Of a stretch of DNA of 56,063 nt, positions 1 through 56,063 are shown piece after piece; the first letter of the stretch is position 1; each line of letters starts with the position of its first letter. Both the position numbers and the translations under genes were made by a program. Source of the stretch: a virus (taxonomy: Duplodnaviria > Caudoviricetes); IMG/VR virus record IMGVR_UViG_3300025875_000029, positions 1 to 56,063 of that record; one strand, given 5' to 3'. The notes under the pieces were generated by a model that saw only the letters and a list, made by a program, of their open reading frames with translations, was not told where the DNA came from and did not search any database.

Positions 1-1
1 G

Positions 2-2206
2 GGGACCGCCGGTCCGGTCACCGCCGGAGGGATCCCCGAATCCGAGCTGATCGTGGACTTCTCGCAGTTCGGCGGGACGACGATCTTCTACGGGACCGAG
101 ACCCCGGCGAACCCGGCAAGCAACGACCTGTGGCTGAAGCAGCTGTCGGCCGGTCCGCCGGTACAGAACGAGACCCGGCGGTACGACGCGCCGACCCAGA
201 ACTGGGTACTGCTGCAGGACCAGCAGATCACGACCGCCCTGCAGAACGCGGCAGCCGCAGCCACCACCGCGAACCAGGCCGGGGTCGACGCACTGGCCGC
301 CCGGGACACCGCCAACACCAAGACCACGACGTTCAGGCAGACCACCCAGCCGCCCACCACCGGCCGGACGGTCGGCGACGAGTGGTACGACACCGGGAAC
401 GGGAACCGCCTGTCGATCTGGGGCGGCAACAACCAGTGGAACCTGACCCAGTCTGGCGCGGCGGCGATCTCGGCGACCGCCCGGCAGCTCGGCGCGATCA
501 CCACCTACCGTCAGGCGACCGCCCCGACCATCGCTTCCACGATCGACGGCGACTTCTGGATCCGCTCCACCGACAACCGGATCCACCTGAGGGTCGGCGG
601 GGTCTGGACCGAGTCCCGCGACACCGACATCAACACCGCGATTCAGAACGCCGCCACGGCGCAGTCGACGGCCGACGGGAAGATGCGGATCTTTACCCAG
701 ACGAGCGCGCCGACGGGGCTCACGTCGGCCGACGTCGGCGATATGTGGATCAACACCACCGCCGGTTCCGGGAATGTCAGCTCGACCTGGGAGCTGATCT
801 CGGGCACAACCTACGGCTGGGTCGCCCGCAAGATCGGCAACGGGGCGGTTCAGCCGAACTCGTTGGTCGCCCGGGACGTGGTCGCGACCGGCTCAATCTC
901 GGCCGCTCTGCTGGAGTCGGTGATGGTGCTGACGACGGTCCTGTCGGCCGGGCCGATCGCCGGTACCCACACCGAGGTCGGTCCCAACGGGGTGAAGGCG
1001 TACGCCAACGACCCGGTGGACGGGGTCCCGAACGAGATCGGCACCTTCGGCGGCAACCTCGGCATCCGGAACCCGACCACCGGGAAGCTGGTTGCCTCCA
1101 TCGACGAGATGGGCATGGCCAACCTCCAGGGCCTGAACGTCATCGGCGGGATCGTGGTCGGCGGCAAGACCCTGGACGAGCGGGACTGGGACCTGCCCTG
1201 GGGCATCGTCGGCTACGCTGCCCCGGTCGCCCAGGGCTACTGGGGCACCCAGGAGACCAATCTGGAGATGGGTTACCTGGAGCTGGGTTTCATGCCCGTA
1301 CCGGGCCGGTCTTATGAGCTACTGGGCGAGCCGGTCGAGTTCTCCTGCTTCTCCGGCGACACCGTGTACAACCGGGTCCGGTACACCACGAACGGCGCTC
1401 GCCCGATCGTCACCAGCCCGATCTTCCGGGAGTTCGTGGTCGCCCCGGTCCGCTGGGAGTACAACGGTACCCGCCCGATCACCCTGATGTTCGAGGGTCC
1501 GCCAGCCGGGGTCACGGTCACCCAGCCGTGGCGGTTCCTGCTGAGCTACGCCACCGGGGGTGTCCCGACTTCGACCCGCGCCCGACTGGGCACCAACAGC
1601 GCGCGCTACTGGATCAAGGACATCGGCCCCCAGCGCACCTCGATCGGCGTGCCCTCTGCCGGTGGCGGCACCCCGGCTGGCGGGACTGCTCCGCCTGCTC
1701 CTGCGCCCACTCCAGCCCGTATCACGGACACCAAGGAGTGGTACATGGACTGGTCCCGTTCCTGGCGACAGAACGGCAGTTTCCGGACCGATGTCGGGTC
1801 CTCGATGTACCAGGGCTACTACGAGTCGTTCAACGGCATCCAGGCGGGCGCGTTCGGCTGGCCCGACCTGACTGGTATCTTCGCCGGGGCCGACATGGGC
1901 CGGGTGGAGCTGTACCTCAACGCCGAACACGCGTACTACTTCTCGGGCCTGACCGCCCGGATCGGCGCGCACGGCGTCCTGGGCCTGCCCGCCACGGTGC
2001 CGCAGCAGTTCCCGACCTTCGACGCCCACTTCGGCCGTCCCGAGGGCCGCTGGCTGGACATCACCAGCTGGGGCAACGACATCAAGTCCGGGGTCATCCG
2101 GGGTGTGGTCCTGTACGCCAACACGACCGACGCCAACTTTTACGGCCGGTTCTCCGGCGTCGGATCCCAGTGGGCCCCCAAGCTCCGCGTCACCTACACC
2201 AAGTAG
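2..2206 (+). CDS. Tail fibre / minor tail protein, 5'-truncated by the window edge
   Basis: Frame is open from base 2. About four internal repeats of type T-[FY]-x-Q..P...GD-x-W. C-terminal domain ends PKLRVTYTK. Lies immediately upstream of the lysis cassette. Confidence 0.8.
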   Translation, partial: GTAGPVTAGGIPESELIVDFSQFGGTTIFYGTETPANPASNDLWLKQLSAGPPVQNETRRYDAPTQNWVLLQDQQITTALQNAAAAATTANQAGVDALAARDTANTKTTTFRQTTQPPTTGRTVGDEWYDTGNGNRLSIWGGNNQWNLTQSGAAAISATARQLGAITTYRQATAPTIASTIDGDFWIRSTDNRIHLRVGGVWTESRDTDINTAIQNAATAQSTADGKMRIFTQTSAPTGLTSADVGDMWINTTAGSGNVSSTWELISGTTYGWVARKIGNGAVQPNSLVARDVVATGSISAALLESVMVLTTVLSAGPIAGTHTEVGPNGVKAYANDPVDGVPNEIGTFGGNLGIRNPTTGKLVASIDEMGMANLQGLNVIGGIVVGGKTLDERDWDLPWGIVGYAAPVAQGYWGTQETNLEMGYLELGFMPVPGRSYELLGEPVEFSCFSGDTVYNRVRYTTNGARPIVTSPIFREFVVAPVRWEYNGTRPITLMFEGPPAGVTVTQPWRFLLSYATGGVPTSTRARLGTNSARYWIKDIGPQRTSIGVPSAGGGTPAGGTAPPAPAPTPARITDTKEWYMDWSRSWRQNGSFRTDVGSSMYQGYYESFNGIQAGAFGWPDLTGIFAGADMGRVELYLNAEHAYYFSGLTARIGAHGVLGLPATVPQQFPTFDAHFGRPEGRWLDITSWGNDIKSGVIRGVVLYANTTDANFYGRFSGVGSQWAPKLRVTYTK

Positions 2207-2216
2207 ACTGGACCCC

Positions 2217-2603
2217 ATGCCGAACAGCAGCCCTGACCCGATCCCGTACGTCCCGGTCGCTGGGCTACGGGTGCCCGCGACGGTCGTCCCGCGCATTATC
2301 CGGGCCCTGCGTGGGGTATACCCGGAGATCACCACCGGGAAGGACGACGAGGCGGCGGTCCGGGCGGTCCTGCTGTATTGGATCGACTACACCGTGACCT
2401 CCCACGAGGCGACCCTGGCCGAAAGCGAGGTGGCGGTGGAGGCGGCGATCTCGGAGTTGTTCGAGGATCGCCTCCGACGAGTCCAGGAAGCCCGGGATCG
2501 GGCGAAGGCTGCAGTGTCCACGATCCAGCAGGTCCCGACGCCCCCGGCCCCGACGGATCTGTCGCTGGGGGACTTCGCAGGTTACGCACCGGACGTGTTC
2601 TGA
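2217..2603 (+). CDS. Hypothetical protein (128 aa)
   Basis: ATG 2217 follows the tail-fibre stop; GC3-biased codons. Confidence 0.65.
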   Translation: MPNSSPDPIPYVPVAGLRVPATVVPRIIRALRGVYPEITTGKDDEAAVRAVLLYWIDYTVTSHEATLAESEVAVEAAISELFEDRLRRVQEARDRAKAAVSTIQQVPTPPAPTDLSLGDFAGYAPDVF

Positions 2604-2656
2604 CGGCGGGGAGCGTACCCTCGACGCTGGAGCTACATCCAACGAGAGGAACAGAC

Positions 2657-3658
2657 ATGCCCACCTCATATAACGGCTGGTCCGCCGGTGAGGGTTGGTC
2701 CGTCGCCGGTGGTCAGCTGGAGAAGCTGATCGTCGCCGGGGAGCCGTTCGCCCCGGGGGTCCGCGCCGGGGACGTCCACGACGTCCTGGAGTACGTCGCC
2801 AACCAGATCCACCTGCGGGTCCAGCCGGTGACCTTCGGCCACTCGGCCGACGACTGGGGCTACAGCTACCGGGCGAACGTGAACAACCCGAGCCAGCTGT
2901 CGTGCCACGCCTCAGCTACCGCCATCGACTACAACGCCGTGTCTCACCCGAACGGCAAGTCCGGCACCTGGACTCCAGCCCAGAAGGCGGAGATCCTGAA
3001 GATCCTGGCTGAGGTCAACAACGTCGTGGTCTGCCTGTGGGGCTACGACGAGATGCACTTCGAGATCCGGGGCACGGCGGCAGCTGTGGCCACGGCTGCG
3101 ACCCGGGTCCGGGCGGCTGGCGGCTCTGCCTCCGGCGTGCAGGTGTCGGCCAAGTACCCGATCATCGGGCGGATCGCCGACACCTACCGGCGGGTCGGCC
3201 CGGCGGTCCTCGGGGTTCCCCTGGGCCCGGAGGTGCCGACGCTGGACCCGGTCGGCCGGTGGCAGAACTTCGAGTTCGGGCGGATCTACTTCCACCCGTC
3301 GGTCGACGGTGGCAACGCCCATGCGCTGCAGGGCGAGATCGAGCAGTGCTTCAAGCGGCTGGGCTGCGAGCCGGTGGTCGGTTGGCCCACCACCGACGAG
3401 TCCGTCCCGTTCTACGGGAGCACCGGCCGCTACAACCACTTCACCGGCGGGTGGTCGATCTACTGGACCCCCGAGGTCGGCCGGGCCTTCGAGGTCCACG
3501 GCCGGATCCGGGATAAGTGGGCCGAGCTGGGCTGGGAGCGCAGCGCCCTTGGCTACCCGATCTCGGGCGAGGTCGAGCAGGCCGACGGCAAGATCATCCA
3601 GCGGTTCCAGCACGGCGGGGTCGTCTGGGACGGCGTGTCGGCGAAGGTCATCGAATAA
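2657..3658 (+). CDS. Endolysin: M15-type Zn peptidase plus C-terminal LGFP-like cell-wall-binding repeats
   Basis: GAGAGGA RBS; SYNGW N-terminus; SCHASATAID (H-x6-D) and DEMHFE; repeats LGVP/VGWP/LGYP with Q-x-F-E-x-G. Confidence 0.9.
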   Translation: MPTSYNGWSAGEGWSVAGGQLEKLIVAGEPFAPGVRAGDVHDVLEYVANQIHLRVQPVTFGHSADDWGYSYRANVNNPSQLSCHASATAIDYNAVSHPNGKSGTWTPAQKAEILKILAEVNNVVVCLWGYDEMHFEIRGTAAAVATAATRVRAAGGSASGVQVSAKYPIIGRIADTYRRVGPAVLGVPLGPEVPTLDPVGRWQNFEFGRIYFHPSVDGGNAHALQGEIEQCFKRLGCEPVVGWPTTDESVPFYGSTGRYNHFTGGWSIYWTPEVGRAFEVHGRIRDKWAELGWERSALGYPISGEVEQADGKIIQRFQHGGVVWDGVSAKVIE

Positions 3659-3667
3659 CCCGAGGTT

Positions 3668-3728
3668 CAGTTCACGGCCAGTGGGGCAGGTACACTCGAA
3701 GTCGTACACGCTCCACTGGCCGTAACTG
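3668..3728 (+). promoter_or_regulatory. Long imperfect hairpin between endolysin and holin
   Basis: CAGTT-CACGGCCAGTGG...CCACTGGCCGT-AACTG inverted repeat. Confidence 0.55.
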
Positions 3729-3739
3729 GGGGTTCTCTG

Positions 3740-3946
3740 ATGGGCAAGCACAGGGTGGTGAACCAGCCGTCACCGTGGCCGGTCGCCAAGGTAGCGGCGT
3801 CCGGTCTGGGCGGGTCGGCCGCGACCGTCCTGGTGTGGGCTGCCACCGAGGTCGGGGTCGACATGCCCGTCCCGGTCGCCGGTGCCATCGTGACCCTGGT
3901 CGCCTTCGTCGCCGGGTACTTCAAGCGCGCAGCCGCGAGTGAGTAG
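3740..3946 (+). CDS. Holin (2 TM)
   Basis: 68 aa with two hydrophobic segments, directly after the endolysin. Confidence 0.75.
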   Translation: MGKHRVVNQPSPWPVAKVAASGLGGSAATVLVWAATEVGVDMPVPVAGAIVTLVAFVAGYFKRAAASE

Positions 3947-4316
3947 GTTCCTGGCCGACGGGTCGATCGCGATACCGGGGGTGGACCTGGTAGCTCTAGC
4001 AACGATCAGCGTACCGGGGATCCTAACCCTGGCGGTCCTGGCGGTCCTGTTCGGCTGGATCTTCCCCCGCACCACGGTGACCCGGCTCTGGAAGGAGCTG
4101 GACGCCAAGGAGGCGGACAACAAGGAGCTGCGGACCACCCTGGAGAAGCAGGCGGACCTGCTGGAGAAGCTGGTCAACCAGGGCGGCGACGTGAAGGTAG
4201 CCCTGCAGGCCACCCTGTACGCTATGCAGGAGATCCAGGTGGCGGGCCGTCATGCGGCGGGTATGGAGCCCCTCCCCCGGAGCGCGATGCAGCTGCAGAC
4301 GGACAGGGAGACGTGA
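3939..4316 (+). CDS. Membrane protein with coiled coil (lysis cassette)
   Basis: N-terminal TM ending GWIFPR, then a heptad-rich helix. Confidence 0.7.
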   Translation: MSRFLADGSIAIPGVDLVALATISVPGILTLAVLAVLFGWIFPRTTVTRLWKELDAKEADNKELRTTLEKQADLLEKLVNQGGDVKVALQATLYAMQEIQVAGRHAAGMEPLPRSAMQLQTDRET

Positions 4317-4534
4317 CGATGGCTATCTGGCCGTTCAACAAGGAGCGGCCGATCGAGACCAAGCCGGACCCCGCGACCCGGAACCTGTCGAGCCGGACCG
4401 AGCGCCTGGCGGCGGAGTTGGACGCCCTGGGACTGGAGACCCGAGCGGTCGCCCGGGAGGCCCAGCACATCCGCGAGAACAACCACTTCGGGGCGGCCCT
4501 GGTCGCTTCGATGGCGAGAAGGAGCCCATCGTGA
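4313..4534 (+). CDS. Small lysis-cassette protein
   Basis: GTGA overlaps at both ends; ENNHF motif. Confidence 0.6.
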   Translation: MTMAIWPFNKERPIETKPDPATRNLSSRTERLAAELDALGLETRAVAREAQHIRENNHFGAALVASMARRSPS

Positions 4535-4842
4535 CGCTCGACGTCATCCTGTACGGCCTGGTCGCGGTGACCCTGGCTTACCTGATCTACCGGTACGCCC
4601 GGTACTCGGCCTGGTGGCAGACCGACGCTGGGCGGGCCTTCATGTCGATGAAGATCTGCCTGTTCGTCCTGACGATCTACGGGCTGTGCTCGGTGGCGAT
4701 CGAGGCGGACGGCTGGCGCGAGGTTGCCCGGCCGATCGTGGTGGGCTTGATCTGGCTGGCGCTGGTGTACCAGGTCACGGTGGTGATCGGACGGCAGGGC
4801 GGCTGGAGTCGCCGCCGGTCGCTGAAGGACGGGCGCGACTAG
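4531..4842 (+). CDS. Holin-like 3-TM membrane protein
   Basis: AAGGAG RBS, GTG 4531; three hydrophobic helices and a WWQTDAGRAFM motif. Confidence 0.7.
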   Translation: MTLDVILYGLVAVTLAYLIYRYARYSAWWQTDAGRAFMSMKICLFVLTIYGLCSVAIEADGWREVARPIVVGLIWLALVYQVTVVIGRQGGWSRRRSLKDGRD

Positions 4843-4847
4843 CCCGG

Positions 4848-4878
4848 TTTGCGTATACCGCAAACGCCGTGGTTTAAT
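4848..4878 (+). promoter_or_regulatory. Early-type promoter/operator, TTGC-N7-GCAA...TGG-TTTAAT
   Basis: TTTGCGTATACCGCAAA palindrome; same layout recurs at 6223, 6797, 36979, 37957, 38420 and 40476. Confidence 0.8.
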
Positions 4879-4927
4879 TGTCCTACGGCCGGAACTGAGC
4901 CCCCGGCCCACAGACAAGGAGCACACC

Positions 4928-5791
4928 GTGGCACTCGACACCTTCCAGATCAACCTCCTCCGCGAGGGCAAGGCGTACCGGGACGAGATCGGGGAGTCCG
5001 ACCCGATCCTGGACGCGATGCTGGAGCGGGCCCTGGCCTAGACCCACACCGCGACCGCCGTCCCCGAGGCCGACGCCCCGGCCCGCACCCCCGGCACCAG
5101 CTCGGGCAGCAGCAACTACCGCCGCACCGAGGAGCCCGCCACCGACAAGCAGCTCGGCTACCTCGCCAGCCTGGTCGGCAAGCTGAACTGGACCCTCGGC
5201 CAGGACATCCCTAACCCGACCAGCAAGAAGCGCGCCAGCGAGCTGATCGACCGCTGCAGGATCGCCATCCAGCGCGGCGAGATGAAGCCGACCTTCGCCG
5301 ACCGGGACCGCCCCCAGCTCGCCCAGGTCACCCGGAAGCCCACGGAGCGCCAGCTGGAGGTCCTCACCGACCTCTGGGGCCAGCGGGTCCACGAGCTGGG
5401 CGAGGACGTCCCGGACGACATGACCTTCGACGACGCCTCCGGCTTCATCGACCACCTGCTGAACTACTGCCCGCGTAAGCCCCGGGGCGAGGCCCAGGCC
5501 GCCCACGGGATCCGCGCCGGGCACTACGCCTGGGCCGACGCCGAGGGCACCGTCCACTTCTACGAGGTGGCCCGGAACGGCCGGATCTACGTCCAGGCGG
5601 GCCCGGCCCGGCACCCGTACAACGGGAAGCTCAACGAGGCGCTGGAGGCCATCAAGGCGGACCCGAAGTCGGCCGCCGCGCTCTACGGGACGAAGATCGG
5701 GCGCTGCGGCCGGTGCCACCTGGAGCTGACCGACGAGGACAGCCGGGCGCGGGGCCTCGGCCCGAAGTGCGCCAGCAAGTCCGACTGGTGA
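4928..5791 (+). pseudogene. DUF6011-like Zn-finger protein interrupted by an in-frame TAG at 5039-5041
   Basis: AAGGAG RBS and GTG 4928, in frame with ORF 5282..5791. Coding-like sequence continues across the TAG. C-terminal CGRC...SRARGLGPKC. Confidence 0.65.
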
Positions 5792-6057
5792 GGGGATTCC
5801 CGAGGGAGGCCAGCCACGAGGCTGGCCTCCCGCTCTCCCCGATGGAGGCCCGCGCGGTCTACCGCTCGCTGAAGCTCAAGACCGACTGCAAGGCCCCGGG
5901 GTGCACCCGGGGAGAGGTCGGGGTGGCCCGCGAGTGGAACCACGGCCAGGGCCAGGCCCCCAGATTCCGGGTCGCCCGGCACCAGGTCGTCAAGGGCGGC
6001 GCGTGGTGCACCAACTCCCGGATCGAGGTCCCCCGAGACGCAGTTCGGGGGCTGTGA
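5788..6057 (+). CDS. Hypothetical Cys/His-containing protein
   Basis: GTGA overlap with the previous stop. Confidence 0.55.
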   Translation: MRGFPREASHEAGLPLSPMEARAVYRSLKLKTDCKAPGCTRGEVGVAREWNHGQGQAPRFRVARHQVVKGGAWCTNSRIEVPRDAVRGL

Positions 6058-6093
6058 CGGCAGGACCGGTCCCGCCCATGCTATCCTCGTGGT

Positions 6094-6218
6094 CTGGGTG
6101 GGTCGGCTCCTGCTCCAGAAGGCGGCCCGTCACGGGTCGAAGGTAGGGACAGTCGGGTTGCTCCCCCGATCTCTCCCGAGGACCTCCCCGTGGCGGGCCG
6201 CCCCATGCGCCCGACACC
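6094..6218 (+). ncRNA. Candidate rod-shaped small RNA with UGCUCC loops
   Basis: Extended -10 TGCTATCCT at 6079-6087. Nested helices GTCGG/CCGAC, GGCGGCCC/GGGCCGCC, GTCACGGG/CCCGTGGC, AGGT/ACCT, GGGA/TCCC, GTCGGG/CCCGAT. G-U wobbles favour the + strand. Confidence 0.6.
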
Positions 6219-6222
6219 TCGA

Positions 6223-6253
6223 TTTGCGCGCGACGCAAACCGCATGGTTAAAT
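6223..6253 (+). promoter_or_regulatory. Early-type promoter/operator driving a leaderless mRNA
   Basis: TTTGCGCGCGACGCAAA...TGG-TTAAAT, then 6 nt to ATG 6260. Confidence 0.8.
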
Positions 6254-6259
6254 TTCCGT

Positions 6260-6751
6260 ATGGCCACCGCAGAGATCCCCGCCCCCGGCACCGTCACCTG
6301 CGACAACTGCGGCGAGGTGCACCCCGCCGAGTACAGCCACGACGGGGACCACGGGCAGGGCCCGATCTTCGTCGTCTACTGCACCAAGGACGACCTCGCC
6401 GACTACTACCAGGAGTCCCGGGTCATCCGCCCGGAGCCCGCCCCGGTAGCGCCGGTCGAGGGTCAGACGGAGCTGCTGCTCCTCCCGGACACCACCCCCA
6501 CCGACGACCGGAAGGCGGAGATCGCGGCGATCGTCAACGAGGAGTACACCGCCCAGTACGCCGAGGTCGACCGCCACCGGCGGACCGGCTACGGCCAGTG
6601 CGCCTGCGGCTGGGAGCCCAAGCGCCCCAACGGAGCCCACGCCAACGTCGCCACCGGGGTCCACGTGAAGATGGCCCGCACGAAGGCCGAGAAGACCTGC
6701 CAGGCCAACATCGACCAGCGAATGGCCGACACCCGCCGCCCCATCAACTGA
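6260..6751 (+). CDS. Hypothetical Zn-binding protein (leaderless)
   Basis: CDNC and CACGW motifs; no SD; ATG at the predicted +1. Confidence 0.75.
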   Translation: MATAEIPAPGTVTCDNCGEVHPAEYSHDGDHGQGPIFVVYCTKDDLADYYQESRVIRPEPAPVAPVEGQTELLLLPDTTPTDDRKAEIAAIVNEEYTAQYAEVDRHRRTGYGQCACGWEPKRPNGAHANVATGVHVKMARTKAEKTCQANIDQRMADTRRPIN

Positions 6752-6796
6752 AGGAACCGACACCAGGCTCCCGCCAGCGACACCGGCGGGGGCCGA

Positions 6797-6827
6797 TTTG
6801 CGTTCCAAGCAAAACCCGTGGTTTAAT
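6797..6827 (+). promoter_or_regulatory. Early-type promoter/operator driving a leaderless mRNA
   Basis: TTTGCGTTCCAAGCAAA...TGG-TTTAAT, then 6 nt to ATG 6834. Confidence 0.8.
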
Positions 6828-6833
6828 TTACGC

Positions 6834-7037
6834 ATGGCCACCACCGAGCACGCCGCCCATTGCATCGACCTCGCCAAGTACAGCGTCCAGGACGAGCTGG
6901 ACGCCCAGGGCATCGAGACGGCCCTCGACATCACCGACCCCGAGGCCGTCCTGACCATCCCGGCCTGGAACATGACGATGGACGAGGTCGTCGCCCAGTG
7001 GCTCGCCGACGGCAACATCACCTGCAACTGCCACTGA
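6834..7037 (+). CDS. Small acidic hypothetical protein (leaderless)
   Basis: ATG at the predicted +1; ends CNCH. Confidence 0.7.
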   Translation: MATTEHAAHCIDLAKYSVQDELDAQGIETALDITDPEAVLTIPAWNMTMDEVVAQWLADGNITCNCH

Positions 7038-7048
7038 CCGACCGGCCC

Positions 7049-7084
7049 CGAGGCCCCGGCTCCCCACGAGGGACCGGGGCCTCG
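7049..7084. terminator. Bidirectional terminator-like hairpin between convergent genes
   Basis: CGAGGCCCCGG...CCGGGGCCTCG. Confidence 0.6.
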
Positions 7085-7089
7085 CCATG

Positions 7090-8553
7090 TCAGGCCAGGG
7101 CCCGCCACTGGGCCGTAGTCAGCACCCGGATCTGCTCGTCGGTCTTGGTGGCCAGTAGCTCCCGGACCCGCTCGTCCACCGTGTCCGGCGTGACGTAGTC
7201 CCGGACCGTGACCGGCCGCTCCTGGCCGATCCGGTGGATCCGGCGCATCGCCTGCTGGTTGGTGCTCGGCCGGTACGACTTCTCCACGAAGATGCACATG
7301 TCGGCCGCCGTCAACGTCAGGCCCTCCGCCACCACGGGCAGGCTGCCGACGATCACGTCCAGCGAGCCCGCCTGGAACGCCTCCACGGCCTTCCGGCGCG
7401 CGGGGCGGCTGGTGGTGCCGTCGATGATCGCCGTGGACGCCCCGAGGCTCCGAGATACCTTCGCGCACGCCTGGAGTGTGTCCTTGAAGTGGCCCAGGAC
7501 CAGGGTCGGCCGGGCGCGGTACTCCAGGTCCGCCGCCAGCTGGTCCAGCTTCCCGCTGCCCCGGTCGCCGGACAGCACCGGGAGCCCGGTGCAGCACTTC
7601 GCGAGCTTGACATTGAGCGCGGCGTCGCCCCAGGCGACGATTTCATGGCCCTCCTCGGTCCAGGCGACGAAGTCTCGCTTCAGCGCCCGGTAGACCTTCG
7701 CCTGGGGGCCGGTCATCGGGGTCAGCACGGTCTGCTCGGTCAATGGCGGCAGGTCGGTCAGGACGTCGTCGCGGAACCGCTGCAGGAACCTGTCCCCCAG
7801 GTTCGCTGCGGCAAAGGCCCGGTAGTGCTCGCACGGGTCAACGGAGCGGCGGCGGGAGCACTCGTCGGTACACCCCAGCATCGATCCGACACTGGGGTTC
7901 CCGCCGGAGAACCGGGTGGGGGAGGTGTCGAACCACTGCTCGGCCCAGCGCCAGTACGACCCCAGCTCGCCTCCCCGCTGGGCCCGCTCGGGGTACATCA
8001 GCTGCAGGCCGACGAACAGTTCGTGCGCCCAGTTCGGCATCGGGGTCCCCGACGCCTGGTGGACCTGCCCGGCGCGGGCCGCCAGCTGCCGCGCGGTCGA
8101 GGTCCAGACGGTCTTGCGACCCTTCAGGTAGTGCGCCTCGTCGAAGATCACCGTCCCCCAGTCCCGGTCCAGCTCGGGCGGGAGCTTGTCGGACATGACC
8201 AGGATCTGCTGACCGGTCTTGGTCAGAACCGGGACGGGCTCCTTGCCCTTCTCCTTGGTCACCTTCGGGACCCGCTGGTTCAGCCGGGAGTAGGCGGTGA
8301 CGGTGACGTCCAGGTCCGGTGCCCACTTCCCGATCTCGGTAGCCCAGGTCCCGGAGTCGATGACCATCGCCGGGGCGACGACAAGGGTCGGGCCTTGCGC
8401 CGCCTCCAGCAACTGCCGAGACTTGCCCAGGCCGGGCTCATCCGCCAGGAACGCATGCGGGTGCTCCTTCAGAAACTGGACGCCGTCGGCCTGGAACGGG
8501 CGCAGCGGTGACCGGCCCGAGCTTCCCCCGGGCCGGGGTCGGATCCTCGGCAT
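7090..8553 (-). CDS. SNF2-like SF2 DNA helicase
   Basis: LRPFQ Q-motif, ADEPGLGKS Walker A, IFDEAH, SGTP, EGLTLT, QAMRRIHRIGQ. Confidence 0.92.
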   Translation of the reverse strand: MPRIRPRPGGSSGRSPLRPFQADGVQFLKEHPHAFLADEPGLGKSRQLLEAAQGPTLVVAPAMVIDSGTWATEIGKWAPDLDVTVTAYSRLNQRVPKVTKEKGKEPVPVLTKTGQQILVMSDKLPPELDRDWGTVIFDEAHYLKGRKTVWTSTARQLAARAGQVHQASGTPMPNWAHELFVGLQLMYPERAQRGGELGSYWRWAEQWFDTSPTRFSGGNPSVGSMLGCTDECSRRRSVDPCEHYRAFAAANLGDRFLQRFRDDVLTDLPPLTEQTVLTPMTGPQAKVYRALKRDFVAWTEEGHEIVAWGDAALNVKLAKCCTGLPVLSGDRGSGKLDQLAADLEYRARPTLVLGHFKDTLQACAKVSRSLGASTAIIDGTTSRPARRKAVEAFQAGSLDVIVGSLPVVAEGLTLTAADMCIFVEKSYRPSTNQQAMRRIHRIGQERPVTVRDYVTPDTVDERVRELLATKTDEQIRVLTTAQWRALA

Positions 8554-8555
8554 CC

Positions 8556-8837
8556 CTACTTGCGACCAGACCCGGCGAGTCGCCGGGTCTTCCAGTCGGC
8601 CAGTCGACGTTCCAGTTCGGCGGCGTAGCTGCCATCGTCCCGGCGCTTCAGCTGGTCGTGCAGGTTCCAGCCGAACTCCGCCTCGATCCGGAGCATGACG
8701 GTGGTGGAGGTGCCTCGTTCGCCGGAGCGCAGTCGAGAGACCGAGGAGTGGGATAGGCCGATGGCCTCGCCCAGTTCCTGGTTGGTCACCCGTGGCGGGG
8801 AGGAGGCGGCGGTCTCGGGGGTCGGAGGTGCGGTCAT
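8556..8837 (-). CDS. XRE-family HTH DNA-binding protein (leaderless)
   Basis: TNQELGEAIGLSHSSVSRLRSGER; extended -10 TGCTACCCT lies 6 nt before the ATG on the minus strand. Confidence 0.85.
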   Translation of the reverse strand: MTAPPTPETAASSPPRVTNQELGEAIGLSHSSVSRLRSGERGTSTTVMLRIEAEFGWNLHDQLKRRDDGSYAAELERRLADWKTRRLAGSGRK

Positions 8838-8843
8838 GACAAC

Positions 8844-8933
8844 AGGGTAGCACGGCTGCTTGCGCTGAGAGCAGACTGCCGGAAACGCCGCGTGCGGCCC
8901 CGGCTTGCGTTGGTGACACGGAACTGGTTTACT
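8844..8933. promoter_or_regulatory. Divergent promoter region with degenerate operators
   Basis: Minus-strand -10 at 8844-8849; TTGC-N7-GCAG at 8860-8874; plus-strand TTGCGT (8905)...TGG-TTTACT (8928-8933). Confidence 0.65.
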
Positions 8934-8977
8934 TGTCCGGCACGCACTTCCCGCCCTCTCCCGCCCCAGGAGCCGAA

Positions 8978-9607
8978 ATGCCCAAGTTCAACCCCGCCAA
9001 GTACGACCCGGCGACCGACAGCTCGCCCGGGACCGCCAAATACCGGACCGGCGGAGCCCCGGCCACGGTCATCCTGGACTGGACCAGCCTCACTCACGCC
9101 CCGGCCCAGCCCGGCGACGCCCCCACCGTCACCAAGGTCTGCCCCTGCGGGTGCCGCGAGCTGCTGGGCAGTAAGTCCAAGTTCCGGATGGGCCACGATG
9201 CCCGCCTGAAGGGCAAGCTGACCCGGGCCCACGTCACCGGCACCGACATCACGATCGTCAAGGGCAACGACATGTCGGTCACGACCGCCGTCGCCCTCGC
9301 CTCCCAGTTCACCTCCCCCGCGATGGACTGGGTCCGGGCCCTCCGCGACGCCGAAAAGCGGCACAAGGACATCCAGGACGCCAAGATCGCCCGCGCGAAC
9401 AAGCAGGTCGTGGCCACAGCGAAGGGCCCGCAGGTCGGCACCCGGAAGCTCGTCAAGGTCGGCCGCTGGAACTACACCGGCCAGATCGTGGCGGTCTACG
9501 AGGACAAGGGCCTGGCGGTCTTCGAATACGTCACGACCAAGGGCGAGACCAAGACCGTCGAGCGCCCGCTGGACGACGTCGCGGCCATGGCCGACCCGGA
9601 GGCCTGA
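8978..9607 (+). CDS. Hypothetical protein with CxCGC...GHDAxLK motif
   Basis: CAGGAG RBS, ATG 8978. Confidence 0.8.
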   Translation: MPKFNPAKYDPATDSSPGTAKYRTGGAPATVILDWTSLTHAPAQPGDAPTVTKVCPCGCRELLGSKSKFRMGHDARLKGKLTRAHVTGTDITIVKGNDMSVTTAVALASQFTSPAMDWVRALRDAEKRHKDIQDAKIARANKQVVATAKGPQVGTRKLVKVGRWNYTGQIVAVYEDKGLAVFEYVTTKGETKTVERPLDDVAAMADPEA

Positions 9608-9612
9608 GCATC

Positions 9613-10719
9613 ATGCCGAAGCTGACGAAGGCCGCCAGGGCAGCTCTCCTGGCGGCCGGGGCGGACGACACCGACCCCACCTTCCCCGTCACTGGCCCCA
9701 CCGAGGACTACCACCCGCCGGTCGTGGACGAGTTCGTCGACGCGGATGGGGAGCACATGGTCGAGCTGCTGGACGGCAACATCGAACCTGCCGCCGATTG
9801 GATTCAGGGCGAAGAGGACGAGGAGCCCGCCGACGGCTCCCCGCCCGGGGAGGAGCCCGGCGAGGTCACCGACCCGCACGTGATCATCGTCGACCCCGGC
9901 CCCGAGGTCGTAGGGATGGAGATCTACGACGCCCCCGAGGGCGGCAACCTGGTCGAGGACTACACCCCGCCCCGGCCGGAGCTGCCCAAGCTGAACCGGA
10001 CCGTCAAGCCCGCCACCCTCATCCACGGCACCAAGAACCCGTACATGTCGGGGTTCTGCCTCGGAGAGCACCGGGACCAGGCCGACAGCCCCGCCGCCCA
10101 GCTGATGCACTCCCAGTGCAAGGGCGGGGTGATCTCGGGGGTCCACGGCCAGGTCATCCTGTGCCAGTGCCCCGGGCACGACGGCGAGAACCGGTGCATC
10201 ATCTGCCGGACCGTCAACACCCCGGAGACCTTCGACGCCGACTTCCGGGTCTGCCTCGACCAGGACGCCTGCACCGACGCCCTGCACACCCAGGCGATCG
10301 AGTCCAGCAAGACCCCGCTGTCCCGGATGATCCGCCAGGTGAAGGCGCAGTCCCGCCGGGGTGCCGAGACCGCCGAGGATGTCGGAGGTCAACCGAAGGC
10401 ACCCCGGGCCCCGCGCGCCCCCAGGGAGAAGCGGGAGGGCCGCCCCTGTCAGTGCGGATGCGCCCTGATCACCGGCGGCGGGCTGTTCCGCCCCGGGCAC
10501 GACGCGAAGCTGAAGGGCATCCTGAAGAAGGCGGCCAAGGACGGCGACGTGGCGGCCTACGTCGAGCAGCTCGCCCGGGGCTGGTCGCCGGTCCTCCCCG
10601 ACGTCCCGCTGGGGTCGGTCGAGCAGACCCACCTCGCCAGCGAGCAGGCCAAGCAGGACTACATCGAGACCCGCGTGGCAGCCCGCTACGCGGCGGCCGA
10701 CAGCAGCGAGGAGAACTGA
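9613..10719 (+). CDS. Hypothetical acidic, Cys-rich protein with CxCGC...GHDAxLK motif
   Basis: 368 aa ORF with strong codon bias. Confidence 0.8.
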   Translation: MPKLTKAARAALLAAGADDTDPTFPVTGPTEDYHPPVVDEFVDADGEHMVELLDGNIEPAADWIQGEEDEEPADGSPPGEEPGEVTDPHVIIVDPGPEVVGMEIYDAPEGGNLVEDYTPPRPELPKLNRTVKPATLIHGTKNPYMSGFCLGEHRDQADSPAAQLMHSQCKGGVISGVHGQVILCQCPGHDGENRCIICRTVNTPETFDADFRVCLDQDACTDALHTQAIESSKTPLSRMIRQVKAQSRRGAETAEDVGGQPKAPRAPRAPREKREGRPCQCGCALITGGGLFRPGHDAKLKGILKKAAKDGDVAAYVEQLARGWSPVLPDVPLGSVEQTHLASEQAKQDYIETRVAARYAAADSSEEN

Positions 10720-10721
10720 AC

Positions 10722-11126
10722 ATGGCTCAGCCCCTGCAGGACATCGGCCCCGGGGAGGCGCGACCGTCGTTCATGACGGTCCGGAACCGGCCCGAGCCCC
10801 GATGGTGGCGCGAGGACAACGACGCCGACGGGCACTGGCACTCCGACGCCAGGCCCGGCCCGGGGATCGTGGTCCACGTCCAGCCGGAGGGGATCACCGT
10901 CACCGGTCTCCCGGGGCTCATGTCGCCCCGGGAGGTCCGGTGGCTCTCGTCCCGGATGAGCGAGGCGATGGGCCTGTACGAGGTGGTGTTCGGCGGGGAC
11001 GGGAGCCAGCTGAACGACCGCGCCGAGTCCTGGGTGATCTTCCCGCCCCCGGAGCCGGACCCGATCGACCGCAGGCTCCGCCGGAGCCCGTTGGCAGACA
11101 TCCTCGAAGGAGTAGTGGACCAGTGA
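10722..11126 (+). CDS. Hypothetical protein
   Basis: GAGGAG RBS, ATG 10722. Confidence 0.65.
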   Translation: MAQPLQDIGPGEARPSFMTVRNRPEPRWWREDNDADGHWHSDARPGPGIVVHVQPEGITVTGLPGLMSPREVRWLSSRMSEAMGLYEVVFGGDGSQLNDRAESWVIFPPPEPDPIDRRLRRSPLADILEGVVDQ

Positions 11127-11509
11127 GCGAATACGAGCCCGACCCATGCGACCCGCCCGCGATCGTGTTCCGGGAGCCGATCGTGGTCCAGGCCGACTAC
11201 GACCCCGACAACGGCGTCCTAACCTTCGACGACGGGATGATCCGGCGGGCCGTCGAGGTTCGCCGCCACTTCGAGGAGCTGGCGACCCGGAAGGCAGCGA
11301 TCGTCGAGCTGGAGCGGCTTGGCTACACCATCACCCCGCCGGGCATCGACCTGGAGCGGCTGCTGGCCGAGCACCAGTTCGTCGGCGTCGTCGACGGCTG
11401 GGCCGTCTGCCTCTGCGGCTGGACGGCCGCAACCGACCGGGACGACGACGAGGGCACCCACGCCCACCACCAGATGAACGTGATCTCGACCCAGGAGCCC
11501 CAATCATGA
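11123..11509 (+). CDS. Hypothetical protein
   Basis: AAGGAG RBS, GTGA overlap; CLCGW motif. Confidence 0.65.
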   Translation: MSEYEPDPCDPPAIVFREPIVVQADYDPDNGVLTFDDGMIRRAVEVRRHFEELATRKAAIVELERLGYTITPPGIDLERLLAEHQFVGVVDGWAVCLCGWTAATDRDDDEGTHAHHQMNVISTQEPQS

Positions 11510-11688
11510 GCCGTCGCCGACCCGTGATCTACTACCAGACCGCACCGCCTTCCTCCCGGCGGCAGCTCCGCCCCGGGGACGTGTTCCTCGACCGCGACTA
11601 CCAGTTCTACGTCCGACGCGGCCGGTGGATCTTCGGCCGCTGGGTCCGCATCTCCGTCCCCACCATCATCCAGGAAGGCCAGAAGTGA
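11506..11688 (+). CDS. Small basic hypothetical protein
   Basis: CAGGAG RBS, ATGA overlap. Confidence 0.55.
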   Translation: MSRRRPVIYYQTAPPSSRRQLRPGDVFLDRDYQFYVRRGRWIFGRWVRISVPTIIQEGQK

Positions 11689-12560
11689 CCGCCGCCCTCG
11701 GCACCCCCGCCCGCCCGATCCACGTCTCCTACTCCGAACTCGCCGCCTTCTGGCAGTGCCCCACCAAACACCGGTGGGGCTACCGGGACCGGTGGAACAG
11801 CGACGAAGGCAAACCCGCCCTGGACCGGGGGACCGTCTGGCACGCCATGCTCCAGACCTACTACGAGTTGAGTCGGCTGAAGGTCCCAGCGGCCGAACGC
11901 CGAGCCCAGGTCCTGGAGACCATGATCACCGGCGACCTGGACGACGAACAGGCCGACCTGCTGGAGTGGATGTACGACGGGTACGCCGCCCTCTACGGCG
12001 AGGACGGCGAGTACGACATCCTGGCGACCGAGATCGACCGGACGATCCCGCTGCCGCTCCCCACCGACCCGTACCAGCCCGGGGCCTACGCGCTGAAGGT
12101 CAAGATCGACATGGTGACGCGGAACCGGCGGACCCGGCAGATCCTGGCCTGGGACCACAAGACCGCCTCGGACTTCACGCCGGTCGACCGGCTGCAGTGG
12201 CGGCCCCAGTTCCCGCTGTACACCTGGGCGCTGCGGGCGGCGAAGCTGGACGTCCAGGGTTTCATCGTCAACTCGGCCCGGACCAAGCGCAACAAGGGCC
12301 CGATGGCCGACGATCAGCGGTACCGCCGGAACTTCCTGATCTACACCGACCGCCAGCTAACCGAGGCCGCGATGAACGCGTCCCGGACGGCCTACGCGAT
12401 CCACGACCCGGAGCGGGTGGAGTACAGCGCCCCGTCGGACCTGCAGGTCGGCGGGTGTACCTGGTGCGAGTTCTCCAAGCCGCACGCCCAGATCATGCGG
12501 GGGGTGGACGAGGAGACCGCGATGTCGGACTTCGGGTTCATCCGGGGCTACCGCCCGTAG
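11685..12560 (+). CDS. PD-(D/E)XK RecB/Cas4-like exonuclease
   Basis: VSYSEL...CP, GTVWH, E...KIDMV...WDHKT, QFPLY, C-terminal CTWC. Confidence 0.85.
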   Translation: MTAALGTPARPIHVSYSELAAFWQCPTKHRWGYRDRWNSDEGKPALDRGTVWHAMLQTYYELSRLKVPAAERRAQVLETMITGDLDDEQADLLEWMYDGYAALYGEDGEYDILATEIDRTIPLPLPTDPYQPGAYALKVKIDMVTRNRRTRQILAWDHKTASDFTPVDRLQWRPQFPLYTWALRAAKLDVQGFIVNSARTKRNKGPMADDQRYRRNFLIYTDRQLTEAAMNASRTAYAIHDPERVEYSAPSDLQVGGCTWCEFSKPHAQIMRGVDEETAMSDFGFIRGYRP

Positions 12561-12572
12561 CAACACCCCCGG

Positions 12573-12686
12573 TTTGCGCCGGTCGCATGGCGTGTGTTTT
12601 GCTAGGCGGGCATACGCAGCACGGAGGTCCAGCCCGAACAGCCCGGTCTGGTAGCCTGATTCACCCCCGGCCGGAGCAGGCCCGGG
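12573..12686 (+). promoter_or_regulatory. Degenerate early-type promoter and leader with GGAGCA hairpin
   Basis: TTTGC-N7-GCAT...TGT-TTTGCT; CCCGGCC-GGAGCA-GGCC(C)GGG at 12666-12686. Confidence 0.55.
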
Positions 12687-12712
12687 AGCCGACACGACAG
12701 AAGGAGCACAGC

Positions 12713-13969
12713 ATGCCCAAGGCACCACGCGGCAAGACGACGGGGTCTCCGCCGCCCGAGGACACCGGGACGATCAAGATCCCGCCCGCCGAGCGGATGG
12801 ACTCCTCGCCCGAGGACACCGGGATGGTCGGCGCAGAGCCCTTGGTCGACCTCACCATCGGGGCGGCCCTGCCCGACGCCCCGGAGGCAGCCCAGGTCGA
12901 GTCCCCGGCGGAGCAGGCGGCAGACGCCGCCGAGCCCGTCCAGGAGCCCGTCGCGATCCGGGACCCCGAGCCTGAACAGAACCAGGCCCCCGCCAAGGCC
13001 CCAACCAAGCGGGCACCCCGGAAGGCAGCCGCCACCCGGACCAACCCCAAGCCGGTCGAGGGCACCCCCGACGCCAGCCTCCCCGGCGGGTCCGCCAAGA
13101 AGGCCGTCCTGGAGTTCGGGACGCTGTCTGACGAGGAGGACTACCTCAACGTCCTGTGGTACGGCCCCGAGGGCGTCGGCAAGACCACCGCCGCACTGAA
13201 GGCCGCCAACCACGGCCGGGTGCTGGTGGTCTCGGCCGAAGGCGGGCTGAAGAGCCGGGCGCTGAAGAGCCAGGGCATCGACACCAGCCAAGTCACCACC
13301 TGGCCCCCGGCCGGGCAGGAAGACCTGCTCACCCGGGACGGCCTGGAGGCACTCGGCTACAAGATCCGCGAGGACCTGGCGGCCGACCCCGCCGCCTGGT
13401 TCGCCGTGGTCTGGGACTCCGGCTCCGCCGTCGGAGACCGGATCCTCCGGCAGATCGTGGCGGAGGAAGTCGCCAAGGACGCGGCCAAGCCCGCCCACCT
13501 GCGGAAGGACTTCCGGTCAGACCCGTTCTTCACCGACCGGTCGGACTACGGGACCCTGAGCAGCCAGCTGGTCCCGCTGGTCGAGCAGTACCGCGACCTC
13601 CGCTGCCACTTCCTGATCACCGCGCTGGAACGGCGGGACGTGGACGACGACACCGGTCAGGTCATGTACGGCCCCGTCTTCACCCCGGCGGTCTCCTCCG
13701 GCGTGCGGGCGGCAGCCGACCTGGTCCTCCGCGTCGCCCAGGAGGAAGGGGAGGACGGGATGGTCGTGGTGGCCTCCACCCGACCCAATCCCAGGTACCG
13801 CGCGAAGGACCGGTTCGGGGCCACCCCGATCCGGATGGCGGACCCCAGCTTCACCCGGGTCCTCGGCTACGTCGAGGGCAGCATCACCGAGCAGGACGAC
13901 ACCACCCAGCAGACCCTCCCCACCGGCTCGGCACCCGCCAAGTCCGGCAAGATCAAGAAGGAGAACTGA
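12713..13969 (+). CDS. AAA-family (Sak4/RecA-like) ATPase recombinase with disordered N-terminus
   Basis: AAGGAG RBS; YGPEGVGKTT Walker A, VVWDS Walker B, AKDRFG. Confidence 0.85.
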   Translation: MPKAPRGKTTGSPPPEDTGTIKIPPAERMDSSPEDTGMVGAEPLVDLTIGAALPDAPEAAQVESPAEQAADAAEPVQEPVAIRDPEPEQNQAPAKAPTKRAPRKAAATRTNPKPVEGTPDASLPGGSAKKAVLEFGTLSDEEDYLNVLWYGPEGVGKTTAALKAANHGRVLVVSAEGGLKSRALKSQGIDTSQVTTWPPAGQEDLLTRDGLEALGYKIREDLAADPAAWFAVVWDSGSAVGDRILRQIVAEEVAKDAAKPAHLRKDFRSDPFFTDRSDYGTLSSQLVPLVEQYRDLRCHFLITALERRDVDDDTGQVMYGPVFTPAVSSGVRAAADLVLRVAQEEGEDGMVVVASTRPNPRYRAKDRFGATPIRMADPSFTRVLGYVEGSITEQDDTTQQTLPTGSAPAKSGKIKKEN

Positions 13970-13970
13970 C

Positions 13971-14399
13971 ATGCCGAAGCTCCCCGCGAACGTCCAGGCC
14001 GCAGCCGAGAAGGCCGAGGCCGGTGGCGGCTCCGCCCCGCTGGAGGAGGGCCTCTACATCCTCCGCATCCATTCCGTCGACGTCACCGGTAAGGGCGCGA
14101 AGGGCCCCTACTGGACCTGGGAGTTCCGGGTGGTCGAGGGCCCGGATGGTCCCATGAACGGCCGCCGTCGGCTGTGGGACCGGATCTCGCTGTCGGAGGC
14201 GGCGGCGTTCCGCGTGAAGAACTTCTACACCGCCGTCGGGTTCACCCTCGACAGCGACACCGACGAGATGATGGGTGAACACGTCAAGGCGTACATCACC
14301 CAGGAGACCATCCAGTCCGGCGCGAAGGCCGGGCAGCTGTCCAACAACATCGACGAGTACATCGAGCTGGACGAGGACTGGGAGCCCGCCGAGGGCTGA
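13971..14399 (+). CDS. ssDNA-binding protein (DUF669-like)
   Basis: PLEEGLY...WEFRVVEG...LWDRI, acidic C-tail; follows the recombinase. Confidence 0.75.
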   Translation: MPKLPANVQAAAEKAEAGGGSAPLEEGLYILRIHSVDVTGKGAKGPYWTWEFRVVEGPDGPMNGRRRLWDRISLSEAAAFRVKNFYTAVGFTLDSDTDEMMGEHVKAYITQETIQSGAKAGQLSNNIDEYIELDEDWEPAEG

Positions 14400-14490
14400 C
14401 CCCAGCTCGACCGCACAGCCTGAAGTACGCGGCCCCCGGCACGGAGACGTTCCGGGGGCCGCGCCATCTCCCAGAGACGCGGAGTGCACG

Positions 14491-17175
14491 ATGCAACTGG
14501 CAACACGACCTGAGAACAACGCAGCACTGCAGCTGGCCGCCGACCGCCACTGGCGGATCTTCCCGGTCCAGCCCGCCACCAAGATCCCGGCGATCAAGAG
14601 CTGGCGAATCAAGGCCACCGACGACCCCGTCGTGTGGGACCAGTGGTGGGGGCCGGACGGCCTGTTCAGCCCGTCCCTGGTCGGGGTGCTCACCGGCCCC
14701 GAGTCCGGCATCTGGGTCTTCGACGTGGACCCGAAGAACGGCGGGATGGAGGAGTACACCCGGCTGGACGCCGAGCACGACGGCGACTGGGGGCCCTGCC
14801 TCCGGGTGGACACCCCCAGTGGCGGGATCCACCTGATCTACCAATACCCGCCGGAGGCGGAGTTCCAGACCCGGGGCGTGGCGAAGGTCAAGAGCCGGAC
14901 CGGGGTCCTGCCCGGGTGCGACGTCCGGGGTCAGGGCGGGCAGATCGTCGCCCCGCTCACCCAGGACGGCCGGTCGGTCTCCGACCCGGAGGCGGTGATC
15001 GGCCAGGCACCCACCTGGCTCCTTGACGTGGTGCTGGCCGACGCGGCTGCGAGCACCGATGGATCGGGGGGCACCGGTGCTGGCACGTCGCAGTTCACCG
15101 ACCTGGCGGACAATCCGCCGCTCGGTGAGGGCGATCGGAACAACTGGCTGGCCGCGATGGCTGGCCACTACGCCGCAGAGACCGACTTCAAGGACCGCTA
15201 CGAGGCGAAAGTCCGCCAGGCGAACCGCTCCATGGGGGTGCCGCTGGACGAGGCGGAGGTCTCCAAACTGGCCAAGTCGATCTGGCAGACCGAGACCGCG
15301 AAGTCCCGCCGGAAGGTGGTCCCGCTGCGGGAGGCACCCACGGACGCCACGGGAGCCTCTCCGTCGGCCTCCGGGGGCCGGGGTGGCATCTCGGTGGGGA
15401 TCGACGACGAAGAGCTGGCGGAAGCCGCCTCCGCCCTGGGCACCGACAGTGGCGGCCTGGTCGGCGCGCGGGCCGGTGGCAAGCGCACCGGGACCCTGAT
15501 CATGGAGATCAACAGCAAGCAGGGCGACAAGACTGTCCGGATCCCGCACGCCTGGGCCGATTTCGACATGGAGGCGCTCGGGGTCACCTCGGACGACTCC
15601 GGGGAGCGGTTCTACCTGGTGAACCTGATTCGGGGACGGGATAAGGTGGAGCGGGAGCTGATCCTCCCGGCGAAGGTGCTGGCCGACCGGAAGCAGCTGG
15701 TGTCGTGGCTGGCCCAGCAGCGGGTCACGATCGCAGAGCCGACCAGCCCGGTCCTGCGGCTGGGGACCTCCGAACGGCTGCTGCGCTACCTGGAGGCGCA
15801 GGCCCCGGCCGAGTTCACCGTGGTGGACCACCTGGGCTGGTCGAAGCACGCCTCGGCGTTCCTCACCACGACCGGCCAGATCACCCGGGAGGGCGAGCAG
15901 CCGTTCGGTCAGTTCCGCCCGTCCAAGGCCATCCTGGAGAACAAGGAGGTGCTGTTCCGCTACGGGTTCGGGCACACCGAGGCCGAGGTCCGGGACGTCC
16001 TGAACGAGATCCTGACGTTCCACTACCAGGACGAGGCGGCGGTGTTTGGTGCCTGGTGGGCCGCGACCCTGCTGAAGCACGTCGCGATGCAGCACTCGGC
16101 GCTGTTTCCGCTGATGGCGATCGAGGCCCCGTCAGAATCCGGCAAGACCACCGGGATGTTCGGGATGCTGGTCCGGCTGAGCGGCTGGGCCGGGGAGCAG
16201 TCCACCTACACGAAAGCCAGTTTCCGGGACGCCCTGACCGTGAACCGGAACGGGATCATCTGGCTGGACGACCCGGACTCGGTCTCCAACCTGGAGGAGG
16301 TGCTGCGGGCCGCTACCGCCGAGGGTGCGATGACCAAGAAGAGCGACGACCTGGCGCACAACCAGAACGCCCGGCTGATCTCGCCGGTGGTGATCACCGG
16401 TGAGGCTCTCGGATTCAAAGACCAGAAGGCACTACGGGACCGGGCGGTCCACCTGGCCGTCCAGTCCCCGACCAGCCGGACCAGCCAGCGGCCAGATCGC
16501 AAGGGCCAGTCGCAGTGGGACGACATCCTGGACTTCAAGGACCGGTACCCGGATCTCACCGAGTATGCGGGCACCCTGGTCCAGATGGCGCTGTCGCACT
16601 CCGCCGAGTTCGCCCGGGACGTCCGGTCCCTCCGGGGTGGCTCGGGCCGTAGGATCGGGGACACGGTCGCGATCCTGCGGGCGGGGGCTCGTCTGCTGGA
16701 CCGGCTGACCGACGATGGCGGGTTCGATGACCAGGTCGGGCACTGGCTGGACGAGAACGGCGTGGAGGACACCGGAGCCCAGAACAGCCTTACCTTGACG
16801 GTGGTCCCGGCACTGCTCCGTTACTGCGGGCACCGGGCCAACCCCACCCGCGACAACCAGTACAAGCTGCCCACTCCGGTGCTGGTCCGGGAGGGACCGG
16901 CGGACGAGGTCGAGATCTGGGTCAACACGGCACTCGCGGCCGAGTGGTGGCGGCGGATCCAGAACGGCCGGGTGACCGAACGAACCGAGACCGCGTCGGC
17001 TTTCAACGACCAGATGAAGGCACTGGGAGTGACCGGCCGAGGGAAGCAGATCCGAGTGCCCTCGGAGGAGTACCGCGCGGGCAACCGAGGAGCCGACGAC
17101 GACTCGCCCACGGCTGAGAAGCCGTGGTACCGGATGCTCCCGCCGGAGGTCACGACGGACGTTCTGACGCGCTGA
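14491..17175 (+). CDS. Bifunctional primase-polymerase (Prim-Pol, PriCT) fused to a helicase domain
   Basis: IFPV...KIP, VFDVD, TPSGGIHLIY, DVRGQGG; GDRNNWL; Walker A APSESGKTT and IWLDD. Confidence 0.88.
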   Translation: MQLATRPENNAALQLAADRHWRIFPVQPATKIPAIKSWRIKATDDPVVWDQWWGPDGLFSPSLVGVLTGPESGIWVFDVDPKNGGMEEYTRLDAEHDGDWGPCLRVDTPSGGIHLIYQYPPEAEFQTRGVAKVKSRTGVLPGCDVRGQGGQIVAPLTQDGRSVSDPEAVIGQAPTWLLDVVLADAAASTDGSGGTGAGTSQFTDLADNPPLGEGDRNNWLAAMAGHYAAETDFKDRYEAKVRQANRSMGVPLDEAEVSKLAKSIWQTETAKSRRKVVPLREAPTDATGASPSASGGRGGISVGIDDEELAEAASALGTDSGGLVGARAGGKRTGTLIMEINSKQGDKTVRIPHAWADFDMEALGVTSDDSGERFYLVNLIRGRDKVERELILPAKVLADRKQLVSWLAQQRVTIAEPTSPVLRLGTSERLLRYLEAQAPAEFTVVDHLGWSKHASAFLTTTGQITREGEQPFGQFRPSKAILENKEVLFRYGFGHTEAEVRDVLNEILTFHYQDEAAVFGAWWAATLLKHVAMQHSALFPLMAIEAPSESGKTTGMFGMLVRLSGWAGEQSTYTKASFRDALTVNRNGIIWLDDPDSVSNLEEVLRAATAEGAMTKKSDDLAHNQNARLISPVVITGEALGFKDQKALRDRAVHLAVQSPTSRTSQRPDRKGQSQWDDILDFKDRYPDLTEYAGTLVQMALSHSAEFARDVRSLRGGSGRRIGDTVAILRAGARLLDRLTDDGGFDDQVGHWLDENGVEDTGAQNSLTLTVVPALLRYCGHRANPTRDNQYKLPTPVLVREGPADEVEIWVNTALAAEWWRRIQNGRVTERTETASAFNDQMKALGVTGRGKQIRVPSEEYRAGNRGADDDSPTAEKPWYRMLPPEVTTDVLTR

Positions 17176-17561
17176 TGAGTGGGTACGGGCGGCTGGGTAC
17201 ACGCAGCCGCCCGGCCCTCAGCGTTCAAATCGGACATGAACTGTGACACTGGGACACTCGTCCCACTAGCAAGCGAGGAGGCCGGAGAACGCCTGATGTA
17301 CCCGATGACAGCCCTGGTACCCGGCCCTGTACACGCCTGCCTGGGTACGCCAGTTTGTCAGACGGTCACCCCCGAGAGCCCCGGAAGGACGGGAAGGAAG
17401 ACCCTTCTTCTCATTTCTCAATATATGGTTGTACCCGTGTACCCAGGTCTCCGTGTGGATCGTGCCGCGCGGGATGGATGGGCCTCTCTCGTCATCGTCT
17501 CGTCGTCCGACGGTGGGGGTGTCTTGTGCCGGAGGCTGGGTACACGGGTACGTGGTATGAT
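17176..17561. repeat. Putative replication origin: GGGTAC/GTACCC iterons, AT-rich tract, 16-bp inverted repeat
   Basis: About ten GTAC-centred motifs; GTACCCGTGTACCCAG (17431-17446) is inverted at 17536-17551; AT-rich 17405-17430. Confidence 0.6.
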
Positions 17562-17592
17562 TGCTACTGGGACAACAGGCAGGAGCCGAGCG

Positions 17593-17742
17593 GTGGAAGA
17601 CAAGATCGGGAACCGGTACGCAAACCGGATCCGACACATCAACCAGCAGATCGCCAAGCTGGAGGCAAAGCGCGAGGAGATCCGGCAGGAGCAGCGCGAG
17701 TACAACCGTGCCGTGTTCGGCAAGGACCCCGAGGATGCCTAG
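17593..17742 (+). CDS. Small coiled-coil protein
   Basis: TGG-TATGAT promoter at 17553-17561, CAGGAG RBS, GTG 17593. Confidence 0.6.
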   Translation: MEDKIGNRYANRIRHINQQIAKLEAKREEIRQEQREYNRAVFGKDPEDA

Positions 17743-19792
17743 ACTGAAGAACCGCCCCGTCCGCGCCACGGAAGCCCCTCCCGCGCCCTCCCAGGGCAGG
17801 GCGGGCACCGGGCGGCGGACCCCGCTTCTCGGGCTCCCTCTGGACCTCCCCGCCGATACGCCCGTTACTTGCGACACCGAGACCAGCGGCTTTCACTTTG
17901 ACGACGGTGCGACGGTCAGCGTGGTCAGTGTCGCCTGGCGCGACCAGGCGGGCGTGATCCAGGACCGGGCCTACCCGTTCGACCAGGAACGCTACGCCGA
18001 CAAAGGCCTCGCCATCGGCGGAAAGCCCATGGGAGCCAAAGGGGCGAAGAAAGCCGGGGACGGTGCCCTGGAGCTGTTCGGACTGGACGCCCTCGCCGAG
18101 GTCGAAGACGACCCCAACCTCGGGGAGAACGAATGGTGGGAGCTGCTGAACTGGCTGGCCGACCAGTGGCTGGTCTTCCATAACGCGAAGTTTGACCTTC
18201 ATCATTTGAGGAACGGCACCCGGCACTGGCCCGGCCGCGATCTGGTGGCGGCCTTCCGCTGGGACACCATGCTGGTCTGCGGCCCACTGTGGCCCGGACA
18301 GGGTGCGCAGTTGAAGCCGACCATGGAGCGGCTGTACGGCGAAGACGAGCGCGCCGAGCAGCAGGCACTCGCCCCCTACCTGAAGACCGGCCCGACCGGG
18401 AAGCGCTACGACCTCGTCCCCTGGGACGTGATGAGCGCATACGCCACCAAGGACGCCAACCAGACCCTGCGGCTGTACGAGACCCAGATCGCATTCCTGG
18501 ACGGCCGGAACCCGAAGTGGGGCAAACCCCAGGTGGCGGCTGGGCGTGGGCTGAACCGACCCGAGAAGGACGGCCTCGTCGTCACCCAAGACCTCACGAG
18601 AACCTTGTACCAGCTGGAGCGGCGCGGGATGCCCTACGACGCCGACAGGTCACGGGAGATCGCCCGGGAGGTCGAGGCGGCCCGCCAGGAGCCGATGGCG
18701 GAACTGCGGGAGATGTGGGGCGAGGAGCCGACCGCCGCGATCGCCAAGGAATGGTTCTACGGGCACGGAGCCAAGCCGGTCTGGGACGAGAAGTCCCAGT
18801 CGATGGTGCAGTCGGTCGACGTCGTCCAGACCCGCGACTGGATCCGGGACGGGCTTCCCGGCGCTGAGCAGTGGCGGCGCATGGTTCAGCTGGGCCAGGC
18901 CAACTCGATGTACTACGACGGGTACGCCAACCTGACCGGGAAAGACGGCAACCTCCGGACCGACTTCAAGCTCGCCACGGTGCGCAGTGGGCGGCTGAGT
19001 GTCGGCCGGGTGCAGTTGCAGGCGATCCCGAAGATGGACAAGGCGCTCGGGCTGGACGGGGTTCCGCACGTCCGGGAGCTGTTCTTCGAGGGACCGGCGA
19101 AGCGGGAGGGCTACGTCCCGTACAACCTGGACCTGTCCCAGGCGGAACTCCGGGTGGCGACCCAGCTGTCGGGGTGCTGGAAGATGCGGGAGATGCTCGA
19201 AGGAGGGGCGGACCTGCACTCGATCACCACCGAATCCGTGTTCGGGATGACCCCGGGCAACACCGACAAGGCGACGTTCAAGAGCTACCGGGACATCGCC
19301 AAGCGCCTGACCTTCGGGTCGATCTTCCTGATCGGCCCCAAAGCGTTCCGGGCCGCCCTGAAGAAGTACGCCGACGTGGACTGGAGCCTGGACCAGTGCA
19401 CCGAGGCCATCCAGGGCTGGCGACGCACCTACCCCGAGTTCAAACGGGCTTACTACCAGGCGATGGACTACGCCACCCAGCACAAGCACGTGGAGCTGGT
19501 GAGTGGTCGGAAATCTTGGCTGAACGGCCCCCGGGACTATCCGTCGGCTGCCTGGAACCGCACCGTCCAGGCGTCACTTTCGGACTTCGTGGTCCGTTGG
19601 CTGGCCAAGGTGGAGGAGGCGACGCGGGCATACGATGGGCTGGTCCTGACCGTCCACGACAGCGCGGTCCTGTACCTACCAGCCGAGGTAGGTCCGGAGC
19701 TTTGCAAGCAGATCGCCGAGGACGGCGCGGCGACAGCGACCGCCGAGTTCGGGATCACCATGAAGATCGACTCTGGACTCTGGAGAGAATGA
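17735..19792 (+). CDS. Family A DNA polymerase with 3'-5' exonuclease; DpoZ candidate
   Basis: ExoI DTETSG, ExoII HNAKFD, ExoIII YATKD; motif A DLSQAELR, motif B RDIAKRLTFGSIF, motif C TVHDS. Confidence 0.92.
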   Translation: MPRLKNRPVRATEAPPAPSQGRAGTGRRTPLLGLPLDLPADTPVTCDTETSGFHFDDGATVSVVSVAWRDQAGVIQDRAYPFDQERYADKGLAIGGKPMGAKGAKKAGDGALELFGLDALAEVEDDPNLGENEWWELLNWLADQWLVFHNAKFDLHHLRNGTRHWPGRDLVAAFRWDTMLVCGPLWPGQGAQLKPTMERLYGEDERAEQQALAPYLKTGPTGKRYDLVPWDVMSAYATKDANQTLRLYETQIAFLDGRNPKWGKPQVAAGRGLNRPEKDGLVVTQDLTRTLYQLERRGMPYDADRSREIAREVEAARQEPMAELREMWGEEPTAAIAKEWFYGHGAKPVWDEKSQSMVQSVDVVQTRDWIRDGLPGAEQWRRMVQLGQANSMYYDGYANLTGKDGNLRTDFKLATVRSGRLSVGRVQLQAIPKMDKALGLDGVPHVRELFFEGPAKREGYVPYNLDLSQAELRVATQLSGCWKMREMLEGGADLHSITTESVFGMTPGNTDKATFKSYRDIAKRLTFGSIFLIGPKAFRAALKKYADVDWSLDQCTEAIQGWRRTYPEFKRAYYQAMDYATQHKHVELVSGRKSWLNGPRDYPSAAWNRTVQASLSDFVVRWLAKVEEATRAYDGLVLTVHDSAVLYLPAEVGPELCKQIAEDGAATATAEFGITMKIDSGLWRE

Positions 19793-19793
19793 G

Positions 19794-20372
19794 ATGCCGA
19801 AACTGACCGCGAAACGGCCGGTGATCGCAGAACCCCCGCTGCAGACCAGCGGGGAGCCAGTCGCGGTGGACCTCGGGACTGGGCAGGCGAAGAGCACGGC
19901 GAGTATGGCCGTGATCGCCATCGACCCCGGCGACGTCCACTGCGGGATGGCCCTCGGAGTCACCGGTACGGACGGGACCTTCGCCTGCGTCCAAGCCTGG
20001 GAAGCTACCCCCGACGAGTGCGCCGACTACGTGGCGGGCTGGCTGCTCTCGGGCGAGCTGGAGGCGCTGGTCATCGAGAAGTTCAACCTCTACGGCGACA
20101 AGGCCAAGGAGCAGATCGGCAGTGACTTCCCCACCGTCCAGCTGATCGGGGTCCTGAAGTACCTGGTCCGGGTGGCGGGGATCCAGGCAGAGCAGGACGG
20201 GAGGTACCGTGCTAGACTAGCAATGTACGGAGCGGACACGAAGAAGAGCCTCCGGGCGCAGCTGAAAGCCCGAGGGATCGCACTACTGCCAGCCGAGGCA
20301 GACCATGCCAGAGATGCCCAGCTGCATTTGTGGCACTACGCAGGAGCCGAGAAGATGGGATGGGGGCAGTAA
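19794..20372 (+). CDS. RuvC-like Holliday junction resolvase
   Basis: IAIDPG, LVIEKF and HARDA acidic residues. Confidence 0.75.
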   Translation: MPKLTAKRPVIAEPPLQTSGEPVAVDLGTGQAKSTASMAVIAIDPGDVHCGMALGVTGTDGTFACVQAWEATPDECADYVAGWLLSGELEALVIEKFNLYGDKAKEQIGSDFPTVQLIGVLKYLVRVAGIQAEQDGRYRARLAMYGADTKKSLRAQLKARGIALLPAEADHARDAQLHLWHYAGAEKMGWGQ

Positions 20373-20767
20373 TGCCACGCATCGGAGAACCCACCGCCCA
20401 GGACATCGCCGAGTGGGTACACGAGGCGGCCAAGAGCGTCGCCTACAACCTGCACCGGGGAGACCTGGTCAAGCAGGCTGAGCTACGGGGCAGCCTGGTG
20501 GAGCACGCTGCCAACTGGCTCGACGTAACCCGCCTCAGTGAGGTCAGCCCTCGGGGTGTCAAGCGCTACCTGCTGAAGGTCGCGCTGTACCCCCGGCAGG
20601 TGGGGTACACGCTAGCCAGCGAGATGCTGGAGCAGCGGCTGGAGGAGCAGCTGGCCCTCAAGCCGCAGAACGACCGCTGGGGCCAGGTACGCAGTTACAT
20701 CCGCGAAGGGATCCGGGTCCGGGCGCACCAGCGTCGGACTACCGTCGAGCACGAGGAGCAGTCATGA
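20372..20767 (+). CDS. Hypothetical protein coupled to purZ
   Basis: TAATG overlap upstream and ATGA overlap downstream. Confidence 0.65.
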   Translation: MPRIGEPTAQDIAEWVHEAAKSVAYNLHRGDLVKQAELRGSLVEHAANWLDVTRLSEVSPRGVKRYLLKVALYPRQVGYTLASEMLEQRLEEQLALKPQNDRWGQVRSYIREGIRVRAHQRRTTVEHEEQS

Positions 20768-21819
20768 GCCTTCAGGTTGTCGTGGGTGGACAGTTCGGCA
20801 GTGAGGCCAAGGGCGCGGTCACGGCCGCGATCTGCGAGGAGCAGTCGACCTACCGTCGCGTGACCGTCGTCCGGGCCGGTGGCCCGAACGCCGGGCACTC
20901 GGCCATCGACCACCAGGGTCGGCTGTGGGCGCTGCGGCAGATCCCGGTCGGGATGGTCGTGGACGACCAGATCACCGGGGTCATCGCCGACGGGTCCGAG
21001 ATCGACTTCCCGGTGTTGTTGGACGAGATCCTCCGGCTGGAAGACGCCGGGATCCCGATCCGGAACCGGCTGTACGTCTCGGATGAGGCGACCCTCATCC
21101 TGGATCGGCACAAGACCGCCGAAGGCGAGATGGTAGGCCGTCTCGGGAGCACCGGGAAGGGCATCGGCGCGGCCCGAGCCGACCGTCTGATGCGCCGGGC
21201 ACCCCGGGTGGTGGAGAGCAAGGACCAGTTCAATGAGTACGGCATCCGAGTCAAGGACGGCCGGGAGCTGACCCGGGTCCTCAACCGCACCGTCCGGAAC
21301 GAGGGCTCGACCGTGGTGCTGGAAGGCACCCAGGGCTACGGGCTCGGGCTCACCGCCGGTCACTACCCCCAGTGCACCTCGTCCAACACCCGCGCCGTGG
21401 ACTTCCTGTCGATGGCCGGGATCAACCCCTGGGGGCTGCCCAGGAGCGCAGTCCAGGTGCACGTGGTGGTCCGGCCCTACCCGATCCGGGTCGCCGGGAA
21501 CTCCGGCCCGCTGTACGGCGAGACCAGCTGGGAGAAGCTGAACCTGCCCGTCGAACTCACCACCGTCACCAAGAAGCCCCGCCGGGTCGGCACCTGGGAC
21601 GAGACCCTCGTCCACGCCGCCCTGGAAGCTAACGGGCCCGGCGCTATCCTCGCCTGCTCCATGATGGACCAGGTGCCGGAGTACACCGAGCAGCTCGGCG
21701 ACGTGAAGGTGCTGACGAAGGCCGGGCGGGACTGGCTATACGGCCTGGAAGCCGAATTCGAGACCTCGGTCGGCTGGTACGGCACCGGCCCCCGCCTGCA
21801 GGACTGGCGGACCCTCTGA
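20764..21819 (+). CDS. purZ: PurZ0-type N6-succino-2-amino-dAMP synthetase (adenylosuccinate synthetase paralogue)
   Basis: GGQFGSEAKG (Ser in place of the PurA GDEGKG Asp), GPNAGH, GSTGKGIG, EGTQG, YPQCTS, PIRVAGNSG, TTVTKKPRRVG, SMMDQ. Confidence 0.9.
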   Translation: MSLQVVVGGQFGSEAKGAVTAAICEEQSTYRRVTVVRAGGPNAGHSAIDHQGRLWALRQIPVGMVVDDQITGVIADGSEIDFPVLLDEILRLEDAGIPIRNRLYVSDEATLILDRHKTAEGEMVGRLGSTGKGIGAARADRLMRRAPRVVESKDQFNEYGIRVKDGRELTRVLNRTVRNEGSTVVLEGTQGYGLGLTAGHYPQCTSSNTRAVDFLSMAGINPWGLPRSAVQVHVVVRPYPIRVAGNSGPLYGETSWEKLNLPVELTTVTKKPRRVGTWDETLVHAALEANGPGAILACSMMDQVPEYTEQLGDVKVLTKAGRDWLYGLEAEFETSVGWYGTGPRLQDWRTL

Positions 21820-22445
21820 TGGGCGCGGGCATGGACGTCACCAACCAGGTCCGGCGGGACTCCTCCAACGGATGCGTCGGGTGCGGGGCCAAGCTCGGGC
21901 AGATGCACATCGAGCACTGCCCCGAGCACTACCGGGTGCAGCAGCTGATCCGCGAGCAGACCGCCCACCTCCCCAGGCGAGACGACGCTCGTACCTGGTA
22001 TCGAGGCGAAGGCAACAATCGGGAGTTCCAGGTCGCTGACCATCCGGTCGGGGACGGCTGGCAGCTGTACTCCCAGGGCCCGAAGGACGCGGTGGTGGTG
22101 GGAGGCCCGATCGTCGCCGGGGTCGGGCCCGACGCCCCGACCGTGACGAACGAAGCGGGGGCGAAGCAGTCCAAGGTCCCCTACCGGATGGAGCTGATCG
22201 ATGCCCGAGCGCAGTTCGAGATGGCCCGGGTCCTGGCCGAAGGTGCCGACAAATACGGGGCCGGGAACTGGCGCGGGATCCCCGTCGCGGACCACCTCAA
22301 CCACCTGCTGGTACACGTCTACGCCTACCTCGCCGGAGACACTTCCGACGATCACCTGGCCCACGCCATGTGCCGGGCGATGTTCGCCCAGGCCGTGACC
22401 ATCGAGAACAACCCCGGCAACCTCGGAGAGATGGAGAGCAACTGA
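21819..22445 (+). CDS. dATP/dGTP diphosphohydrolase (DUF5664-like)
   Basis: KQSKVPYRMELI...VLAEGADKYGAGNWRG...HL.H..AYLAG...DHLAHA.C. Confidence 0.8.
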   Translation: MGAGMDVTNQVRRDSSNGCVGCGAKLGQMHIEHCPEHYRVQQLIREQTAHLPRRDDARTWYRGEGNNREFQVADHPVGDGWQLYSQGPKDAVVVGGPIVAGVGPDAPTVTNEAGAKQSKVPYRMELIDARAQFEMARVLAEGADKYGAGNWRGIPVADHLNHLLVHVYAYLAGDTSDDHLAHAMCRAMFAQAVTIENNPGNLGEMESN

Positions 22446-22807
22446 TGGACGCAGTAAGCAACCGGATGGACCAGCGGGTCGGCGGTGGTGGGTTCCTCCC
22501 CACCGGCAGCGCCACCCTCGGCGACGGGACCCTGGTCAAGGACGTGTTCACCGAGCTGGAGACGCTGCTGACCGAGTACGGCTACCACAAGGCATGGCAG
22601 GACGGCTGGCTGCGGGAAGAGGACGGCGCGATCGTCACCGCCGGGTACTCCTACCGCGAGGTGAGGGTCCGGCGGTACCTGCCCGGGCACAAGGAGCGCG
22701 AGCCTGAGGCCGTGATCTCCATCCTGCGGGAGGCGCAGCTGGACAAGATTGAGGAGTTCGTACGGCCCGTGGTGCAGGACTGGGCTGAGCAGCGGTGGGT
22801 CGCATGA
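22445..22807 (+). CDS. Hypothetical protein in the Z-base cluster
   Basis: TGATG coupling upstream, ATGA downstream. Confidence 0.65.
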   Translation: MDAVSNRMDQRVGGGGFLPTGSATLGDGTLVKDVFTELETLLTEYGYHKAWQDGWLREEDGAIVTAGYSYREVRVRRYLPGHKEREPEAVISILREAQLDKIEEFVRPVVQDWAEQRWVA

Positions 22808-23298
22808 CCGAGATCCGTGGCGAGTTCGGCCGGGTCGTCCCCTGGGACCTGAACATGCAACGCCAAGGCCAGCTGCTGGTGGCGGTTACCGGGCCCGGCG
22901 GTCAGCTCCCCACCAAGACCCGGGAAGGGGACGCCGGGTATGACCTGTACGTCTCCAAGGACACCTGGGTCCCGGCTGAGGCGTTCGTCGACATCCACTG
23001 CGGGATCTCGGTCCAGCTTCCGGCCGGGATGTGGGGCCGGATCACCGGGCGGAGCAGCACCCTGCGCAAGAGGGGGTTGCTGGTCAACGAGGCCGTGATC
23101 GACAACGGCTACATCGGGCCCATCTACACCGGGGTCTGGAACCTCAGTACCAGGCAGGTCACGGTGCGGGCTGGGGAGCGTCTCGCCCAGCTGGTCCTGC
23201 ACCCCATCGCGACCGCCGAGGTGCAGCTGGTCGTAGCTGACGAGCTGCACTCCCGGGACGGTCGAGGAGACGCTGGGTTCGGGTCCTCTGGGCAGTAA
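22804..23298 (+). CDS. dut: Trimeric dUTPase
   Basis: DAGYDL, GRSS, VIDNGY, GERLAQLV, RGDAGFGSSG. Confidence 0.92.
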   Translation: MTEIRGEFGRVVPWDLNMQRQGQLLVAVTGPGGQLPTKTREGDAGYDLYVSKDTWVPAEAFVDIHCGISVQLPAGMWGRITGRSSTLRKRGLLVNEAVIDNGYIGPIYTGVWNLSTRQVTVRAGERLAQLVLHPIATAEVQLVVADELHSRDGRGDAGFGSSGQ

Positions 23299-23308
23299 CT
23301 GCAAGTAG

Positions 23309-23342
23309 GCGGGGGCGGGTTCCGAAAGGTTCCCGCCCCCGC
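23309..23342 (+). terminator. Terminator-like hairpin
   Basis: GCGGGGGCGGG...CCCGCCCCCGC after the dut stop. Confidence 0.6.
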
Positions 23343-23428
23343 TGCATGTGCCAGTTTGACCTTCAAACTGTCTCCCGTGTCTCCTTGGCACGGTTATGCT
23401 GGGGACACCCCCGACACCTGGATGTGCC

Positions 23429-24091
23429 ATGAAGTTCCGCATCAGACGCCCCGACTGGCCCCGGTCCCTGTGGATCTGGGCCGGGGCGGTCGTCCTCACC
23501 TTCACCGGGTTCGTGTTCCTCGCCCAGGCCGGAGCGATCCGCCAGGCCGACCCCCGGATGTGGCAAGCCCCGCAGTTGATCGGGACCGCCCTGGTCATCC
23601 TGTGCTGCATCGGGCTGTACCTACAAGCCCGGGTGTTCTACGGCCGACTGGACCAAGCCTGGGACGAGGTGGACGAGCTGCGGGCTGAGGTGGCTTCCCT
23701 CCGCGAAGAACTGCACCAGGGCCACCCGGTGGCGGCTGGGCCCTCCGAGGCCGAGGAAGACCCCACGGAGGGCGACGGGAGCCTGCTCGGTGACCTGGCG
23801 ACCACCGGGACCGCCACCAGCCAGATCGAGCAGATCCCGATCGAGGTGCACGACACCGGCCCCATCGCCCGAGTCGACCCCGGGGTCTACACCCCGCAGC
23901 GGATCCGGCTCAGTGACGGCCGGTTCGCTATGGCCCAATTCAGCCCCCGCGCCGACACCGTCACCGGAATCCCCTCCGCCACCCCACCAGTCCCACCCCG
24001 CACCGGCTCCACCGCAGTCGGCAGCCGAGGTAGGCACGCCGCCCCTGATACCAGCGCGATCGAGATCCCCAACCAGGAGCAGACCGCATGA
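23429..24091 (+). CDS. 2-TM membrane protein with coiled coil and disordered tail
   Basis: Two hydrophobic helices; C-terminal GRHAA motif. Confidence 0.7.
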   Translation: MKFRIRRPDWPRSLWIWAGAVVLTFTGFVFLAQAGAIRQADPRMWQAPQLIGTALVILCCIGLYLQARVFYGRLDQAWDEVDELRAEVASLREELHQGHPVAAGPSEAEEDPTEGDGSLLGDLATTGTATSQIEQIPIEVHDTGPIARVDPGVYTPQRIRLSDGRFAMAQFSPRADTVTGIPSATPPVPPRTGSTAVGSRGRHAAPDTSAIEIPNQEQTA

Positions 24092-24315
24092 GCGGCAAAG
24101 GCAAGATGACCCGGAAGAAGCAGCAGCTGGACCAGATCCGAGGCGCGATCTACCGGATGCAGGTCCGCCGCGCCCGATCCTTCGCCTACCGGATGGTGCG
24201 GACCGCCAACTGGGACGACCCGACAGTCCAGCTTGCTGTACTGCTGCACACCGGGGTCGACCTCGGCGTGAAGACCGACGCCCCCATTGAAGGACAGACG
24301 GAGATCCCACTGTGA
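24088..24315 (+). CDS. Hypothetical protein
   Basis: CAGGAG RBS, ATGA overlap. Confidence 0.6.
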   Translation: MSGKGKMTRKKQQLDQIRGAIYRMQVRRARSFAYRMVRTANWDDPTVQLAVLLHTGVDLGVKTDAPIEGQTEIPL

Positions 24316-24548
24316 GCCAGCGGACCTACGAAGCAGTGGAAGCCGCCATCCGGGAGCACATGGCCGACGAGAACGACGGCGCGTACCTCACCGCCTGGAC
24401 CCTTGCCGCCGCCGGTGCGGACCCCGCCGACCCCGAGACCACCCACTACGTCTACGCCAACCACAACGGCGCGCCCCACGAGTGGATGGGCCTGCAGGCG
24501 ATGGCCGCCCGGCGTGCCGCCCGCTGGGACGCTGGAGAGGGAACCTGA
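24312..24548 (+). CDS. Hypothetical protein
   Basis: GTGA overlap; strong codon bias. Confidence 0.65.
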   Translation: MSQRTYEAVEAAIREHMADENDGAYLTAWTLAAAGADPADPETTHYVYANHNGAPHEWMGLQAMAARRAARWDAGEGT

Positions 24549-25135
24549 TGCCATTCCACGACAAGGACGACTTCACCGTCACCCGCCTGGACCCCGTGAA
24601 CTGGATGCTGGAACACCCCATCCGGTGGGAAGGCCACGACGGGGACCACGTGGACATCGAGGCCGGGTTCGTGACCGATTTCGCCACTGTCCCCTGGGCC
24701 GTCCAGTGGCTGATCCCCCGGACCGGGACCTGGACGCTGCCCGCGACCGGGCACGACAAGCTGTGCACCCTGCTGAACCGGCGGTACGGCCTGGTTACCC
24801 TCGCCTATCGCAACGCCACCAAGATCGCCCACGACGGCGGACCCTGCTCCTCCTGCTGGGCTCAGGCGCAGCTCTCGGTACCGCCCTGCACCTTCGGTCC
24901 GGTGGACACCGACGGTGCGTTCCGGGCCATGTGCGAGGACGAGTGCGTCGACCCGATCCGCCGCTGGCTACTCTGGGTCGGGGTCCGGTGGGGAGCGTTG
25001 AAGAACCCCGCCCGACGGGTCGGGTGGTGGCGGACCGCGCATCTGGTCCTCCCGATCTCGGCCGTGGTGGCGGCCCCGATCGTCGGCCTGCTGTACGTCC
25101 TGGTACGTGGGATCGTGGCGGTCTTCGGTGGATGA
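24548..25135 (+). CDS. DUF1353-family protein with C-terminal TM
   Basis: GFVTDFATVP...HDKLC...D..FR...VRWG pattern. Confidence 0.75.
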   Translation: MPFHDKDDFTVTRLDPVNWMLEHPIRWEGHDGDHVDIEAGFVTDFATVPWAVQWLIPRTGTWTLPATGHDKLCTLLNRRYGLVTLAYRNATKIAHDGGPCSSCWAQAQLSVPPCTFGPVDTDGAFRAMCEDECVDPIRRWLLWVGVRWGALKNPARRVGWWRTAHLVLPISAVVAAPIVGLLYVLVRGIVAVFGG

Positions 25136-25270
25136 CGAACTGGGGACCTGCGACTGCACTGGGGACGAGCTGGCCGCCGCAGTACGGGCTGTGGTGTGGG
25201 ATCCGGTCGAGCCGATCTTCGTGTGGCTGGCGCGCAAACTGACCCGGTGGTTTGTGTAGTCATGTAGGCT

Positions 25271-25639
25271 GTGTCACACAAGCAAGACCACCCCGACCTG
25301 GAGCCCGCCATGACCGTCACCCGCCGAGACCTGCTGCACACCCTCCCCGCGCTTGCCGTCGCCCCGATCACCGTCCTGGTGGTCGGATGCAGCGGGTCCA
25401 TCGGAGACGACGAGCAGAACTTCGCCGCCGCACTGGTCGAAGTCGGGCTCGACGGACCCGTGGACGTGGACGACCCCGACGTCGCCCAGGCCGGGCAGTT
25501 CACCTGCGAGCAGCTCAAAGACGGCAAGCCGCTCACCCTGATCTACAGCGCCATCTCCCGAGACTGGTACCTCAGCGAAGACCAGGCGCGGGAATTCACC
25601 GCCGCAGCGGTGTACGCGTTCTGCCCGAACGCCATCTGA
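25271..25639 (+). CDS. DUF732-like lipoprotein
   Basis: Lipobox-like VVGC; AGQFTCEQL...AAVYAFCP. Confidence 0.75.
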   Translation: MSHKQDHPDLEPAMTVTRRDLLHTLPALAVAPITVLVVGCSGSIGDDEQNFAAALVEVGLDGPVDVDDPDVAQAGQFTCEQLKDGKPLTLIYSAISRDWYLSEDQAREFTAAAVYAFCPNAI

Positions 25640-25701
25640 CCCCCGGCTGGACCCGTCCGTACCGGGTCCAGCCGGGTGACCACCCCACCGAAGGAGCCGA
25701 C

Positions 25702-25896
25702 ATGACCACCAGCCGGGGCAACCTCGCCCGACACCGCGCCGCCATCGAAGGACAGGCCGAGGTGACCCCACCCCGACCCGTCGACTCCCAGCACCCCTGC
25801 TACTGCGGGAAACTCGACTTCACCTGGGTGCACCAGATCGGAGACCACCCCGAGTTCTGGGCCAACCCGCCCAAGCAAGGGCTGATCTCACCCTGA
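25702..25896 (+). CDS. Small hypothetical protein
   Basis: AAGGAG RBS, ATG 25702. Confidence 0.6.
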   Translation: MTTSRGNLARHRAAIEGQAEVTPPRPVDSQHPCYCGKLDFTWVHQIGDHPEFWANPPKQGLISP

Positions 25897-25957
25897 ACTG
25901 GTAACCTCCAGGCCCGTACCGGTCTGACCAGGCCGAAACCCGAGCAAGGAGAGAACC

Positions 25958-26305
25958 GTGGCCAACTTCGCATCAGTCCAGGAGCGGGAGGACGCGGCCG
26001 TCTCGTTCGGCAGCCGGGCCACCCACGCCGGACTCCAGACCACCGCCGCCGCAGCCACCGCAGGGACCGAGGTCACCGGCACCGGCTACGCCCGCCAGCC
26101 CCTCACCTGGGCCCCCGGGACCGTCGACGGCACCGTCACCGCCTCCGCGACCTTCACCGTCCCCGCCGGGGTGTCGGTGCAGTCCGCCTTCACCACCACC
26201 GCCCTTACCGGCGGTACCTTCCGGCGCGCGGTCGACGCGGTCTACAACTCCCAGCCCGCCGCCGGGACCATGACCGTCAACTTCACGTTCACCCAGCAGT
26301 CCTGA
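25958..26305 (+). CDS. Small virion fibre/appendage protein
   Basis: GTEVTGTGYARQPLTW motif; beta-rich; strong RBS. Confidence 0.65.
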   Translation: MANFASVQEREDAAVSFGSRATHAGLQTTAAAATAGTEVTGTGYARQPLTWAPGTVDGTVTASATFTVPAGVSVQSAFTTTALTGGTFRRAVDAVYNSQPAAGTMTVNFTFTQQS

Positions 26306-26378
26306 TCTTCCCGGCCCCGCCCCCAAGCAGAGGGGGCGGGGCCGGGTTGTCCCCACCCACCGAAACGAACAGGGAGCC

Positions 26379-28040
26379 ATGAGAAACATCCGAACCAAGA
26401 TCGCCGGGGCGCTCGCCCTGGCCCTCGCTGGGACCGCACTGGGACTCGGAGGTGGGACCGCCCAAGCCGCCGACGCCTGGGCCGCCCACAGCGCCTACAC
26501 CTACACCGGGGCCTGGAGCCAGACCTCCGAGGAGCACTACTCCAACCAGGCAGGCGCAGCGGCCACCATCAACTTCAGCGCCGTCGCCGGGGCGACCATC
26601 CAGCCCAACGGGGCTAAGACCCCCACCAACGGGACCGTCGCCATCCAGCTCGACGGCAACGCCCCGGTGGTGGTCTCCGAGTACGCCGCCACCTCCAACA
26701 CCTACTCCACGCTGTGGACCTCCCCGGCGCTCACCGCCGGGAACCACACCCTGAAGATTACAGTGCAGTCGGGCTACGGCTCGGTCGTCGGGGCCTACCT
26801 CACCAACGGGACGTTCGGCGGACCCGGGTACGTGACCACGCCCCCGCCCGTGACCGACCCGCCGCCCGCGACCGGACCGCAGCTGTACGTGGACCCGGTC
26901 AACGGCAACGACGCCAACAACGGCAGCACCACCGCCACCGCCTGGCGCACCGTTGCCAAGGTCAACAACTCGGTGATCCCCGCCGGTACGCAGGTCAACT
27001 TCCTGCGAGGCCAGACCTACACCACCTCGCTGATCGCCGACAACTCCGGGACCTCCAGCTCCCGAGTGACCTACGGGGCCTACGGCACCGGCGCTCCGCC
27101 GACCTTCGACGGTGGCGGCATCCGCTACCCCGCCCAGATCACCGGCGCGTTCGTCACCGTCCAGGACGTCCAGGTGCAGAACGCCGGTCAGTCTGACCGG
27201 GTGGGCCTCGGGGTCTACGGCACCGACGCGCTCGTCCAGCGGATCAAGGCCACCGCGAACGCGCTCGGCGTGGAGTTCTACAACGGTGCGCACCGTGGCC
27301 GTCTCACCGCCTCCCAGCTGGTGGACAACAAGACCGTCATCCAGCCCTCGGGCAATAACGACGACTACGGCGCGACCGGCGCCGGTGTCCTCCAGGCCGA
27401 CAACGTCCGGATCGACCACAACACGATCTCGGGCAACATCGGCCCGTCGGCTGACTACGGCACCGACGGCTCGGCCGTGGAGATCTACGGTGCGGTCGGG
27501 ACCACGGTGGACCACAACGTGTCCAGCGAGAACGAGACCTTCACCGAGCTGGGACAGACCCGGACCTCCGGGACGGTCTACCACAACAACCTGATCACCT
27601 CGTCGGTGGTCAACGCCCGAGGTCTCAACGCCCAGGGCAGCGGGACCTTCGGGCCCGTGCTGAACACGACGTTCGTGCACAACACCATCGACTTCACCGG
27701 GGCCAACGCGGTCCCGATCGACATCGGCAGTGGCGCGACCGTCTCCCTGTTCAACAACATCATCAAGGCCAACTACGCGGGGTACACCGAGGGGACGATC
27801 AGCGAAGGCTGCAACGTCCTCCCGGCGACCGGCGGCAACGACATCAACGGCGGCACGCTCGGGGCCAACACGGTCCGGGCCAACCCGCTGTTCGTGTCGG
27901 CGACCGACCGGCACCTGCAGGCCACCTCCCCGGCAGTGAACCGCTGCGCCACCCGGGCAGCGGCAGGGTCCACTGACCTCGGCGACAACCCTCGCCTGGT
28001 CGGGACCCTGGCGGACGCTGGTGCCTACGAGCGCCAGTAA
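26379..28040 (+). CDS. Signal-peptide-bearing right-handed beta-helix (pectate-lyase-like) protein
   Basis: Sec signal ending AQA-AD; CBM-like domain; Pro linker; YVDPVNGND..NG...AWRT; Asn-ladder repeats; SPAVN...DAGAYE tail. Confidence 0.8.
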   Translation: MRNIRTKIAGALALALAGTALGLGGGTAQAADAWAAHSAYTYTGAWSQTSEEHYSNQAGAAATINFSAVAGATIQPNGAKTPTNGTVAIQLDGNAPVVVSEYAATSNTYSTLWTSPALTAGNHTLKITVQSGYGSVVGAYLTNGTFGGPGYVTTPPPVTDPPPATGPQLYVDPVNGNDANNGSTTATAWRTVAKVNNSVIPAGTQVNFLRGQTYTTSLIADNSGTSSSRVTYGAYGTGAPPTFDGGGIRYPAQITGAFVTVQDVQVQNAGQSDRVGLGVYGTDALVQRIKATANALGVEFYNGAHRGRLTASQLVDNKTVIQPSGNNDDYGATGAGVLQADNVRIDHNTISGNIGPSADYGTDGSAVEIYGAVGTTVDHNVSSENETFTELGQTRTSGTVYHNNLITSSVVNARGLNAQGSGTFGPVLNTTFVHNTIDFTGANAVPIDIGSGATVSLFNNIIKANYAGYTEGTISEGCNVLPATGGNDINGGTLGANTVRANPLFVSATDRHLQATSPAVNRCATRAAAGSTDLGDNPRLVGTLADAGAYERQ

Positions 28041-28118
28041 CCCCGACTGAAGTACGCTGCGGGGGTCGACCGGTAAGGTCGGCCCCCGCAGTTCTGTACC
28101 AAACCTCAGGAGCGTCGA

Positions 28119-31100
28119 ATGGCTGTAAGTCTGGTTGCTGGTAGCCCGGTCGTCTCCAACGGGGCGACCGGGACCGCCGTCGCCACCGCCACCCCGACTC
28201 TCCCTGCAGGGACCACCACCGGCGACACCGACCGGGTGTTCATCTTCGCAGTCGGCACGACCACCGCCACCATCGCCACCCCGACCGGCTGGACCTCGCT
28301 GCTCAACGTGGCGGTCGGGTCCGGGACCCTGGGAGCTGGGACGGGCGCTCGCCGGGTCGCTATCTTCTACCGCGACCGTGACACCGCCTGGGCCATGCCC
28401 GCCGTCCCGCAGCCGTCCCAGGCCGCCCCCACCATCGCCGTCTCCGCCGTGACGCTCCGGAAGCCGTCCGCCGAGCAGTGGGACGCCCCGGTCGTCGCTT
28501 CCGGGACCGACCCCGCCACTGGGGCGGCGTTCAGCGCGACCGGTGGGTCGCTTGCTCAGGACACCGGCGGCTACCTGCTTGCCTGCCTGGCGCTGCCCAC
28601 CAACCCCACCTCCGTGTCCTCGCCCAACCTGACGACCTCCGGCGTGGCCTACGGGGCGCTCGCTACCCCCGTGGCGTTCGGAGGTAGCCAGACCGGTAAC
28701 GACGCCTACCAGGCGGTCTACGGCCGGGCCATCACCACCGGGGCCACCGCAGCTCCCACGCTCGCCGCCACCCTGGGCGCGTCCATGATGGGCGGAGCTG
28801 GCTGGGTCGAGCAGTCTTCCTCGTCCCCGGTCCCCGTCACCTACGCGAGCCTCGCCTTCACGGGTGCCAATGGCTCCGCCCCGGTCGGGGTCACCGGGAC
28901 CCTGATCAACGGTGCGACCCGCCAGGTCCAGAACAACGCCATGGTGTTCACGGGCCCCGTCACCGCCTCGGTGAGCGCAGGGCCGACGGTGCTGAACGTG
29001 ACGCCGGTCAGCGACAGCGAGATGACGGTGGACTTCACCCTCAGCTCACTCGCGGAGCAGTACCTGTCGTTCTCAGTCCGGGCGGACGCCACCCTGGACA
29101 ACTGGTCCAGCCCGCAGAACGGTTACCACGTCGCCCTCACCCCGAGCGTCGCCGGGGCGAAGGTCAACCGGATCGTGGCCTACACCACGACCACGCTGTA
29201 CACCCGGCCCGTCACCTGGGCGATCAACACCGTCTACCACTTCAGGTTCCGGGTCGTCGGTGCGCTTGTCAGCTTCCGGCTCTGGGTAGACGGCGCGGCC
29301 GAGCCCACCACCTGGGACTACAGCGCCACCGACGCGACCCCGTACCTCACTGCCGGAGTCCCCGTCTTCGGGTACGCCAACGGGGCGGTGGCGGGGGCCA
29401 AGACCGTCACCATCGACAACTGGACCCTCACCAACGGCGTCGTCGGCGCGGCCCCCGTGGACACCACGGCCCCGACCCCGCCCACCCTGACCGCGACCCC
29501 CGTCAGCCCCACCCAGGTGAACCTGTCCTGGTCCGGCGCGACCGACGCTGTGGGCGTCGCCGGGTACATCGTCAAGCGCGGCGGGACGGTGCTGGACCCG
29601 GCCGTCATCGGGACCAGCTACTCCGACACCACCGCCCCGCCCGGCACGACATCGAGCTACACCGTCCAGGCTTACGACTCGGCCGGGAACACCTCGGTCG
29701 ACTCCAACGCTGCCACCGCGACCACCGCCGCCGCACCTGTCATCCCCGCGAAGTGGGCGACCTACAACAGCGCCGCCGCACAGGTCGCTACCCGGCCCTT
29801 CCGGTACATGTCGCTCGGCGACTCGATCTCGGAAGGGCAGGGCGCGAGCACCCGTGCGAAGCGCTGGGTCAGCCTGGTCACCGCCGAGATGCGAGCCCGG
29901 TACCAGCCCGCCGGGGTCGTCGGCGGCGAGAACTACATCCCCGCATGGAACGGCGTCTACGCTCCGGACTCCACCTGGGCTGCGCCGACCTCCCAGACCG
30001 GGACCCTGGGTTACACCGGGACCGACGGCTCGCTGGGCTACCGCGAGCTGACCTTCCAGACCGGGGCGACCGCGACCTACACCGTGGTCGGCACCTCGAT
30101 GGACCTGTGGTACGCCACCGGTGGCGGTAGCTTCTCCTACCGGATCGACGGCGGAGCAGCGACCACGGTCTCCGCCACCGGGACCTACCAGTCCGCCATG
30201 AAGGTCAACGGCATCTCGCTGGGCGCGGCCGGTACGCACACCGTGGTGATCACCGGGGTGTCGGGCCCCGTCAAGTTCCAGGGCATCACAGTCTACAACG
30301 GGGACAGCGCGGCTGGGGTCCAGCACTACGACTCGGCCCAGTCGGGGTACAAGACCAGCGACTTCCTGCTCGACCGGGTCCAGTTCGCCCGGTCGATGGC
30401 GGCGGTGGCCCCGGATTTCGTGACGATGGCCCTGGGTACGAACGACGCCAGCAACGGCGTCGCCGCCTCCACGTTCAAGACCCAGACGCAGTCGTTGATC
30501 ACCGACCTGAACAACTTGCCGTCCCCGCCCTCGATCCTACTGATCCTGCCCTACCGCTACGCTTCCACCTCGACCACGATCTGGGACGCCTACCGGGTGG
30601 CGCTGCAGCAGCTCGCCACTGCGAACGCCAACTGCGACTTCCTGGACCTGACGGCGACGATGCCGACCACCAGCGCCGGTGGCTACTACTCGTCCGACGC
30701 GCTGCACCCGAGCGACACTGGTCACGCTTTCATCGCCGCCCGGGTGGCGGAGGCGCTGCCTGCGGTCGCAGCGGTGGTCACCGTCGCCGGTGGTGTCACC
30801 GGCGCGGGCACCCTGTCCGCGACCTCGGCCTACGCGGACACCGAGGCGGCGGCGCTCACCGGGGCGGGCAGCCTGACCGCCACGGGCACCACTGCGGTCG
30901 TGGTCAACGCCGCCCTGGCCGTGGACGGGGTCCTCACCGCTGAGGTCGAGGGCCCGCCAGCTTCCACCGCCGTCGAGACGTTCACCTACGCCGACGGCTC
31001 CCCCTGGCCCTCCACCTGGACCCCGACCTCCAGTGGCGGGGTCGGCACGCAGACCGTCGACGTCCAGGGCGGCCGGGGTCGGCTGGTTGTGTCGAACAAC

Positions 31101-33566
31101 ACCTGGGTCAGGTCCCGTTACAGCTCAGCTGTGAACGCCACCGACGGTGGGCTACTGGCCACGATCGAGATCACCCCGGGCGAGTACGCCAACGGGGAGC
31201 TGTTCTTCAACCTGAGCAGCGACGCCGGGTCGGACTACCGACCCGACAACGGCATGTCGATGCCGATCTACATCTCGCAGGGCACGCTGGGCAGCTTCAC
31301 CCAGCTGACCCGGAACGTCAACGGCGTCCACTCCAACATCGGCTACAACGAGATCCCGCTGGACCTGCGAGGCAAGTCCAGGTTCAAGGTCCGGTTCGAG
31401 CGTGAAGGGGCGGAGATCCGCGCCCGGATCTGGGACCCGGCTACCGCCGAACCGACCAGCTGGCTGATCCAGAACAGCAACCCGACCGAGGTTCCGGTCT
31501 CCATCGGCAAGCCCGGTTTCTCTCTGAAGTCGCAGTCTGGGGATCCGCTGGCCGTCTTCGTCGACGACGTCCAGATCTACGTCCCGGGGGCGGTCCTGCC
31601 GGAGGTGGTGGTTGACGGGCCGATGTCGGGGTCGGCCACCCTGATCACGACCACCAGCTCCACGCTGCAGGCCGGTTCGTCCGCTCTCGGGGACGGGTCG
31701 CTGTCCGCCTCCGTGACCGCCACGGGAACCGTGACGCCTGTCGGGCTCTTCGGGGACGGGTCGCTGACTGCGACGGTTACCCTGGACGCTCCGCCGGTGG
31801 ACGGTCCCATGGCTGGTGGTGCCTCCCTGGACGCCGCCTCCGGTGGTACGGCGTCGGCCACGGTCGCCCCCGCAGGGACCGGCGACCTCGGGGCGGTGAC
31901 CTCCGGGTACTCGGGGAGTGCGCTGGCGGACGCCGTCGGGGTCGGGGTGCTGTCGGCGACGGTCAACAACTCCCAGGCGGTGGCGGTCACTTTCACCGGG
32001 ACCGCGGACTCCCCGGCTGGGGCGACCCTCGGGACGAGCTACGCGGCGACCCTGGACCCGGTGGGTGAGCTGGGGGCCGAGGTCGCCCCGGGCGGGGTCT
32101 CGGTCGATGTCGAGGTCGGCGGATACGGACAGTTTGATCTTCAAACTGTCTCGGCGTCGTCGGCCGACGTCGCCCTCGACACCACGGGCACCCTGACCGC
32201 CGAGGTCGGGGTCGTCGACGTCCCACGGGCCGGGCAGCTCGACGGCACCGGCGCACTCACCGCCGCAGTCATCGTCGCCCCGGTCGTGTCCACCGGCGCA
32301 CTCACCGCAGCTGCCGTACTGGCCGCGACCGTCACCCCGGCCGACATCGAGAACCCCACCACCGCCGGGGCAGGCGACCTCGCCGCAACCGCCGCCTACT
32401 CCACCGCACTGCCCGGCGGACTGCCCGCCGACGGGACGCTGACTGCCGAGGTGACCATCGCCCCGATGGTGGTCGAGGCCCAGCTGGACGGGATCACCGC
32501 CCTGGACGCCGGGGTCGGGGAGCAGGTGGCGGTCCTGTACCTGGACCTCACCTCGACCGGGCAGCTGGACGCCACCAGCACCCGAGGGCCCATCACCGCG
32601 ACCGGGGCTATGCTCGGGACAGGGTCGTCCGCCGCCTCCGTGGCCCCTTCCTCGCCCTCGGACGCCCCGGCGGGGTCACGGGGCGACCTGGCCATCGGGT
32701 GGACCGTCGCGGGCCAGCGAGACACCCAGCTCGACGGGGCAGGGACCCTGACCGCAGTGGTGGTCGCGGAGGGTCAGCCGACGGCAGCGGACCTCACCGC
32801 TGCGGGCGACCTGAGCACCGTCGTGGTAGCGGCCCGGACCGAGGCTCCGATACTAGACGGGGCGGGACAGCTCGCCGCCACCGTCCAGACCTCGATCCAG
32901 GCCGCCGCCGACTTTACCGGTACGAGTACGGTCGCCACCTCAGTCGACGCCCCGGTCCTGGTCGACGTTGCCGACGCCGGGACCTCGGACCTGGGGGCGA
33001 CCGTCACTCTCGGGGCGGTCACCACCCCGATCGGATTCTCCGGTGCTGGGGCCCTCACCGCCACGGTCAGCACTGCGGTGGCGGTGGCGGTCAATCTGGA
33101 CGCGACCACTACCGGACCGGCGACCTCGACCGGTGCGATCACCGCCGACTCCACTCTCACCTCAACCTCGTACCTGGACGCCGGGGCGGCGGTCACCCGT
33201 GACCTCCCGCTAGACTCGGCCGGGACCCTGGCTATCAGTGCCGGGCAGGCCGCTACGAGGGCCGCCGGAGCTACGGGGGCGGGCTCGCTGACCGCCACGG
33301 TGAGTGTCGGTCTGCAGGTGGATGCGGTGTTTGCCGCGCTCGGGGTCACCGAGATCGACGCGTTCGCCGACCTGGTGGCCGATGTCGACCTCGACGGCGA
33401 CGCGAAGATGACCGCGATCGGGGGCGCGAAGTTCGAGTTCGACGTCTACGGGCCGCTCCCGGTCGAGCGGTACGCGGTCGCCGTCGCCGGTCCGACCTTG
33501 AACTTCCGGAGCATCGGGCCCGTATACTCGGGTCCGGATTACACGGCTACGATCCTGGAGGATTGA
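28119..33566 (+). CDS. Giant multidomain adhesin/fibre with lectin-like, Fn3 and SGNH esterase domains and G-x-G-x-L-x-A repeats
   Basis: DTTAPT...LSWS.ATD.VGV.GY...YTVQAYDSAGN (Fn3); GDSIS/LGTND/DALHP (SGNH); repeated GxGxLxA over the C-terminal ~650 aa. Confidence 0.8.
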   Translation: MAVSLVAGSPVVSNGATGTAVATATPTLPAGTTTGDTDRVFIFAVGTTTATIATPTGWTSLLNVAVGSGTLGAGTGARRVAIFYRDRDTAWAMPAVPQPSQAAPTIAVSAVTLRKPSAEQWDAPVVASGTDPATGAAFSATGGSLAQDTGGYLLACLALPTNPTSVSSPNLTTSGVAYGALATPVAFGGSQTGNDAYQAVYGRAITTGATAAPTLAATLGASMMGGAGWVEQSSSSPVPVTYASLAFTGANGSAPVGVTGTLINGATRQVQNNAMVFTGPVTASVSAGPTVLNVTPVSDSEMTVDFTLSSLAEQYLSFSVRADATLDNWSSPQNGYHVALTPSVAGAKVNRIVAYTTTTLYTRPVTWAINTVYHFRFRVVGALVSFRLWVDGAAEPTTWDYSATDATPYLTAGVPVFGYANGAVAGAKTVTIDNWTLTNGVVGAAPVDTTAPTPPTLTATPVSPTQVNLSWSGATDAVGVAGYIVKRGGTVLDPAVIGTSYSDTTAPPGTTSSYTVQAYDSAGNTSVDSNAATATTAAAPVIPAKWATYNSAAAQVATRPFRYMSLGDSISEGQGASTRAKRWVSLVTAEMRARYQPAGVVGGENYIPAWNGVYAPDSTWAAPTSQTGTLGYTGTDGSLGYRELTFQTGATATYTVVGTSMDLWYATGGGSFSYRIDGGAATTVSATGTYQSAMKVNGISLGAAGTHTVVITGVSGPVKFQGITVYNGDSAAGVQHYDSAQSGYKTSDFLLDRVQFARSMAAVAPDFVTMALGTNDASNGVAASTFKTQTQSLITDLNNLPSPPSILLILPYRYASTSTTIWDAYRVALQQLATANANCDFLDLTATMPTTSAGGYYSSDALHPSDTGHAFIAARVAEALPAVAAVVTVAGGVTGAGTLSATSAYADTEAAALTGAGSLTATGTTAVVVNAALAVDGVLTAEVEGPPASTAVETFTYADGSPWPSTWTPTSSGGVGTQTVDVQGGRGRLVVSNNTWVRSRYSSAVNATDGGLLATIEITPGEYANGELFFNLSSDAGSDYRPDNGMSMPIYISQGTLGSFTQLTRNVNGVHSNIGYNEIPLDLRGKSRFKVRFEREGAEIRARIWDPATAEPTSWLIQNSNPTEVPVSIGKPGFSLKSQSGDPLAVFVDDVQIYVPGAVLPEVVVDGPMSGSATLITTTSSTLQAGSSALGDGSLSASVTATGTVTPVGLFGDGSLTATVTLDAPPVDGPMAGGASLDAASGGTASATVAPAGTGDLGAVTSGYSGSALADAVGVGVLSATVNNSQAVAVTFTGTADSPAGATLGTSYAATLDPVGELGAEVAPGGVSVDVEVGGYGQFDLQTVSASSADVALDTTGTLTAEVGVVDVPRAGQLDGTGALTAAVIVAPVVSTGALTAAAVLAATVTPADIENPTTAGAGDLAATAAYSTALPGGLPADGTLTAEVTIAPMVVEAQLDGITALDAGVGEQVAVLYLDLTSTGQLDATSTRGPITATGAMLGTGSSAASVAPSSPSDAPAGSRGDLAIGWTVAGQRDTQLDGAGTLTAVVVAEGQPTAADLTAAGDLSTVVVAARTEAPILDGAGQLAATVQTSIQAAADFTGTSTVATSVDAPVLVDVADAGTSDLGATVTLGAVTTPIGFSGAGALTATVSTAVAVAVNLDATTTGPATSTGAITADSTLTSTSYLDAGAAVTRDLPLDSAGTLAISAGQAATRAAGATGAGSLTATVSVGLQVDAVFAALGVTEIDAFADLVADVDLDGDAKMTAIGGAKFEFDVYGPLPVERYAVAVAGPTLNFRSIGPVYSGPDYTATILED

Positions 33567-33859
33567 TGGAACTGGCCCGCACGGCAATCGAGAGCGTGAC
33601 GGTCACCATCGACACGACCGCCTCCCCGATCAACCCGCCGTCGGTCGCGATCGGTGTCGGTACCGCCTCACCGGGGCCGGACGCCCAGTGGGTCCAGGCG
33701 GCGTGGTCTGAACCGGGCACCGAGGCGACTTTCCAGCTGGCGGGGATCGATGCGCCGGAGACGGCGGCTCTGCGGACCAAGGCGCTCGGTCACAACTACG
33801 TCTACGTCAGGTTTGGGACGGTCATCCGGAAGGCCGAGGGCGTAGTCGAAGTCCGCTAG
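33566..33859 (+). CDS. Small beta-rich virion attachment protein (putative)
   Basis: TGATG coupling to the giant fibre gene. Confidence 0.6.
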   Translation: MELARTAIESVTVTIDTTASPINPPSVAIGVGTASPGPDAQWVQAAWSEPGTEATFQLAGIDAPETAALRTKALGHNYVYVRFGTVIRKAEGVVEVR

Positions 33860-33887
33860 ATATAGGCCCGTGTGCTAGGGTGGCAAC

Positions 33888-34085
33888 ATGGCTGATCGCC
33901 GCTGTACACGATGCCGGGCCCCGCACATGGTCCAGGTGACCAAGCATGACGTCGGAGGCGAGACCATCGAGGTCTGCCTTTGCATGTGGTGTCGCCGTAA
34001 GGCGGACCAAGAGACCGCCGCCGCCCAGCTGCGGTCCCAGAACAAGGACAACACCGGCACCGACGGTACCTTCGGTGCCCCGTAG
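33888..34085 (+). CDS. Small Zn-ribbon protein (leaderless)
   Basis: TGC-TAGGGT lies 6 nt before the ATG; CTRC...CMWC. Confidence 0.6.
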   Translation: MADRRCTRCRAPHMVQVTKHDVGGETIEVCLCMWCRRKADQETAAAQLRSQNKDNTGTDGTFGAP

Positions 34086-34255
34086 GGTCGCCTGTCGGTA
34101 CTACGACCCGCCCCAGCTGTGGTGTCAGCACTGCACCCAGGGCAGGCCCGACCGGTGCCTGGACGTCCGGGTGGTTACCGATGACGCACCCCGGATGCCA
34201 CAGTACAAGCCCGGCTCGACCGAGCTGGAGCCACTACCCCGAGCGGAGACCCCCG

Positions 34256-34591
34256 ATGACCAACCCGCCGACCGTGTACGTCTGCGGTCCGATGACCGGC
34301 CTGCCTGGTCTCAACTTCGAAGCTTTCTTCGAGGCCGACAAGAGGCTGCGGGACGCTGGCTACGAGGTGCTGAACCCCGCTGACCGGGCCGGGCGCACCC
34401 CGGGCAAGCCCTGGGCCTGGTACCTGCGGCGTTGCATCAAGGACGTGGCGGACGCCGACGGCCTGGCGTTGCTGCCGAACTGGGAGCGCTCGCGCGGGGC
34501 CTCGCTGGAGGTGCTGATCGCCGGGCAGCTCCAGATGCCCGCCTGGCCGCTCGTGAAGTGGCTGGACCTTCCCACCCCGAACAACCACTGA
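34256..34591 (+). CDS. DUF4406 / nucleoside 2-deoxyribosyltransferase-like protein
   Basis: VYVCGPMTGLP..NF.AF...VLNPA...LPNWERSRGASLE. Confidence 0.85.
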   Translation: MTNPPTVYVCGPMTGLPGLNFEAFFEADKRLRDAGYEVLNPADRAGRTPGKPWAWYLRRCIKDVADADGLALLPNWERSRGASLEVLIAGQLQMPAWPLVKWLDLPTPNNH

Positions 34592-34643
34592 AGGAGAACG
34601 ACATGGATCGCCCCAGCAAGATCGCGTTCAGGTTCGATGTGCT

Positions 34644-35285
34644 GTGACCAACGACCGACGCACTGAACTCGGATCTGACACCCCACGCTGCGGGGCCCCG
34701 ACCAAGGCCAAGGGGAAGTGCAAAAACCCCGCCGGGATGCGCACCGACCACCTCGGCTACGGCTTGTGCGCCAACCACGGCGGGAACGGCCCCGGTCCCC
34801 GCATCCAGGGCATCCGGGGCAAGACCGCCGCCGAGGCGGAGAGGTTCGCCCTCACCGACGAACTGGCGATCTCCCCGGAGGACGCGCTGCTGTGGGCGGT
34901 CCGGCTGTCGGCCGGTGCGGTGACCTTCCTCCGCCGCCAGGTCGAGTCCCAGGAGAACGGGCACAACCTGGCCCCGATCCAGATGGAGCAGCCGGACAAG
35001 GCGGAGCGAGCCCGGATCGCCTGGGCCGAGGAGTACGGCAAGGAGCGGGACCGGCTGGTCAAGACCGCCGCAGCTGCCGTCTCAGCCGGGGTCGCCCAGC
35101 GCTCGATCGAACTGGCGGAGCAGGAAGCCTCGTTCGTCTACGAGGGTCTGATGGCGGCCATGCGCGCCGTGAAGCTGACCCCGATGCAGATGGAGCAGGC
35201 TGGGGCCGCGCTGCTGGACTACCTGTCGGGCCACCAGGCTCCGATGTCGGAGGTCCGCCGGGAGATCACGGTGGGTCGACGGTGA
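34644..35285 (+). CDS. Terminase small subunit (putative)
   Basis: CGAPTK..G.C......G.G.C..HGG Zn motif then helical region; upstream of TerL. Confidence 0.7.
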   Translation: MTNDRRTELGSDTPRCGAPTKAKGKCKNPAGMRTDHLGYGLCANHGGNGPGPRIQGIRGKTAAEAERFALTDELAISPEDALLWAVRLSAGAVTFLRRQVESQENGHNLAPIQMEQPDKAERARIAWAEEYGKERDRLVKTAAAAVSAGVAQRSIELAEQEASFVYEGLMAAMRAVKLTPMQMEQAGAALLDYLSGHQAPMSEVRREITVGRR

Positions 35286-35464
35286 CCCACACCAAGCACC
35301 GGAAACGTCGGGAACGGGCCAGGCGGGAAGCCACGCCCAGGTGGCTGCTGAACACGAGCAACGCTGTCACCCGCTCAGTGACTATGACCTGGGAGGAGTG
35401 GCGACAGCTGCAAGTAACAGCCGTCGGAATCTCGCCGTTCCGGTCGGGGGTTGAGACGAAGTGA
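35282..35464 (+). CDS. Small basic hypothetical protein
   Basis: GTGA overlaps at both ends. Confidence 0.45.
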   Translation: MTHTKHRKRRERARREATPRWLLNTSNAVTRSVTMTWEEWRQLQVTAVGISPFRSGVETK

Positions 35465-35549
35465 TTGAGGTGGTGGTCGGGGCCCTGCTCGGAGTGGCGT
35501 TCGTCGGCGGTCTGTTCGTGCTCGCTCACCGCCGATGGAGGTACCTCCC

Positions 35550-36977
35550 GTGACCCAGGCCCCGGCCACCCCACAGCCGCTGTGGATCCAACAGCTGAAG
35601 CAACGCCTGACCCCGCGTGAGAACGCCTGGAAGGCTCAGCCGAAACAGGCCACCGCGACCCGCCTCGCCGGGCAGGTGGACGACCTGCTGTATGGCGGCG
35701 CGGCCGGTGGCGGAAAGACCGAATGGCTGATCGAGTACATGATCGCCCAGTGCGAGCTGTACCCGAACAACCGCGTGATCGTGTTCCGCCGGGTCTACCC
35801 GTCACTGAACCGCACGGTCATTCCGCGCGCCAAGGCCAAGCTGAAGGGCCGGGCGAAGTGGAACGGCCAGGAACACACCTTCACGTTCCCCAACGGCTCG
35901 ATCTTTGAGGTCGGGTCGCTGCAGTACCTGGACTCGGTGATCGACTACCAGGGCGTCGAGTACGGCTGCATCGGGTTCGAGGAGATTACCGAGTTCCAGC
36001 AGTCCCAGGTGGAATTCCTGATCGGCCGCCTGCGGTCCACGATCCCCGGGGTCCGACCGCACCTGGTGGCCACCACCAACCCGGGCGGCGCTGGTCACAA
36101 GTGGGTGAAACGCTGGTGGGTGAAGCCGAAGAAGGAGGACATCGAGCCCGGCGAGATGCCTCCGGCTCCTTTCGAGGTGTGGCGGCCAGCTGCTACCGCC
36201 GACGTCCCCCGACCCAGGTCCCGGGCGTACGTACCCGCCACCCTGGAGGACAACCCGGCGCTGATGGCGGCCGACCCGGACTACGTCCACCGGCTGAACG
36301 CCAACTCCAAGCGAGCCCTGCGGGAGGCGTTGAAGAAGGGCGACTGGGATGCGATCGACCAGATCGAGGGCGCGCTGTGGGACGCGGCCGAGCTGGACCG
36401 GGGACGGGTGCGGCCGGAGCAGCTGAGCATGATCGGCGTAGCCCGCCGGGTGATCGCGGTCGACCCGTCGGACGGCGAGGAGGGTGGGGACGAGTTCGGC
36501 GTCTCGCACGTCGCGAAGGGCATGGACGGGGTCGGCTACGTACTGGGTTCCTGGGCCTGGCAGGCCAGCCCCCGGAAGATGGCGGAACGGGCGGTCGGGC
36601 TGTACTACGAGGTGGGCGCGGACGCGATGGTGATCGAACGCAACCACGGCGGGAAATGGATGACCGAGGTGTTCCGCCAGGTGGATCCGAACGTCCGGAT
36701 CATCGAGGTCTGGGCGAGTGACGGCAAGCGCACCCGGGCGGAACCCGTGTCGGCGCTGTTCGAGTACGACCAGTACGCGCTACTCCCGTACCGGGCGCGG
36801 ATGGTCGGGTACCAGCCGGAGTTGGAGGACGAGCTGGTCCTGACTGATTTCCGGCAGGGCGCTCCGTCCCCGAACCGGCTGGATGCGATGGTGTGGGGTT
36901 TGACGGACCTGATGCTGGGTCACCAGACCCGGGCGAGGAAGCCGGGCGGGGACGGCCGACACCGGGGACGACGCTAG
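35550..36977 (+). CDS. Terminase large subunit
   Basis: YGGAAGGGKT Walker A, IGFEE Walker B, TTNPGG, VIAVDPS, PNRLDA. Confidence 0.93.
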   Translation: MTQAPATPQPLWIQQLKQRLTPRENAWKAQPKQATATRLAGQVDDLLYGGAAGGGKTEWLIEYMIAQCELYPNNRVIVFRRVYPSLNRTVIPRAKAKLKGRAKWNGQEHTFTFPNGSIFEVGSLQYLDSVIDYQGVEYGCIGFEEITEFQQSQVEFLIGRLRSTIPGVRPHLVATTNPGGAGHKWVKRWWVKPKKEDIEPGEMPPAPFEVWRPAATADVPRPRSRAYVPATLEDNPALMAADPDYVHRLNANSKRALREALKKGDWDAIDQIEGALWDAAELDRGRVRPEQLSMIGVARRVIAVDPSDGEEGGDEFGVSHVAKGMDGVGYVLGSWAWQASPRKMAERAVGLYYEVGADAMVIERNHGGKWMTEVFRQVDPNVRIIEVWASDGKRTRAEPVSALFEYDQYALLPYRARMVGYQPELEDELVLTDFRQGAPSPNRLDAMVWGLTDLMLGHQTRARKPGGDGRHRGRR

Positions 36978-36978
36978 G

Positions 36979-37034
36979 TTTGCGCCCAGAGCAAGGCCAT
37001 GGTTGAATAGTCCTGTGGCCGGGGAGCACCGGCC
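36979..37034 (+). promoter_or_regulatory. Early-type promoter/operator plus GGAGCA-loop 5' hairpin
   Basis: TTGC-N7-GCAA, TGG-TTGAAT, GGCCGG-GGAGCA-CCGGCC. Confidence 0.8.
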
Positions 37035-37055
37035 AGGACTCGACGAGGAGCAGAC

Positions 37056-37535
37056 ATGACCGCCACCGAGAACACCAACCGCGTCACCGCCGACTTCATC
37101 GCCCCGAACGGGCACCACGTCGTGGCGGTCAGCTGGTACGGCAAGCAGGCGATCGTCAAGACCACCCAGCGCGGGACCACGACGATCCACCTCTCCGGCG
37201 ACCGGGTGACGGAGGCCGAGAACACCAACCTGTTCCACGGCATCCTGGACGTCGTCCACAAGGAGAACCTGGCCAAGGTCGCCGCCCAGGTCCCGAACGG
37301 CGGGGTCCCCGCCATCGCCGACACGGCCAGCCAGGCGCAGGCCGCCCGTGAGAAGGCCGACAAGACCGGGACCGAGCTGATCGAGGCGCTGGCCTCGGTC
37401 CTGCCCGTCCTGGACCGGAAGGTCGCCTACCGCCTCGACGGCCTGCTCGCCCAGCTCCGGGCTGACGAGTACACCGCCGGGTACGCGGCCGGCCGGGTCG
37501 TCAACGCCCGGGTCGACGGCTCCGCCCGCCACTGA
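37056..37535 (+). CDS. Hypothetical protein
   Basis: GAGGAG RBS; codon bias. Confidence 0.8.
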   Translation: MTATENTNRVTADFIAPNGHHVVAVSWYGKQAIVKTTQRGTTTIHLSGDRVTEAENTNLFHGILDVVHKENLAKVAAQVPNGGVPAIADTASQAQAAREKADKTGTELIEALASVLPVLDRKVAYRLDGLLAQLRADEYTAGYAAGRVVNARVDGSARH

Positions 37536-37603
37536 CTGCACGACCCGCCGCCGGGCAGATCCCGGCGGCGGGGCACCACCCCAGCACCGAGCTAGGAGCC
37601 GAA

Positions 37604-37918
37604 ATGTCCCAGTACGACCCCGCCCTTGACGACGCCGCCCGCGAGGCCCGCCTCCGCAAGGAGAACAAGAAGCCCCGGCGGTACTTCCCCTGGGTGTTCC
37701 TCGCGATCCAGCTGCTGTTCGTGATCTGGATCGTGTCCGCCATCGTCGGCAACTCCGGGGACCCCGTGGGAGACTGCGGGTCGCTGTCCCAGCAGGCGTG
37801 CAACGACGCCGAGTCGGTCGGCACCGGTATCGGGGTCGCCCTGGTGGTGATCCTTTGGCTGGTCGTGGACTTCATCCTCGCGATCACCTACCTGGTGTTC
37901 AAGGCCGTCAAGCGCTGA
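37604..37918 (+). CDS. 2-TM membrane protein with external Cys pair
   Basis: TAGGAG RBS; two TM helices around C-x7-C. Confidence 0.8.
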   Translation: MSQYDPALDDAAREARLRKENKKPRRYFPWVFLAIQLLFVIWIVSAIVGNSGDPVGDCGSLSQQACNDAESVGTGIGVALVVILWLVVDFILAITYLVFKAVKR

Positions 37919-37956
37919 CCCGGCCGGGGGCCCTGGCGAGCACCCAGGGCCCCCGG

Positions 37957-38016
37957 TTTGCGTTACCCGCAAATCCCGTGGTTTAATTTTGGGGTACGGC
38001 CGGGGAGCACCGGCCG
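37957..38016 (+). promoter_or_regulatory. Early-type promoter/operator plus GGAGCA-loop 5' hairpin
   Basis: TTTGCGTTACCCGCAAA, TGG-TTTAAT, CGGCCGG-GGAGCA-CCGGCCG. Confidence 0.8.
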
Positions 38017-38037
38017 CCAACCCGCGAGGAGCCCAAC

Positions 38038-38376
38038 GTGACCAGCACCCCCAGCACCACCGCCACTGCGCCCGCCGAGGTCGCCCCCGCCGACTTTACC
38101 GGCTACCTCATCGTCTACGTGCTGGACGGCGAGGGCCCCGGGATCTGGCAGGTCGTCCGGACCCCCGGCGCCTGGTGCGAGACCTGCAACGCCAACCCGG
38201 AGAACACCCCGGCCAGCCAGCTCTACCGGACGGTCGCCCTCAGCCACCAGTTCGACCCGGAGCTGGGGGTCTGCCACCGTTGCCTCGTCGGGGTCTGGGA
38301 GACCCGGCAGGACCCGCGCACCCCGCCGAGCAACGACGGCCTGGCGTACGTCTACCCGCCCAGCGACCGGGTCTGA
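38038..38376 (+). CDS. Hypothetical Zn-binding protein
   Basis: GAGGAG RBS; CETC...CHRC. Confidence 0.75.
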   Translation: MTSTPSTTATAPAEVAPADFTGYLIVYVLDGEGPGIWQVVRTPGAWCETCNANPENTPASQLYRTVALSHQFDPELGVCHRCLVGVWETRQDPRTPPSNDGLAYVYPPSDRV

Positions 38377-38419
38377 ACCACCGGGGGCCCGGCCGACACG
38401 CCGGGCCCCCCGCCCCCAG

Positions 38420-38478
38420 TTTGCGCGGGACGCAAGTCCCGCGGTTAGATTGCCCCATCGGGCCGGGAGCACGGCCCG
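38420..38478 (+). promoter_or_regulatory. Early-type promoter/operator plus GGAGCA-loop 5' hairpin
   Basis: TTGC-N7-GCAA, CGG-TTAGAT, CGGGCCG-GGAGCA-CGGCCCG. Confidence 0.8.
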
Positions 38479-38496
38479 CGACACGAGGAGCCCCAA

Positions 38497-38877
38497 ATGC
38501 CCATGCAGACCGCCACCGCCCAGCTCGCCGCGAACCGCCGCATCCTGGAGGCGCTCGGCGTCCCCCGCATCCCCACGGTCGAGGAGGCCGTGATCCTGAC
38601 CGGGAGCACGGTCGGGACGTACCTCATCGAGGAGATCAACAAGCAGGCGTTCGAGGTGGCCCAGGCCGACGCCGACGCCATCCGGGCCGCCGGTGAGATC
38701 CAGCGCTACGCGAACGACGTGGCGGATCGGATCGCGAAGCACGAGTACACCGATGGGACCTGGGTCGGCCAGGCCGCCGGGCGGGTCGTCGAGGCCACCA
38801 ACAAGCGCCGTGAGGCGCTGCGGACCCTGGCCCAGCTGACCTACGCCGCCAGCAAGGCCGTGGTCGACTTCTCCTGA
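38497..38877 (+). CDS. Hypothetical helical protein
   Basis: GAGGAG RBS; codon bias. Confidence 0.8.
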   Translation: MPMQTATAQLAANRRILEALGVPRIPTVEEAVILTGSTVGTYLIEEINKQAFEVAQADADAIRAAGEIQRYANDVADRIAKHEYTDGTWVGQAAGRVVEATNKRREALRTLAQLTYAASKAVVDFS

Positions 38878-38937
38878 CCGCCCGCCGGGGGCCCCGAACT
38901 GGGGCCCCCGGCACCACCCTTCGAAGGAGCAGGAGAC

Positions 38938-39348
38938 ATGGGCAACTGTCGCGACTGCGGGACCCCGCTCAGCGAGGAGAACACCTACCGGAACCAGACC
39001 CGGCGGACCTGCCGGAGCTGCCTGACGGCCCGGGTGGCGGCCCACGACCGGGAGCTGAACGAGCGCACCCGGGAGACCGCCGACAACTATTACCAGCGGT
39101 GGGAGGCGCACGAGCTGGAGCTGCTGCTGCAGGGTATCGCGGAGGGCACCTCGCTGATGGACCTGGCAGTGGTCCTGGGCCGGACCCGTCACGGGGTCGC
39201 GACGAAGCTCAACTCGATCCGCCGGGCTGAGGAGGCGGGGGATACCGTCCAGGCCGCCCGGAGGGCTCCCAGCGGGCGGACGACCCCAGCCGTGGCGGTC
39301 CGTACATGCACCGTCTGTTTCGTGGTGGTGCCCTGCTTCTGCGACTGA
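38938..39348 (+). CDS. Zn-finger plus HTH/Myb-like DNA-binding protein
   Basis: CRDC...CRSC; WEAHELELL...LAVVLGRTRHGVATK; C-terminal CTVC...CFCD. Confidence 0.7.
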   Translation: MGNCRDCGTPLSEENTYRNQTRRTCRSCLTARVAAHDRELNERTRETADNYYQRWEAHELELLLQGIAEGTSLMDLAVVLGRTRHGVATKLNSIRRAEEAGDTVQAARRAPSGRTTPAVAVRTCTVCFVVVPCFCD

Positions 39349-39416
39349 CCCGAGGACGAAACCCTGGGAAGGGTCCACGGCTGGGTGGCCGTGCTGATGA
39401 GTCCGGGTCGACTCAC
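39347..39416 (+). ncRNA. Type II hammerhead ribozyme (HH1); predicted cleavage after C39375
   Basis: GGAC-GAA-ACCCT(GGGA)AGGGT-C-CACGGC(TGGGTG)GCCGTG-CTGATGA-GTCC; stem II extension GACCC/GGGTC; loop I UGGGU pairs with 3' ACUCA. Confidence 0.93.
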
Positions 39417-39427
39417 GAGGAGGAACC

Positions 39428-39826
39428 ATGCAGGTCATGAAGGCAGTACGCGGGACCGCTGTCGCGGGCGCGGTCGCAGTCGCCGCCCTCGCCCCGCTGG
39501 TCGGGCCGGTGGCACCAGTCCTGGTCCCGTCCCTGGTCCTGGCCGAAGGCCCCTCGTCCGGGGTCGCCCAGGAGGCGGACGCCGCTTTCTACGGGGTGGT
39601 CTACAACCAGTCCGCCCACTTCGTGAACGTCCAGTTCGAGAACGGGGTAAGCCGGAGTCTCCCACCGGGCGAGTTCTCGGGCAGCTTCTCCGACGTCCGC
39701 AAGTTCACGACCTTGACCGGGTGCGAGACATATCGCCTGGACGGGGCCGGGACCTGGCGCACCCTGACCAAGGGGGCCTCGGTCCTGCTGAGCAACCGCA
39801 TGGCGGAGGTTCGCAGCCGCTGCTGA
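39428..39826 (+). CDS. Small secreted protein bracketed by hammerheads
   Basis: GAGGAGG RBS; hydrophobic signal, ADA site, beta-rich domain with two Cys. Confidence 0.8.
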   Translation: MQVMKAVRGTAVAGAVAVAALAPLVGPVAPVLVPSLVLAEGPSSGVAQEADAAFYGVVYNQSAHFVNVQFENGVSRSLPPGEFSGSFSDVRKFTTLTGCETYRLDGAGTWRTLTKGASVLLSNRMAEVRSRC

Positions 39827-39831
39827 CCCCA

Positions 39832-39902
39832 GGTCCCGAGGACGAAACGCCGCGAGGCGTCCGTGGCTGAGCAGTCACGCCGACGAGTCCGGACCGACTC
39901 AC
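39832..39902 (+). ncRNA. Type II hammerhead ribozyme (HH2, core variant CCGACGA); predicted cleavage after C39861
   Basis: GGAC-GAA-ACGCC(GCGA)GGCGT-C-CGTGGC(TGAGCA)GTCACG-CCGACGA-GTCC; extension GGTCC/GGACC; loop I UGAG pairs with 3' CUCA. Confidence 0.85.
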
Positions 39903-39915
39903 TGAAGGAGCCGAA

Positions 39916-40431
39916 ATGCGATCCATCATGAAGCCCCGCACCCGCGTCGCCGCGTTGTTAGTGGCGGCTACGGCCGGGTTCTCCGGCGCGGCTGTCGCCT
40001 TCCCGGTGGCGGGGCCGTCCGCCCCGGCACCGGAGTCGGCGCTGACGGCGGAGGCGTACGACACCCCGGAGGAGGCGATCCGGGCGGCGGAGGCTCAGTC
40101 CAGCGGTACCAACCTGCTCGGGCAGCCGATGCCTGCGGCCGACGCGCACCACAACCACTACCGGGCCATCTACCACCACAGCAACAGCGTGGTGGGGTCG
40201 CTGACCTACGCCGACGACGGCGGGACCTCGTGGGGGCTCGGTCGTGGGGGCGGCACCTGCTGCTTCCAGGGCGGGTCGGTGTACGTGGGGTCGGCGCACG
40301 ACGTGATCGAGACGTCGCGGGAACGGCCCAGCTGGGCCCGTCGGCTAGCGAACACCGGCTGGTACGGCGTCGCCGCGCTGGACAGCCCCGGGCACATGTA
40401 CTACCGGGCCGTGCCCAACGGCGGTAACTGA
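39916..40431 (+). CDS. Small secreted His/Gly-rich protein downstream of HH2
   Basis: AAGGAG RBS; Sec signal (AVA), Pro/Ala/Glu linker, ADA site, CC pair. Confidence 0.8.
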   Translation: MRSIMKPRTRVAALLVAATAGFSGAAVAFPVAGPSAPAPESALTAEAYDTPEEAIRAAEAQSSGTNLLGQPMPAADAHHNHYRAIYHHSNSVVGSLTYADDGGTSWGLGRGGGTCCFQGGSVYVGSAHDVIETSRERPSWARRLANTGWYGVAALDSPGHMYYRAVPNGGN

Positions 40432-40475
40432 TCGCACACCGCCCGGGGTCGTCGCGACATGCGGCGGCCCCCGGG

Positions 40476-40531
40476 TTTGCGGCCCACGCAAACCCGTGGT
40501 TTACTGGTCATACGGGCGAGGAGCATCGCCC
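40476..40531 (+). promoter_or_regulatory. Early-type promoter/operator plus GGAGCA-loop 5' hairpin
   Basis: TTTGCGGCCCACGCAAA, TGG-TTTACT, GGGCGA-GGAGCA-TCGCCC. Confidence 0.8.
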
Positions 40532-40551
40532 ACGGAGCAAAGGAGCCCGAT

Positions 40552-40800
40552 ATGCGCGAACTCTGGCAGACCGAGATCAAGATGGACGGCCAGCTGGTCA
40601 CCAACCCCGGTGTCGCGGAGGACATCCTCCGGACCCTCGGGGTCGAGTACACCGAGATCGAGGTCGAGTCGGCCGAGGACGGGCTCTACCTCGTCGGGTT
40701 CCTCGGCCGGGAAGCCCGCTACCTCGCCGCCGACACCGAGGTCTGGATCTCCGAGGACCTGGGCGGCAAGAACTTCCAGGTCTACGTCCCGCAGCCCTGA
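40552..40800 (+). CDS. Small acidic hypothetical protein
   Basis: AAGGAG RBS, ATG 40552. Confidence 0.75.
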   Translation: MRELWQTEIKMDGQLVTNPGVAEDILRTLGVEYTEIEVESAEDGLYLVGFLGREARYLAADTEVWISEDLGGKNFQVYVPQP

Positions 40801-40857
40801 GACACCCGCCCCGCCCCCACCCGGGGGCGGGGCACCCTTTACCCGGAAGCAGGAGCC

Positions 40858-41010
40858 GTGAGTAAGCTCGAAACCCTCCGTCGCACCCTCTACTTCGCCC
40901 AGCGCGGGATCGGGGACATCCAGGCCGCCCAGCGCGGCCCCGAGGTCCTCGCCAAGCGTATCGTCCGCCGCTCGGTCACCCGGGCCCTCTTCCGGGCGTT
41001 CGGGCTGTGA
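40858..41010 (+). CDS. Small basic hypothetical protein (50 aa)
   Basis: CAGGAG RBS, GTG 40858; GTGA overlap with the next gene. Confidence 0.6.
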   Translation: MSKLETLRRTLYFAQRGIGDIQAAQRGPEVLAKRIVRRSVTRALFRAFGL

Positions 41011-41285
41011 ACGTCAACCTGGGCCCGGCGCACATCGCCCACGAGGAGGCTCTGAAGGCCCAGATCGACCAGCACCGGGCGGTGATGGTGGTGGCTTTCC
41101 CGACCTTCCGGTTCGCCAGCTCACCCGTCCTGGTGCCGGACGAGGAGCACGAGGCGCTGGGCGTTTACCAGGTCTGGTGGCCGGTGGTGGACTCAGCCAC
41201 CAGTCAAGCGACCTTCCTGCACGTCAGCCCCGACGGCGTCCGGGTGGAGATGGAGGCGATCCTCCCCGACCACTGGTTCAGCTAG
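41007..41285 (+). CDS. Hypothetical protein
   Basis: Translationally coupled ORF. Confidence 0.6.
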   Translation: MNVNLGPAHIAHEEALKAQIDQHRAVMVVAFPTFRFASSPVLVPDEEHEALGVYQVWWPVVDSATSQATFLHVSPDGVRVEMEAILPDHWFS

Positions 41286-41349
41286 GATAGACCGAGCAGC
41301 AGAGGAGGTGATGGCGATGCGCGGCTGGAAGTGGAACTGAGCACCCGAA

Positions 41350-41385
41350 GAGAGGCCCCCGACCCCTGAGGTTCGGGGGCCTCTC
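41350..41385 (+). terminator. Terminator-like hairpin closing the accessory island
   Basis: GAGAGGCCCCCGA...TCGGGGGCCTCTC. Confidence 0.7.
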
Positions 41386-41468
41386 CATGTTTGGGGTAAC
41401 CTGGCGTCGTCACTCCCGGCTGATCGGGGCGGTCCGGCCGGGAGTGACCCCAACGATGAAGGAGCAGA

Positions 41469-43292
41469 GTGGCTGACGAGCTGATCTTCGACCAGTACAC
41501 GCCGCTGTCCTTCAAGGCCGCCATCGGGGAGTCGGACCGGCCGGGCATCGCCTGGACCGCGCCGACCTGGGTCGGGGACGAGGCCAGGCGTCGTCTGCAG
41601 GCGTACAAGCTGCTCCAGGCGTACCTGGACAACGCGTCCCGTGAATTCATCGGGGACAGTGACCCGGAGAGCCGAGCCCGCCACCGGGAGTACGGCGACG
41701 CCGCCCTGATCCGGGACACGACCCTGGCCGCCCTCCTGGGCGTGGACGTCCACATCGCGACCGACGGCGCGGCCGACTTCGACCCCGACGACGAAGAGGC
41801 CGACCCCGACCCTGACGCCGAGGCCGCGTTCGACTTCCAGGACTGGGTGCAGGACTGGGCGACCAAGGAGCGGTTCCGGCTGAAGCTGATGGAGGCCGAG
41901 CGCACTTCGGTCGGCCTCGGCGACGCCGTGTACACCCTCGGGTACTCGCCGGAGAAGGAGCGGGTCCGGCTGCGGGTCTGGGACCCCGGGTTCTACTTCC
42001 CGGTCCTGGACGACGGGAATGAGGACGACTACCCGCGCACGGTCCACATCGCCTGGGAACTCCCCCGGGACGAGGACCGGCCGGGCGAGCTGAAGATCCG
42101 CCGCCTGACCTGGCGGCTGGGCGGGATCCGGCCGGTGGTGGACGTGTCCGGCCCGATCCCCAGCGTCCGCCCCGGTCCCGGCGACGGCACCGACCGGCGG
42201 ACCGGCCGAATCACCCGAAACTACGCGTGGAACGACAAGCCCGCGTTCGAGACCTGCTACTTCAGCGACGGTACCTGGACGCTGGACAATGTCGACAAGT
42301 GGGGCGTCGCCCGGCTGGCCGACGAGGACGGGGTCTACCAGACCCAGTACAACGAGCGAACCGGCGAGTTCGAGGAGATCCGGGACCTGGACCTGCGGAT
42401 CGACTTCATCCCGGTGGTGCACGTCCCGAACACCGTCGCGATCGCGAACCACTTCGGGCAGTCCACGCTGTCCCGGGTGCTGCAGATTCTGGACGACCTG
42501 TCGAACGCCGACACCGACATGCAGGCCGCCGCCGCCACGTCCGGCCGTCCGGTGATGGCGCTGGAGGGTGGGTCGCTCGGGAACCGTGTCGCGACCTACG
42601 AGCCCGGCGAGGTCTGGGAGGTCGGCGGCGGGAAGCTGACGGTCATCGACACGACCTCCAGCCTGGCCGCGCTCCAGGGATTGGTCGACGCCCTGTGGCG
42701 GCGGCTCTCGTCGAACTCGCGCATCCCGGAGAGCCTCCTGGGGCGGGTCGCCCCGTCCGAGGTCCCGTCGGGGGTCGCCCTGGCGCTGTCGTTCGGCCCG
42801 CTGTCGAGCATGATCGACGAGATGCGGCTGAGCCGGGCCGACAAGTACCCGCTGCTGTTCAAGTTCGTGCACCGGATGAGCCAGGCGGCGCTGCTGCCGG
42901 AGGTGCCCGCCGAGTACCTGGAGACGACCCTGGACTTCGGGCCGTTCCTGCCCTCGGACAAGGACGGGATCGCGACCACCGTGGCGGCCCTGCTGCAGGC
43001 GAAGGCGATCGGCCGGAATACCGCCGTCCGCTGGTTGAAGTCCGCCGGTTGGGACGTCGAGACCGTGAGCGACGAGGTCAGCGACATCCAGGCGATCGAC
43101 TTCGAAGGTGCCGGGGCGATCCTGGATCTGACCGGCGACGTCCAGGCCGCCATCGACTACCTGGGGTTGGAGGGCGTGGTGGCGGTTCGCCAGCCCGCAC
43201 CGGAGGAGCCCGAGGTGGACGAGGACGGCAATCCGGTCGAGGATGACCCAGCCGACGAGACAGAACCGCCCGCCGGACCGCCTGCTCCCTAA
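41469..43292 (+). CDS. Portal protein
   Basis: 607 aa, first gene of the head module; GLGDAV, PVVHVPN, GQSTL, PSGVAL patterns. Confidence 0.85.
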   Translation: MADELIFDQYTPLSFKAAIGESDRPGIAWTAPTWVGDEARRRLQAYKLLQAYLDNASREFIGDSDPESRARHREYGDAALIRDTTLAALLGVDVHIATDGAADFDPDDEEADPDPDAEAAFDFQDWVQDWATKERFRLKLMEAERTSVGLGDAVYTLGYSPEKERVRLRVWDPGFYFPVLDDGNEDDYPRTVHIAWELPRDEDRPGELKIRRLTWRLGGIRPVVDVSGPIPSVRPGPGDGTDRRTGRITRNYAWNDKPAFETCYFSDGTWTLDNVDKWGVARLADEDGVYQTQYNERTGEFEEIRDLDLRIDFIPVVHVPNTVAIANHFGQSTLSRVLQILDDLSNADTDMQAAAATSGRPVMALEGGSLGNRVATYEPGEVWEVGGGKLTVIDTTSSLAALQGLVDALWRRLSSNSRIPESLLGRVAPSEVPSGVALALSFGPLSSMIDEMRLSRADKYPLLFKFVHRMSQAALLPEVPAEYLETTLDFGPFLPSDKDGIATTVAALLQAKAIGRNTAVRWLKSAGWDVETVSDEVSDIQAIDFEGAGAILDLTGDVQAAIDYLGLEGVVAVRQPAPEEPEVDEDGNPVEDDPADETEPPAGPPAP

Positions 43293-43406
43293 ACTTGGGG
43301 CCGACACGTCGGTTTCAGGTATAGTCACGGTAGCAAGCCCGACCCGGCGGTTCCGGGACGCGCAGACCCGGCTGCCCAAGCCTCCGGGACCAGGAGGAGA
43401 AACCAC

Positions 43407-44129
43407 GTGACGATGTCGCCCCGCCTCGTTCCCGCACCGTGGACGGTGCTCGGTTACCGGAAGAACGGTCGCCCCATCTACCCGATCCTGGGTGCTGAGG
43501 ACGACCTGCCCAAGGACCCGAAGCCGACGGACCCGCCGAAGCCGACGGACCCGCCGAAGACGTTCACGCAGGCCGAGGTCAACGCCATCGCCACCCGAGA
43601 GGCCCAGGCCGCCGAGCGGACAGCGCAGACCAAGCTGCTCCAGTCGCTCGGGTTCGAGACGCCGGAGGCGGCCAAGGCCGCAGTCGACGCCGCGAAGGCC
43701 GCAGCCGACGCCGCCAAGACTGACGAGCAGCGCGCCGCCGAGGCCGCCGCAGCGGCCAAGACCGCTGCGGAGGCCGACCGGGCCGCTGCCGCCACCGAGA
43801 GGTTCGAAGCCAAGCTAGAGCGACAGTTCGCGAAGGCAGGCGTCGACATCGAGGCGGACTCGTTCGCCCGGATCCGACGGATGGTGACGCTGGACTCCAG
43901 CGCCGACGTCGCCGCGATCCAGGCCGAGATCACCACGCTGAAGACGGACTTCCCGGGGCTGTTCGGCACCAGCACGGACGGCCCTCCCGGGTCGCCCGGA
44001 TCGGACCCGAACGGTCGCCCGCCGAACACCCCGCCCGGGTCGAAGACGGCCATGGAGCGGGGACGGGAACGGGCGAAGGCCCGCGCCACCGGCGGCGGCG
44101 GGGGCTACCTCACGCCTCCTGGCCTCTGA
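43407..44129 (+). CDS. Capsid scaffolding protein
   Basis: KTFTQAEVN, Ala/Lys coiled coil, FPGLF; TATAGT promoter near 43320. Confidence 0.85.
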   Translation: MTMSPRLVPAPWTVLGYRKNGRPIYPILGAEDDLPKDPKPTDPPKPTDPPKTFTQAEVNAIATREAQAAERTAQTKLLQSLGFETPEAAKAAVDAAKAAADAAKTDEQRAAEAAAAAKTAAEADRAAAATERFEAKLERQFAKAGVDIEADSFARIRRMVTLDSSADVAAIQAEITTLKTDFPGLFGTSTDGPPGSPGSDPNGRPPNTPPGSKTAMERGRERAKARATGGGGGYLTPPGL

Positions 44130-44168
44130 TCCACCACCACCCACCTGAACTGAGAGAGGCAAACGCAC

Positions 44169-44558
44169 ATGGGCTCGCGTCTCGTCATCCGGTCCGAGGA
44201 CTTCGTCCCGGCTGAGAACCACGAATGGCTGGGGTCGGCACACGGCACCCAGGAGATGGAGCCGGTCACCCTCGATGGGGCCGCCTTCGCAACCGCGTTC
44301 CCGGACGGGGTCGTCCCTTCCGGGGTCGTCCTGGCCCGGAACGTCGCCGGGACCAAGGTCGTCCCGTTCGCCACTGCGGCGGCCGACGCGACCGGGGTGG
44401 CCATCGGTCACCTGTTCACGACCACGCTCGTCTCGGCCACGGCCGACACCACCGGTTCCTGCTACTGGCACGGCCGGGTGCGCGTGGCGAAGCTGCCCGC
44501 GTCCAGCCGGTACGACGCCACCGTCAAGGCGGATCTGCCTCAGATCCGCTACGTCTGA
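44169..44558 (+). CDS. Head decoration protein
   Basis: GVVPSGVVLA...GHLF...HGRV..KLP; lies between scaffold and capsid. Confidence 0.8.
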   Translation: MGSRLVIRSEDFVPAENHEWLGSAHGTQEMEPVTLDGAAFATAFPDGVVPSGVVLARNVAGTKVVPFATAAADATGVAIGHLFTTTLVSATADTTGSCYWHGRVRVAKLPASSRYDATVKADLPQIRYV

Positions 44559-44576
44559 GTCTGAGGAGAAGCTGAG

Positions 44577-45605
44577 ATGACCCTGATCCTCGACCTGGTC
44601 GACCCGCAGGAGCTGCAGGGCTACGTGCGCGGCTTCCAGGAGGAGCAGGAGGCGAACCAGTTCCGGCTGTCCGCCTACCTGCCGAACAACAACATCGACG
44701 ACATCGAGTACCGGATCACCACCGGTGCGCTCCGGATGCCCGACGCCGCGATGGTCCGCGCCTGGGACACCGAGGCCCCGATCGGGTCCCGCCAGGGACT
44801 GCGTCGGCTGTTCGGCGAGCTGCCGCCGATCAGCAAGAAGATCCGCCTCGGTGAGGAGGAGCGGCTCCGCAAGCGCAAGATCGAGACCGGTTCCAACGCG
44901 GCGATCATCAACGCGATCTACGACGACGCGGCGAACATGACGCTGTCGGTCCTGTCCCGCATCGAGATGATGCGCGGCGAGGTCCTGGAGACGGGCAAGA
45001 TCGCGATCAACGAGAACGGCGTGGTCCTCAACGTGGACTTCGGCCGCAAGGCGGCCCACACCGCCACGGCCGCCACGAAGTGGGACCAGGCGGGTTCGGA
45101 CCCGGTGGCGGACATGACGGCCTGGGTCCAGGCGTACGTGGACGCCAACGGCCAGCCGCCGGTCCAGGGCCTGACCTCGACCAAGGTGCTCAACTCGCTC
45201 ATCTCCAACCAGAAGATGCGCGACTACTCGGGCCGGGGCGCGTTCGTCCCGGGCCGGATCACCGCCGCCGAGGCCCGCCAGGTGTTCGCGGACTTCAACC
45301 TCCCGCCCCTGGTCGCCTACGACTCGAAGGTCCGGGTCAACGGTACCCAGCAGCGGATCCTGAACGAGAAGAAGATCACGTTCGTCGCCGGTGCCGGTCA
45401 GATGGGCGGTACCCTTTTCGGGACCACCGCCGAGGCGCTGACCCTGGTGGAGGCCCGGGCGATCGCCGGGGCCGACGCCCCGGGTCTGATCGCCACGACC
45501 CACGCCAACGACGACCCGGTCTCGACCTGGACCAAGGTGGCGGGCATCGCGCTCCCCACTCTGACCAGCCCGGACGCGACGTTCAGCGTGCAGGTCCTCA
45601 CCTGA
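44577..45605 (+). CDS. Major capsid protein (lambda gpE-like)
   Basis: LPPIS.K..L.EEE, RIE.MRGEVL.TGK, DFG, SDP..D motifs. Confidence 0.9.
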   Translation: MTLILDLVDPQELQGYVRGFQEEQEANQFRLSAYLPNNNIDDIEYRITTGALRMPDAAMVRAWDTEAPIGSRQGLRRLFGELPPISKKIRLGEEERLRKRKIETGSNAAIINAIYDDAANMTLSVLSRIEMMRGEVLETGKIAINENGVVLNVDFGRKAAHTATAATKWDQAGSDPVADMTAWVQAYVDANGQPPVQGLTSTKVLNSLISNQKMRDYSGRGAFVPGRITAAEARQVFADFNLPPLVAYDSKVRVNGTQQRILNEKKITFVAGAGQMGGTLFGTTAEALTLVEARAIAGADAPGLIATTHANDDPVSTWTKVAGIALPTLTSPDATFSVQVLT

Positions 45606-45691
45606 TCTGAAGCGCGGCCGTCGGGCCCCGACCTGGACTAAACTCCGGGTCGGGGCCCGATCCGTGTCCCGACCCTGACCGAGGAGTGAGC

Positions 45692-45982
45692 ATGGGCAAG
45701 CTGGCTGGCGACGCGTACGTGTACTACGGCGGCGAGGAGTACGCCCCCGGCGACGAGCTGCCTTCGGAGCTGTCCCACCTGACCGTGGGGTACGAGGGCA
45801 CCCCCGAGGACTCCGAAGACCAGGGAGGTACCACGGAGGGCGACGACGGGGTGTCGGGGCTGACGGTCCCCGAGCTTCGCGAGGAGCTGGACAAGCTGGT
45901 CCCCGAGGGTGGCGAGCCGCTGTACACCTCCGGTGACCGCAAGGACGCGCTCGTGGCGAAGCTGAAGGCCGCCCGGGCGTGA
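45692..45982 (+). CDS. Small head-associated protein with HeH/LEM-like C-terminus
   Basis: LTVPELRE...RKDALVAKL. Confidence 0.65.
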   Translation: MGKLAGDAYVYYGGEEYAPGDELPSELSHLTVGYEGTPEDSEDQGGTTEGDDGVSGLTVPELREELDKLVPEGGEPLYTSGDRKDALVAKLKAARA

Positions 45983-46365
45983 CCGCTCCGCTCCACCCGT
46001 TCGACGAGACGCAGGTGGCCCAGCTCCAGGCGGAGCTGGGCACCACCCTCGACTTCGAGAATCTGACGGCCCGGTACGTCCGGCTGGAGGGTGACCTCGA
46101 CGCCGTGATCACAGAGGTGCTCCGGATCCGGCTGGCCGACATCAACGCCGGTCCCACCACGTTCAGCATCCCCGGCGAGTACAGCCAGGACGCGACCGCC
46201 CAGCAGAAGGCGCTGGAGGCCCGGCTCGGTGTGAACGCGACGACCGCCCAGGCGTTCGTCAACATCGCCCGCTCGAAGTTCTCCCGCCCCGACGAGCGGG
46301 CGATGGACACCGAGGAGCGCACGGTCCGCCGTAGCGCGTGGCGGCAGGGTCGCCGGGGCCGGTGA
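45979..46365 (+). CDS. Head-to-tail adaptor (putative)
   Basis: Position, size and FSIPGEYSQ motif. Confidence 0.6.
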   Translation: MTAPLHPFDETQVAQLQAELGTTLDFENLTARYVRLEGDLDAVITEVLRIRLADINAGPTTFSIPGEYSQDATAQQKALEARLGVNATTAQAFVNIARSKFSRPDERAMDTEERTVRRSAWRQGRRGR

Positions 46366-48950
46366 CCGAGCCGATCCGTCTTCCCGCCTCGCAGAAGCAG
46401 GCGTCCGAGGCGTTGGCCGACGCCTACGGCGAGGCGTGGAAGCGGATCAACGACGCCCAGCTCGCCCTGGGCGACGACCCGCTGCAGGCGCGGAAGAAAG
46501 CCCGGCTGAACGAACTGTCCGCCATGGTCAGCCGGGAACTGATGGAACTGGACGGCAAGGCCCGCGAGTACGCCAGCCAGAAGCACGGCGGGATCTTCAC
46601 CGCAGCCTCGATCCGGGCCGCTAAGGCTGTGGACCCGGAGGCGCTGGCGTACGTCCAGCCGAACATCGAGGCGGCGGAGAAGCTGGCGAACGGCCTGGAG
46701 CGGGAGCTGCTGGAGGCTACCGCCCACGTCGACCAGACCACCAAGCAGCTGATCCGGAAGATCGGCCGGGATGCTGGTTTGAAGACCGCCATCGACGGGA
46801 AGACCGCGAAGCAAGCGGGGACCGAGATGGCGCGGATCCTCCGGCAGTCCGGTATCCACGCGGTGACCTACGCCAACGGGGCGAAGGTCGGCCTGGAGTC
46901 CTACGCCCGGATGGCGATCCGCACCTCGACCGCGCTGGCGTTGAACCAGGGTGCGATCCAGGGTTCGGAGGACGCGGGGTGCCTGTGGTGGGAGATCTTC
47001 GACGGCCAGACCTGCGGGTGGAAGAACCACAAGGACCCGGAGCGGGCGCACGGGAAGGTCGTCTCGCGCGAAGAGGCACTCGCCTACCCGATCGCCCACC
47101 CAAACTGCCGCCGAGCGGTCGGCCCCCGGCCGGACCTCGGTATCGACAAGTCGGTCCGTGGAGCCCCCAAGCCCCAGGTGAAGACCAACGCCGATATCGC
47201 CAAGAAAGCCGCGAACAACACCCCACCGGCGCAGACTCCGGGCTCGGTGGTCAACGGCGTCCAGACGTTCAAGATGGGGCCGATCGGTGGTGGCGGGCCG
47301 GTCCTGACCAGGGAGCAAGTGGCGGCCAACATCGCCCAGGCTGAGGCGGAACGGAAGGCCACCCTCGCCAAGTACGCCCAGGTGATCCAGGAGCAGAAGG
47401 CTAAGGACGCGGCGGAGCGGGCCGCCAAGGCAGCTGCGAAGAAGGCCAAGTCCGAGGCCGCCCAGCAGGCCGCGTCGCTGCCGGACCCGACCCCGACCAA
47501 CGGCGAGTTCGTCTACCCGGATTACCTGTTCCAGGTCGCCAAGATCGACAAGCGGCTGAAGGCCAGTCAGTTCAAGCTGAACCCTCGCACTCAGAAGCTG
47601 ATCACCGACCGACTGGCCGCTGCCGACTTCGACCCGGACCTGGCGTCCGAATACGACCTGCTGGTCTGGGTACAGGAGACCAGCGCCCGGGTCGGTAACG
47701 GCGACGACCTGTCGGCGGCGATGCACGCGCTGGGCCGCCACAACGAGAAGCGGGTTGTCCGGTACCTGGTCGACGGTGGCCGGATGCCGGATCCGATCGA
47801 CCTGACCCCCGGCACGGCGAAGACCGACATCGTCCCGAGCTACCCGAGGACCGACGCCGACACGTTCTGGCAGCCGACGGTCCCGGTCGACGCCGACAGC
47901 GTGTCCGCCCGGGGCCAGGAGGTGATCCGCCAGTTCAACGAGGTCTGGGGCGAGGACGACCTTACCCCAGCTCAGCTGGCGGCGGTGAAGGCGTACAGCC
48001 GGGGGTCGGACAAGGCGATCAACACCCGACTCCGGAAGGGTGCGAAGGACAACGCCCAGACCACCGCGCTCCGGGCGGCGATGCGACCGCTGCCCCGGTC
48101 GACCCGGGTCATGCGAGGGGTGGACCTGGACACCTTCGGGTACAAGGCGATCACCGACCTGGATTACCAGGGCTTCGACGACTACGACGGTCAGATGTCG
48201 TTCCTGCGGGCCATGGTCGGCAACACCTTCGAAGACCGAGGCTTCATGTCCACCTCGGTTAACCCGAACGGCGGGTTCGCGGCTGAGGTGGACATCGTGA
48301 TCGACGTCCCCGAGGGCTACCGGGGGGCCTGGGTCGAGCCGCATTCCAACTCGCCGGGCGAGGCTGAGCTGCTGCTGGACCGGGGTACCCGGCTGGAGAT
48401 CTACAAGGTGGAGGACGCCGGGGTCGGCAGTAGTGCCTCGCTGGCGAGGATCTACGCCCGGGTGGTGCACCAGGACGACACTTACGACTACGACCCGAGC
48501 AAGGCGGCCGAGTCGCTGGAGCGGGGCAAGAAGACCCCGGGGACGGGCACCGAGGAACCGCCACTGCTGCGGCGGACCGCGAAGATCACCGAAGCTCCGG
48601 ACAGGTCGCTGTACCCGTCCCAGCTGCCGCCGCCGGTGGTGGAGGCCAAGCCGGGCGGGGACCTGGTGGAGGTCGTCCAGGTCGTCGGCCCGGTGGACAA
48701 GTACAGCAAGCTCCCGTTCGACATCCCGAAGCGCCCGCCGAATGTCGCCAGTTCGCCGAAGGTCGAGCTCACCGGCGTTACCGAGTCGGGGACGATCGAG
48801 TTCGCCGACGGGACCACCTTGAATCCGATCCAGGGTATGACGTTCCGGAATGGCCAGGTCACGAACATGGGCGGGCCGTCTCGGGTGAAGTGGGCCAAGA
48901 CGATCGGCCAGCTGTGGAACCAGCACAACGGAGGAGTGGTCCAGACATGA
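46362..48950 (+). CDS. MuF-like minor capsid protein fused to a VIP2-type ADP-ribosyltransferase
   Basis: YARMAIRT...PIAHPNCRR (MuF); YS....IN..LR, VMRG, GFMSTS, EAELLL (R-STS-ExE). Confidence 0.88.
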   Translation: MTEPIRLPASQKQASEALADAYGEAWKRINDAQLALGDDPLQARKKARLNELSAMVSRELMELDGKAREYASQKHGGIFTAASIRAAKAVDPEALAYVQPNIEAAEKLANGLERELLEATAHVDQTTKQLIRKIGRDAGLKTAIDGKTAKQAGTEMARILRQSGIHAVTYANGAKVGLESYARMAIRTSTALALNQGAIQGSEDAGCLWWEIFDGQTCGWKNHKDPERAHGKVVSREEALAYPIAHPNCRRAVGPRPDLGIDKSVRGAPKPQVKTNADIAKKAANNTPPAQTPGSVVNGVQTFKMGPIGGGGPVLTREQVAANIAQAEAERKATLAKYAQVIQEQKAKDAAERAAKAAAKKAKSEAAQQAASLPDPTPTNGEFVYPDYLFQVAKIDKRLKASQFKLNPRTQKLITDRLAAADFDPDLASEYDLLVWVQETSARVGNGDDLSAAMHALGRHNEKRVVRYLVDGGRMPDPIDLTPGTAKTDIVPSYPRTDADTFWQPTVPVDADSVSARGQEVIRQFNEVWGEDDLTPAQLAAVKAYSRGSDKAINTRLRKGAKDNAQTTALRAAMRPLPRSTRVMRGVDLDTFGYKAITDLDYQGFDDYDGQMSFLRAMVGNTFEDRGFMSTSVNPNGGFAAEVDIVIDVPEGYRGAWVEPHSNSPGEAELLLDRGTRLEIYKVEDAGVGSSASLARIYARVVHQDDTYDYDPSKAAESLERGKKTPGTGTEEPPLLRRTAKITEAPDRSLYPSQLPPPVVEAKPGGDLVEVVQVVGPVDKYSKLPFDIPKRPPNVASSPKVELTGVTESGTIEFADGTTLNPIQGMTFRNGQVTNMGGPSRVKWAKTIGQLWNQHNGGVVQT

Positions 48951-49105
48951 GTCGACTCGACGACCCGAAAAGCCAGCAGTTCGTGGTGGTACCCAAGCGG
49001 ACCCCGGCGGGGGTGGCGGAGCTGGTGGTCGGCCGGACCACGATGGACAAGCTCCGGGCGGCGGAGCAGGAGCGAAGGGACGCCCGGCGCAAGCGTCGGC
49101 GGTAA
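48947..49105 (+). CDS. Small basic protein coupled to MuF-ART
   Basis: GGAGGAG RBS, ATGA overlap. Confidence 0.55.
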   Translation: MSRLDDPKSQQFVVVPKRTPAGVAELVVGRTTMDKLRAAEQERRDARRKRRR

Positions 49106-49115
49106 AATCCGGGGC

Positions 49116-49487
49116 ATGCCACTGCCCCGAGTCAAGATCGTCCTCGCCCCCGGTGTCGCCAGCAGCGACAACTTGATCGAGATCAACGGCCACGACGTCA
49201 CCTCGGCCATCGCCGGGGTCCAGGTCGCCCGTATCTCCGCCGAACCGCTGGCCCACGTCACCCTCCACCTGATGGCGGAGGCCGAGCTGGACCTGGAGGG
49301 GGTGGACATCCAGGTGGTGTCTCCGACCTCCGGGAGCCCCGCCGAGGGCCTCGCGGAGTTCCTGGGGTCCATCGACCCCGGCGAGCTAGAGCAGGCCGCC
49401 CTGGCGGCCATGAACGGGCTCGACGGTGGGCCCGCCAATGTCGGTGAGGCGTTCGTCGCCGTCTTGAAGGAGTGGGCGAAGGACTGA
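49116..49487 (+). CDS. Hypothetical protein
   Basis: IEINGHDVT motif; codon bias. Confidence 0.7.
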   Translation: MPLPRVKIVLAPGVASSDNLIEINGHDVTSAIAGVQVARISAEPLAHVTLHLMAEAELDLEGVDIQVVSPTSGSPAEGLAEFLGSIDPGELEQAALAAMNGLDGGPANVGEAFVAVLKEWAKD

Positions 49488-49861
49488 TGGTCAACCTGGG
49501 TCCGGCGCAGGCGTCGGTAGAACGACTGATGACCGACCGCGTCCGGCTATACCACAACCCGGGCGGGGTCGAAGACGACACCATGGCACCGGACCCAGGG
49601 AACCTCGACCTCGATACCGGGCCGAAGCACCCGTACTACGACGGACCCGCCACGGTGAAGATCAGCGAAGCAGCTGAGGACGGCGCTGCCGCATCGGTCC
49701 CGATGCGCATCGTCCCCGACGAGGGAGACATCTTCGAGACCGTGGACACCCGGGACCCCGGTGCCCAGGACCGGTGGTTCCGGGTGGACCAGGTCCGGGG
49801 TGGGACGTTCGCCGTCTCCCGCCGCCTGGTGATCGTGGAGACGGCCAAGCCGTGGCGGTAG
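49487..49861 (+). CDS. Head-to-tail stopper (DUF6093-like)
   Basis: ERLMTDRV...YDGPA; synteny. Confidence 0.65.
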   Translation: MVNLGPAQASVERLMTDRVRLYHNPGGVEDDTMAPDPGNLDLDTGPKHPYYDGPATVKISEAAEDGAAASVPMRIVPDEGDIFETVDTRDPGAQDRWFRVDQVRGGTFAVSRRLVIVETAKPWR

Positions 49862-50283
49862 ACTACGTGATCTCGGTCAACGGCGCGGGATCGCTGTCGG
49901 CCGGTCTGTCCGGCGCTTCGATGGCGGTCGAGGGCGCGGTCGACCAGATCCTGGACTACACCTCCGCGATGCTGCTTACCCAGATCAAGCGGAACGCCTC
50001 CGGCCGCCCCGGGCCGAACGCGCCGACCGGCGACTACCGCCGGTCCTGGACCCGCCGTCGGATCAAGAACGGCTGGGTCGTGGGGACCAACCGGCCGCAG
50101 GCCCGGCGTCTGGAGATGGGCTTCTACGGCCGGGACTCGCTGGGCCGGATGTACCACCAGCAGCCTTACCCGCACCTGGGCCCGGCGATGGACACGGTGA
50201 CCCCACCGTATCTGCAGGCGATGGACGCCCTGGCCAAGAGCATCAGCTCACTAGACGGTTCGATCACATTCGGAGTTCGCTAA
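49852..50283 (+). CDS. HK97 gp10-like tail completion protein
   Basis: TGDYRRSW...VGTN.PQARRLEMG...PYPHLGPA. Confidence 0.85.
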   Translation: MAVDYVISVNGAGSLSAGLSGASMAVEGAVDQILDYTSAMLLTQIKRNASGRPGPNAPTGDYRRSWTRRRIKNGWVVGTNRPQARRLEMGFYGRDSLGRMYHQQPYPHLGPAMDTVTPPYLQAMDALAKSISSLDGSITFGVR

Positions 50284-50720
50284 TGCCTGCGCCCCGCCAG
50301 CTGGTGACCCTCGCGTTCAAGGAGCTACTGGGCCGCCACCCGTCGATGAAGGTCTACTCGGGGTTCATCCCGGATACTCCGGCGCTGCCGCTGGCAGTCC
50401 TGAACTCGATCGACGGCGGCCGGTACGACGGGCCGCCTCTGGTCGCTCCGGACGCTGATGCCTGGTACGTCTACCAGGTGGATGTGGTCGGTTCCCGAAT
50501 GGATCAGGTGGAGAAGGGCCGGGACGAGCTGCGGGAGCTGGTCCTCGGTCGGGATCGCGAGGGCGCGTTTCTTCACGACCTTGAAGTCGTGCCGGGTTTC
50601 GTTTGGGCGGATAGACTGCCTTCCGACACCCCTGGCGGTGTTGACGTTGAGAAGGCACCATCCGGCACGATCTTCACGGCAAGTCACCGCTACACCCTGG
50701 CGTTGACACCGTCAAACTGA
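50283..50720 (+). CDS. Tail terminator (putative)
   Basis: YQVDVVG...Q...RD; synteny. Confidence 0.7.
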   Translation: MPAPRQLVTLAFKELLGRHPSMKVYSGFIPDTPALPLAVLNSIDGGRYDGPPLVAPDADAWYVYQVDVVGSRMDQVEKGRDELRELVLGRDREGAFLHDLEVVPGFVWADRLPSDTPGGVDVEKAPSGTIFTASHRYTLALTPSN

Positions 50721-50733
50721 AGGGACACCCAGC

Positions 50734-51186
50734 GTGGCAGAGTTCGTCACGATCAGGCACGAGTCCCAGCCCGAGGACTTCGAGGGGGCTCGTACGTCGC
50801 TGGAGGCGTTCGAGACCTACTACAAGGCCAAGGGCTGGGTGATCAACGGCGACGCCCCCGCCGAGTCCCCGAGCAACGCGACGCCCTCGCTCACGGTCGC
50901 GGAGCAGGTCCGCCTGCTCGCCTCCAACCCGGAGAAGCTCCAGGCGAACCTGGCCCCCACCTCCCCCGAGGCGCTCGCCGCCGAGGAGACGGCTGACGCC
51001 CAGACCGACGCACTGACCGAGGTCGTCGCCAACGCGACCGCCGCCGAGCTGGTGGCGGTCGTCGAGTCGAACCCGGAGGTGGCGGAGCAGGTCGCCGCCG
51101 CCGAGACGGCAGGCAAGAACCGCTCCACCGTGACCAAGGCGGCGCAGAAGGCCGCCACCGCTGCTGAGACGGAGGTCCAGGCGTGA
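50734..51186 (+). CDS. Hypothetical protein
   Basis: YKAKGW and AAE.AGKNRST motifs. Confidence 0.7.
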   Translation: MAEFVTIRHESQPEDFEGARTSLEAFETYYKAKGWVINGDAPAESPSNATPSLTVAEQVRLLASNPEKLQANLAPTSPEALAAEETADAQTDALTEVVANATAAELVAVVESNPEVAEQVAAAETAGKNRSTVTKAAQKAATAAETEVQA

Positions 51187-51638
51187 GGTTCTTCCGCCGT
51201 GGCAAGTCCAAGGTCTACATCGTCCCGGCGGTCGTCGGTGCGAGCCCGACCTCGGCCGAGCTGACCGCCGGAACCGACGTCTCCGGCGACCTCGCCGCGA
51301 TCTCGGGCTTCGGCATCACCAACTCCCCGATCCCGACCCCCGACCTCGGTACGGCCTTCAACAGCCAGATCGAGGGCGAGGACGCGGCCGAGGACTGCAG
51401 CATGACGTTCTACGACGACGACACGCTGAACGTCCTGCGGACCCTGCTGGTCAAGGGCGCGGCCGTCTCGGTCGTGCTCATGCCCTACGGCAAGATCAGC
51501 ACCAAGCGCTGCGAGGTCTGGAAGGTGAAGTCCACGGGCTTCAACGACCAGTGGACGCTGGACGCCTCGGCGGCCCAGGCGGTCTGCACCTTCGCCGTCG
51601 TCGCCGCCCCGAACCAGGCGGGCGTCATCCCCACCTGA
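51183..51638 (+). CDS. Major tail (tube) protein
   Basis: PT.AEL.AG.DVS......GF......TPD...F..QI.G; synteny. Confidence 0.85.
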   Translation: MRFFRRGKSKVYIVPAVVGASPTSAELTAGTDVSGDLAAISGFGITNSPIPTPDLGTAFNSQIEGEDAAEDCSMTFYDDDTLNVLRTLLVKGAAVSVVLMPYGKISTKRCEVWKVKSTGFNDQWTLDASAAQAVCTFAVVAAPNQAGVIPT

Positions 51639-51780
51639 TGTAAGGTAGGGGCTCCTCCGCCAAGAGGAACCGCAACACCCTGCACTCCGCTAGTCAGACG
51701 AGGGTCTGGCCTACGACGCGCGAATCGTCGCAGGTCAGGCCCTCGATCTGTTCGACCGCCCCGAGAGGAAACAGGACACC

Positions 51781-52344
51781 ATGGCAGCACGACGTACCGC
51801 CCGACCCGCGCCCACCGCCGATCACCTGCTCAGCGCGAAGGCCCCCGTCACCGTCCGGGAGATGTTCGGCGTCCCGGAGGAGGAGGCGATCGCCCTGGAG
51901 ACCGCCAAGCAGGCCCTGGCTCGGGCCCGCACCCTCAACGACGGGTCCGAGGCCGGGGAGGCCCGGGTCGCCCGGGCGCAGAAGGCCGCCGACGAAGCCC
52001 GCGACGCCGTCCGCAACGCCGAGGGCGTGGTGGAGGTCGTGGTCCGATCGATCGGCCGGGGCGCGTGGGAGAAGCTGAAGGAGGCCCACCCGCCGACCGA
52101 GGCGCAGAAGGCCAAGCTCGCCGCCCAGGTCAAGGAGGGCGAGGAGGCCCCGGTCCTGACCTTCAACCCCGACACGTTCCCGGTGGCGGCCCTCGCCGCC
52201 TCCTGTGAGTCCCCCAAGATGACCGTCGAGCAGGCGCAGGCGATCTGGGACTCGGAGGACTGGAACGAGGAGGAGTGCGCCCGGCTCGCCCAGATGGTCC
52301 TGCAGGCGAACGAGTCCCGCCGGGTGGCGAACCTGGCTTTCTGA
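51781..52344 (+). CDS. Tail assembly chaperone (gpG-like)
   Basis: EAHPPT...FNPDTFP.A.LAA motif; lies before the tape measure gene. Confidence 0.8.
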   Translation: MAARRTARPAPTADHLLSAKAPVTVREMFGVPEEEAIALETAKQALARARTLNDGSEAGEARVARAQKAADEARDAVRNAEGVVEVVVRSIGRGAWEKLKEAHPPTEAQKAKLAAQVKEGEEAPVLTFNPDTFPVAALAASCESPKMTVEQAQAIWDSEDWNEEECARLAQMVLQANESRRVANLAF

Positions 52345-52703
52345 TCCGGGCCGACCCCGAACTCGTCGAGGAGCTGGAGTATTGCGTACCACTCGGTATC
52401 CCGCACTCCAGTTTCCTCGGCCGGGTAGTCGGCCCGGGCGAACCGCAGTGGGAGGAGCGCGACCGTGAACTGGCCCTGGCCTGGAAACGGATGGACCGCG
52501 AGCGCTGCTCCAGCTGCGGCACCTTCGAAGATGAGTGGGGCCGGGACAGGTTCGCGTACGTCGCCCACGCGCGGGTCTGCCCCGGTTGCGAGAACCTGGA
52601 GAACGAGAAGCACAACCTTCCGCCGGAGGGCGTGCCCGGCCTGAAGACCTACCTGTTGCCCCGACAGGTCGCGGAACTGCTGGATGACGACAACGAGGGG
52701 TAG
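52338..52703 (+). CDS. Tail assembly chaperone extension (gpT-like), reached by a -1 frameshift
   Basis: The -1 frame ORF overlaps the gpG end at GCT TTC TGA and has no own start; W.ERDRELALAW....RC..CG. Confidence 0.7.
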   Translation, partial: FLIRADPELVEELEYCVPLGIPHSSFLGRVVGPGEPQWEERDRELALAWKRMDRERCSSCGTFEDEWGRDRFAYVAHARVCPGCENLENEKHNLPPEGVPGLKTYLLPRQVAELLDDDNEG

Positions 52704-52707
52704 ATAG

Positions 52708-55700
52708 ATGAACCGGGTGCTCCAGGTCCTCCTGACCGGTAACGCGACGAGTCTGCGCTCGACGCTCGCCGGAGCCACCCGGGACATCGACAACTTCGAA
52801 CGGCGGGCGACCCGGTCCAACGCTGAGGTCGCCCGCACCTCGACCCTCGCCAAGGCCGGGATCGTCGGCCTGGCGACCGGCGCAGCTGCACTGGTCGGGG
52901 CCTACGGGCTGGCGGTCAGCAAGGCCGCCCAGTTCGACAAGGCGATGTCGGCCGCCGCCTCCGCCACCCAGACCGCCGGGGCGGAGCTGAACACGCTCCG
53001 CGAGGCCGCCATGAAGGCCGGGGCGGACTCGCAGTATTCCGCCAGTGAGGCCGCCGAGGCGATCACCGAGATGGGCAAGGCCGGGGTATCGTCGGCCGAC
53101 ATCCTGGGTGGCGGTCTGAAGGGCGCGTTGAACCTGGCGGCGGCCGGACAGATCGACGTCGCCGAGGCAGCTGGGCTGTCCAGCATCGCGATGACCCAGT
53201 TCAACCTGGCGGGCAAGGACCTCCCGCACGTGGCGGACCTGCTGGCCGCCGGTGCGGGCAAGGCGATGGGCTCGGTCGGGGACCTCGGCGCGGCGCTGGG
53301 GCAGGCCGGTCTGCTCGCCAGCTCCGCCGGGATGAACATCGAGGAGACCACCGGCACCCTGCCGGCGTTCGCCTCCGCCGGGTTGATCGGCTCCGACGCC
53401 GGTACCTCGCTGAAGACGATGCTGCAGATGCTGCAGGCACCGACCGACAAGGCCCAGAAGCTGATGGACAGCCTGGGTCTGGAGGTCTACGACGCCAACG
53501 GCGAGATGCTGGGCATGGACCAGATCGCCGGGAACCTGCAGTCCACCATGGGTGGGATGACCGACGAGCAGCGGAACGCCGCCATGGCGGTCATCTTCGG
53601 TGCCGACGCGGTCCGCGCGGCGAACGTGCTGTACAAGGAGGGCCAGTCCGGGATCGCAGGCTGGACCACCGCAGTCAACGACCAGGGCTACGCGGCCAAG
53701 ACCGCCGCCGAACTGACCGACAACCTCGCCGGTGACCTGGAGCGGCTGGGTGGGTCGTTCGACACGCTGCTGATCCGGATCGGTTCCGGGGCGCAGGGCC
53801 CGCTGCGGGCGATGGTGCAGGGCCTGACCGGGATCCTGGACGGCGCCGGGTCCGCCGTCGAGAAGCTGGGCGAGTTCGACGGGCTGGACCCGCTGCTGGA
53901 CGGCACGGCCGACGCACTCGGCAACATCTGGGAGATTGCGGTAGCGCTGGCTGGGGCGGTCGCCCCGGTGGTCGGCGGGATGGCCCAGATCGGCGGCACG
54001 GTGATCGTCGGCGGGTTGACGGTCCTGGCCCAGGCGCTGGGCTCGGTCACGGGTTTCCTGGCGGAGAACGAAGACCTGACGCTCGCCCTGGCGGCGGCGT
54101 TCACGTTCCAGCTGCTGGGCGGAGTCGCCGGGGTCCAGCGCGCGTTCTGGCAGCTGATCGGGACGCCCGTCGTCCTGTTCCTCTCGAACACGCTGGGCGC
54201 GATGGCCACTCTGCAGGCCACGATGTCCGGCGGGTTCGTCGCGGCTGCAGGGGCGGCACGGGCGGCCCTCGGGGCGCTGCTGGCCACTGCTGCGCCGTTC
54301 GTGGCGGTGGCGGCCATCGCGGTCGCGGTCAAGGCGATCCTGGACGCGGACAACGCGGCGCAGGACGCGCGAGGTTCGATCGAGAAGCTGCTGGAGCCGG
54401 TGAACGACGCCGAGACCAACGGCGAACGGATCTCGGCCCAGGCGACCGCCATCGAGGGCCTGCGGGACCAGGCGAAGATGGCGCAGGGTGAACTGGAGGA
54501 CTACGAGGGCCGGTCGACGCTCCAGAAGATCTGGGAGTTCGGGCAGTCGGACGACCCGGCGGCGGCGCTGAAGGAAGCCGTGGCGGCGAGCAACAGCGAG
54601 CTGGAGAAGATGGAGGCGGCGGCCACCCGGACCCAGACCAACATCCAAGCGCTGGGCGGCCAGTTCGGGATCACCCAGGAGCAGGTGCTGGCGTTCGCCG
54701 ACGCGAACGGGATCGACCTTTCCGGATCGCTGGACAAGACCCAGTGGAACTTCATCCGGCTGGCGGAGGTCACCGGGGCGTTCGCCGGTCAGATGGGCGT
54801 GCTGCCCGGGGCGATCGACGCCACCACCGGGTCGCTGGCGCTGATCGGCGACGCCACGGAGATGACCCAGGCCCAGATCGTGGAGGCGACCGAGGCGATC
54901 ACCGCCTGGCGGGAGGAGCTGGCGAAGGTCGGCTCGTCGTTCGTCGAGCCGCTGGAGATCTACAAGGGCCTGCTGGACGAGAAGACCGCCAAGGAGCAGG
55001 AGGCGGCCCAGGCCACGGCCGACTCGACCGCCGACGCCTCCGACTCCTGGGAGGACTACGTCGGCGACGTCACGGTCTCCCTGGACGAGATGGCGACCAA
55101 GCTCGAAGAGCAGATCGCGAACCAGGAGAACTGGCGCGCAAACATCCTGGCGGTCACCCAGCGTGGCGGCCTGGAGGTCGGGCAGACGCTGGCGGCGATG
55201 GGCAGGGAGGGCGCGGACATCACCGCTGCGATGGCCGACGCCACCGACGCGGAGTTCAACCGCATGGCGGCGGCGCTGATCGAGGACGCCCACCTCGGCG
55301 GGGCCGGGGCGGCGGCGGAGCTGGACACCCAGATGCGGATCATGGCCGCCATCGGGGCGGCCCAGGGTAAGGCGACAGCGGAGGGGATCGCCAAGGAACT
55401 CGGCATCGGGGTAGATGTCGTGAAGAAGATCGCGTCGGACTACGGCGTGGCGCTGGCCGAGGGCGTGAACCCGGTCCTGTCGGGGGTCGGCAAGGCCCCT
55501 ATCTCGATCGGCAACGGCCAGTTCCGGACCTCCGGCGGCGCTATCCAGATGGCCCAGGGTGGTCTGCTCGGTGGTCGTGAGTCGCACGTGGCGCAGATCG
55601 CCAAGGCCGGGGCGTGGCGGGTCTGGGCCGAGGACGAGACCGGTGGGGAGTCCTACATCCCACTGCACCCGCGCAAGCGGGCCCGGTCGCTGGACATCTG

Positions 55701-56063
55701 GCGCGAGACCGGTAAGCGGCTGAAGGCCCCGGAGGTCGGGTTTTACGCCCAGGGCTCGATCGTGGACATGGGCCACCGGCTGCAGGCGATGGGCGGGAAG
55801 GTCGCGGAGCACCCGGCGTTCCCGCCGCTGAGTATGACCGGGCACGGCAAGACCAGCCTCCACTACACCGGACATGCGATCGACGTGAACACCCGGCCCG
55901 GTACCTCGTCGTTGGAGCAGCAGGAGCTGGCTCCGATGGCGGCGCTCGCCCGCCAGCTGGGGTTCCGGACGATCTTCATGGCCCCGGACCACTACAACCA
56001 CCTTCACGTGGACGACGGCGGTTCCGGCAGCATCGGCGGTAACCCGGTGGCGGCAGTCATGCC
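52708..56063 (+). CDS. Tape measure protein (3'-truncated) with embedded M15-like peptidase
   Basis: FDKAMS...YSASEAA..LG.AG, GSDAGTSLKTML, DNLAGDLERL, WAEDETGGESYIPL; SLHYTGHAID...HYNHLHV near the end. Confidence 0.92.
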   Translation, partial: MNRVLQVLLTGNATSLRSTLAGATRDIDNFERRATRSNAEVARTSTLAKAGIVGLATGAAALVGAYGLAVSKAAQFDKAMSAAASATQTAGAELNTLREAAMKAGADSQYSASEAAEAITEMGKAGVSSADILGGGLKGALNLAAAGQIDVAEAAGLSSIAMTQFNLAGKDLPHVADLLAAGAGKAMGSVGDLGAALGQAGLLASSAGMNIEETTGTLPAFASAGLIGSDAGTSLKTMLQMLQAPTDKAQKLMDSLGLEVYDANGEMLGMDQIAGNLQSTMGGMTDEQRNAAMAVIFGADAVRAANVLYKEGQSGIAGWTTAVNDQGYAAKTAAELTDNLAGDLERLGGSFDTLLIRIGSGAQGPLRAMVQGLTGILDGAGSAVEKLGEFDGLDPLLDGTADALGNIWEIAVALAGAVAPVVGGMAQIGGTVIVGGLTVLAQALGSVTGFLAENEDLTLALAAAFTFQLLGGVAGVQRAFWQLIGTPVVLFLSNTLGAMATLQATMSGGFVAAAGAARAALGALLATAAPFVAVAAIAVAVKAILDADNAAQDARGSIEKLLEPVNDAETNGERISAQATAIEGLRDQAKMAQGELEDYEGRSTLQKIWEFGQSDDPAAALKEAVAASNSELEKMEAAATRTQTNIQALGGQFGITQEQVLAFADANGIDLSGSLDKTQWNFIRLAEVTGAFAGQMGVLPGAIDATTGSLALIGDATEMTQAQIVEATEAITAWREELAKVGSSFVEPLEIYKGLLDEKTAKEQEAAQATADSTADASDSWEDYVGDVTVSLDEMATKLEEQIANQENWRANILAVTQRGGLEVGQTLAAMGREGADITAAMADATDAEFNRMAAALIEDAHLGGAGAAAELDTQMRIMAAIGAAQGKATAEGIAKELGIGVDVVKKIASDYGVALAEGVNPVLSGVGKAPISIGNGQFRTSGGAIQMAQGGLLGGRESHVAQIAKAGAWRVWAEDETGGESYIPLHPRKRARSLDIWRETGKRLKAPEVGFYAQGSIVDMGHRLQAMGGKVAEHPAFPPLSMTGHGKTSLHYTGHAIDVNTRPGTSSLEQQELAPMAALARQLGFRTIFMAPDHYNHLHVDDGGSGSIGGNPVAAVM

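Follow-up and report, generated by a model that had tools for sequence, protein, structure and literature searches.

A conserved, structured intergenic element in a phage genome, probably a new phage small regulatory RNA

The locus and its surroundings

The stretch of DNA that was analysed as a whole (hereafter the window) is a virus record of 56,063 bp with a G+C content of 69% and a CheckV completeness of 72%. Gene identities were obtained by scanning 30 ORFs of the window against Pfam or PHROGs, and the gene content that emerges from these protein matches is that of a tailed actinophage. The gene set contains:

Tail protein gene
2378-4839: LGFP-repeat endolysin and holin
Block of small genes
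Minus strand: SNF2 helicase
PD-(D/E)XK nuclease, Sak4-like protein, primase-polymerase, DNA polymerase and PurZ-like enzyme
35535: terminase
41469: portal
44577: major head protein

The closest phages in GenBank are Streptomyces phages (e.g., Araceli), to which the helicase gene is just 68% identical. The matches there concern only distant helicase or DUF6011 sequences (30-35% amino-acid identity, 68% nucleotide identity), and the element described below has no copy among the GenBank phages.

This candidate element is situated between a 71-aa ORF (5842-6057) and the gene P0001, which starts with the ATG at 6260 and has one relative, P0002, on a contig of 883 bp. The locus shows the following features:

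6030..6051, plus strand: short GC hairpin (CCCCCGA / TCGGGGG) where the 71-aa ORF ends, shortly before the candidate promoter
6079..6087, plus strand: extended -10-like element TGCTATCCT (TGnTAnnnT)
6088..6092 pairing with 6203-6207, plus strand: possible terminal helix P1, in conflict with a start site past the -10
6092..6206, plus strand: predicted RNA of about 110-120 nt, with presumed ends
6093..6119, plus strand: hairpin P2, 10 pairs including two G.U, bulge at U6114, loop UCGGCU at 6103-6108
6121..6202, plus strand: long interrupted hairpin P3, 82 nt, apical loop UUGCUCC at 6158-6164
6222..6262, plus strand: class I promoter (TTTGCG-N5-CGCAAA, then TGGTTAAAT), predicted to drive the leaderless gene at ATG 6260; outside the RNA

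In the only independent relative found (L006, see below), the 71-aa ORF is missing, and the place equivalent to the hairpin at 6030..6051 is taken by a hairpin of unrelated sequence. A small ORF on the minus strand was rejected as an explanation, since it is not kept in this relative. An attP site or host-derived sequence was likewise rejected: the scan of 30 ORFs against Pfam or PHROGs revealed no integrase, and a search of 185,579 species genomes with the pattern of the apical hairpin gave no true copy, both matches being due to chance.

Conservation and predicted fold of the element

The relative L006, a 12-kb piece of a metagenome contig of 58 kb, was found with a pattern of the apical stem in which the loop was set to N. 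Another contig (L003) starts inside the element and is 100% identical to L006 over 4410 nt, such that the two represent one independent relative. Altogether, two full copies of the element (window and L006) and one partial copy (in sequencing run X3) are at hand. Further searches yielded 0 relatives (DUF6011 protein search of viral contigs; alignment search A1 of metagenome contigs), 0 matches (strict promoter pattern) or only G001, which was already known (looser promoter pattern). L007, L008 and L009 proved to be chance pattern matches once their sequences were read, and so did the matches L010, L012 and L013.

Between the window and L006, positions 6091-6204 are identical at 112 of 114 sites; the flanking genes are 70-79% identical. 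The two differences within this block (G to A at 6125, C to U at 6198) are partners in P3 and exchange a G-C for an A-U pair. The first diverged bases outside (U to G at 6090, A to C at 6205) are in turn partners in P1 and exchange a U-A for a G-C pair; this change is weak evidence, because both positions lie at the edge of the diverged flanks. All four substitutions within 6088-6207 thus form two compensatory pairs, and a check for covariation, as the earlier note on this DNA had proposed, gives 0 disruptive changes among the 47 pairs of the consensus fold in this comparison of two sequences only.

Concerning the read data, which comprise contigs of three runs, run X1 contains 94% of the sampled query words. 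One of its contigs, 107 nt long, covers exactly 6091-6197 with a depth of 32.7 and carries A at 6125, the contigs flanking it having a depth of 14-16, about half of that; a further contig joins 5791 to 6071 and skips the 71-aa ORF. The short contig and this joint both agree with the presence of a second variant, similar to L006, in X1. In run X3, from a different study, a contig of 151 nt (depth 2) spans 6043-6182 and shows 12 differences plus 3 gaps. Those differences that are listed, from which about 31 nt at the contig ends including the apical loop are excluded, all fall within 6125-6153 (mid-P3: 5 substitutions, 3 indels) and none within 6074-6124, such that the -10 and P2 appear unchanged while mid-P3 varies. 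X3 carries the label RNA-Seq, yet it is flagged as probable DNA and was not taken as evidence of expression; among the sequencing runs containing the stretch, none is on record as RNA.

With respect to the fold, the 140 nt from the -10 onwards reach a minimum free energy (MFE) of -72.8 kcal/mol on the plus strand (z -2.5), and 2 of 200 shuffles are as stable. The fold reported in the earlier note is present, yet the opposite strand has a similar value (z -2.7) over the same 140 nt. A strand difference in folding is visible solely for the exact unit 6088-6207, with an MFE of -72.1 kcal/mol on the plus versus -66.3 kcal/mol on the minus strand in the window and -71.9 versus -65.9 kcal/mol in L006. 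Four of the pairs in the consensus fold are G.U pairs on the plus strand.

The fold that had been described before, a six-helix rod of about 125 nt, stands, its form being a short hairpin (P2) plus the interrupted rod of 82 nt (P3) over about 120 nt. P3 consists of a basal helix of 16 bp and five shorter segments, and its apical loop UUGCUCC, found where the earlier note had placed it, is fully accessible (opening cost 0.01 kcal/mol). Concerning P2, its loop and 3' arm (6102-6116) contain the anti-ribosome-binding-site sequences GUCGGCUCCU and UGCUCC. The sequence GCUCCUGCUCC at 6106-6116 is present as claimed; its unpaired state is not, since 6109-6116 form the 3' arm of P2 with an unpaired probability of at most 0.01 apart from the bulge at U6114. 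Only the loop 6103-6108 (UCGGCU) is unpaired in P2, and the claim of a second free UGCUCC is wrong, because this copy (6111-6116) lies in the 3' arm and costs 8.6-10.4 kcal/mol to open.

An open frame beginning at 6089 continues into the next gene. Despite this frame, the substitutions follow the pairing of an RNA, not codons, and the element is therefore regarded as non-coding, in agreement with the previously stated lack of a credible ORF. With Rfam, whose families include C4 antisense RNA, 6C, tRNA-like RNAs, ribozymes and 6S, 0 matches at gathering scores were found in the whole window; for 6000-6300 at E values up to 10, only models of miRNA-precursor hairpins appeared (E 0.18-7, far below gathering scores), and ARAGORN finds 0 tRNA or tmRNA genes in the window.

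The element is very probably a functional RNA structure of the plus strand. A recently exchanged mosaic module, or a site acting at the DNA level (recombination hot spot, origin or cruciform) with no selection on RNA, is distinctly improbable. It would agree with the relatedness of all carriers, with the presence of L006-type variants in the run that also contains the window, with the separate core in X1, which has about twice the depth of its neighbours and may sit in more than one flank context, and with the break of the L003 assembly inside the element. However, the copies do differ, and solely by compensatory pairs; the four G.U pairs and the strand asymmetry of 6 kcal/mol fit RNA, not a DNA cruciform; and there is neither a second copy inside the window nor, as mentioned, a true copy in the species genomes.

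Highly improbable is a functional transcript of the minus strand, on which the apical hairpin reads stem-GGAGCAA-stem and could serve, e.g., as a further site for a factor that binds GGAGCA loops. While the similar z-scores of the 140 nt would allow it, the fold of the unit is 6 kcal/mol weaker on this strand and P2 is lost, no promoter motif reads leftwards from 6207-6260, and the convergent helicase gene already has its own hairpin beyond its end (about 7045-7080). Furthermore, the minus strand has little complementarity to ribosome-binding regions, which is to be expected but leaves it with no proposed role.

Promoter signals and GGAGCA leader hairpins

Directly ahead of the predicted plus-strand RNA lies TGCTATCCT at 6079-6087, the extended -10 to which the earlier note had drawn attention. 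It combines TGn with TAnnnT in the manner of a sigma-70-type promoter, is conserved, and has the proper distance to the predicted transcript. In L006 it reads TGATACCAT, such that TGnTAnnnT is retained and 3 of 3 substitutions fall on the 4 degenerate positions (chance 4/84); for the third variant in X3, no difference is listed at 6079-6087. The motif occurs seven times on the plus and three times on the minus strand of the window, in total no more often than by chance (10 versus 12.6 expected). Four of the six other plus-strand copies (12649, 17553, 25899, 33873) are located just past a stop codon or before a Shine-Dalgarno sequence or start codon, and two copies (33873 on the plus, 8852 on the minus strand) are followed after 6 nt by ATG, i.e., by leaderless genes. 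To judge from these locations, TGnTAnnnT serves promoter positions elsewhere in the phage. The geometry of -10, 6 nt and ATG would place the start of the RNA at about 6092-6096, on the first bases of P2.

We infer transcription of the element from this motif; the start was set about 5-9 nt past the -10, and the RNA was taken to end where conservation breaks off, at the base of the long hairpin. P1 requires an RNA that begins upstream of the predicted start site and hence clashes with the promoter. A two-hexamer promoter (-35/-10) was not found by a consensus scan of 4500-7500, and there is no convincing -35 before the -10 at 6079, the conserved ACGGCAGGA being situated 19-20 nt away, not 16-18. 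Of an intrinsic terminator, the element has the hairpin, yet a U-run is missing from the 17 nt that follow, and the consensus scan lists no terminator here.

A different promoter motif, class I, consists of TTTGCG-N5-CGCAAA followed after 3-4 nt by (G)TGGTTTAAT and is found at seven sites on the plus strand (4849, 6224, 6798, 36980, 37958, 38421, 40477). In two of these sites (6224, 6798), ATGGCCACC comes 6 nt past the -10, the arrangement of leaderless genes, which also exists in L006 and, in translated form, in the N-terminus of P0002.

The position of the element between the end of a gene (6057) and the class I promoter at 6222 also suits a structure that acts in cis at the 3' end of the early operon upstream, i.e., a terminator, insulator or 3'-end stabiliser, of which a small RNA would be a by-product or a fragment processed at P1. 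GC hairpins precede the class I promoters at 37958, 38421, 40477 and 6798 as well, and P1 joins both ends with a compensatory change, as expected for a processed unit. This explanation is nevertheless unlikely: the other promoter-proximal hairpins measure merely 20-33 nt, and the one that can be compared between the window and L006, past the DUF6011 gene, has no sequence shared between them, whereas the element is 98% identical. Moreover, a U-tract is missing, a gap of 15-20 nt remains before the promoter, a conserved promoter-like -10 lies directly ahead of the element, and the match of both loops to ribosome-binding motifs, described below, would be a coincidence. If the element is merely a terminator, its extreme sequence conservation still calls for an explanation.

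The predicted base-pairing partners of an independent RNA include the leaders of other transcripts. Those starting from the class I promoters at 36980, 37958, 38421 and 40477 would open with a hairpin of 6-7 bp whose loop is GGAGCA, and a fifth, bulged hairpin with this loop (about 12664-12686) lies in front of the Sak4-like gene, past a promoter of the TGnTAnnnT type (TGGTAGCCT). The candidate targets of this kind are:

12664..12693, plus strand: leader of the Sak4-like gene, 5' hairpin with GGAGCA loop, then GGAGCCGAC
37016..37035, plus strand: 5'-terminal leader hairpin with GGAGCA loop, after the class I promoter 36980
37997..38016, plus strand: leader hairpin with GGAGCA loop, after the class I promoter 37958
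38459..38478, plus strand: leader hairpin with GGAGCA loop on another stem sequence, past the class I promoter 38421
40514..40531, plus strand: leader hairpin with GGAGCA loop on a third stem sequence, past the class I promoter 40477

The five leader hairpins with an invariant loop, as noted before, are thus four perfect ones and a bulged one. Among the 188 perfect plus-strand hairpins (stem of at least 6 bp), GGAGCA shares the first rank of loop frequency, its four occurrences (37023, 38004, 38466, 40520) all being leaders; the stems vary (GGCCGG, GGGCCG, GGGCGA), the loop remaining invariant over the three stem sequences. In the Sak4 leader, GGAGCCGAC is the complement of RNA positions 6102-6110, and both this sequence and the GGAGCA hairpin are retained in L006, where it is the sole leader visible. 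In the window as a whole, GGAGCA occurs 66 times versus 38 expected, an excess that consists mostly of GAG-CAG codon pairs in coding sequence. The targets had been described as early genes; the GGAGCA leaders belong to the Sak4-like recombination gene and to four small genes between terminase and portal, which are not demonstrably early.

Loop complementarity and comparison with known regulatory RNAs

Gene starts were taken from a rough heuristic list with visible errors, comprising 62 starts on the plus strand, or 61 after one false call inside the element had been dropped. Within the 22 nt that precede these starts, AGGAGC is more frequent than any other hexamer (17 of 61). GGAGCA is found in 7 of 61 windows from -22 to -1, among the top 0.22% of hexamers, and hence, as had been claimed, in several Shine-Dalgarno regions; AGCCGA is found in 5 of 61 such windows (top 0.34%). 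The apical UGCUCC is the complement of GGAGCA, and the whole loop of P2, UCGGCU, is that of AGCCGA. UGCUCC is unpaired (6159-6164) and GGAGCA occupies the loops of the partner hairpins, the complements being exact on both sides. The complementarity of the UCGGCU loop to a ribosome-binding motif is not contained in the earlier note.

AGCCGA forms part of AGGAGCCGA-N-ATG, and UCGGCUCCU, which consists of the P2 loop and the bases 3' of it, complements AGGAGCCGA; the latter precedes the start codons at 8978, 20360, 25702, 37604 and 39916. The respective regions are:

37594..37606, plus strand: ribosome-binding region AGGAGCCGA-N-ATG, the example given here, with a 9-nt complement of RNA 6103-6111
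Beginning at 8968, 20342, 25692 and 39906, plus strand: other regions of the form AGGAGCCGA-N-ATG

Weighted by the composition of the RNA, the chance per hexamer of complementing one of the 14 top hexamers is 0.007. The chance value of the match in the apical loop is inflated by selection, because this match had drawn the eye in the earlier note. Of the 110 hexamer positions of the RNA, 8 complement top hexamers, all of them within 6103-6111 and at 6159. Longer matches were counted in the windows from -25 to +3 of the 61 starts and compared with 1000 shuffles. Perfect 8-mer complements exist in 14 windows (shuffle mean 5.2; 7 of 1000 shuffles reach 14) and perfect 9-mer complements in 6 (mean 1.4; 9 of 1000 reach 6), while the 25 windows with a perfect 7-mer complement are marginal (equalled by 44 of 1000 shuffles). 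For the minus-strand RNA, the corresponding numbers are 3 (8-mer), 1 (9-mer) and 13 (7-mer) windows.

The best net cofold energies are -15.4 kcal/mol (start at 37604), -14.8 kcal/mol (25702) and -13.1 kcal/mol (8978). Against all 61 windows, however, 16 lie at or below -6 kcal/mol; the shuffled RNAs average 40, and 95 of the 97 match or exceed 16. They fold much looser (-53 versus -69.5 kcal/mol). Since unstructured shuffles obtain better scores, the ranking of targets by cofold, which cannot model loop-loop contacts, was not accepted as a means of discrimination. An enrichment of the motif CCGACAC was rejected (31 matches versus 23 expected; 8 of 100 shuffles reach 31). The tight fold of the RNA implies that any pairing must begin from its two loops of 6-7 nt.

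The same tightness, which leaves little room for extensive pairing, would also be in keeping with a structured RNA that binds protein (a decoy, a scaffold or a processed stable RNA) and whose complementarity is incidental; near-invariance of sequence and structure along the whole rod is more typical of RNAs contacted by protein than of small RNAs conserved only in their seeds. This is quite unlikely, given that Rfam at E values up to 10 offers no family beyond the miRNA-hairpin noise, that the third variant alters mid-P3 freely while P2 is unchanged, and that both loops match ribosome-binding motifs.

The element is probably a new small regulatory RNA of a phage. An independent plus-strand gene for a small RNA that acts by base pairing is our tentative reading, with a chance not far short of even, and for such an RNA an anti-ribosome-binding-site or kissing-loop mechanism appears plausible from the complementarity in the sequence. 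Host RNA polymerase would start a few bases past the extended -10 at 6079-6087, and the resulting RNA of about 110-120 nt would fold into the 5' hairpin P2 and the rod-like P3, the latter possibly also terminating or stabilising the RNA. Only the loops UCGGCU and UUGCUCC would then be free, facing the phage motifs AGGAGCCGA and GGAGCA, and UGCUCC would also complement the GGAGCA loop that is invariant among the hairpins at the 5' ends of five transcripts. Contacts between loops, or between a loop and a single strand, could seed pairing in trans with phage mRNAs and thereby affect how these are translated or how stable they are, with repression as the default assumption. That the rod-shaped RNA runs a phage-wide regulon, its apical loop kissing the GGAGCA leaders and its P2 loop seeding the pairing with AGGAGCCGA, is possible but doubtful.

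Because the phage motif is AGGAGC, not the canonical GGAGG, such an RNA could distinguish phage from host messages. If the interpretation as a base-pairing RNA is true, it could set the time or the extent of translation for the phage's own genes; it would reveal in what way a phage can address its own messages as a class, and it would constitute a new Rfam family. The element offers a compact, testable case, consisting of a conserved candidate small RNA, five 5' hairpins with an invariant loop and a family of AGGAGCCGA regions, in a genome that has two promoter classes recognisable by their sequence motifs, with leaderless genes behind several of these promoters.

A literature search (supplements excluded) gave no description of the element or of GGAGCA leader hairpins; the phage regulatory RNAs that it retrieved come from enterobacterial phages (e.g., P1, P7), and none from a phage of high-GC Gram-positive bacteria.

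Factor-independent terminator hairpins without a U-tract occur in Actinobacteria. Like these, the element is a GC-rich hairpin without a U-run at the end of a transcription unit, whereas it is four times longer than the other intergenic hairpins of the phage and kept in sequence, not in shape alone. In the control systems of ColE1 (RNA I/RNA II) and R1 (CopA/CopT), cis-encoded antisense RNAs with full complementarity recognise their targets by kissing loops. Recognition by the element would equally start between loops (UGCUCC and GGAGCA); in contrast to these systems, the complement comprises 6-8 nt and would act in trans.

The 6C small RNA of Actinobacteria (Mycobacterium, Streptomyces) is reported to pair with several mRNAs through C-rich hairpin loops without an RNA chaperone (PMC6486639). 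The element resembles it in its high-GC Gram-positive setting and in its free C-rich loops, which face G-rich ribosome-binding motifs. In contrast to 6C, the element is encoded by a phage, is longer (rod of 82 nt), has no Rfam match and possesses loops that exactly complement the phage's own AGGAGC-type motifs.

The c4 antisense RNA of phages P1 and P7 is phage-encoded, about 77 nt long and composed of three stems; its loops a' and b' pair in trans with sites in phage mRNA, one of them covering a ribosome-binding site, and RNase P processes it at a GGW motif (PMC5320573). The element is comparable in that its two loops complement leader and ribosome-binding sequences of the phage, that it has a possible terminal helix, and that its conserved block begins with GGU. 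There are some differences between them: the element has no similarity to c4 detectable with Rfam and belongs to a different host clade, it seems to have its own promoter, and its candidate targets are many genes across the genome instead of one operon.

A palindromic promoter family, leader hairpins and GC hairpins

Seven promoters, all on the + strand, share a common motif in which the palindrome TTTGCG-N5-CGCAAA spans the -35 region and is combined with the extended -10 TGGTTTAAT. The motif is retained in two copies in L006, a 12-kb piece of a metagenome contig from an independent related phage. Since the -35 region is palindromic, a dimeric phage regulator is suggested for this family. The promoters of the family, and hairpins in leaders or next to promoters, are:

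4849, 6224, 6798, 36980, 37958, 38421, 40477 (+): promoters of the family
37016-37035, 37997-38016, 38459-38478, 40514-40531, about 12664-12686: 5'-terminal leader hairpins with GGAGCA loop
37924-37956, 38383-38410, 40456-40476: strong GC hairpins adjoining the TTTGCG of the next promoter

Across the five leader hairpins the GGAGCA loop is invariant and resembles a Shine-Dalgarno sequence, while the stems covary; these hairpins may serve as mRNA stabilisers, as ribosome standby sites or as protein sites. Promoter 4849 is followed by a leader hairpin of another kind, GGCCGG-AACUGAGCCC-CCGGCC, at about 4889-4910. Its L006 counterpart (reverse strand, about 4680-4705) has an identical 10-nt loop, and one stem pair is changed from G-C to A-U. 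As the GC hairpins upstream of the promoters directly abut TTTGCG, the T-run of the promoter may, judged from this arrangement, double as the U-tract of a terminator.

Leaderless genes and the ribosome-binding motif

Four genes are apparently leaderless, only 6 nt separating the -10 from the ATG:

6260, 6834, 33888 (+): leaderless starts
about 8837 (-): leaderless start

The - strand start falls within a long ORF called as an SNF2 helicase, the first ~130 residues of which appear non-coding; the true helicase start probably lies further inside the called ORF. The ribosome-binding motif of the phage is AGGAGC(A/C), not GGAGG (found window-wide in 17 of 61 heuristically listed + strand start regions), and is frequently lengthened to AGGAGCCGA-N-ATG.

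A strain-specific ORF and individual proteins

By sequence comparison, a 71-aa ORF (5842-6057) is a strain-specific insertion: it has no counterpart in L006, and in a sequencing run containing 94% of the window's sampled words, one contig links 5791 directly to 6071, bypassing the ORF.

The 1815-aa protein (28119-33563) contains a GDSL lipase/acylhydrolase domain at residues 734-876, outside which no family match was found. In a head-associated 870-aa protein (46338-48947), residues 581-692 match an ADP-ribosyltransferase-type PHROG (E 1.3e-13), with further matches to minor-head and protease families elsewhere in the protein. The protein at 20764-21816 matches phrog_1211 (E 2.4e-87), a family listed as 2-aminooxy adenylosuccinate synthetase, which we take to be the PurZ family; if the protein is PurZ, DNA with 2-aminoadenine replacing adenine is suggested.

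Follow-up and report, generated by a model that had tools for sequence, protein, structure and literature searches.

The window studied here, a 56,063-nucleotide stretch of DNA from an uncultured, high-GC phage, contains four hairpins with a GGAGCA loop and GC stems of 6–7 bp, each lying between a promoter and the Shine–Dalgarno sequence (SD) of a gene. These hairpins (W1 to W4) and the features around them are as follows:

36979..37008, + strand: promoter 1, whose −35 (TTGCGC) is overlapped by the inverted repeat TTTGCG-CCCAG-AGCAAG and followed by the extended −10 TGG-TTGAAT; predicted +1 at G37015
37016..37035, + strand: hairpin W1, UGGCCGG-GGAGCA-CCGGCCA, with 1 unpaired 5′ nt, counting from the predicted +1; downstream, SD GGAG at 37047 and ATG at 37056
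37957..37987, + strand: promoter 2, TTTGCG-TTACC-CGCAAA and TGG-TTTAAT; predicted +1 at G37994
37997..38016, + strand: hairpin W2, CGGCCGG-GGAGCA-CCGGCCG, with 3 unpaired 5′ nt (score 36.8 bits); downstream, SD at 38028 and GTG at 38038
38420..38450, + strand: promoter 3, TTTGCG-CGGGA-CGCAAG and CGG-TTAGAT; predicted +1 at A38457
38459..38478, + strand: hairpin W3, CGGGCCG-GGAGCA-CGGCCCG, with 2 unpaired 5′ nt; downstream, SD at 38487 and ATG at 38497
40476..40505, + strand: promoter 4, TTTGCG-GCCCA-CGCAAA and TGG-TTTACT; predicted +1 at A40512
40514..40531, + strand: hairpin W4, GGGCGA-GGAGCA-UCGCCC, with 2 unpaired 5′ nt; downstream, a second GGAGCA at 40534, SD GGAGCC at 40542 and ATG at 40553

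Promoter 2 adjoins the terminator hairpin of the upstream gene. All four hairpins had been described in an earlier note and were recovered, while the distance of about 10 nt that it gave between hairpin and real SD agrees with the 8–11 nt measured from the hairpin end to the real GGAG of W1–W4, the start codon following at 18–21 nt. Each hairpin is the minimum free energy (MFE) structure of its own leader, which it dominates through its 6–7 GC-rich pairs, with leader MFEs of −16.4 to −21 kcal/mol (W1: −17.8 kcal/mol, z −2.62; W4: −17.9, z −3.23). The same note had reported two further copies. The one at 4887, with the same stem but another loop, is indeed there (W5), whereas the one near 12,666 (W6) is present, and conserved in the relative L158, but has a weaker, interrupted stem (z-score −0.49) and follows another promoter. 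An additional GGAGCA hairpin lies inside a gene:

4848–4878, + strand: promoter of the same class, upstream of W5
4886–4908, + strand: hairpin W5, CGGCCGG-AACUGAGCCC-CCGGCC, with the variant loop at 4893–4902; downstream, GTG at 4928, start of a 37-codon ORF
12649..12686, + strand: element made of a promoter of another type (TGG-TAGCCT) and W6
12665–12686, + strand: hairpin W6, CCC.GGCC-GGAGCA-GGCC.GGG, interrupted (4 bp, C.C mismatch, 3 bp), preceding a Sak4-like gene (ATG at 12713)
38594..38617, + strand: intragenic GGAGCA hairpin of 9 bp within ORF 38497–38877 (20.3 bits)

Predicted Transcript Starts

W1–W4 each follow a copy of a repeated promoter and begin 1–3 nt past its predicted +1. 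In this promoter, a 17-bp inverted repeat (TTTGCG-N5-CGCAAA) spans the −35 and precedes a TGG-TTTAAT-like extended −10. The +1 was set in this way because leaderless genes on the same promoter start at a fixed position, their ATG always being the 7th nt past the −10 hexamer, in two genes of the window (6260 and 6834), two of L134, a syntenic metagenome relative, and one of L158. The promoters of the window that bear on this calibration, or on the distribution of the hairpin, are:

6223..6262, + strand: leaderless gene with a promoter of the same class; ATG at 6260, 7th nt after the −10 hexamer, without SD
6797..6836, + strand: second leaderless gene with a promoter of the same class; ATG at 6834
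8905..8980, + strand: related promoter without the inverted repeat (TTGCGT ... TGG-TTTACT); leader without hairpin

The earlier statement that transcription begins no more than a few nt from the hairpins agrees with the position of the latter after the predicted +1, but the start itself is something that we infer from promoter geometry. Moreover, since the −10 carries T instead of A at position −11, the primary sigma factor of the host can only be presumed to recognise it. Eight promoters of this class were found in the window, five with a hairpin, two leaderless and one without hairpin, which suggests that the hairpin opens most leadered early-type messages of the phage, at their predicted 5′ ends. 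Since it also occurs after promoters with another −10 (TAGCCT or TAGGGT, for W6 and R5), the element appears tied to the RNA 5′ end and not to one DNA promoter type. Across the 11 promoter-proximal hairpins compared, in the window and in relatives, 0–4 unpaired nt precede the hairpin, counted from the predicted +1 (3–4 nt, the upper end, in W2, R1, R3 and R4), the start codon comes 18–21 nt after the hairpin end in eight and 25–26 nt in the other three, and the UTRs of the hairpin-bearing genes measure 38–49 nt.

Covarying Stems and the GAGC Loop

Among 243 hexaloop hairpins (stem of at least 6 bp, + strand), GGAGCA is the top loop, with five copies versus three for the runner-up. When the window was simulated 100 times with a first-order Markov model, GGAGCA hexaloop hairpins with such stems numbered 0.04 on average and one at most, against the five observed, and their chance origin is excluded. 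The sixth, intragenic copy at 38594–38617 looks like a chance occurrence; its score is comparable to those of coding-region matches at other loci and it has no counterpart in L134. Covariation was computed on five hexaloop copies, four from the window and one from a relative: 94.3% of the cells are paired, versus 20–43% in slid controls, compensatory (both-side) changes affect four of the seven stem pairs, and the covariation score is matched by only 1 of 500 shuffles. A stable GC-rich stem is thus kept by selection. Accordingly, the idea of a selected RNA motif holds, with compensatory stem changes both within the genome and between orthologs, and a fixed place after the predicted +1. At the ortholog of W3 in L134, for example, where the proteins are 53% identical, the stem is GGCCGG/CCGGCC versus CGGGCCG in the window while the loop is identical, and at the ortholog of W6 in L158 an indel and a substitution re-register the stem.

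The same data make it quite improbable that the hairpins are DNA-level inverted repeats (an operator or a roadblock just past the promoter) or a functionless by-product of cassette duplication. The stems are devoid of G-U pairs and all copies lie on the strand of the genes, so that the strand of action is unprovable, and the promoters do bear a separate, sequence-conserved 17-bp inverted repeat. Yet the hairpin arms covary instead of keeping one sequence, unlike the adjacent TTTGCG/CGCAAA repeat, and the flanks and the orthologous proteins (50–84% identical) point to a long divergence, over which loop and pairing are still kept.

The loop, described as invariant, is so in the four copies of this genome, but not beyond, since another orthologous site in L134 has AAUGAGCA. 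GGAGCA is found in nine of the 11 hairpins, and the two deviating loops (AAUGAGCA in L134 and AACUGAGCCC in the window) read UGAGCA and UGAGCC, without GGA; the invariant part is GAGC alone (11/11), and loop length varies (6, 8 or 10 nt). The element is dispensable, as it is missing at window position 8905 and, despite the same promoter, in the more distant phage L160, while the L158 ortholog of the 8905 leader shows a weak hairpin (GC.CCGG-GAGCAA-CCGG.GC).

These variants bear on the proposal, made in the earlier note, that the loop is read by CsrA/RsmA. Like the phage hairpins, known sites of this type are short 5′-leader hairpins whose loop contains GGA, and the second GGA offered by the SD about 20 nt downstream has a spacing that fits a CsrA dimer. 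However, GGA is not invariant (present in nine of 11 loops, lost in two), the conserved part being GAGC, and it occupies loop positions 1–3 right after the stem, without the preceding A of the CsrA consensus, A(N)GGA, so that the loop register looks wrong. Besides, no CsrA gene (PF02599) was found in the 56-kb record (E ≤ 1; record about 72% complete), and the closest phage relatives, according to capsid and terminase matches, infect Actinobacteria, in which, to our knowledge, CsrA is not a general regulator. We consider a CsrA-family protein a highly improbable reader and do not retain it.

What the loop does resemble is an SD. Among 56 candidate SD–start pairs, GGAGCC (13) and GGAGCA (8) are the two commonest SD hexamers, the loop being a copy of the favoured SD flavour of the phage, GGAGC(A/C). 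In nine of the 11 hairpins, GGAG lies at about +9 to +14 with respect to the predicted +1, and no ATG, GTG or TTG is found at SD distance past the loop in W1–W4, while the real SDs are strong (A/G-AGGAGC) and predicted to be mostly unpaired. Complementarity to the anti-SD amounts to 4 nt (GGAG) within the hexaloop, and to GAG only in two of the 11 hairpins; the CA or CC that follows GGAG presumably does not pair with the anti-SD at the 16S 3′ end. Because of this likeness, the ribosome standby or docking that had been listed as an alternative comes close to the best explanation. A translation element devoid of any role in decay, in which the hairpin at −20 to −40 would enhance the use of the downstream SD through ribosome standby or platform docking, would account for the SD-like loop, for accessible SDs and for a hairpin–start spacing of 18–21 nt kept in eight of 11 cases despite differing intervening sequence. 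Nevertheless, we regard it as improbable: real SDs that are already strong and accessible do not obviously need a standby site, GGAG is missing from the variant loops, and such a site would not require the close link to the predicted +1 (0–4 nt).

Comparison with Known 5′ Elements

No Rfam family reaches its gathering threshold in the whole window, nor does any match overlap the hairpins at E ≤ 10 (36900–40700). Several known leaders, i.e., ompA and papA (E. coli), aprE (B. subtilis) and T7 gene 10, likewise carry a stable 5′-proximal hairpin followed by an unpaired strong SD, and the T7 gene 10 hairpin lies within the initial transcribed sequence of its promoter, as would those of this phage. 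The latter differ from all of these in being apparently repeated: one phage would carry them on at least 5–6 of its transcripts, and their stems covary around a conserved SD-like loop; we know of no loop constraint in the ompA and T7 hairpins. A second parallel is provided by STAB-SD and polypurine elements, which have about 9 nt of complementarity, the polypurine 5′ stabiliser presumably originating from phage SP82. These elements (STAB-SD of B. thuringiensis cryIIIA, Agaisse and Lereclus 1996; polypurine stabiliser studied in B. subtilis, Hue 1995; both cited in PMC3997798) are 5′-proximal, non-initiating SD-like sequences that are bound by the 30S subunit and thereby stabilise the RNA downstream. 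The phage loop is also a 5′-proximal SD-like sequence without a following start codon, but it exposes GGAG alone (GAG only in 2/11) inside a hexaloop, whereas STAB-SD and polypurine elements are single-stranded and longer. Judging from these sequence features, the nearest known kind would be 5′ mRNA stabilisers, of which repetition, covarying stems and a fixed SD-like loop would be variant features.

A Putative 5′-Terminal Stabiliser

Our leading explanation, held tentatively, is that the hairpins are built-in 5′-terminal stabiliser stem-loops with an SD-like loop, akin to the ompA and aprE leaders and to STAB-SD. The element most likely protects messages from decay, as a variant of a known trick and not as a CsrA system. 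The host RNA polymerase would start 7 nt past the TTTAAT-like −10 of the repeated phage promoter, so that the stem-loop would be encoded in the first ~22 nt of the transcripts, and a hairpin at the 5′ end would deny single-stranded entry to the pyrophosphohydrolase, to 5′ sensing by RNase E and to the 5′-exonuclease RNase J. mRNA-stabilising 5′-terminal stem-loops (Emory 1992; Bouvet and Belasco 1992), as well as an aprE 5′ stem-loop associated with ribosome binding (Hambraeus 2002), are among the works cited in PMC3997798, where BsRppH is described as requiring at least 2 unpaired 5′ nt. The 3–4 unpaired 5′ nt predicted for W2, R1, R3 and R4 are at the limit of what would still block 5′-end enzymes. 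Two type II hammerhead ribozymes are located in the same block as the hairpins; their cleavage would likewise put a 6-bp hairpin (stem I) at the very beginning of the downstream message, a parallel case.

The loop, for its part, would show GGAG(CA), a copy of the phage SD, about 20 nt upstream of the real one, and probably has a second function, namely to dock the 30S subunit in the manner of STAB-SD or of standby binding. According to PMC7148126, scanning by RNase E can be blocked when a 30S subunit occupies an SD-like site upstream. Purely structural stabilisers do not need a particular loop, and this reading therefore explains only half of the loop conservation.

A Protein-Read Loop?

A free stem combined with a constrained loop is also the classic mark of a protein-recognised hairpin, and a phage or host RNA-binding protein specifically reading GAGC(A) on any GC stem is the main alternative to the stabiliser, though a rather unlikely one. 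It might act in antitermination past inter-cassette terminators, in the manner of N and boxB, or regulate the translation or stability of early-type transcripts. All 11 loops contain GAGC, and nine keep GAGCA although CA is presumably not complementary to the anti-SD; the sites are just past early-type promoters, and the strong terminator of each cassette adjoins the next promoter. The boxB hairpin of lambda nut sites is likewise short, located early in early transcripts and recognised through its loop, while its stem varies between phages; it consists of a GNRA-like pentaloop on a 5-bp stem, with boxA as partner and the arginine-rich N protein as ligand. A lambda-type nut site was rejected, the phage loops being of 6–10 nt and not GNRA-like, and no RNA-binding, N-like or antiterminator domain or family was detected (PHROGs on 44 ORFs of the window, Pfam on 42). 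Furthermore, no boxA-like partner was noticed, loop length is not constant (6, 8 or 10 nt), the comparison of window 8905 with L158 shows that orthologous leaders may lose the hairpin, and leaderless transcripts of the same promoters do without it, yet must pass similar terminators.

The real SDs bear GGAGC(A/C) as well, a situation reminiscent of SAS, an unexplained motif in cluster K mycobacteriophages. According to PMC3203893, SAS/ESAS comprise an AGGAGCC-centred motif at the SD position and, in some cases, an upstream inverted repeat; SAS function still lacked testing in 2025, according to PMC12699233. Both are thus actinophage motifs with an AGGAGC-type SD context, but ESAS repeats are 17 bp long and sequence-conserved, with no support for RNA pairing, whereas the phage stems covary and lie at the predicted 5′ end. 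The cluster K SAS 13-mer itself (GGGATAGGAGCCC, 3–7 nt before starts) was rejected, with 22 matches (up to 3 mismatches) versus 32.5 expected, of which only two fall at gene starts in this block.

More speculatively, and rather improbably, the GAGC(A)-loop hairpin and the GGAGC(A/C) flavour of the SDs could together be the address label of an actinophage-specific post-transcriptional system, with a logic like that of lambda N/boxB or T4 RegB but an unrelated sequence. If so, a phage or host factor would read the loop on any GC stem and thereby control the fate of a whole class of early-type or moron transcripts, by letting them read through terminators or by timing their translation or decay.

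Genomic Context and Relatives

The record is estimated to be about 72% complete and has a GC content of about 69%. PHROG and Pfam scans revealed a siphovirus-like gene order, with nearly all genes on the + strand, in which the following features matter here:

53–3658, end of the tail genes and endolysin
from about 4.8 kb, early/replication block (exonuclease, Sak4-like protein, primase-polymerase, DNA polymerase, PurZ-like gene, dATP/dGTP diphosphohydrolase, dUTPase)
35535–36977, terminase large subunit
36978–41468, hairpin block of 4.5 kb with about 10 small ORFs
41469–43292, portal, followed by scaffold and major capsid

The block between terminase and portal is a moron-like insertion of terminator–promoter–leader cassettes, and none of its small ORFs gave an informative family match. 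Two of them (39428–39826 and 39916–40431) have N-termini that look by eye like signal peptides. Elsewhere, residues 581–692 of a large minor-head-type protein (46338–48950, +) match the PHROG “ADP-ribosyltransferase exoenzyme toxin” (E = 1.3e-13). A scan for tRNA genes in the window came back empty, and nothing in it, hairpins included, attains the gathering score of an Rfam family.

By terminase and capsid protein, the nearest named phages infect Actinobacteria or other hosts, at an identity of only 27–38%. No DNA-level relative was found among 50,697 named phages, megablast of 36900–40700 against named phages returned no match, and the hits of one module in blastn (E of about 1–10 only) were dismissed as chance. 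IMG/VR holds almost no relatives, and a pattern scan of metagenome contigs returned five loci, two of which are real relatives. One of them, L134, is a syntenic terminase-to-portal block, compared here over 4 kb of its 58-kb contig (minus strand); its proteins are 50–84% identical to those of the window (92% for the terminase C-terminus). A 17-kb IMG/VR fragment, L158, comes from the early region.

Other searches yielded unrelated sites. A loose promoter pattern matched at least 118 loci in viral contigs, and among the matches listed seven have a GC content above 0.6, none of them related; the exact stem-and-loop 18-mer had one match in viral contigs (L128), which lies antisense in another phage and was judged to be chance; a loop-agnostic pattern (−10 element plus GGCCGG-N6-10-CCGGCC) hit 12 loci in viral contigs, all of them unrelated terminator-like sites. 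The 20 promoter-pattern matches in genome contigs, none actinobacterial by title, were taken as chance; no prophage or host copy turned up. A motif scan of three terminase/capsid relatives (L124–L126) found no promoters or GGAGCA hairpins of the class, the promoter regular expression has no match in L124, L125 and two further terminase/capsid relatives, L129 and L130, and in a more distant phage (L127/L160) the promoter is present with no hairpin, GGAGCA there being merely the Shine-Dalgarno (SD) sequence.

A Covarying Family of Hairpins

The hairpins considered are:

37016–37035 (+), GGAGCA loop
37997–38016 (+), GGAGCA loop
38459–38478 (+), GGAGCA loop
40514–40531 (+), GGAGCA loop
4886–4908 (+), variant loop
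12665–12686, interrupted GGAGCA hairpin before the Sak4-like gene

The four GGAGCA hairpins of the block, reported in an earlier note on this sequence, are confirmed at their positions, and each dominates the MFE fold of its leader. The hairpin at 4886–4908 likewise has the same stem with another loop (AACUGAGCCC), as had been noted. GGAGCA is the commonest loop among the 243 hexaloop hairpins of the + strand with a stem of at least 6 bp (five copies vs. three for the runner-up), and in 100 first-order Markov simulations of the window, hairpins with this loop and stem length numbered 0.04 on average and one at most.

In an alignment of the four block hairpins with one copy from a relative (n = 5, two nearly identical), 94.3% of the cells pair and both sides change in four of the seven pairs (G–C to A–U, G–C to C–G, C–G to G–C and C–G to U–A). 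This covariation score was reached by 1 of 500 shuffles, and sliding the alignment by 1–3 columns left only 20–43% of the cells paired. Covariation in five sequences is suggestive rather than proof, yet its direction is clear and upholds the earlier proposal that a varying stem around a fixed loop marks a selected RNA motif. The hairpins are a real, selected RNA family at predicted mRNA 5′ ends.

The corresponding covariance model, which is too small to catch variants reliably, exceeded 34 bits only for its five training copies over the 165,387 bases scanned. The next matches (21.4, 17.6, 17.1 and 14.8 bits) were discarded: three of them fall in what looks like coding sequence, and the hairpin at 7560 in L159 resembles a terminator and stands past a stop codon. 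The fifth GGAGCA copy of the hexaloop count, a 9-bp hairpin at 38594–38617 (+) inside the ORF 38497–38877 and without counterpart in L134, is probably due to chance; matches of similar strength in other loci fall mostly in coding sequence, and L125, L129 and L130 gave only weak ones (below 16 bits).

Promoter Module and Predicted Transcript Starts

A promoter-like module is repeated seven times on the + strand (4848, 6223, 6797, 36979, 37957, 38420 and 40476). It consists of an inverted repeat of 17 bp, TTTGCG-N5-CGCAAA, with a −35 element (TTGCGN) supplied by its left half, followed by an 18-nt spacer ending in TGG and by TTTAAT, TTAAAT, TTTACT, TTGAAT or TTAGAT, i.e., an extended −10 geometry in which the second hexamer position is T instead of A. 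The inverted-repeat pattern has 11 matches (palindromic reverse matches counted) vs. 0.13 expected, and the repeat, which overlaps the −35 element at all seven sites, looks like the operator of a dimeric DNA-binding regulator. At an eighth site (8905), the hexamers are present and the inverted repeat is missing. None of these promoters and terminators was picked up by a simple scanner for sigma-70 promoters and terminators, which is geared to the E. coli consensus. Since the upstream T-run of the module doubles as the tail of the previous gene's terminator hairpin, the units are terminator–promoter–leader–gene cassettes.

An adenylosuccinate-synthetase-like gene (20764–22445, +; PHROG “2-aminooxy adenylosuccinate synthetase”, E = 2.4e-87; Pfam PF00709) adjoins the dATP/dGTP diphosphohydrolase (PF18909), with the DNA polymerase close by. 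This is the gene set of phages with 2-aminoadenine in place of adenine (Z-genome); such a genome, if true of this phage, might have to do with the unusual −10 hexamers.

Two genes behind the module (6260–6751 and 6834–7037, +; promoters 6223 and 6797) have no SD, their ATG beginning at the seventh nucleotide past the hexamer, as also in two L134 copies and one L158 copy. Because leaderless mRNAs begin at the A of the ATG, these five cases calibrate the transcript start (+1) for the promoter class. On this basis, 1, 3, 2 and 2 unpaired nucleotides separate the predicted +1 from the stem in the four block hairpins, respectively, the second leader having a predicted UTR of 44 nt. The eight promoters of the window thus comprise two leaderless ones, five with a 5′ hairpin (four GGAGCA and the variant at 4886–4908) and one with an unstructured leader (8905); in L134, two of the four promoters of the class are leaderless and two have a hairpin. 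The hairpin occurs after two different promoter types and never on leaderless messages.

That the hairpins act at the DNA level, or do nothing, is improbable: their arms covary, unlike the true DNA repeat next to them, whose sequence is kept.

Loop Sequence and Orthologous Sites

Orthologous sites change in different ways. At gene 38497, the window stem CGGGCCG/CGGCCCG is replaced in L134 by GGCCGG-GGAGCA-CCGGCC, so that the stem is compensated and the loop kept; at gene 38038, L134 has CGGCCGG-AAUGAGCA-CCGGCCG on the same stem that carries GGAGCA in the window, so that the stem is kept and the loop changed. A 1.2-kb locus (L132) has GGCCGG-GGAGCACA-CCGGCC behind the same promoter class. In L158, the ortholog of the interrupted hairpin at 12665–12686 stands behind a TGG-TAGGGT promoter, where an indel and a substitution re-register the stem and the loop GGAGCA is kept, and the ortholog of the hairpin-less 8905 leader has a weak hairpin, GC.CCGG-GAGCAA-CCGG.GC.

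Altogether, 11 promoter-proximal hairpins are available in the window and its relatives, with 0–4 unpaired nucleotides at the predicted 5′ end and 18–21 nt (8/11) or 25–26 nt (3/11) to the start codon. The loop, initially described as invariant, is indeed identical in the four block hairpins, but variant loops occur in 2 of the 11: GGAGCA is found in nine and GAGC in all. The variants hold UGAGCA and UGAGCC, i.e., both SD flavours with the first G swapped. Among 56 candidate SD–start pairs of the + strand (some false internal ones included), the commonest SD hexamers are GGAGCC (13) and GGAGCA (8), a preference that explains the excess of GGAGCA across the window (66 matches vs. 37.9 expected, 49 of the 66 on the + strand). 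The hairpin loop thus copies the SD flavour of the phage itself. No start codon follows it. As a possible pairing partner, the loop complement UGCUCC is absent from 36900–40700.

The GGA of the loop had also been read as a CsrA/RsmA recognition site. This is very hard to sustain: the record has no PF02599 match, GGA is not invariant, and the CsrA consensus loop has another register than the GGA seen here.

Other RNA Elements of the Block

Two type II hammerhead motifs (GGAC-GAAA-stem III-GUC^-stem I-CUGAUGA-GUCC) separate the ORFs 38938–39348, 39428–39826 and 39916–40431:

39354–39404 (+), hammerhead motif
39840–39890 (+), hammerhead motif with core CCGACGA

L134 has a third copy (about 905–959, −). 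Across the three copies, 45 of 45 cells pair and four pairs are compensatory; Rfam Hammerhead_II scores only 19.7 bits vs. a gathering score of 37. With two core positions changed, the second window copy may be inactive; its stem I loop contains UGAGCA, possibly by coincidence. Cleavage at these motifs would leave the 6-bp stem I hairpin at the very start of the downstream cistron's RNA, a parallel that supports the logic of a 5′ hairpin.

Intercistronic GC hairpins at 37545–37580 and 38882–38918 (+) lack a U-tract and are followed by GGCACCACC(C) right before the next SD, as at two similar L134 sites; the hairpin at 38882–38918 weakly matches the Rothia-sucC RNA of Rfam (28.6 bits at E = 0.012, where the gathering score is 64.5). 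The terminator hairpin at 37920–37956 (+), before the promoter at 37957, reads GGGCCCUGG-CGAGCAC-CCAGGGCCC, its loop also containing GAGCA, possibly by coincidence.

Proposed Function of the Hairpins

Three features, namely the 0–4 nt from the deduced +1, the stability of the stem and the presence on messages from two promoter types with none on those that are leaderless, are the needs of a 5′ stabiliser, which is the best-supported reading; none of the three is required for CsrA binding, for an operator or for a terminator. We tentatively propose, at somewhat less than even confidence, that the hairpin is a 5′-terminal stabiliser stem-loop that also presents an SD-like sequence. Our caution stems from three points that it accounts for only in part: the best-conserved string is GAGCA and not GGAG, the loop length varies and one ortholog is hairpin-less. 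The main rival, in which a specific RNA-binding factor reads the hairpin to control antitermination, translation or decay, seems rather unlikely to us; PHROGs scans (44 ORFs) and Pfam scans (42 ORFs) provided no candidate protein for it.

The T7 gene 10 leader has a hairpin, and one precedent for an SD-like 5′ stabiliser comes from a phage. As stabilisers, the hairpins would combine the action of ompA/aprE/T7-type 5′ stem-loops with that of a STAB-SD-like element. The review PMC3997798 lists precedents for 5′ hairpins, for such hairpins coupled to ribosome binding and for 5′ stabilisers of SD-like sequence, and PMC7148126 summarises the same ideas for RNase E organisms. In the open-access literature searched, no actinophage hairpins of this kind are described. 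The hairpins of the window are not boxB, nor are they the cluster K SAS/ESAS system, whose 13-mer is not enriched in the window (22 matches vs. 32.5 expected) and whose ESAS repeats give no support to pairing at the RNA level (PMC3203893). SAS is nonetheless the nearest actinophage analogy, with its AGGAGCC core in common and a function still unknown (PMC12699233). In short, the motif itself is well supported, and the function that we infer is plausible and fairly conventional, the GAGC(A) loop being the one feature left unexplained.

Significance

If this stabiliser reading is true, the phage carries an expression cassette for high-GC hosts that is both compact and portable. In it, a terminator is followed by a promoter bearing an operator, then by a 5′ cap hairpin whose loop is SD-like and by a strong SD; the whole is reused on several genes with differing stems. 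For Actinobacteria, in which the rules of mRNA stability and of leadered vs. leaderless expression are still poorly known, it would supply a natural set of 5′ stabiliser leaders of diverse sequence. It would also offer a clean test of whether a 5′ SD-like loop protects mRNA where RNase E and RNase J coexist. If a dedicated factor reads the loop instead, the hairpins would belong to a new phage regulatory circuit.

Follow-up and report, generated by a model that had tools for sequence, protein, structure and literature searches.

A tandem pair of probable type II hammerhead ribozymes between the genes of a putative accessory operon in a high-GC tailed phage

Two type II hammerhead motifs between phage genes

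Two type II hammerhead motifs were identified on the plus strand of a 56,063-nucleotide virus record (IMG/VR IMGVR_UViG_3300025875_000029; Duplodnaviria, Caudoviricetes), at positions 39354-39404 (copy 1) and 39840-39890 (copy 2). The whole of this stretch is hereafter referred to as the window; the record is 72% complete and carries terminase and portal genes. Both motifs are probably genuine type II hammerheads that each cut the operon RNA between two genes. The putative operon comprises four accessory genes and is located, in this tailed phage of high-GC, Streptomyces type, between terminase and portal. The motifs, their conservation with covariation and their typical gene context are observed directly, as described below.

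In both copies the elements are arranged 5' to 3' as stem II strand GGAC, GAAA, stem III hairpin, GUC, stem I hairpin, 7-nt core, and GUCC, with a stem II of 4 bp, a stem III of 5 bp plus a tetraloop, and a stem I of 6-7 bp. Loops close stems I and III and stem II is open, giving the three-helix topology of type II. The initial annotation had claimed two type II hammerheads with GUC cleavage sites, GNRA loops on stem III, and stems I and III that are unlike in sequence between the copies but paired in each, and all of these points were borne out (C17 at 39375 and 39861; loops GGGA in copy 1 and GCGA in copy 2). Since C17 is located at 39375 and 39861, the cut-to-cut fragment is 486 nt long, as had been calculated. 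Together with its flanking elements, hammerhead 1 extends over 39347-39416, with the consensus core CUGAUGA and predicted cleavage after C 39375, and hammerhead 2 over 39832-39902, with the variant core CCGACGA and predicted cleavage after C 39861. All the hammerhead-conserved core positions (C3 U4 G5 A6 N7 G8 A9, G12 A13 A14, A15.1-U16.1 and H17) are present in copy 1 (CUGAUGA, GAA, the A15.1-U16.1 pair, and C17), and all except U4 in copy 2, in which this base is C and N7 is also C. The description of both as full hammerheads thus fits copy 1, but the U4C change in copy 2 had been missed. Stem II may be extended outward in hammerhead 1 by pairing of GACCC (39347-39351) with GGGUC (39405-39409), and a possible outer helix of hammerhead 2 is formed by GGUCC (39832-39836) and GGACC (39891-39895). 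The tail GACUCAC follows at 39410-39416 in hammerhead 1 and at 39896-39902 in hammerhead 2.

Organization of the operon and its relative

Comparison of the region was made with 16.4 kb of L123, a sister contig found by a metagenome scan. This is the only relative found, because the scans of GenBank phages, IMG/VR and GTDB came out empty: the locus, ORF1 and ORF2 gave no match in 50,697 GenBank phage records at the DNA and protein levels, IMG/VR scans with ORF1, ORF2, P0002 (see below) and an alignment of the HTH protein gave no relative, and neither did a GTDB genome scan with the HTH alignment. The terminase and portal of L123 are 89% and 86% identical to those of the window, respectively.

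The proposed start of the transcription unit (38383-38450, plus strand, as are all features below) is composed of a terminator-like GC hairpin (38383-38410) and a promoter-like element (38420-38450) with TTTGCG at 38420-38425, CGCAAG at 38431-38436, and a -10-like sequence at about 38443-38450. The proposed end (40442-40505) is composed of a terminator-like hairpin (40442-40475), then TTTG, and the next promoter-like module (40476-40505). The hairpin-plus-motif module at 38383-38450 recurs at 40442-40505, and it occurs twice in L123, where it follows the gene for P0002; for the proposed end, a motif search gave one match in the window versus none in 100 shuffles. Because a consensus promoter and terminator scan of 36900-41600 found nothing, these promoters and terminators are presented as putative. 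From the flanking modules we infer that both hammerheads lie within one transcription unit.

Four genes are predicted in this unit. The first (38497-38877; 126 aa; GC3 0.96), taken from the ORF list, belongs to no family, with no match in Pfam or PHROG, and is 53% identical to L123 6953-7291. The second (38938-39348; 136 aa) encodes a Cys-rich HTH-like DNA-binding protein (phrog_2511 'HTH DNA binding protein', E = 3.5e-6), 51% identical to L123 7499-7918, and its stop codon overlaps the outer helix of hammerhead 1. ORF1 (39428-39826; 132 aa), with a GC3 of 0.89 versus 0.56 for the overlapping alternative frame, starts with a signal-peptide-like N-terminus (K5 and R8, then 31 uncharged residues). 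ORF2 (39916-40431; 171 aa; GC3 0.91) likewise has a signal-peptide-like N-terminus (R2, K6, R8, and R10, then an uncharged stretch), and its C-terminal domain of about 100 aa is conserved, is rich in His at the start, and contains a CC pair. The products had been described as secreted; the signal-peptide-like N-termini are there, as judged by a crude N-terminal rule of our own rather than a dedicated predictor.

One homologue of ORF2 was found, P0002 (131 aa), with 71% identity over 57% of ORF2 (68% in the alignment) and a signal peptide ending in AQA. ORF1 retrieved only itself among 5.8 billion clusters, only itself and two weak repeat matches in a 1.84-billion HMMER library, and nothing by tblastn in the 16.4 kb of L123. 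Neither ORF1 nor ORF2 matched Pfam or PHROGs, and in a protein atlas they gave only scores below 0.9 with TM below 0.55. The two are not detectably paralogues, because their best BLASTP E-value is 0.11.

Each ribozyme follows a stop codon (39346-39348 and 39824-39826) and precedes an SD-like site (39417-39423 and 39904-39910) and an ATG (39428 and 39916), confirming the order of stop codon, hammerhead and Shine-Dalgarno (SD) site of a small gene noted initially.

Statistical and comparative support for the hammerheads

The possibility was considered that the motifs arose by chance or form structures unrelated to hammerheads. A structural descriptor, in which C4 was allowed, matched twice in the window, whereas not a single match was obtained in any of 300 dinucleotide shuffles even at this relaxed setting. 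A covariance model built here from 54 hammerheads of other phage contigs, preselected for paired stems (R1), gave 61.7 bits for copy 1 (E = 5e-12) and 55.3 bits for copy 2 (E = 1.5e-10), and the next-best match in 72 kb was 12.8 bits. The comparison set was gathered with a pattern from the core and stem II of this very window, so agreement of R1 and this set with the core and stem II is by design, and their independent evidence is the stems only.

In favor of the chance reading is the outcome of the check proposed in the initial annotation, search with the Rfam model of type II hammerheads (Hammerhead_II, RF02276): no match was obtained in the whole window at the gathering score of 37 bits, copy 1 scored 19.7 bits (E = 0.52), and copy 2 was not listed at E <= 10. 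The same model, however, gave only three threshold matches in 10 loci with 28 pattern-matched hammerheads, which shows that RF02276 is insensitive to this subclass and that its threshold misses most members. At E <= 1 the only Rfam match in the whole window was a sub-threshold Rothia-sucC; therefore, no other known ribozyme class is located nearby.

Further evidence against a chance origin came from L123, in which one orthologous hammerhead (65.5 bits with R1) occupies the corresponding position, with the HTH gene on one side and the homologue of ORF2 on the other. When the three copies are compared, all 45 of the 45 pair cells hold standard pairs, and in four of the pairs both sides have changed; as high a score was reached by 8 of 500 shuffles, and slid controls were 26-44% paired. 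By the descriptor shuffles, the R1 scores and these compensatory changes the chance reading is effectively refuted, and we regard its probability as practically nil. The minimum-energy fold of copy 1 is the hammerhead fold, and that of copy 2 lies 1.2 kcal/mol below its hammerhead fold.

Loop I is complementary to the tail at the same place in all three hammerheads, over 5 bp in copy 1 (UGGGU/ACUCA), 4 bp in copy 2 (UGAG/CUCA), and 5 bp in L123. According to Perreault et al. (2011, PMC3088659), most type II members have a pseudoknot of at least 4 bp at this place. Among 134 other phage hammerheads, complementarity of at least 4 bp was found in 32% with real tails versus 35% with shuffled tails, and the changes among the copies are one-sided only. 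The pseudoknot between loop I and GACUCAC in the initial annotation is thus present as complementarity, but at chance frequency and with its G-U to A-U change one-sided, and it was dropped as independent support.

Context of phage hammerheads

A gene end within 30 nt upstream together with an SD site and start codon within 70 nt downstream was found for 110 of 164 phage hammerheads, versus 55 of 1640 places chosen at random within these loci. The stop codon was located within 5 nt of the ribozyme in 104 of 147 cases; this usual abutment hints at a possible coupling with translation termination. Arrays of two to five copies, with a spacing of 250-2587 nt, were present in 31 of 143 locus-strands, and the present copies, both on the plus strand, 486 nt apart and bracketing ORF1, form such a tandem array.

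Signal-peptide-like proteins, called by the same crude rule and against rough control gene calls, were encoded downstream of 9 of 135 phage hammerheads versus 91 of 2058 control ORFs, and an enrichment of such proteins was rejected. A search of related phages for units of ribozyme, SD and signal peptide had been suggested; among the phage hammerheads surveyed here the ribozyme-SD context was typical, and the proposed module for phage-secreted effectors is no general rule.

The U4C variant of copy 2

U4C is a rare natural variant and slower by report: the change 'considerably decreases activity in vitro', and a viroid with a U4C hammerhead stays infectious according to the discussion by Perreault et al. 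(2011; their ref. 30). Copy 2 may be weak or inactive because U4C lowers activity in vitro. It could accordingly be a duplicate in decay that is retained for the ORF1 RNA as a structured spacer or 3'-end hairpin, with copy 1 alone at work, and ORF1 and ORF2 would therefore remain on one RNA. The loss of a conserved core base, the R1 score below that of copy 1, the failure of Rfam to detect copy 2, and a minimum-energy fold that is not exactly the hammerhead all agree with such decay. Against it, all 15 of 15 pairs are intact and two stem I pairs are altered on both sides, which argues for selection on the structure of copy 2 after duplication. In addition, among 26 distinct non-U4 matches in phage hammerheads, 24 have C4, at least 15 of them well formed, and these C4 variants recur in normal gene contexts, unlike the single A4 and the single G4 match, which are without stems and look random. 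The infectious viroid carries the identical substitution at core position 4, apparently tolerated in nature, but in a motif of other topology that serves rolling-circle replication, whereas the variant here belongs to the operon of a dsDNA phage and is seen again in 24 distinct IMG/VR hammerheads. Taken with these points, decay of copy 2 is rather unlikely. U4C variants of type II, or examples from actinophages, may already be among the alignments of Perreault et al. (2011).

Proposed self-processing of the operon RNA

The reading with the best support, as put forward initially, is that the operon RNA processes itself at two sites between genes, in analogy to tandem prophage and type II hammerheads for which cleavage is reported. 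Transcription would proceed from about 38450 to about 40475, and each ribozyme would fold just past the stop codon of the preceding gene and cut after GUC (39375 and 39861), parting the regulator-type genes from ORF1, and ORF1 from ORF2. The downstream RNAs would have a 5'-OH and begin with the stem I hairpin, their start lying about 40 nt before an exposed Shine-Dalgarno site, and the upstream RNAs would carry a 2',3'-cyclic phosphate at the end of their stem III hairpin; as a likely effect, neighboring genes would gain different stability and translation. Copy 1 with its consensus core should cut fast, and copy 2 with U4C would probably be slower, leaving a share of dicistronic ORF1-ORF2 RNA. 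The GC-rich helix of 9 bp made of stem II and its extension could hold the products together, favoring re-ligation. For this operon we infer that cleavage takes place, as well as how fast it is and how it affects expression.

RiboJ, a synthetic insulator, is an engineered part from a satellite-RNA hammerhead, and in insulators of this type a hammerhead just before the ribosome-binding site strips the upstream RNA context from the downstream gene. The phage copies resemble RiboJ in their location just upstream of a ribosome-binding site, but they are natural elements, for which insulation would be hypothetical.

The two copies share with the type II hammerheads (RF02276), as described by Perreault et al. 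(2011), the topology, the core (copy 1), the GUC triplet, the GNRA-capped stem III, the 3' tail that can pair with loop I, and the location in intergenic spacers of phage operons. They differ from these in scores below the Rfam threshold, in U4C and N7 = C of copy 2, in a possible outward extension of stem II by 5 bp beyond a bulge of 2-3 nt, and in support for the pseudoknot at chance level. The arrangement is close to that of the prophage arrays of Clostridium scindens, Azorhizobium caulinodans, and the Agrobacterium tumefaciens ardA locus (Perreault et al. 2011), in which a single small gene is framed by two equally oriented ribozymes in a polycistronic phage transcript; processing into single-gene mRNAs was proposed, and circular or spliced products were considered, in the same report. 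The present array differs in its high-GC actinophage-like virus and its cargo of two signal-peptide-like proteins of no known family, and, whereas the tandem prophage hammerheads are reported to cleave in vitro and in E. coli, its own cleavage is predicted. Three type II hammerheads of D. vulgaris are likewise reported to cleave in vivo (Olzog 2021). The layout of intergenic hammerheads in phage operons, mRNA processing by them, and single-gene mRNAs with spliced or circular products were thus already described or named in 2011, and the present case is ordinary in that this layout is well known in phages.

Circular RNA and gene-cassette readings

The 486-nt fragment 39376-39861 might be joined head to tail into a circular mRNA by a host RtcB-type ligase or by reversal of the hammerhead reaction. 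Such a circle, as proposed, would carry the SD site, ORF1 and a rebuilt hybrid hammerhead. Hammerhead cleavage is known to leave ligatable ends, in agreement with this idea. The claim that the junction would restore a canonical core held up, as the hybrid (5' half of copy 2 plus 3' half of copy 1) has all pairs and the consensus core of copy 1, with outer helix strands still pairable including two G-U pairs, and it departs from the L123 hammerhead in just 2 of 51 positions. However, the hybrid does not have the hammerhead as its minimum-energy fold, a rebuilt active hammerhead would re-open the circle, and neither RtcB nor RNA ligase (RNA_ligase) was matched in the window of this 72% complete record. 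When Perreault et al. (2011) probed three tandem arrays for circular or spliced products, they detected none, and a literature search for circular RNA of phage or prophage hammerheads found only this paper and reviews. Retrozymes and viroid-like circular RNAs, as described by de la Pena et al. (2020, PMC7761336), are similar in that tandem hammerheads define a unit-length RNA with ligatable ends, but they are mostly non-coding eukaryotic elements with type I or III motifs, for which circles and reverse transcription are demonstrated, in contrast to the window with no match for a reverse transcriptase (RVT_1) or ligase. The formation of a circular mRNA is considered very improbable.

The hammerhead-to-hammerhead unit might also be a gene cassette gained or lost at the ribozyme, with RNA processing being secondary. 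The routes proposed are DNA recombination between hammerhead copies, and RNA cut-and-join followed by copying into DNA. The two phages differ by one such unit, since L123 has one hammerhead and no ORF1 in the 16.4 kb compared, and the ribozyme halves on the 486-nt unit match the L123 hammerhead at 49 of 51 positions (2 differences), whereas the outer halves show 13 differences in 51. In 11 related loci, an identical hammerhead is preceded by a variable segment whose end coincides exactly with the 5' edge of the ribozyme, which is also in line with exchange at the ribozyme. An ungapped comparison had suggested a mosaic break immediately downstream of one widespread hammerhead, but this proved to be an artefact of a 1-nt indel; by gapped BLAST the downstream sequences are 89-98% identical in all pairs, and the variable segment directly upstream remains.

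The half-pattern does not discriminate, because duplication followed by divergence of one stem per copy would give it in one of four equally likely ways. Local duplication is favored, because the two window copies share flanks that L123 lacks, CCCGA before the ribozyme and GG..CGACUCAC after it. Furthermore, gene flux is general in the region, as three other genes are also without counterpart in L123, and the lack of a reverse transcriptase match in the window again counts against a cassette. Gain or loss of a cassette at the ribozyme is thus quite improbable, and the stricter proposal, in which the cut-to-cut stretch with stem I half, SD, ORF1 and stem III half would move as a portable cassette exactly at the ribozyme cut sites, is highly improbable.

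Biological implications

On the preferred reading, processing of the operon RNA by two hammerheads, the locus extends by one tandem type II array a class known since 2011, the role of which is still unproven; the phage lineage it comes from is high in GC and has been poorly sampled. If the portable cassette were real, phages would shuffle genes by a ribozyme-defined system that leaves hammerhead arrays as its footprints, and the 486-nt RNA, in linear or circular form, would be the intermediate. As L123 differs by exactly one ribozyme-to-ribozyme unit, the growth of such arrays can be considered on these two phages as a concrete example. Within one transcript, the paralogous ribozymes, one with the consensus core and the other with U4C, constitute a natural test case that could show whether variation in the core adjusts how much mRNA is processed relative to the amount left unprocessed.

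Detection of two type II hammerhead motifs

The same order of elements was found at 39354-39404 (copy 1) and 39840-39890 (copy 2): GGAC, GAAA, a 5-bp hairpin with an A-U outer pair and a GGGA or GCGA loop, GUC, a 6-7-bp hairpin, a 7-base core, and a closing GUCC that pairs with the opening GGAC. As judged by sequence, this order is that of the type II hammerhead permutation. The predicted cleavage residue, C17, falls at 39375 and 39861, the positions assigned in the initial annotation, leaving an inter-cut fragment of 486 nt. A descriptor written for this analysis, demanding perfect stems, GAAA, the A-U pair, H17 and the core CYGANGA, identified exactly two sites in the window, namely both copies, and even in its relaxed form none in 300 dinucleotide-preserving shuffles.

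The Rfam model Hammerhead_II (RF02276) gave no match in the window at the gathering score; in E-value mode copy 1 scored 19.7 bits, where the threshold is 37, and copy 2 was not listed. A pattern scan of IMG/VR yielded at least 119 stretches with such hammerheads. In ten IMG/VR loci with 28 pattern matches, the Rfam threshold was reached only three times, two of these being extra copies with another stem II. For the present phage subclass the curated model lacks sensitivity, and the absence of an Rfam call on the window copies says little.

Because Rfam called so few of the 28, a covariance model, R1, was built from 54 distinct hammerheads found on other phage contigs and run, with filters switched off, against the window and L123, a sister phage contig. 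The scores were 61.7 bits for copy 1 (E = 5e-12), 55.3 bits for copy 2 (E = 1.5e-10) and 65.5 bits for the L123 hammerhead, the next best match in window and L123 being 12.8 bits; agreement in the core is by design in this comparison set, since its gathering pattern was derived from the core and stem II of the window itself, and the set was preselected for paired stems. The independent information is the pairing of stems I and III, which the gathering pattern left free.

Comparison with the sister phage

The window, an entire linear IMG/VR record of 56,063 bases (estimated completeness 72%, G+C 69%), carries the hammerhead locus within a block of small genes, flanked by the large terminase (35535-36977; Pfam Terminase_6N/6C) on one side and the portal protein (41469-43292; phrog_64) on the other. 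Streptomyces phage ZL12 has the closest portal among GenBank phages (39% identity), so the host is likely an actinomycete. Terminase and portal are 89% and 86% identical to those of L123; for the accessory genes in between, identity is 51-84% or a counterpart is lacking. The stretch 37056-41285 is hypervariable, and 37056-37535, ORF1 (39428..39826, 132 aa, between the two hammerheads), 40552-40800 and 41007-41285 found no match in the 16.4 kb of L123 examined. The order in L123 is an orthologous helix-turn-helix (HTH) gene, a single hammerhead (7921-7971) beginning two bases past its stop codon, an SD site, and the gene for P0002, the homologue of ORF2 (39916..40431, 171 aa, after copy 2).

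For pair counts, both copies and the L123 hammerhead were aligned without gaps. Standard pairs occupied 45 of 45 cells. Both partners had changed in four pairs, stem III of copy 1 and stem I of copy 2 each contributing two, and one further pair had gone from G-C to G-U. This pair score was reached in only 8 of 500 shuffles, and slid controls were 26-44% paired with 0-1 double changes. At the level of sequence, this is direct evidence for selection on the hammerhead stems in the lineage of the window and L123. In all three, stem II can be drawn about five pairs longer on its outer side, beyond a bulge of 1-3 nt. The sequences differ (GACCC/GGGUC, GGUCC/GGACC, and UUGAC with G.UCGA), and in GC-rich sequence this is weak evidence for an outer stem.

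A pseudoknot between loop I and the tail had also been proposed for both copies. The complementarity is present (UGGGU/ACUCA in copy 1, UGAG/CUCA in copy 2). Matches of at least 4 bp, however, occurred in 43 of 134 other phage hammerheads among the matches listed (32%), against 35% with shuffled tails, and the G-U to A-U change is one-sided. With complementarity at the level of chance and a one-sided change, the pseudoknot in the window copies is putative, though compatible with the data.

Core variant of copy 2

Of the two copies initially described as full hammerheads, copy 1 stands as such, but copy 2 has the core CCGACGA, in which the conserved U4 is replaced by C and N7 is also C. A second scan of IMG/VR, with any base except U at position 4, gave 35 stretches and 26 distinct matches, 24 of which carried C4 together with a GGAC/GUCC stem II. 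At least 15 of the 24 were well formed by a strict parse (stem III of at least 4 bp, stem I of at least 5 bp), a lower bound as several of the others were mis-parsed by the lazy regular expression. Most C4 hammerheads have intact stems and a downstream SD and start. The sole A4 match and the sole G4 match lacked stems, and both look random. One C4 example, at locus L069, has L123-like stems, and the protein of its next gene has an N-terminal hydrophobic segment. According to the passages on this variant in Perreault 2011 (PMC3088659), U4C "considerably decreases activity in vitro" but still permits viroid infectivity. Given this and the recurrence of C4 in phages, copy 2 is best read as an attenuated rather than a dead hammerhead.

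Gene context of phage hammerheads

The context of distinct hammerheads in IMG/VR loci was surveyed among the matches listed. For 110 of 164 listed hammerheads, an open frame closes within 30 nt upstream and the SD and start of an ORF of at least 40 aa lie within 70 nt downstream; this two-sided context was found at only 55 of 1640 random positions of the same loci. Upstream, 147 of 171 listed hammerheads have an open frame of 60 codons or more that closes within 40 nt; it ends within 5 nt of the first G in 104 of the 147, and touches or overlaps it in 62. The placement after an upstream stop codon noted initially agrees with the survey distribution, the gaps being 5 and 13 nt in the window and 2 nt in L123. 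Among the matches listed, 31 of 143 locus-strands carried 2-5 copies, with spacings from 250 to 2587 nt, including 459, 470, 488, 504 and 509 nt.

In 21 of 171 listed hammerheads, all with the core CUGAUGA, ATCAG directly follows stem II; it is complementary to the core CUGAU and could form an alternative, inhibitory hairpin. One identical hammerhead is common to eleven loci (L019, L030, L032, L054, L055, L081, L083, L090, L096, L109 and L116), of which the downstream 1 kb is 89-98% identical in all pairs. The upstream sides are homologous save for the last ~110-250 nt, and this variable segment stops exactly at the 5' edge of the hammerhead.

Proteins encoded by ORF1 and ORF2

Codon-position G+C marks both ORFs as real genes: GC3 is 0.89 for ORF1 and 0.91 for ORF2, as in the terminase and portal genes, against 0.56 for the overlapping alternative frame. 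Their description as secreted is a prediction made from the signal-peptide-like N-termini; in ORF1, K5 and R8 precede 31 uncharged residues with VLA at their end, and ORF2 has four basic residues within the first ten, followed by an uncharged stretch. A general rule of secreted cargo did not emerge: among the matches listed, 9 of 135 downstream proteins, P0002 included, were signal-peptide-like by a crude N-terminal rule, against 91 of 2058 control ORFs.

For ORF1, 5.8 billion clusters contained no relative but itself, and the HMMER library of 1.84 billion representatives gave itself and two weak matches (E = 1e-4 and 9.5e-4). The weak matches cover residues ~99-130 (39722-39817), on seven repeated stretches in proteins of 1194 and 1929 aa, and structure matches in the atlas were SpaA/Cna_B-type folds with TM 0.4-0.5. 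ORF1 may consist of one Ig-like repeat. The sole homologue of ORF2 is P0002 (71% identity over 57% of ORF2).

Proposed circular RNA, gene cassette and local duplication

The initial annotation had raised a circular RNA formed from the 486-nt fragment 39376-39861; this, like the gain or loss of a hammerhead-to-hammerhead gene cassette at the ribozyme, is unlikely. No match to RtcB, an RNA ligase or a reverse transcriptase was found in the window, which is 72% complete. At the circle junction, copy 2 would supply the 5' half and copy 1 the 3' half; this hybrid and the L123 hammerhead differ at 2 of 51 positions, the reciprocal hybrid and the L123 hammerhead at 13, so the halves on the 486-nt unit are conserved and the outer halves have diverged. 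Integration of a circle with an L123-like junction into a ribozyme already in place would be expected to leave such a pattern. A local duplication after which one stem III and one stem I diversify, however, gives the same pattern in one of four equally likely outcomes, and flanks common to the two window copies and absent from L123 favour this course; three other genes of the region likewise lack L123 counterparts. For these reasons, we do not think that the half-pattern discriminates between the models.

Proposed processing of a putative transcription unit

A hairpin-promoter-like module, consisting of a GC-rich hairpin, TTTGCG, an inverted CGCAA(A/G) and a -10-like hexamer, brackets the accessory operon genes at 38383-38450 and 40442-40505, as it does in L123. 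After the inverted CGCAA(A/G) it has TGGTTTAC or GGTTAGAT; the L123 copies lie at about 6790-6870 and 8400-8470. The module resembles a terminator with a phage promoter behind it, the promoter containing an operator-like inverted repeat. A consensus promoter/terminator scanner reported nothing in 36900-41600. If the modules are real, the unit would comprise promoter, gene 38497-38877, HTH gene 38938-39348, hammerhead 1, ORF1, hammerhead 2, ORF2 and terminator. In the spacer ahead of the HTH gene (38867-38934), Rothia-sucC RNA was matched below its Rfam gathering score of 64.5 (28.6 bits, E = 0.17), probably by chance.

Type II hammerheads and the loop I-tail pseudoknot are described in Perreault 2011 (PMC3088659), where the relevant passages propose processing into operon-length or single-gene-length mRNAs, give spliced or circular products, which the authors could not detect, as an alternative, and report that three tandem arrays cleave in vitro and one in E. 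coli. Other papers mention closely spaced, phage-linked hammerheads flanking small non-conserved ORFs (de la Pena 2017 review, PMC6155905), in vivo cleavage of three D. vulgaris type II hammerheads, at least one beside phage-origin genes (Olzog 2021, PMC8782182), and polycistronic processing as a suggested, still unproven role (Weinberg 2019, PMC6765202). A literature search on circular RNAs derived from hammerheads of phages or prophages returned only these papers and unrelated reviews. The interpretation first offered for this locus, circle included, is thus the standard hypothesis, already published.

Motifs, covariation and context are observed at the window locus, and from these cleavage may be predicted. 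Hammerheads cut 3' of C17, leaving a 2',3'-cyclic phosphate and a 5'-OH. The primary transcript would be cut into at most three RNAs, each downstream RNA starting with a 5'-OH and the stem I hairpin, with an unpaired SD roughly 40 nt on, and each upstream RNA ending in the stem III hairpin. Through cleavage, neighbouring genes would become independent of each other in stability and translation. A ribosome terminating at the upstream stop, which falls within or next to the 5' strand of stem II, would sit over this half of the ribozyme, and folding or product release may be tied to translation of the upstream gene; the abutting stop codon suggests such coupling with termination. The window copies are real ribozyme motifs of typical structure and context, one paralogue having a core that reads as attenuated.
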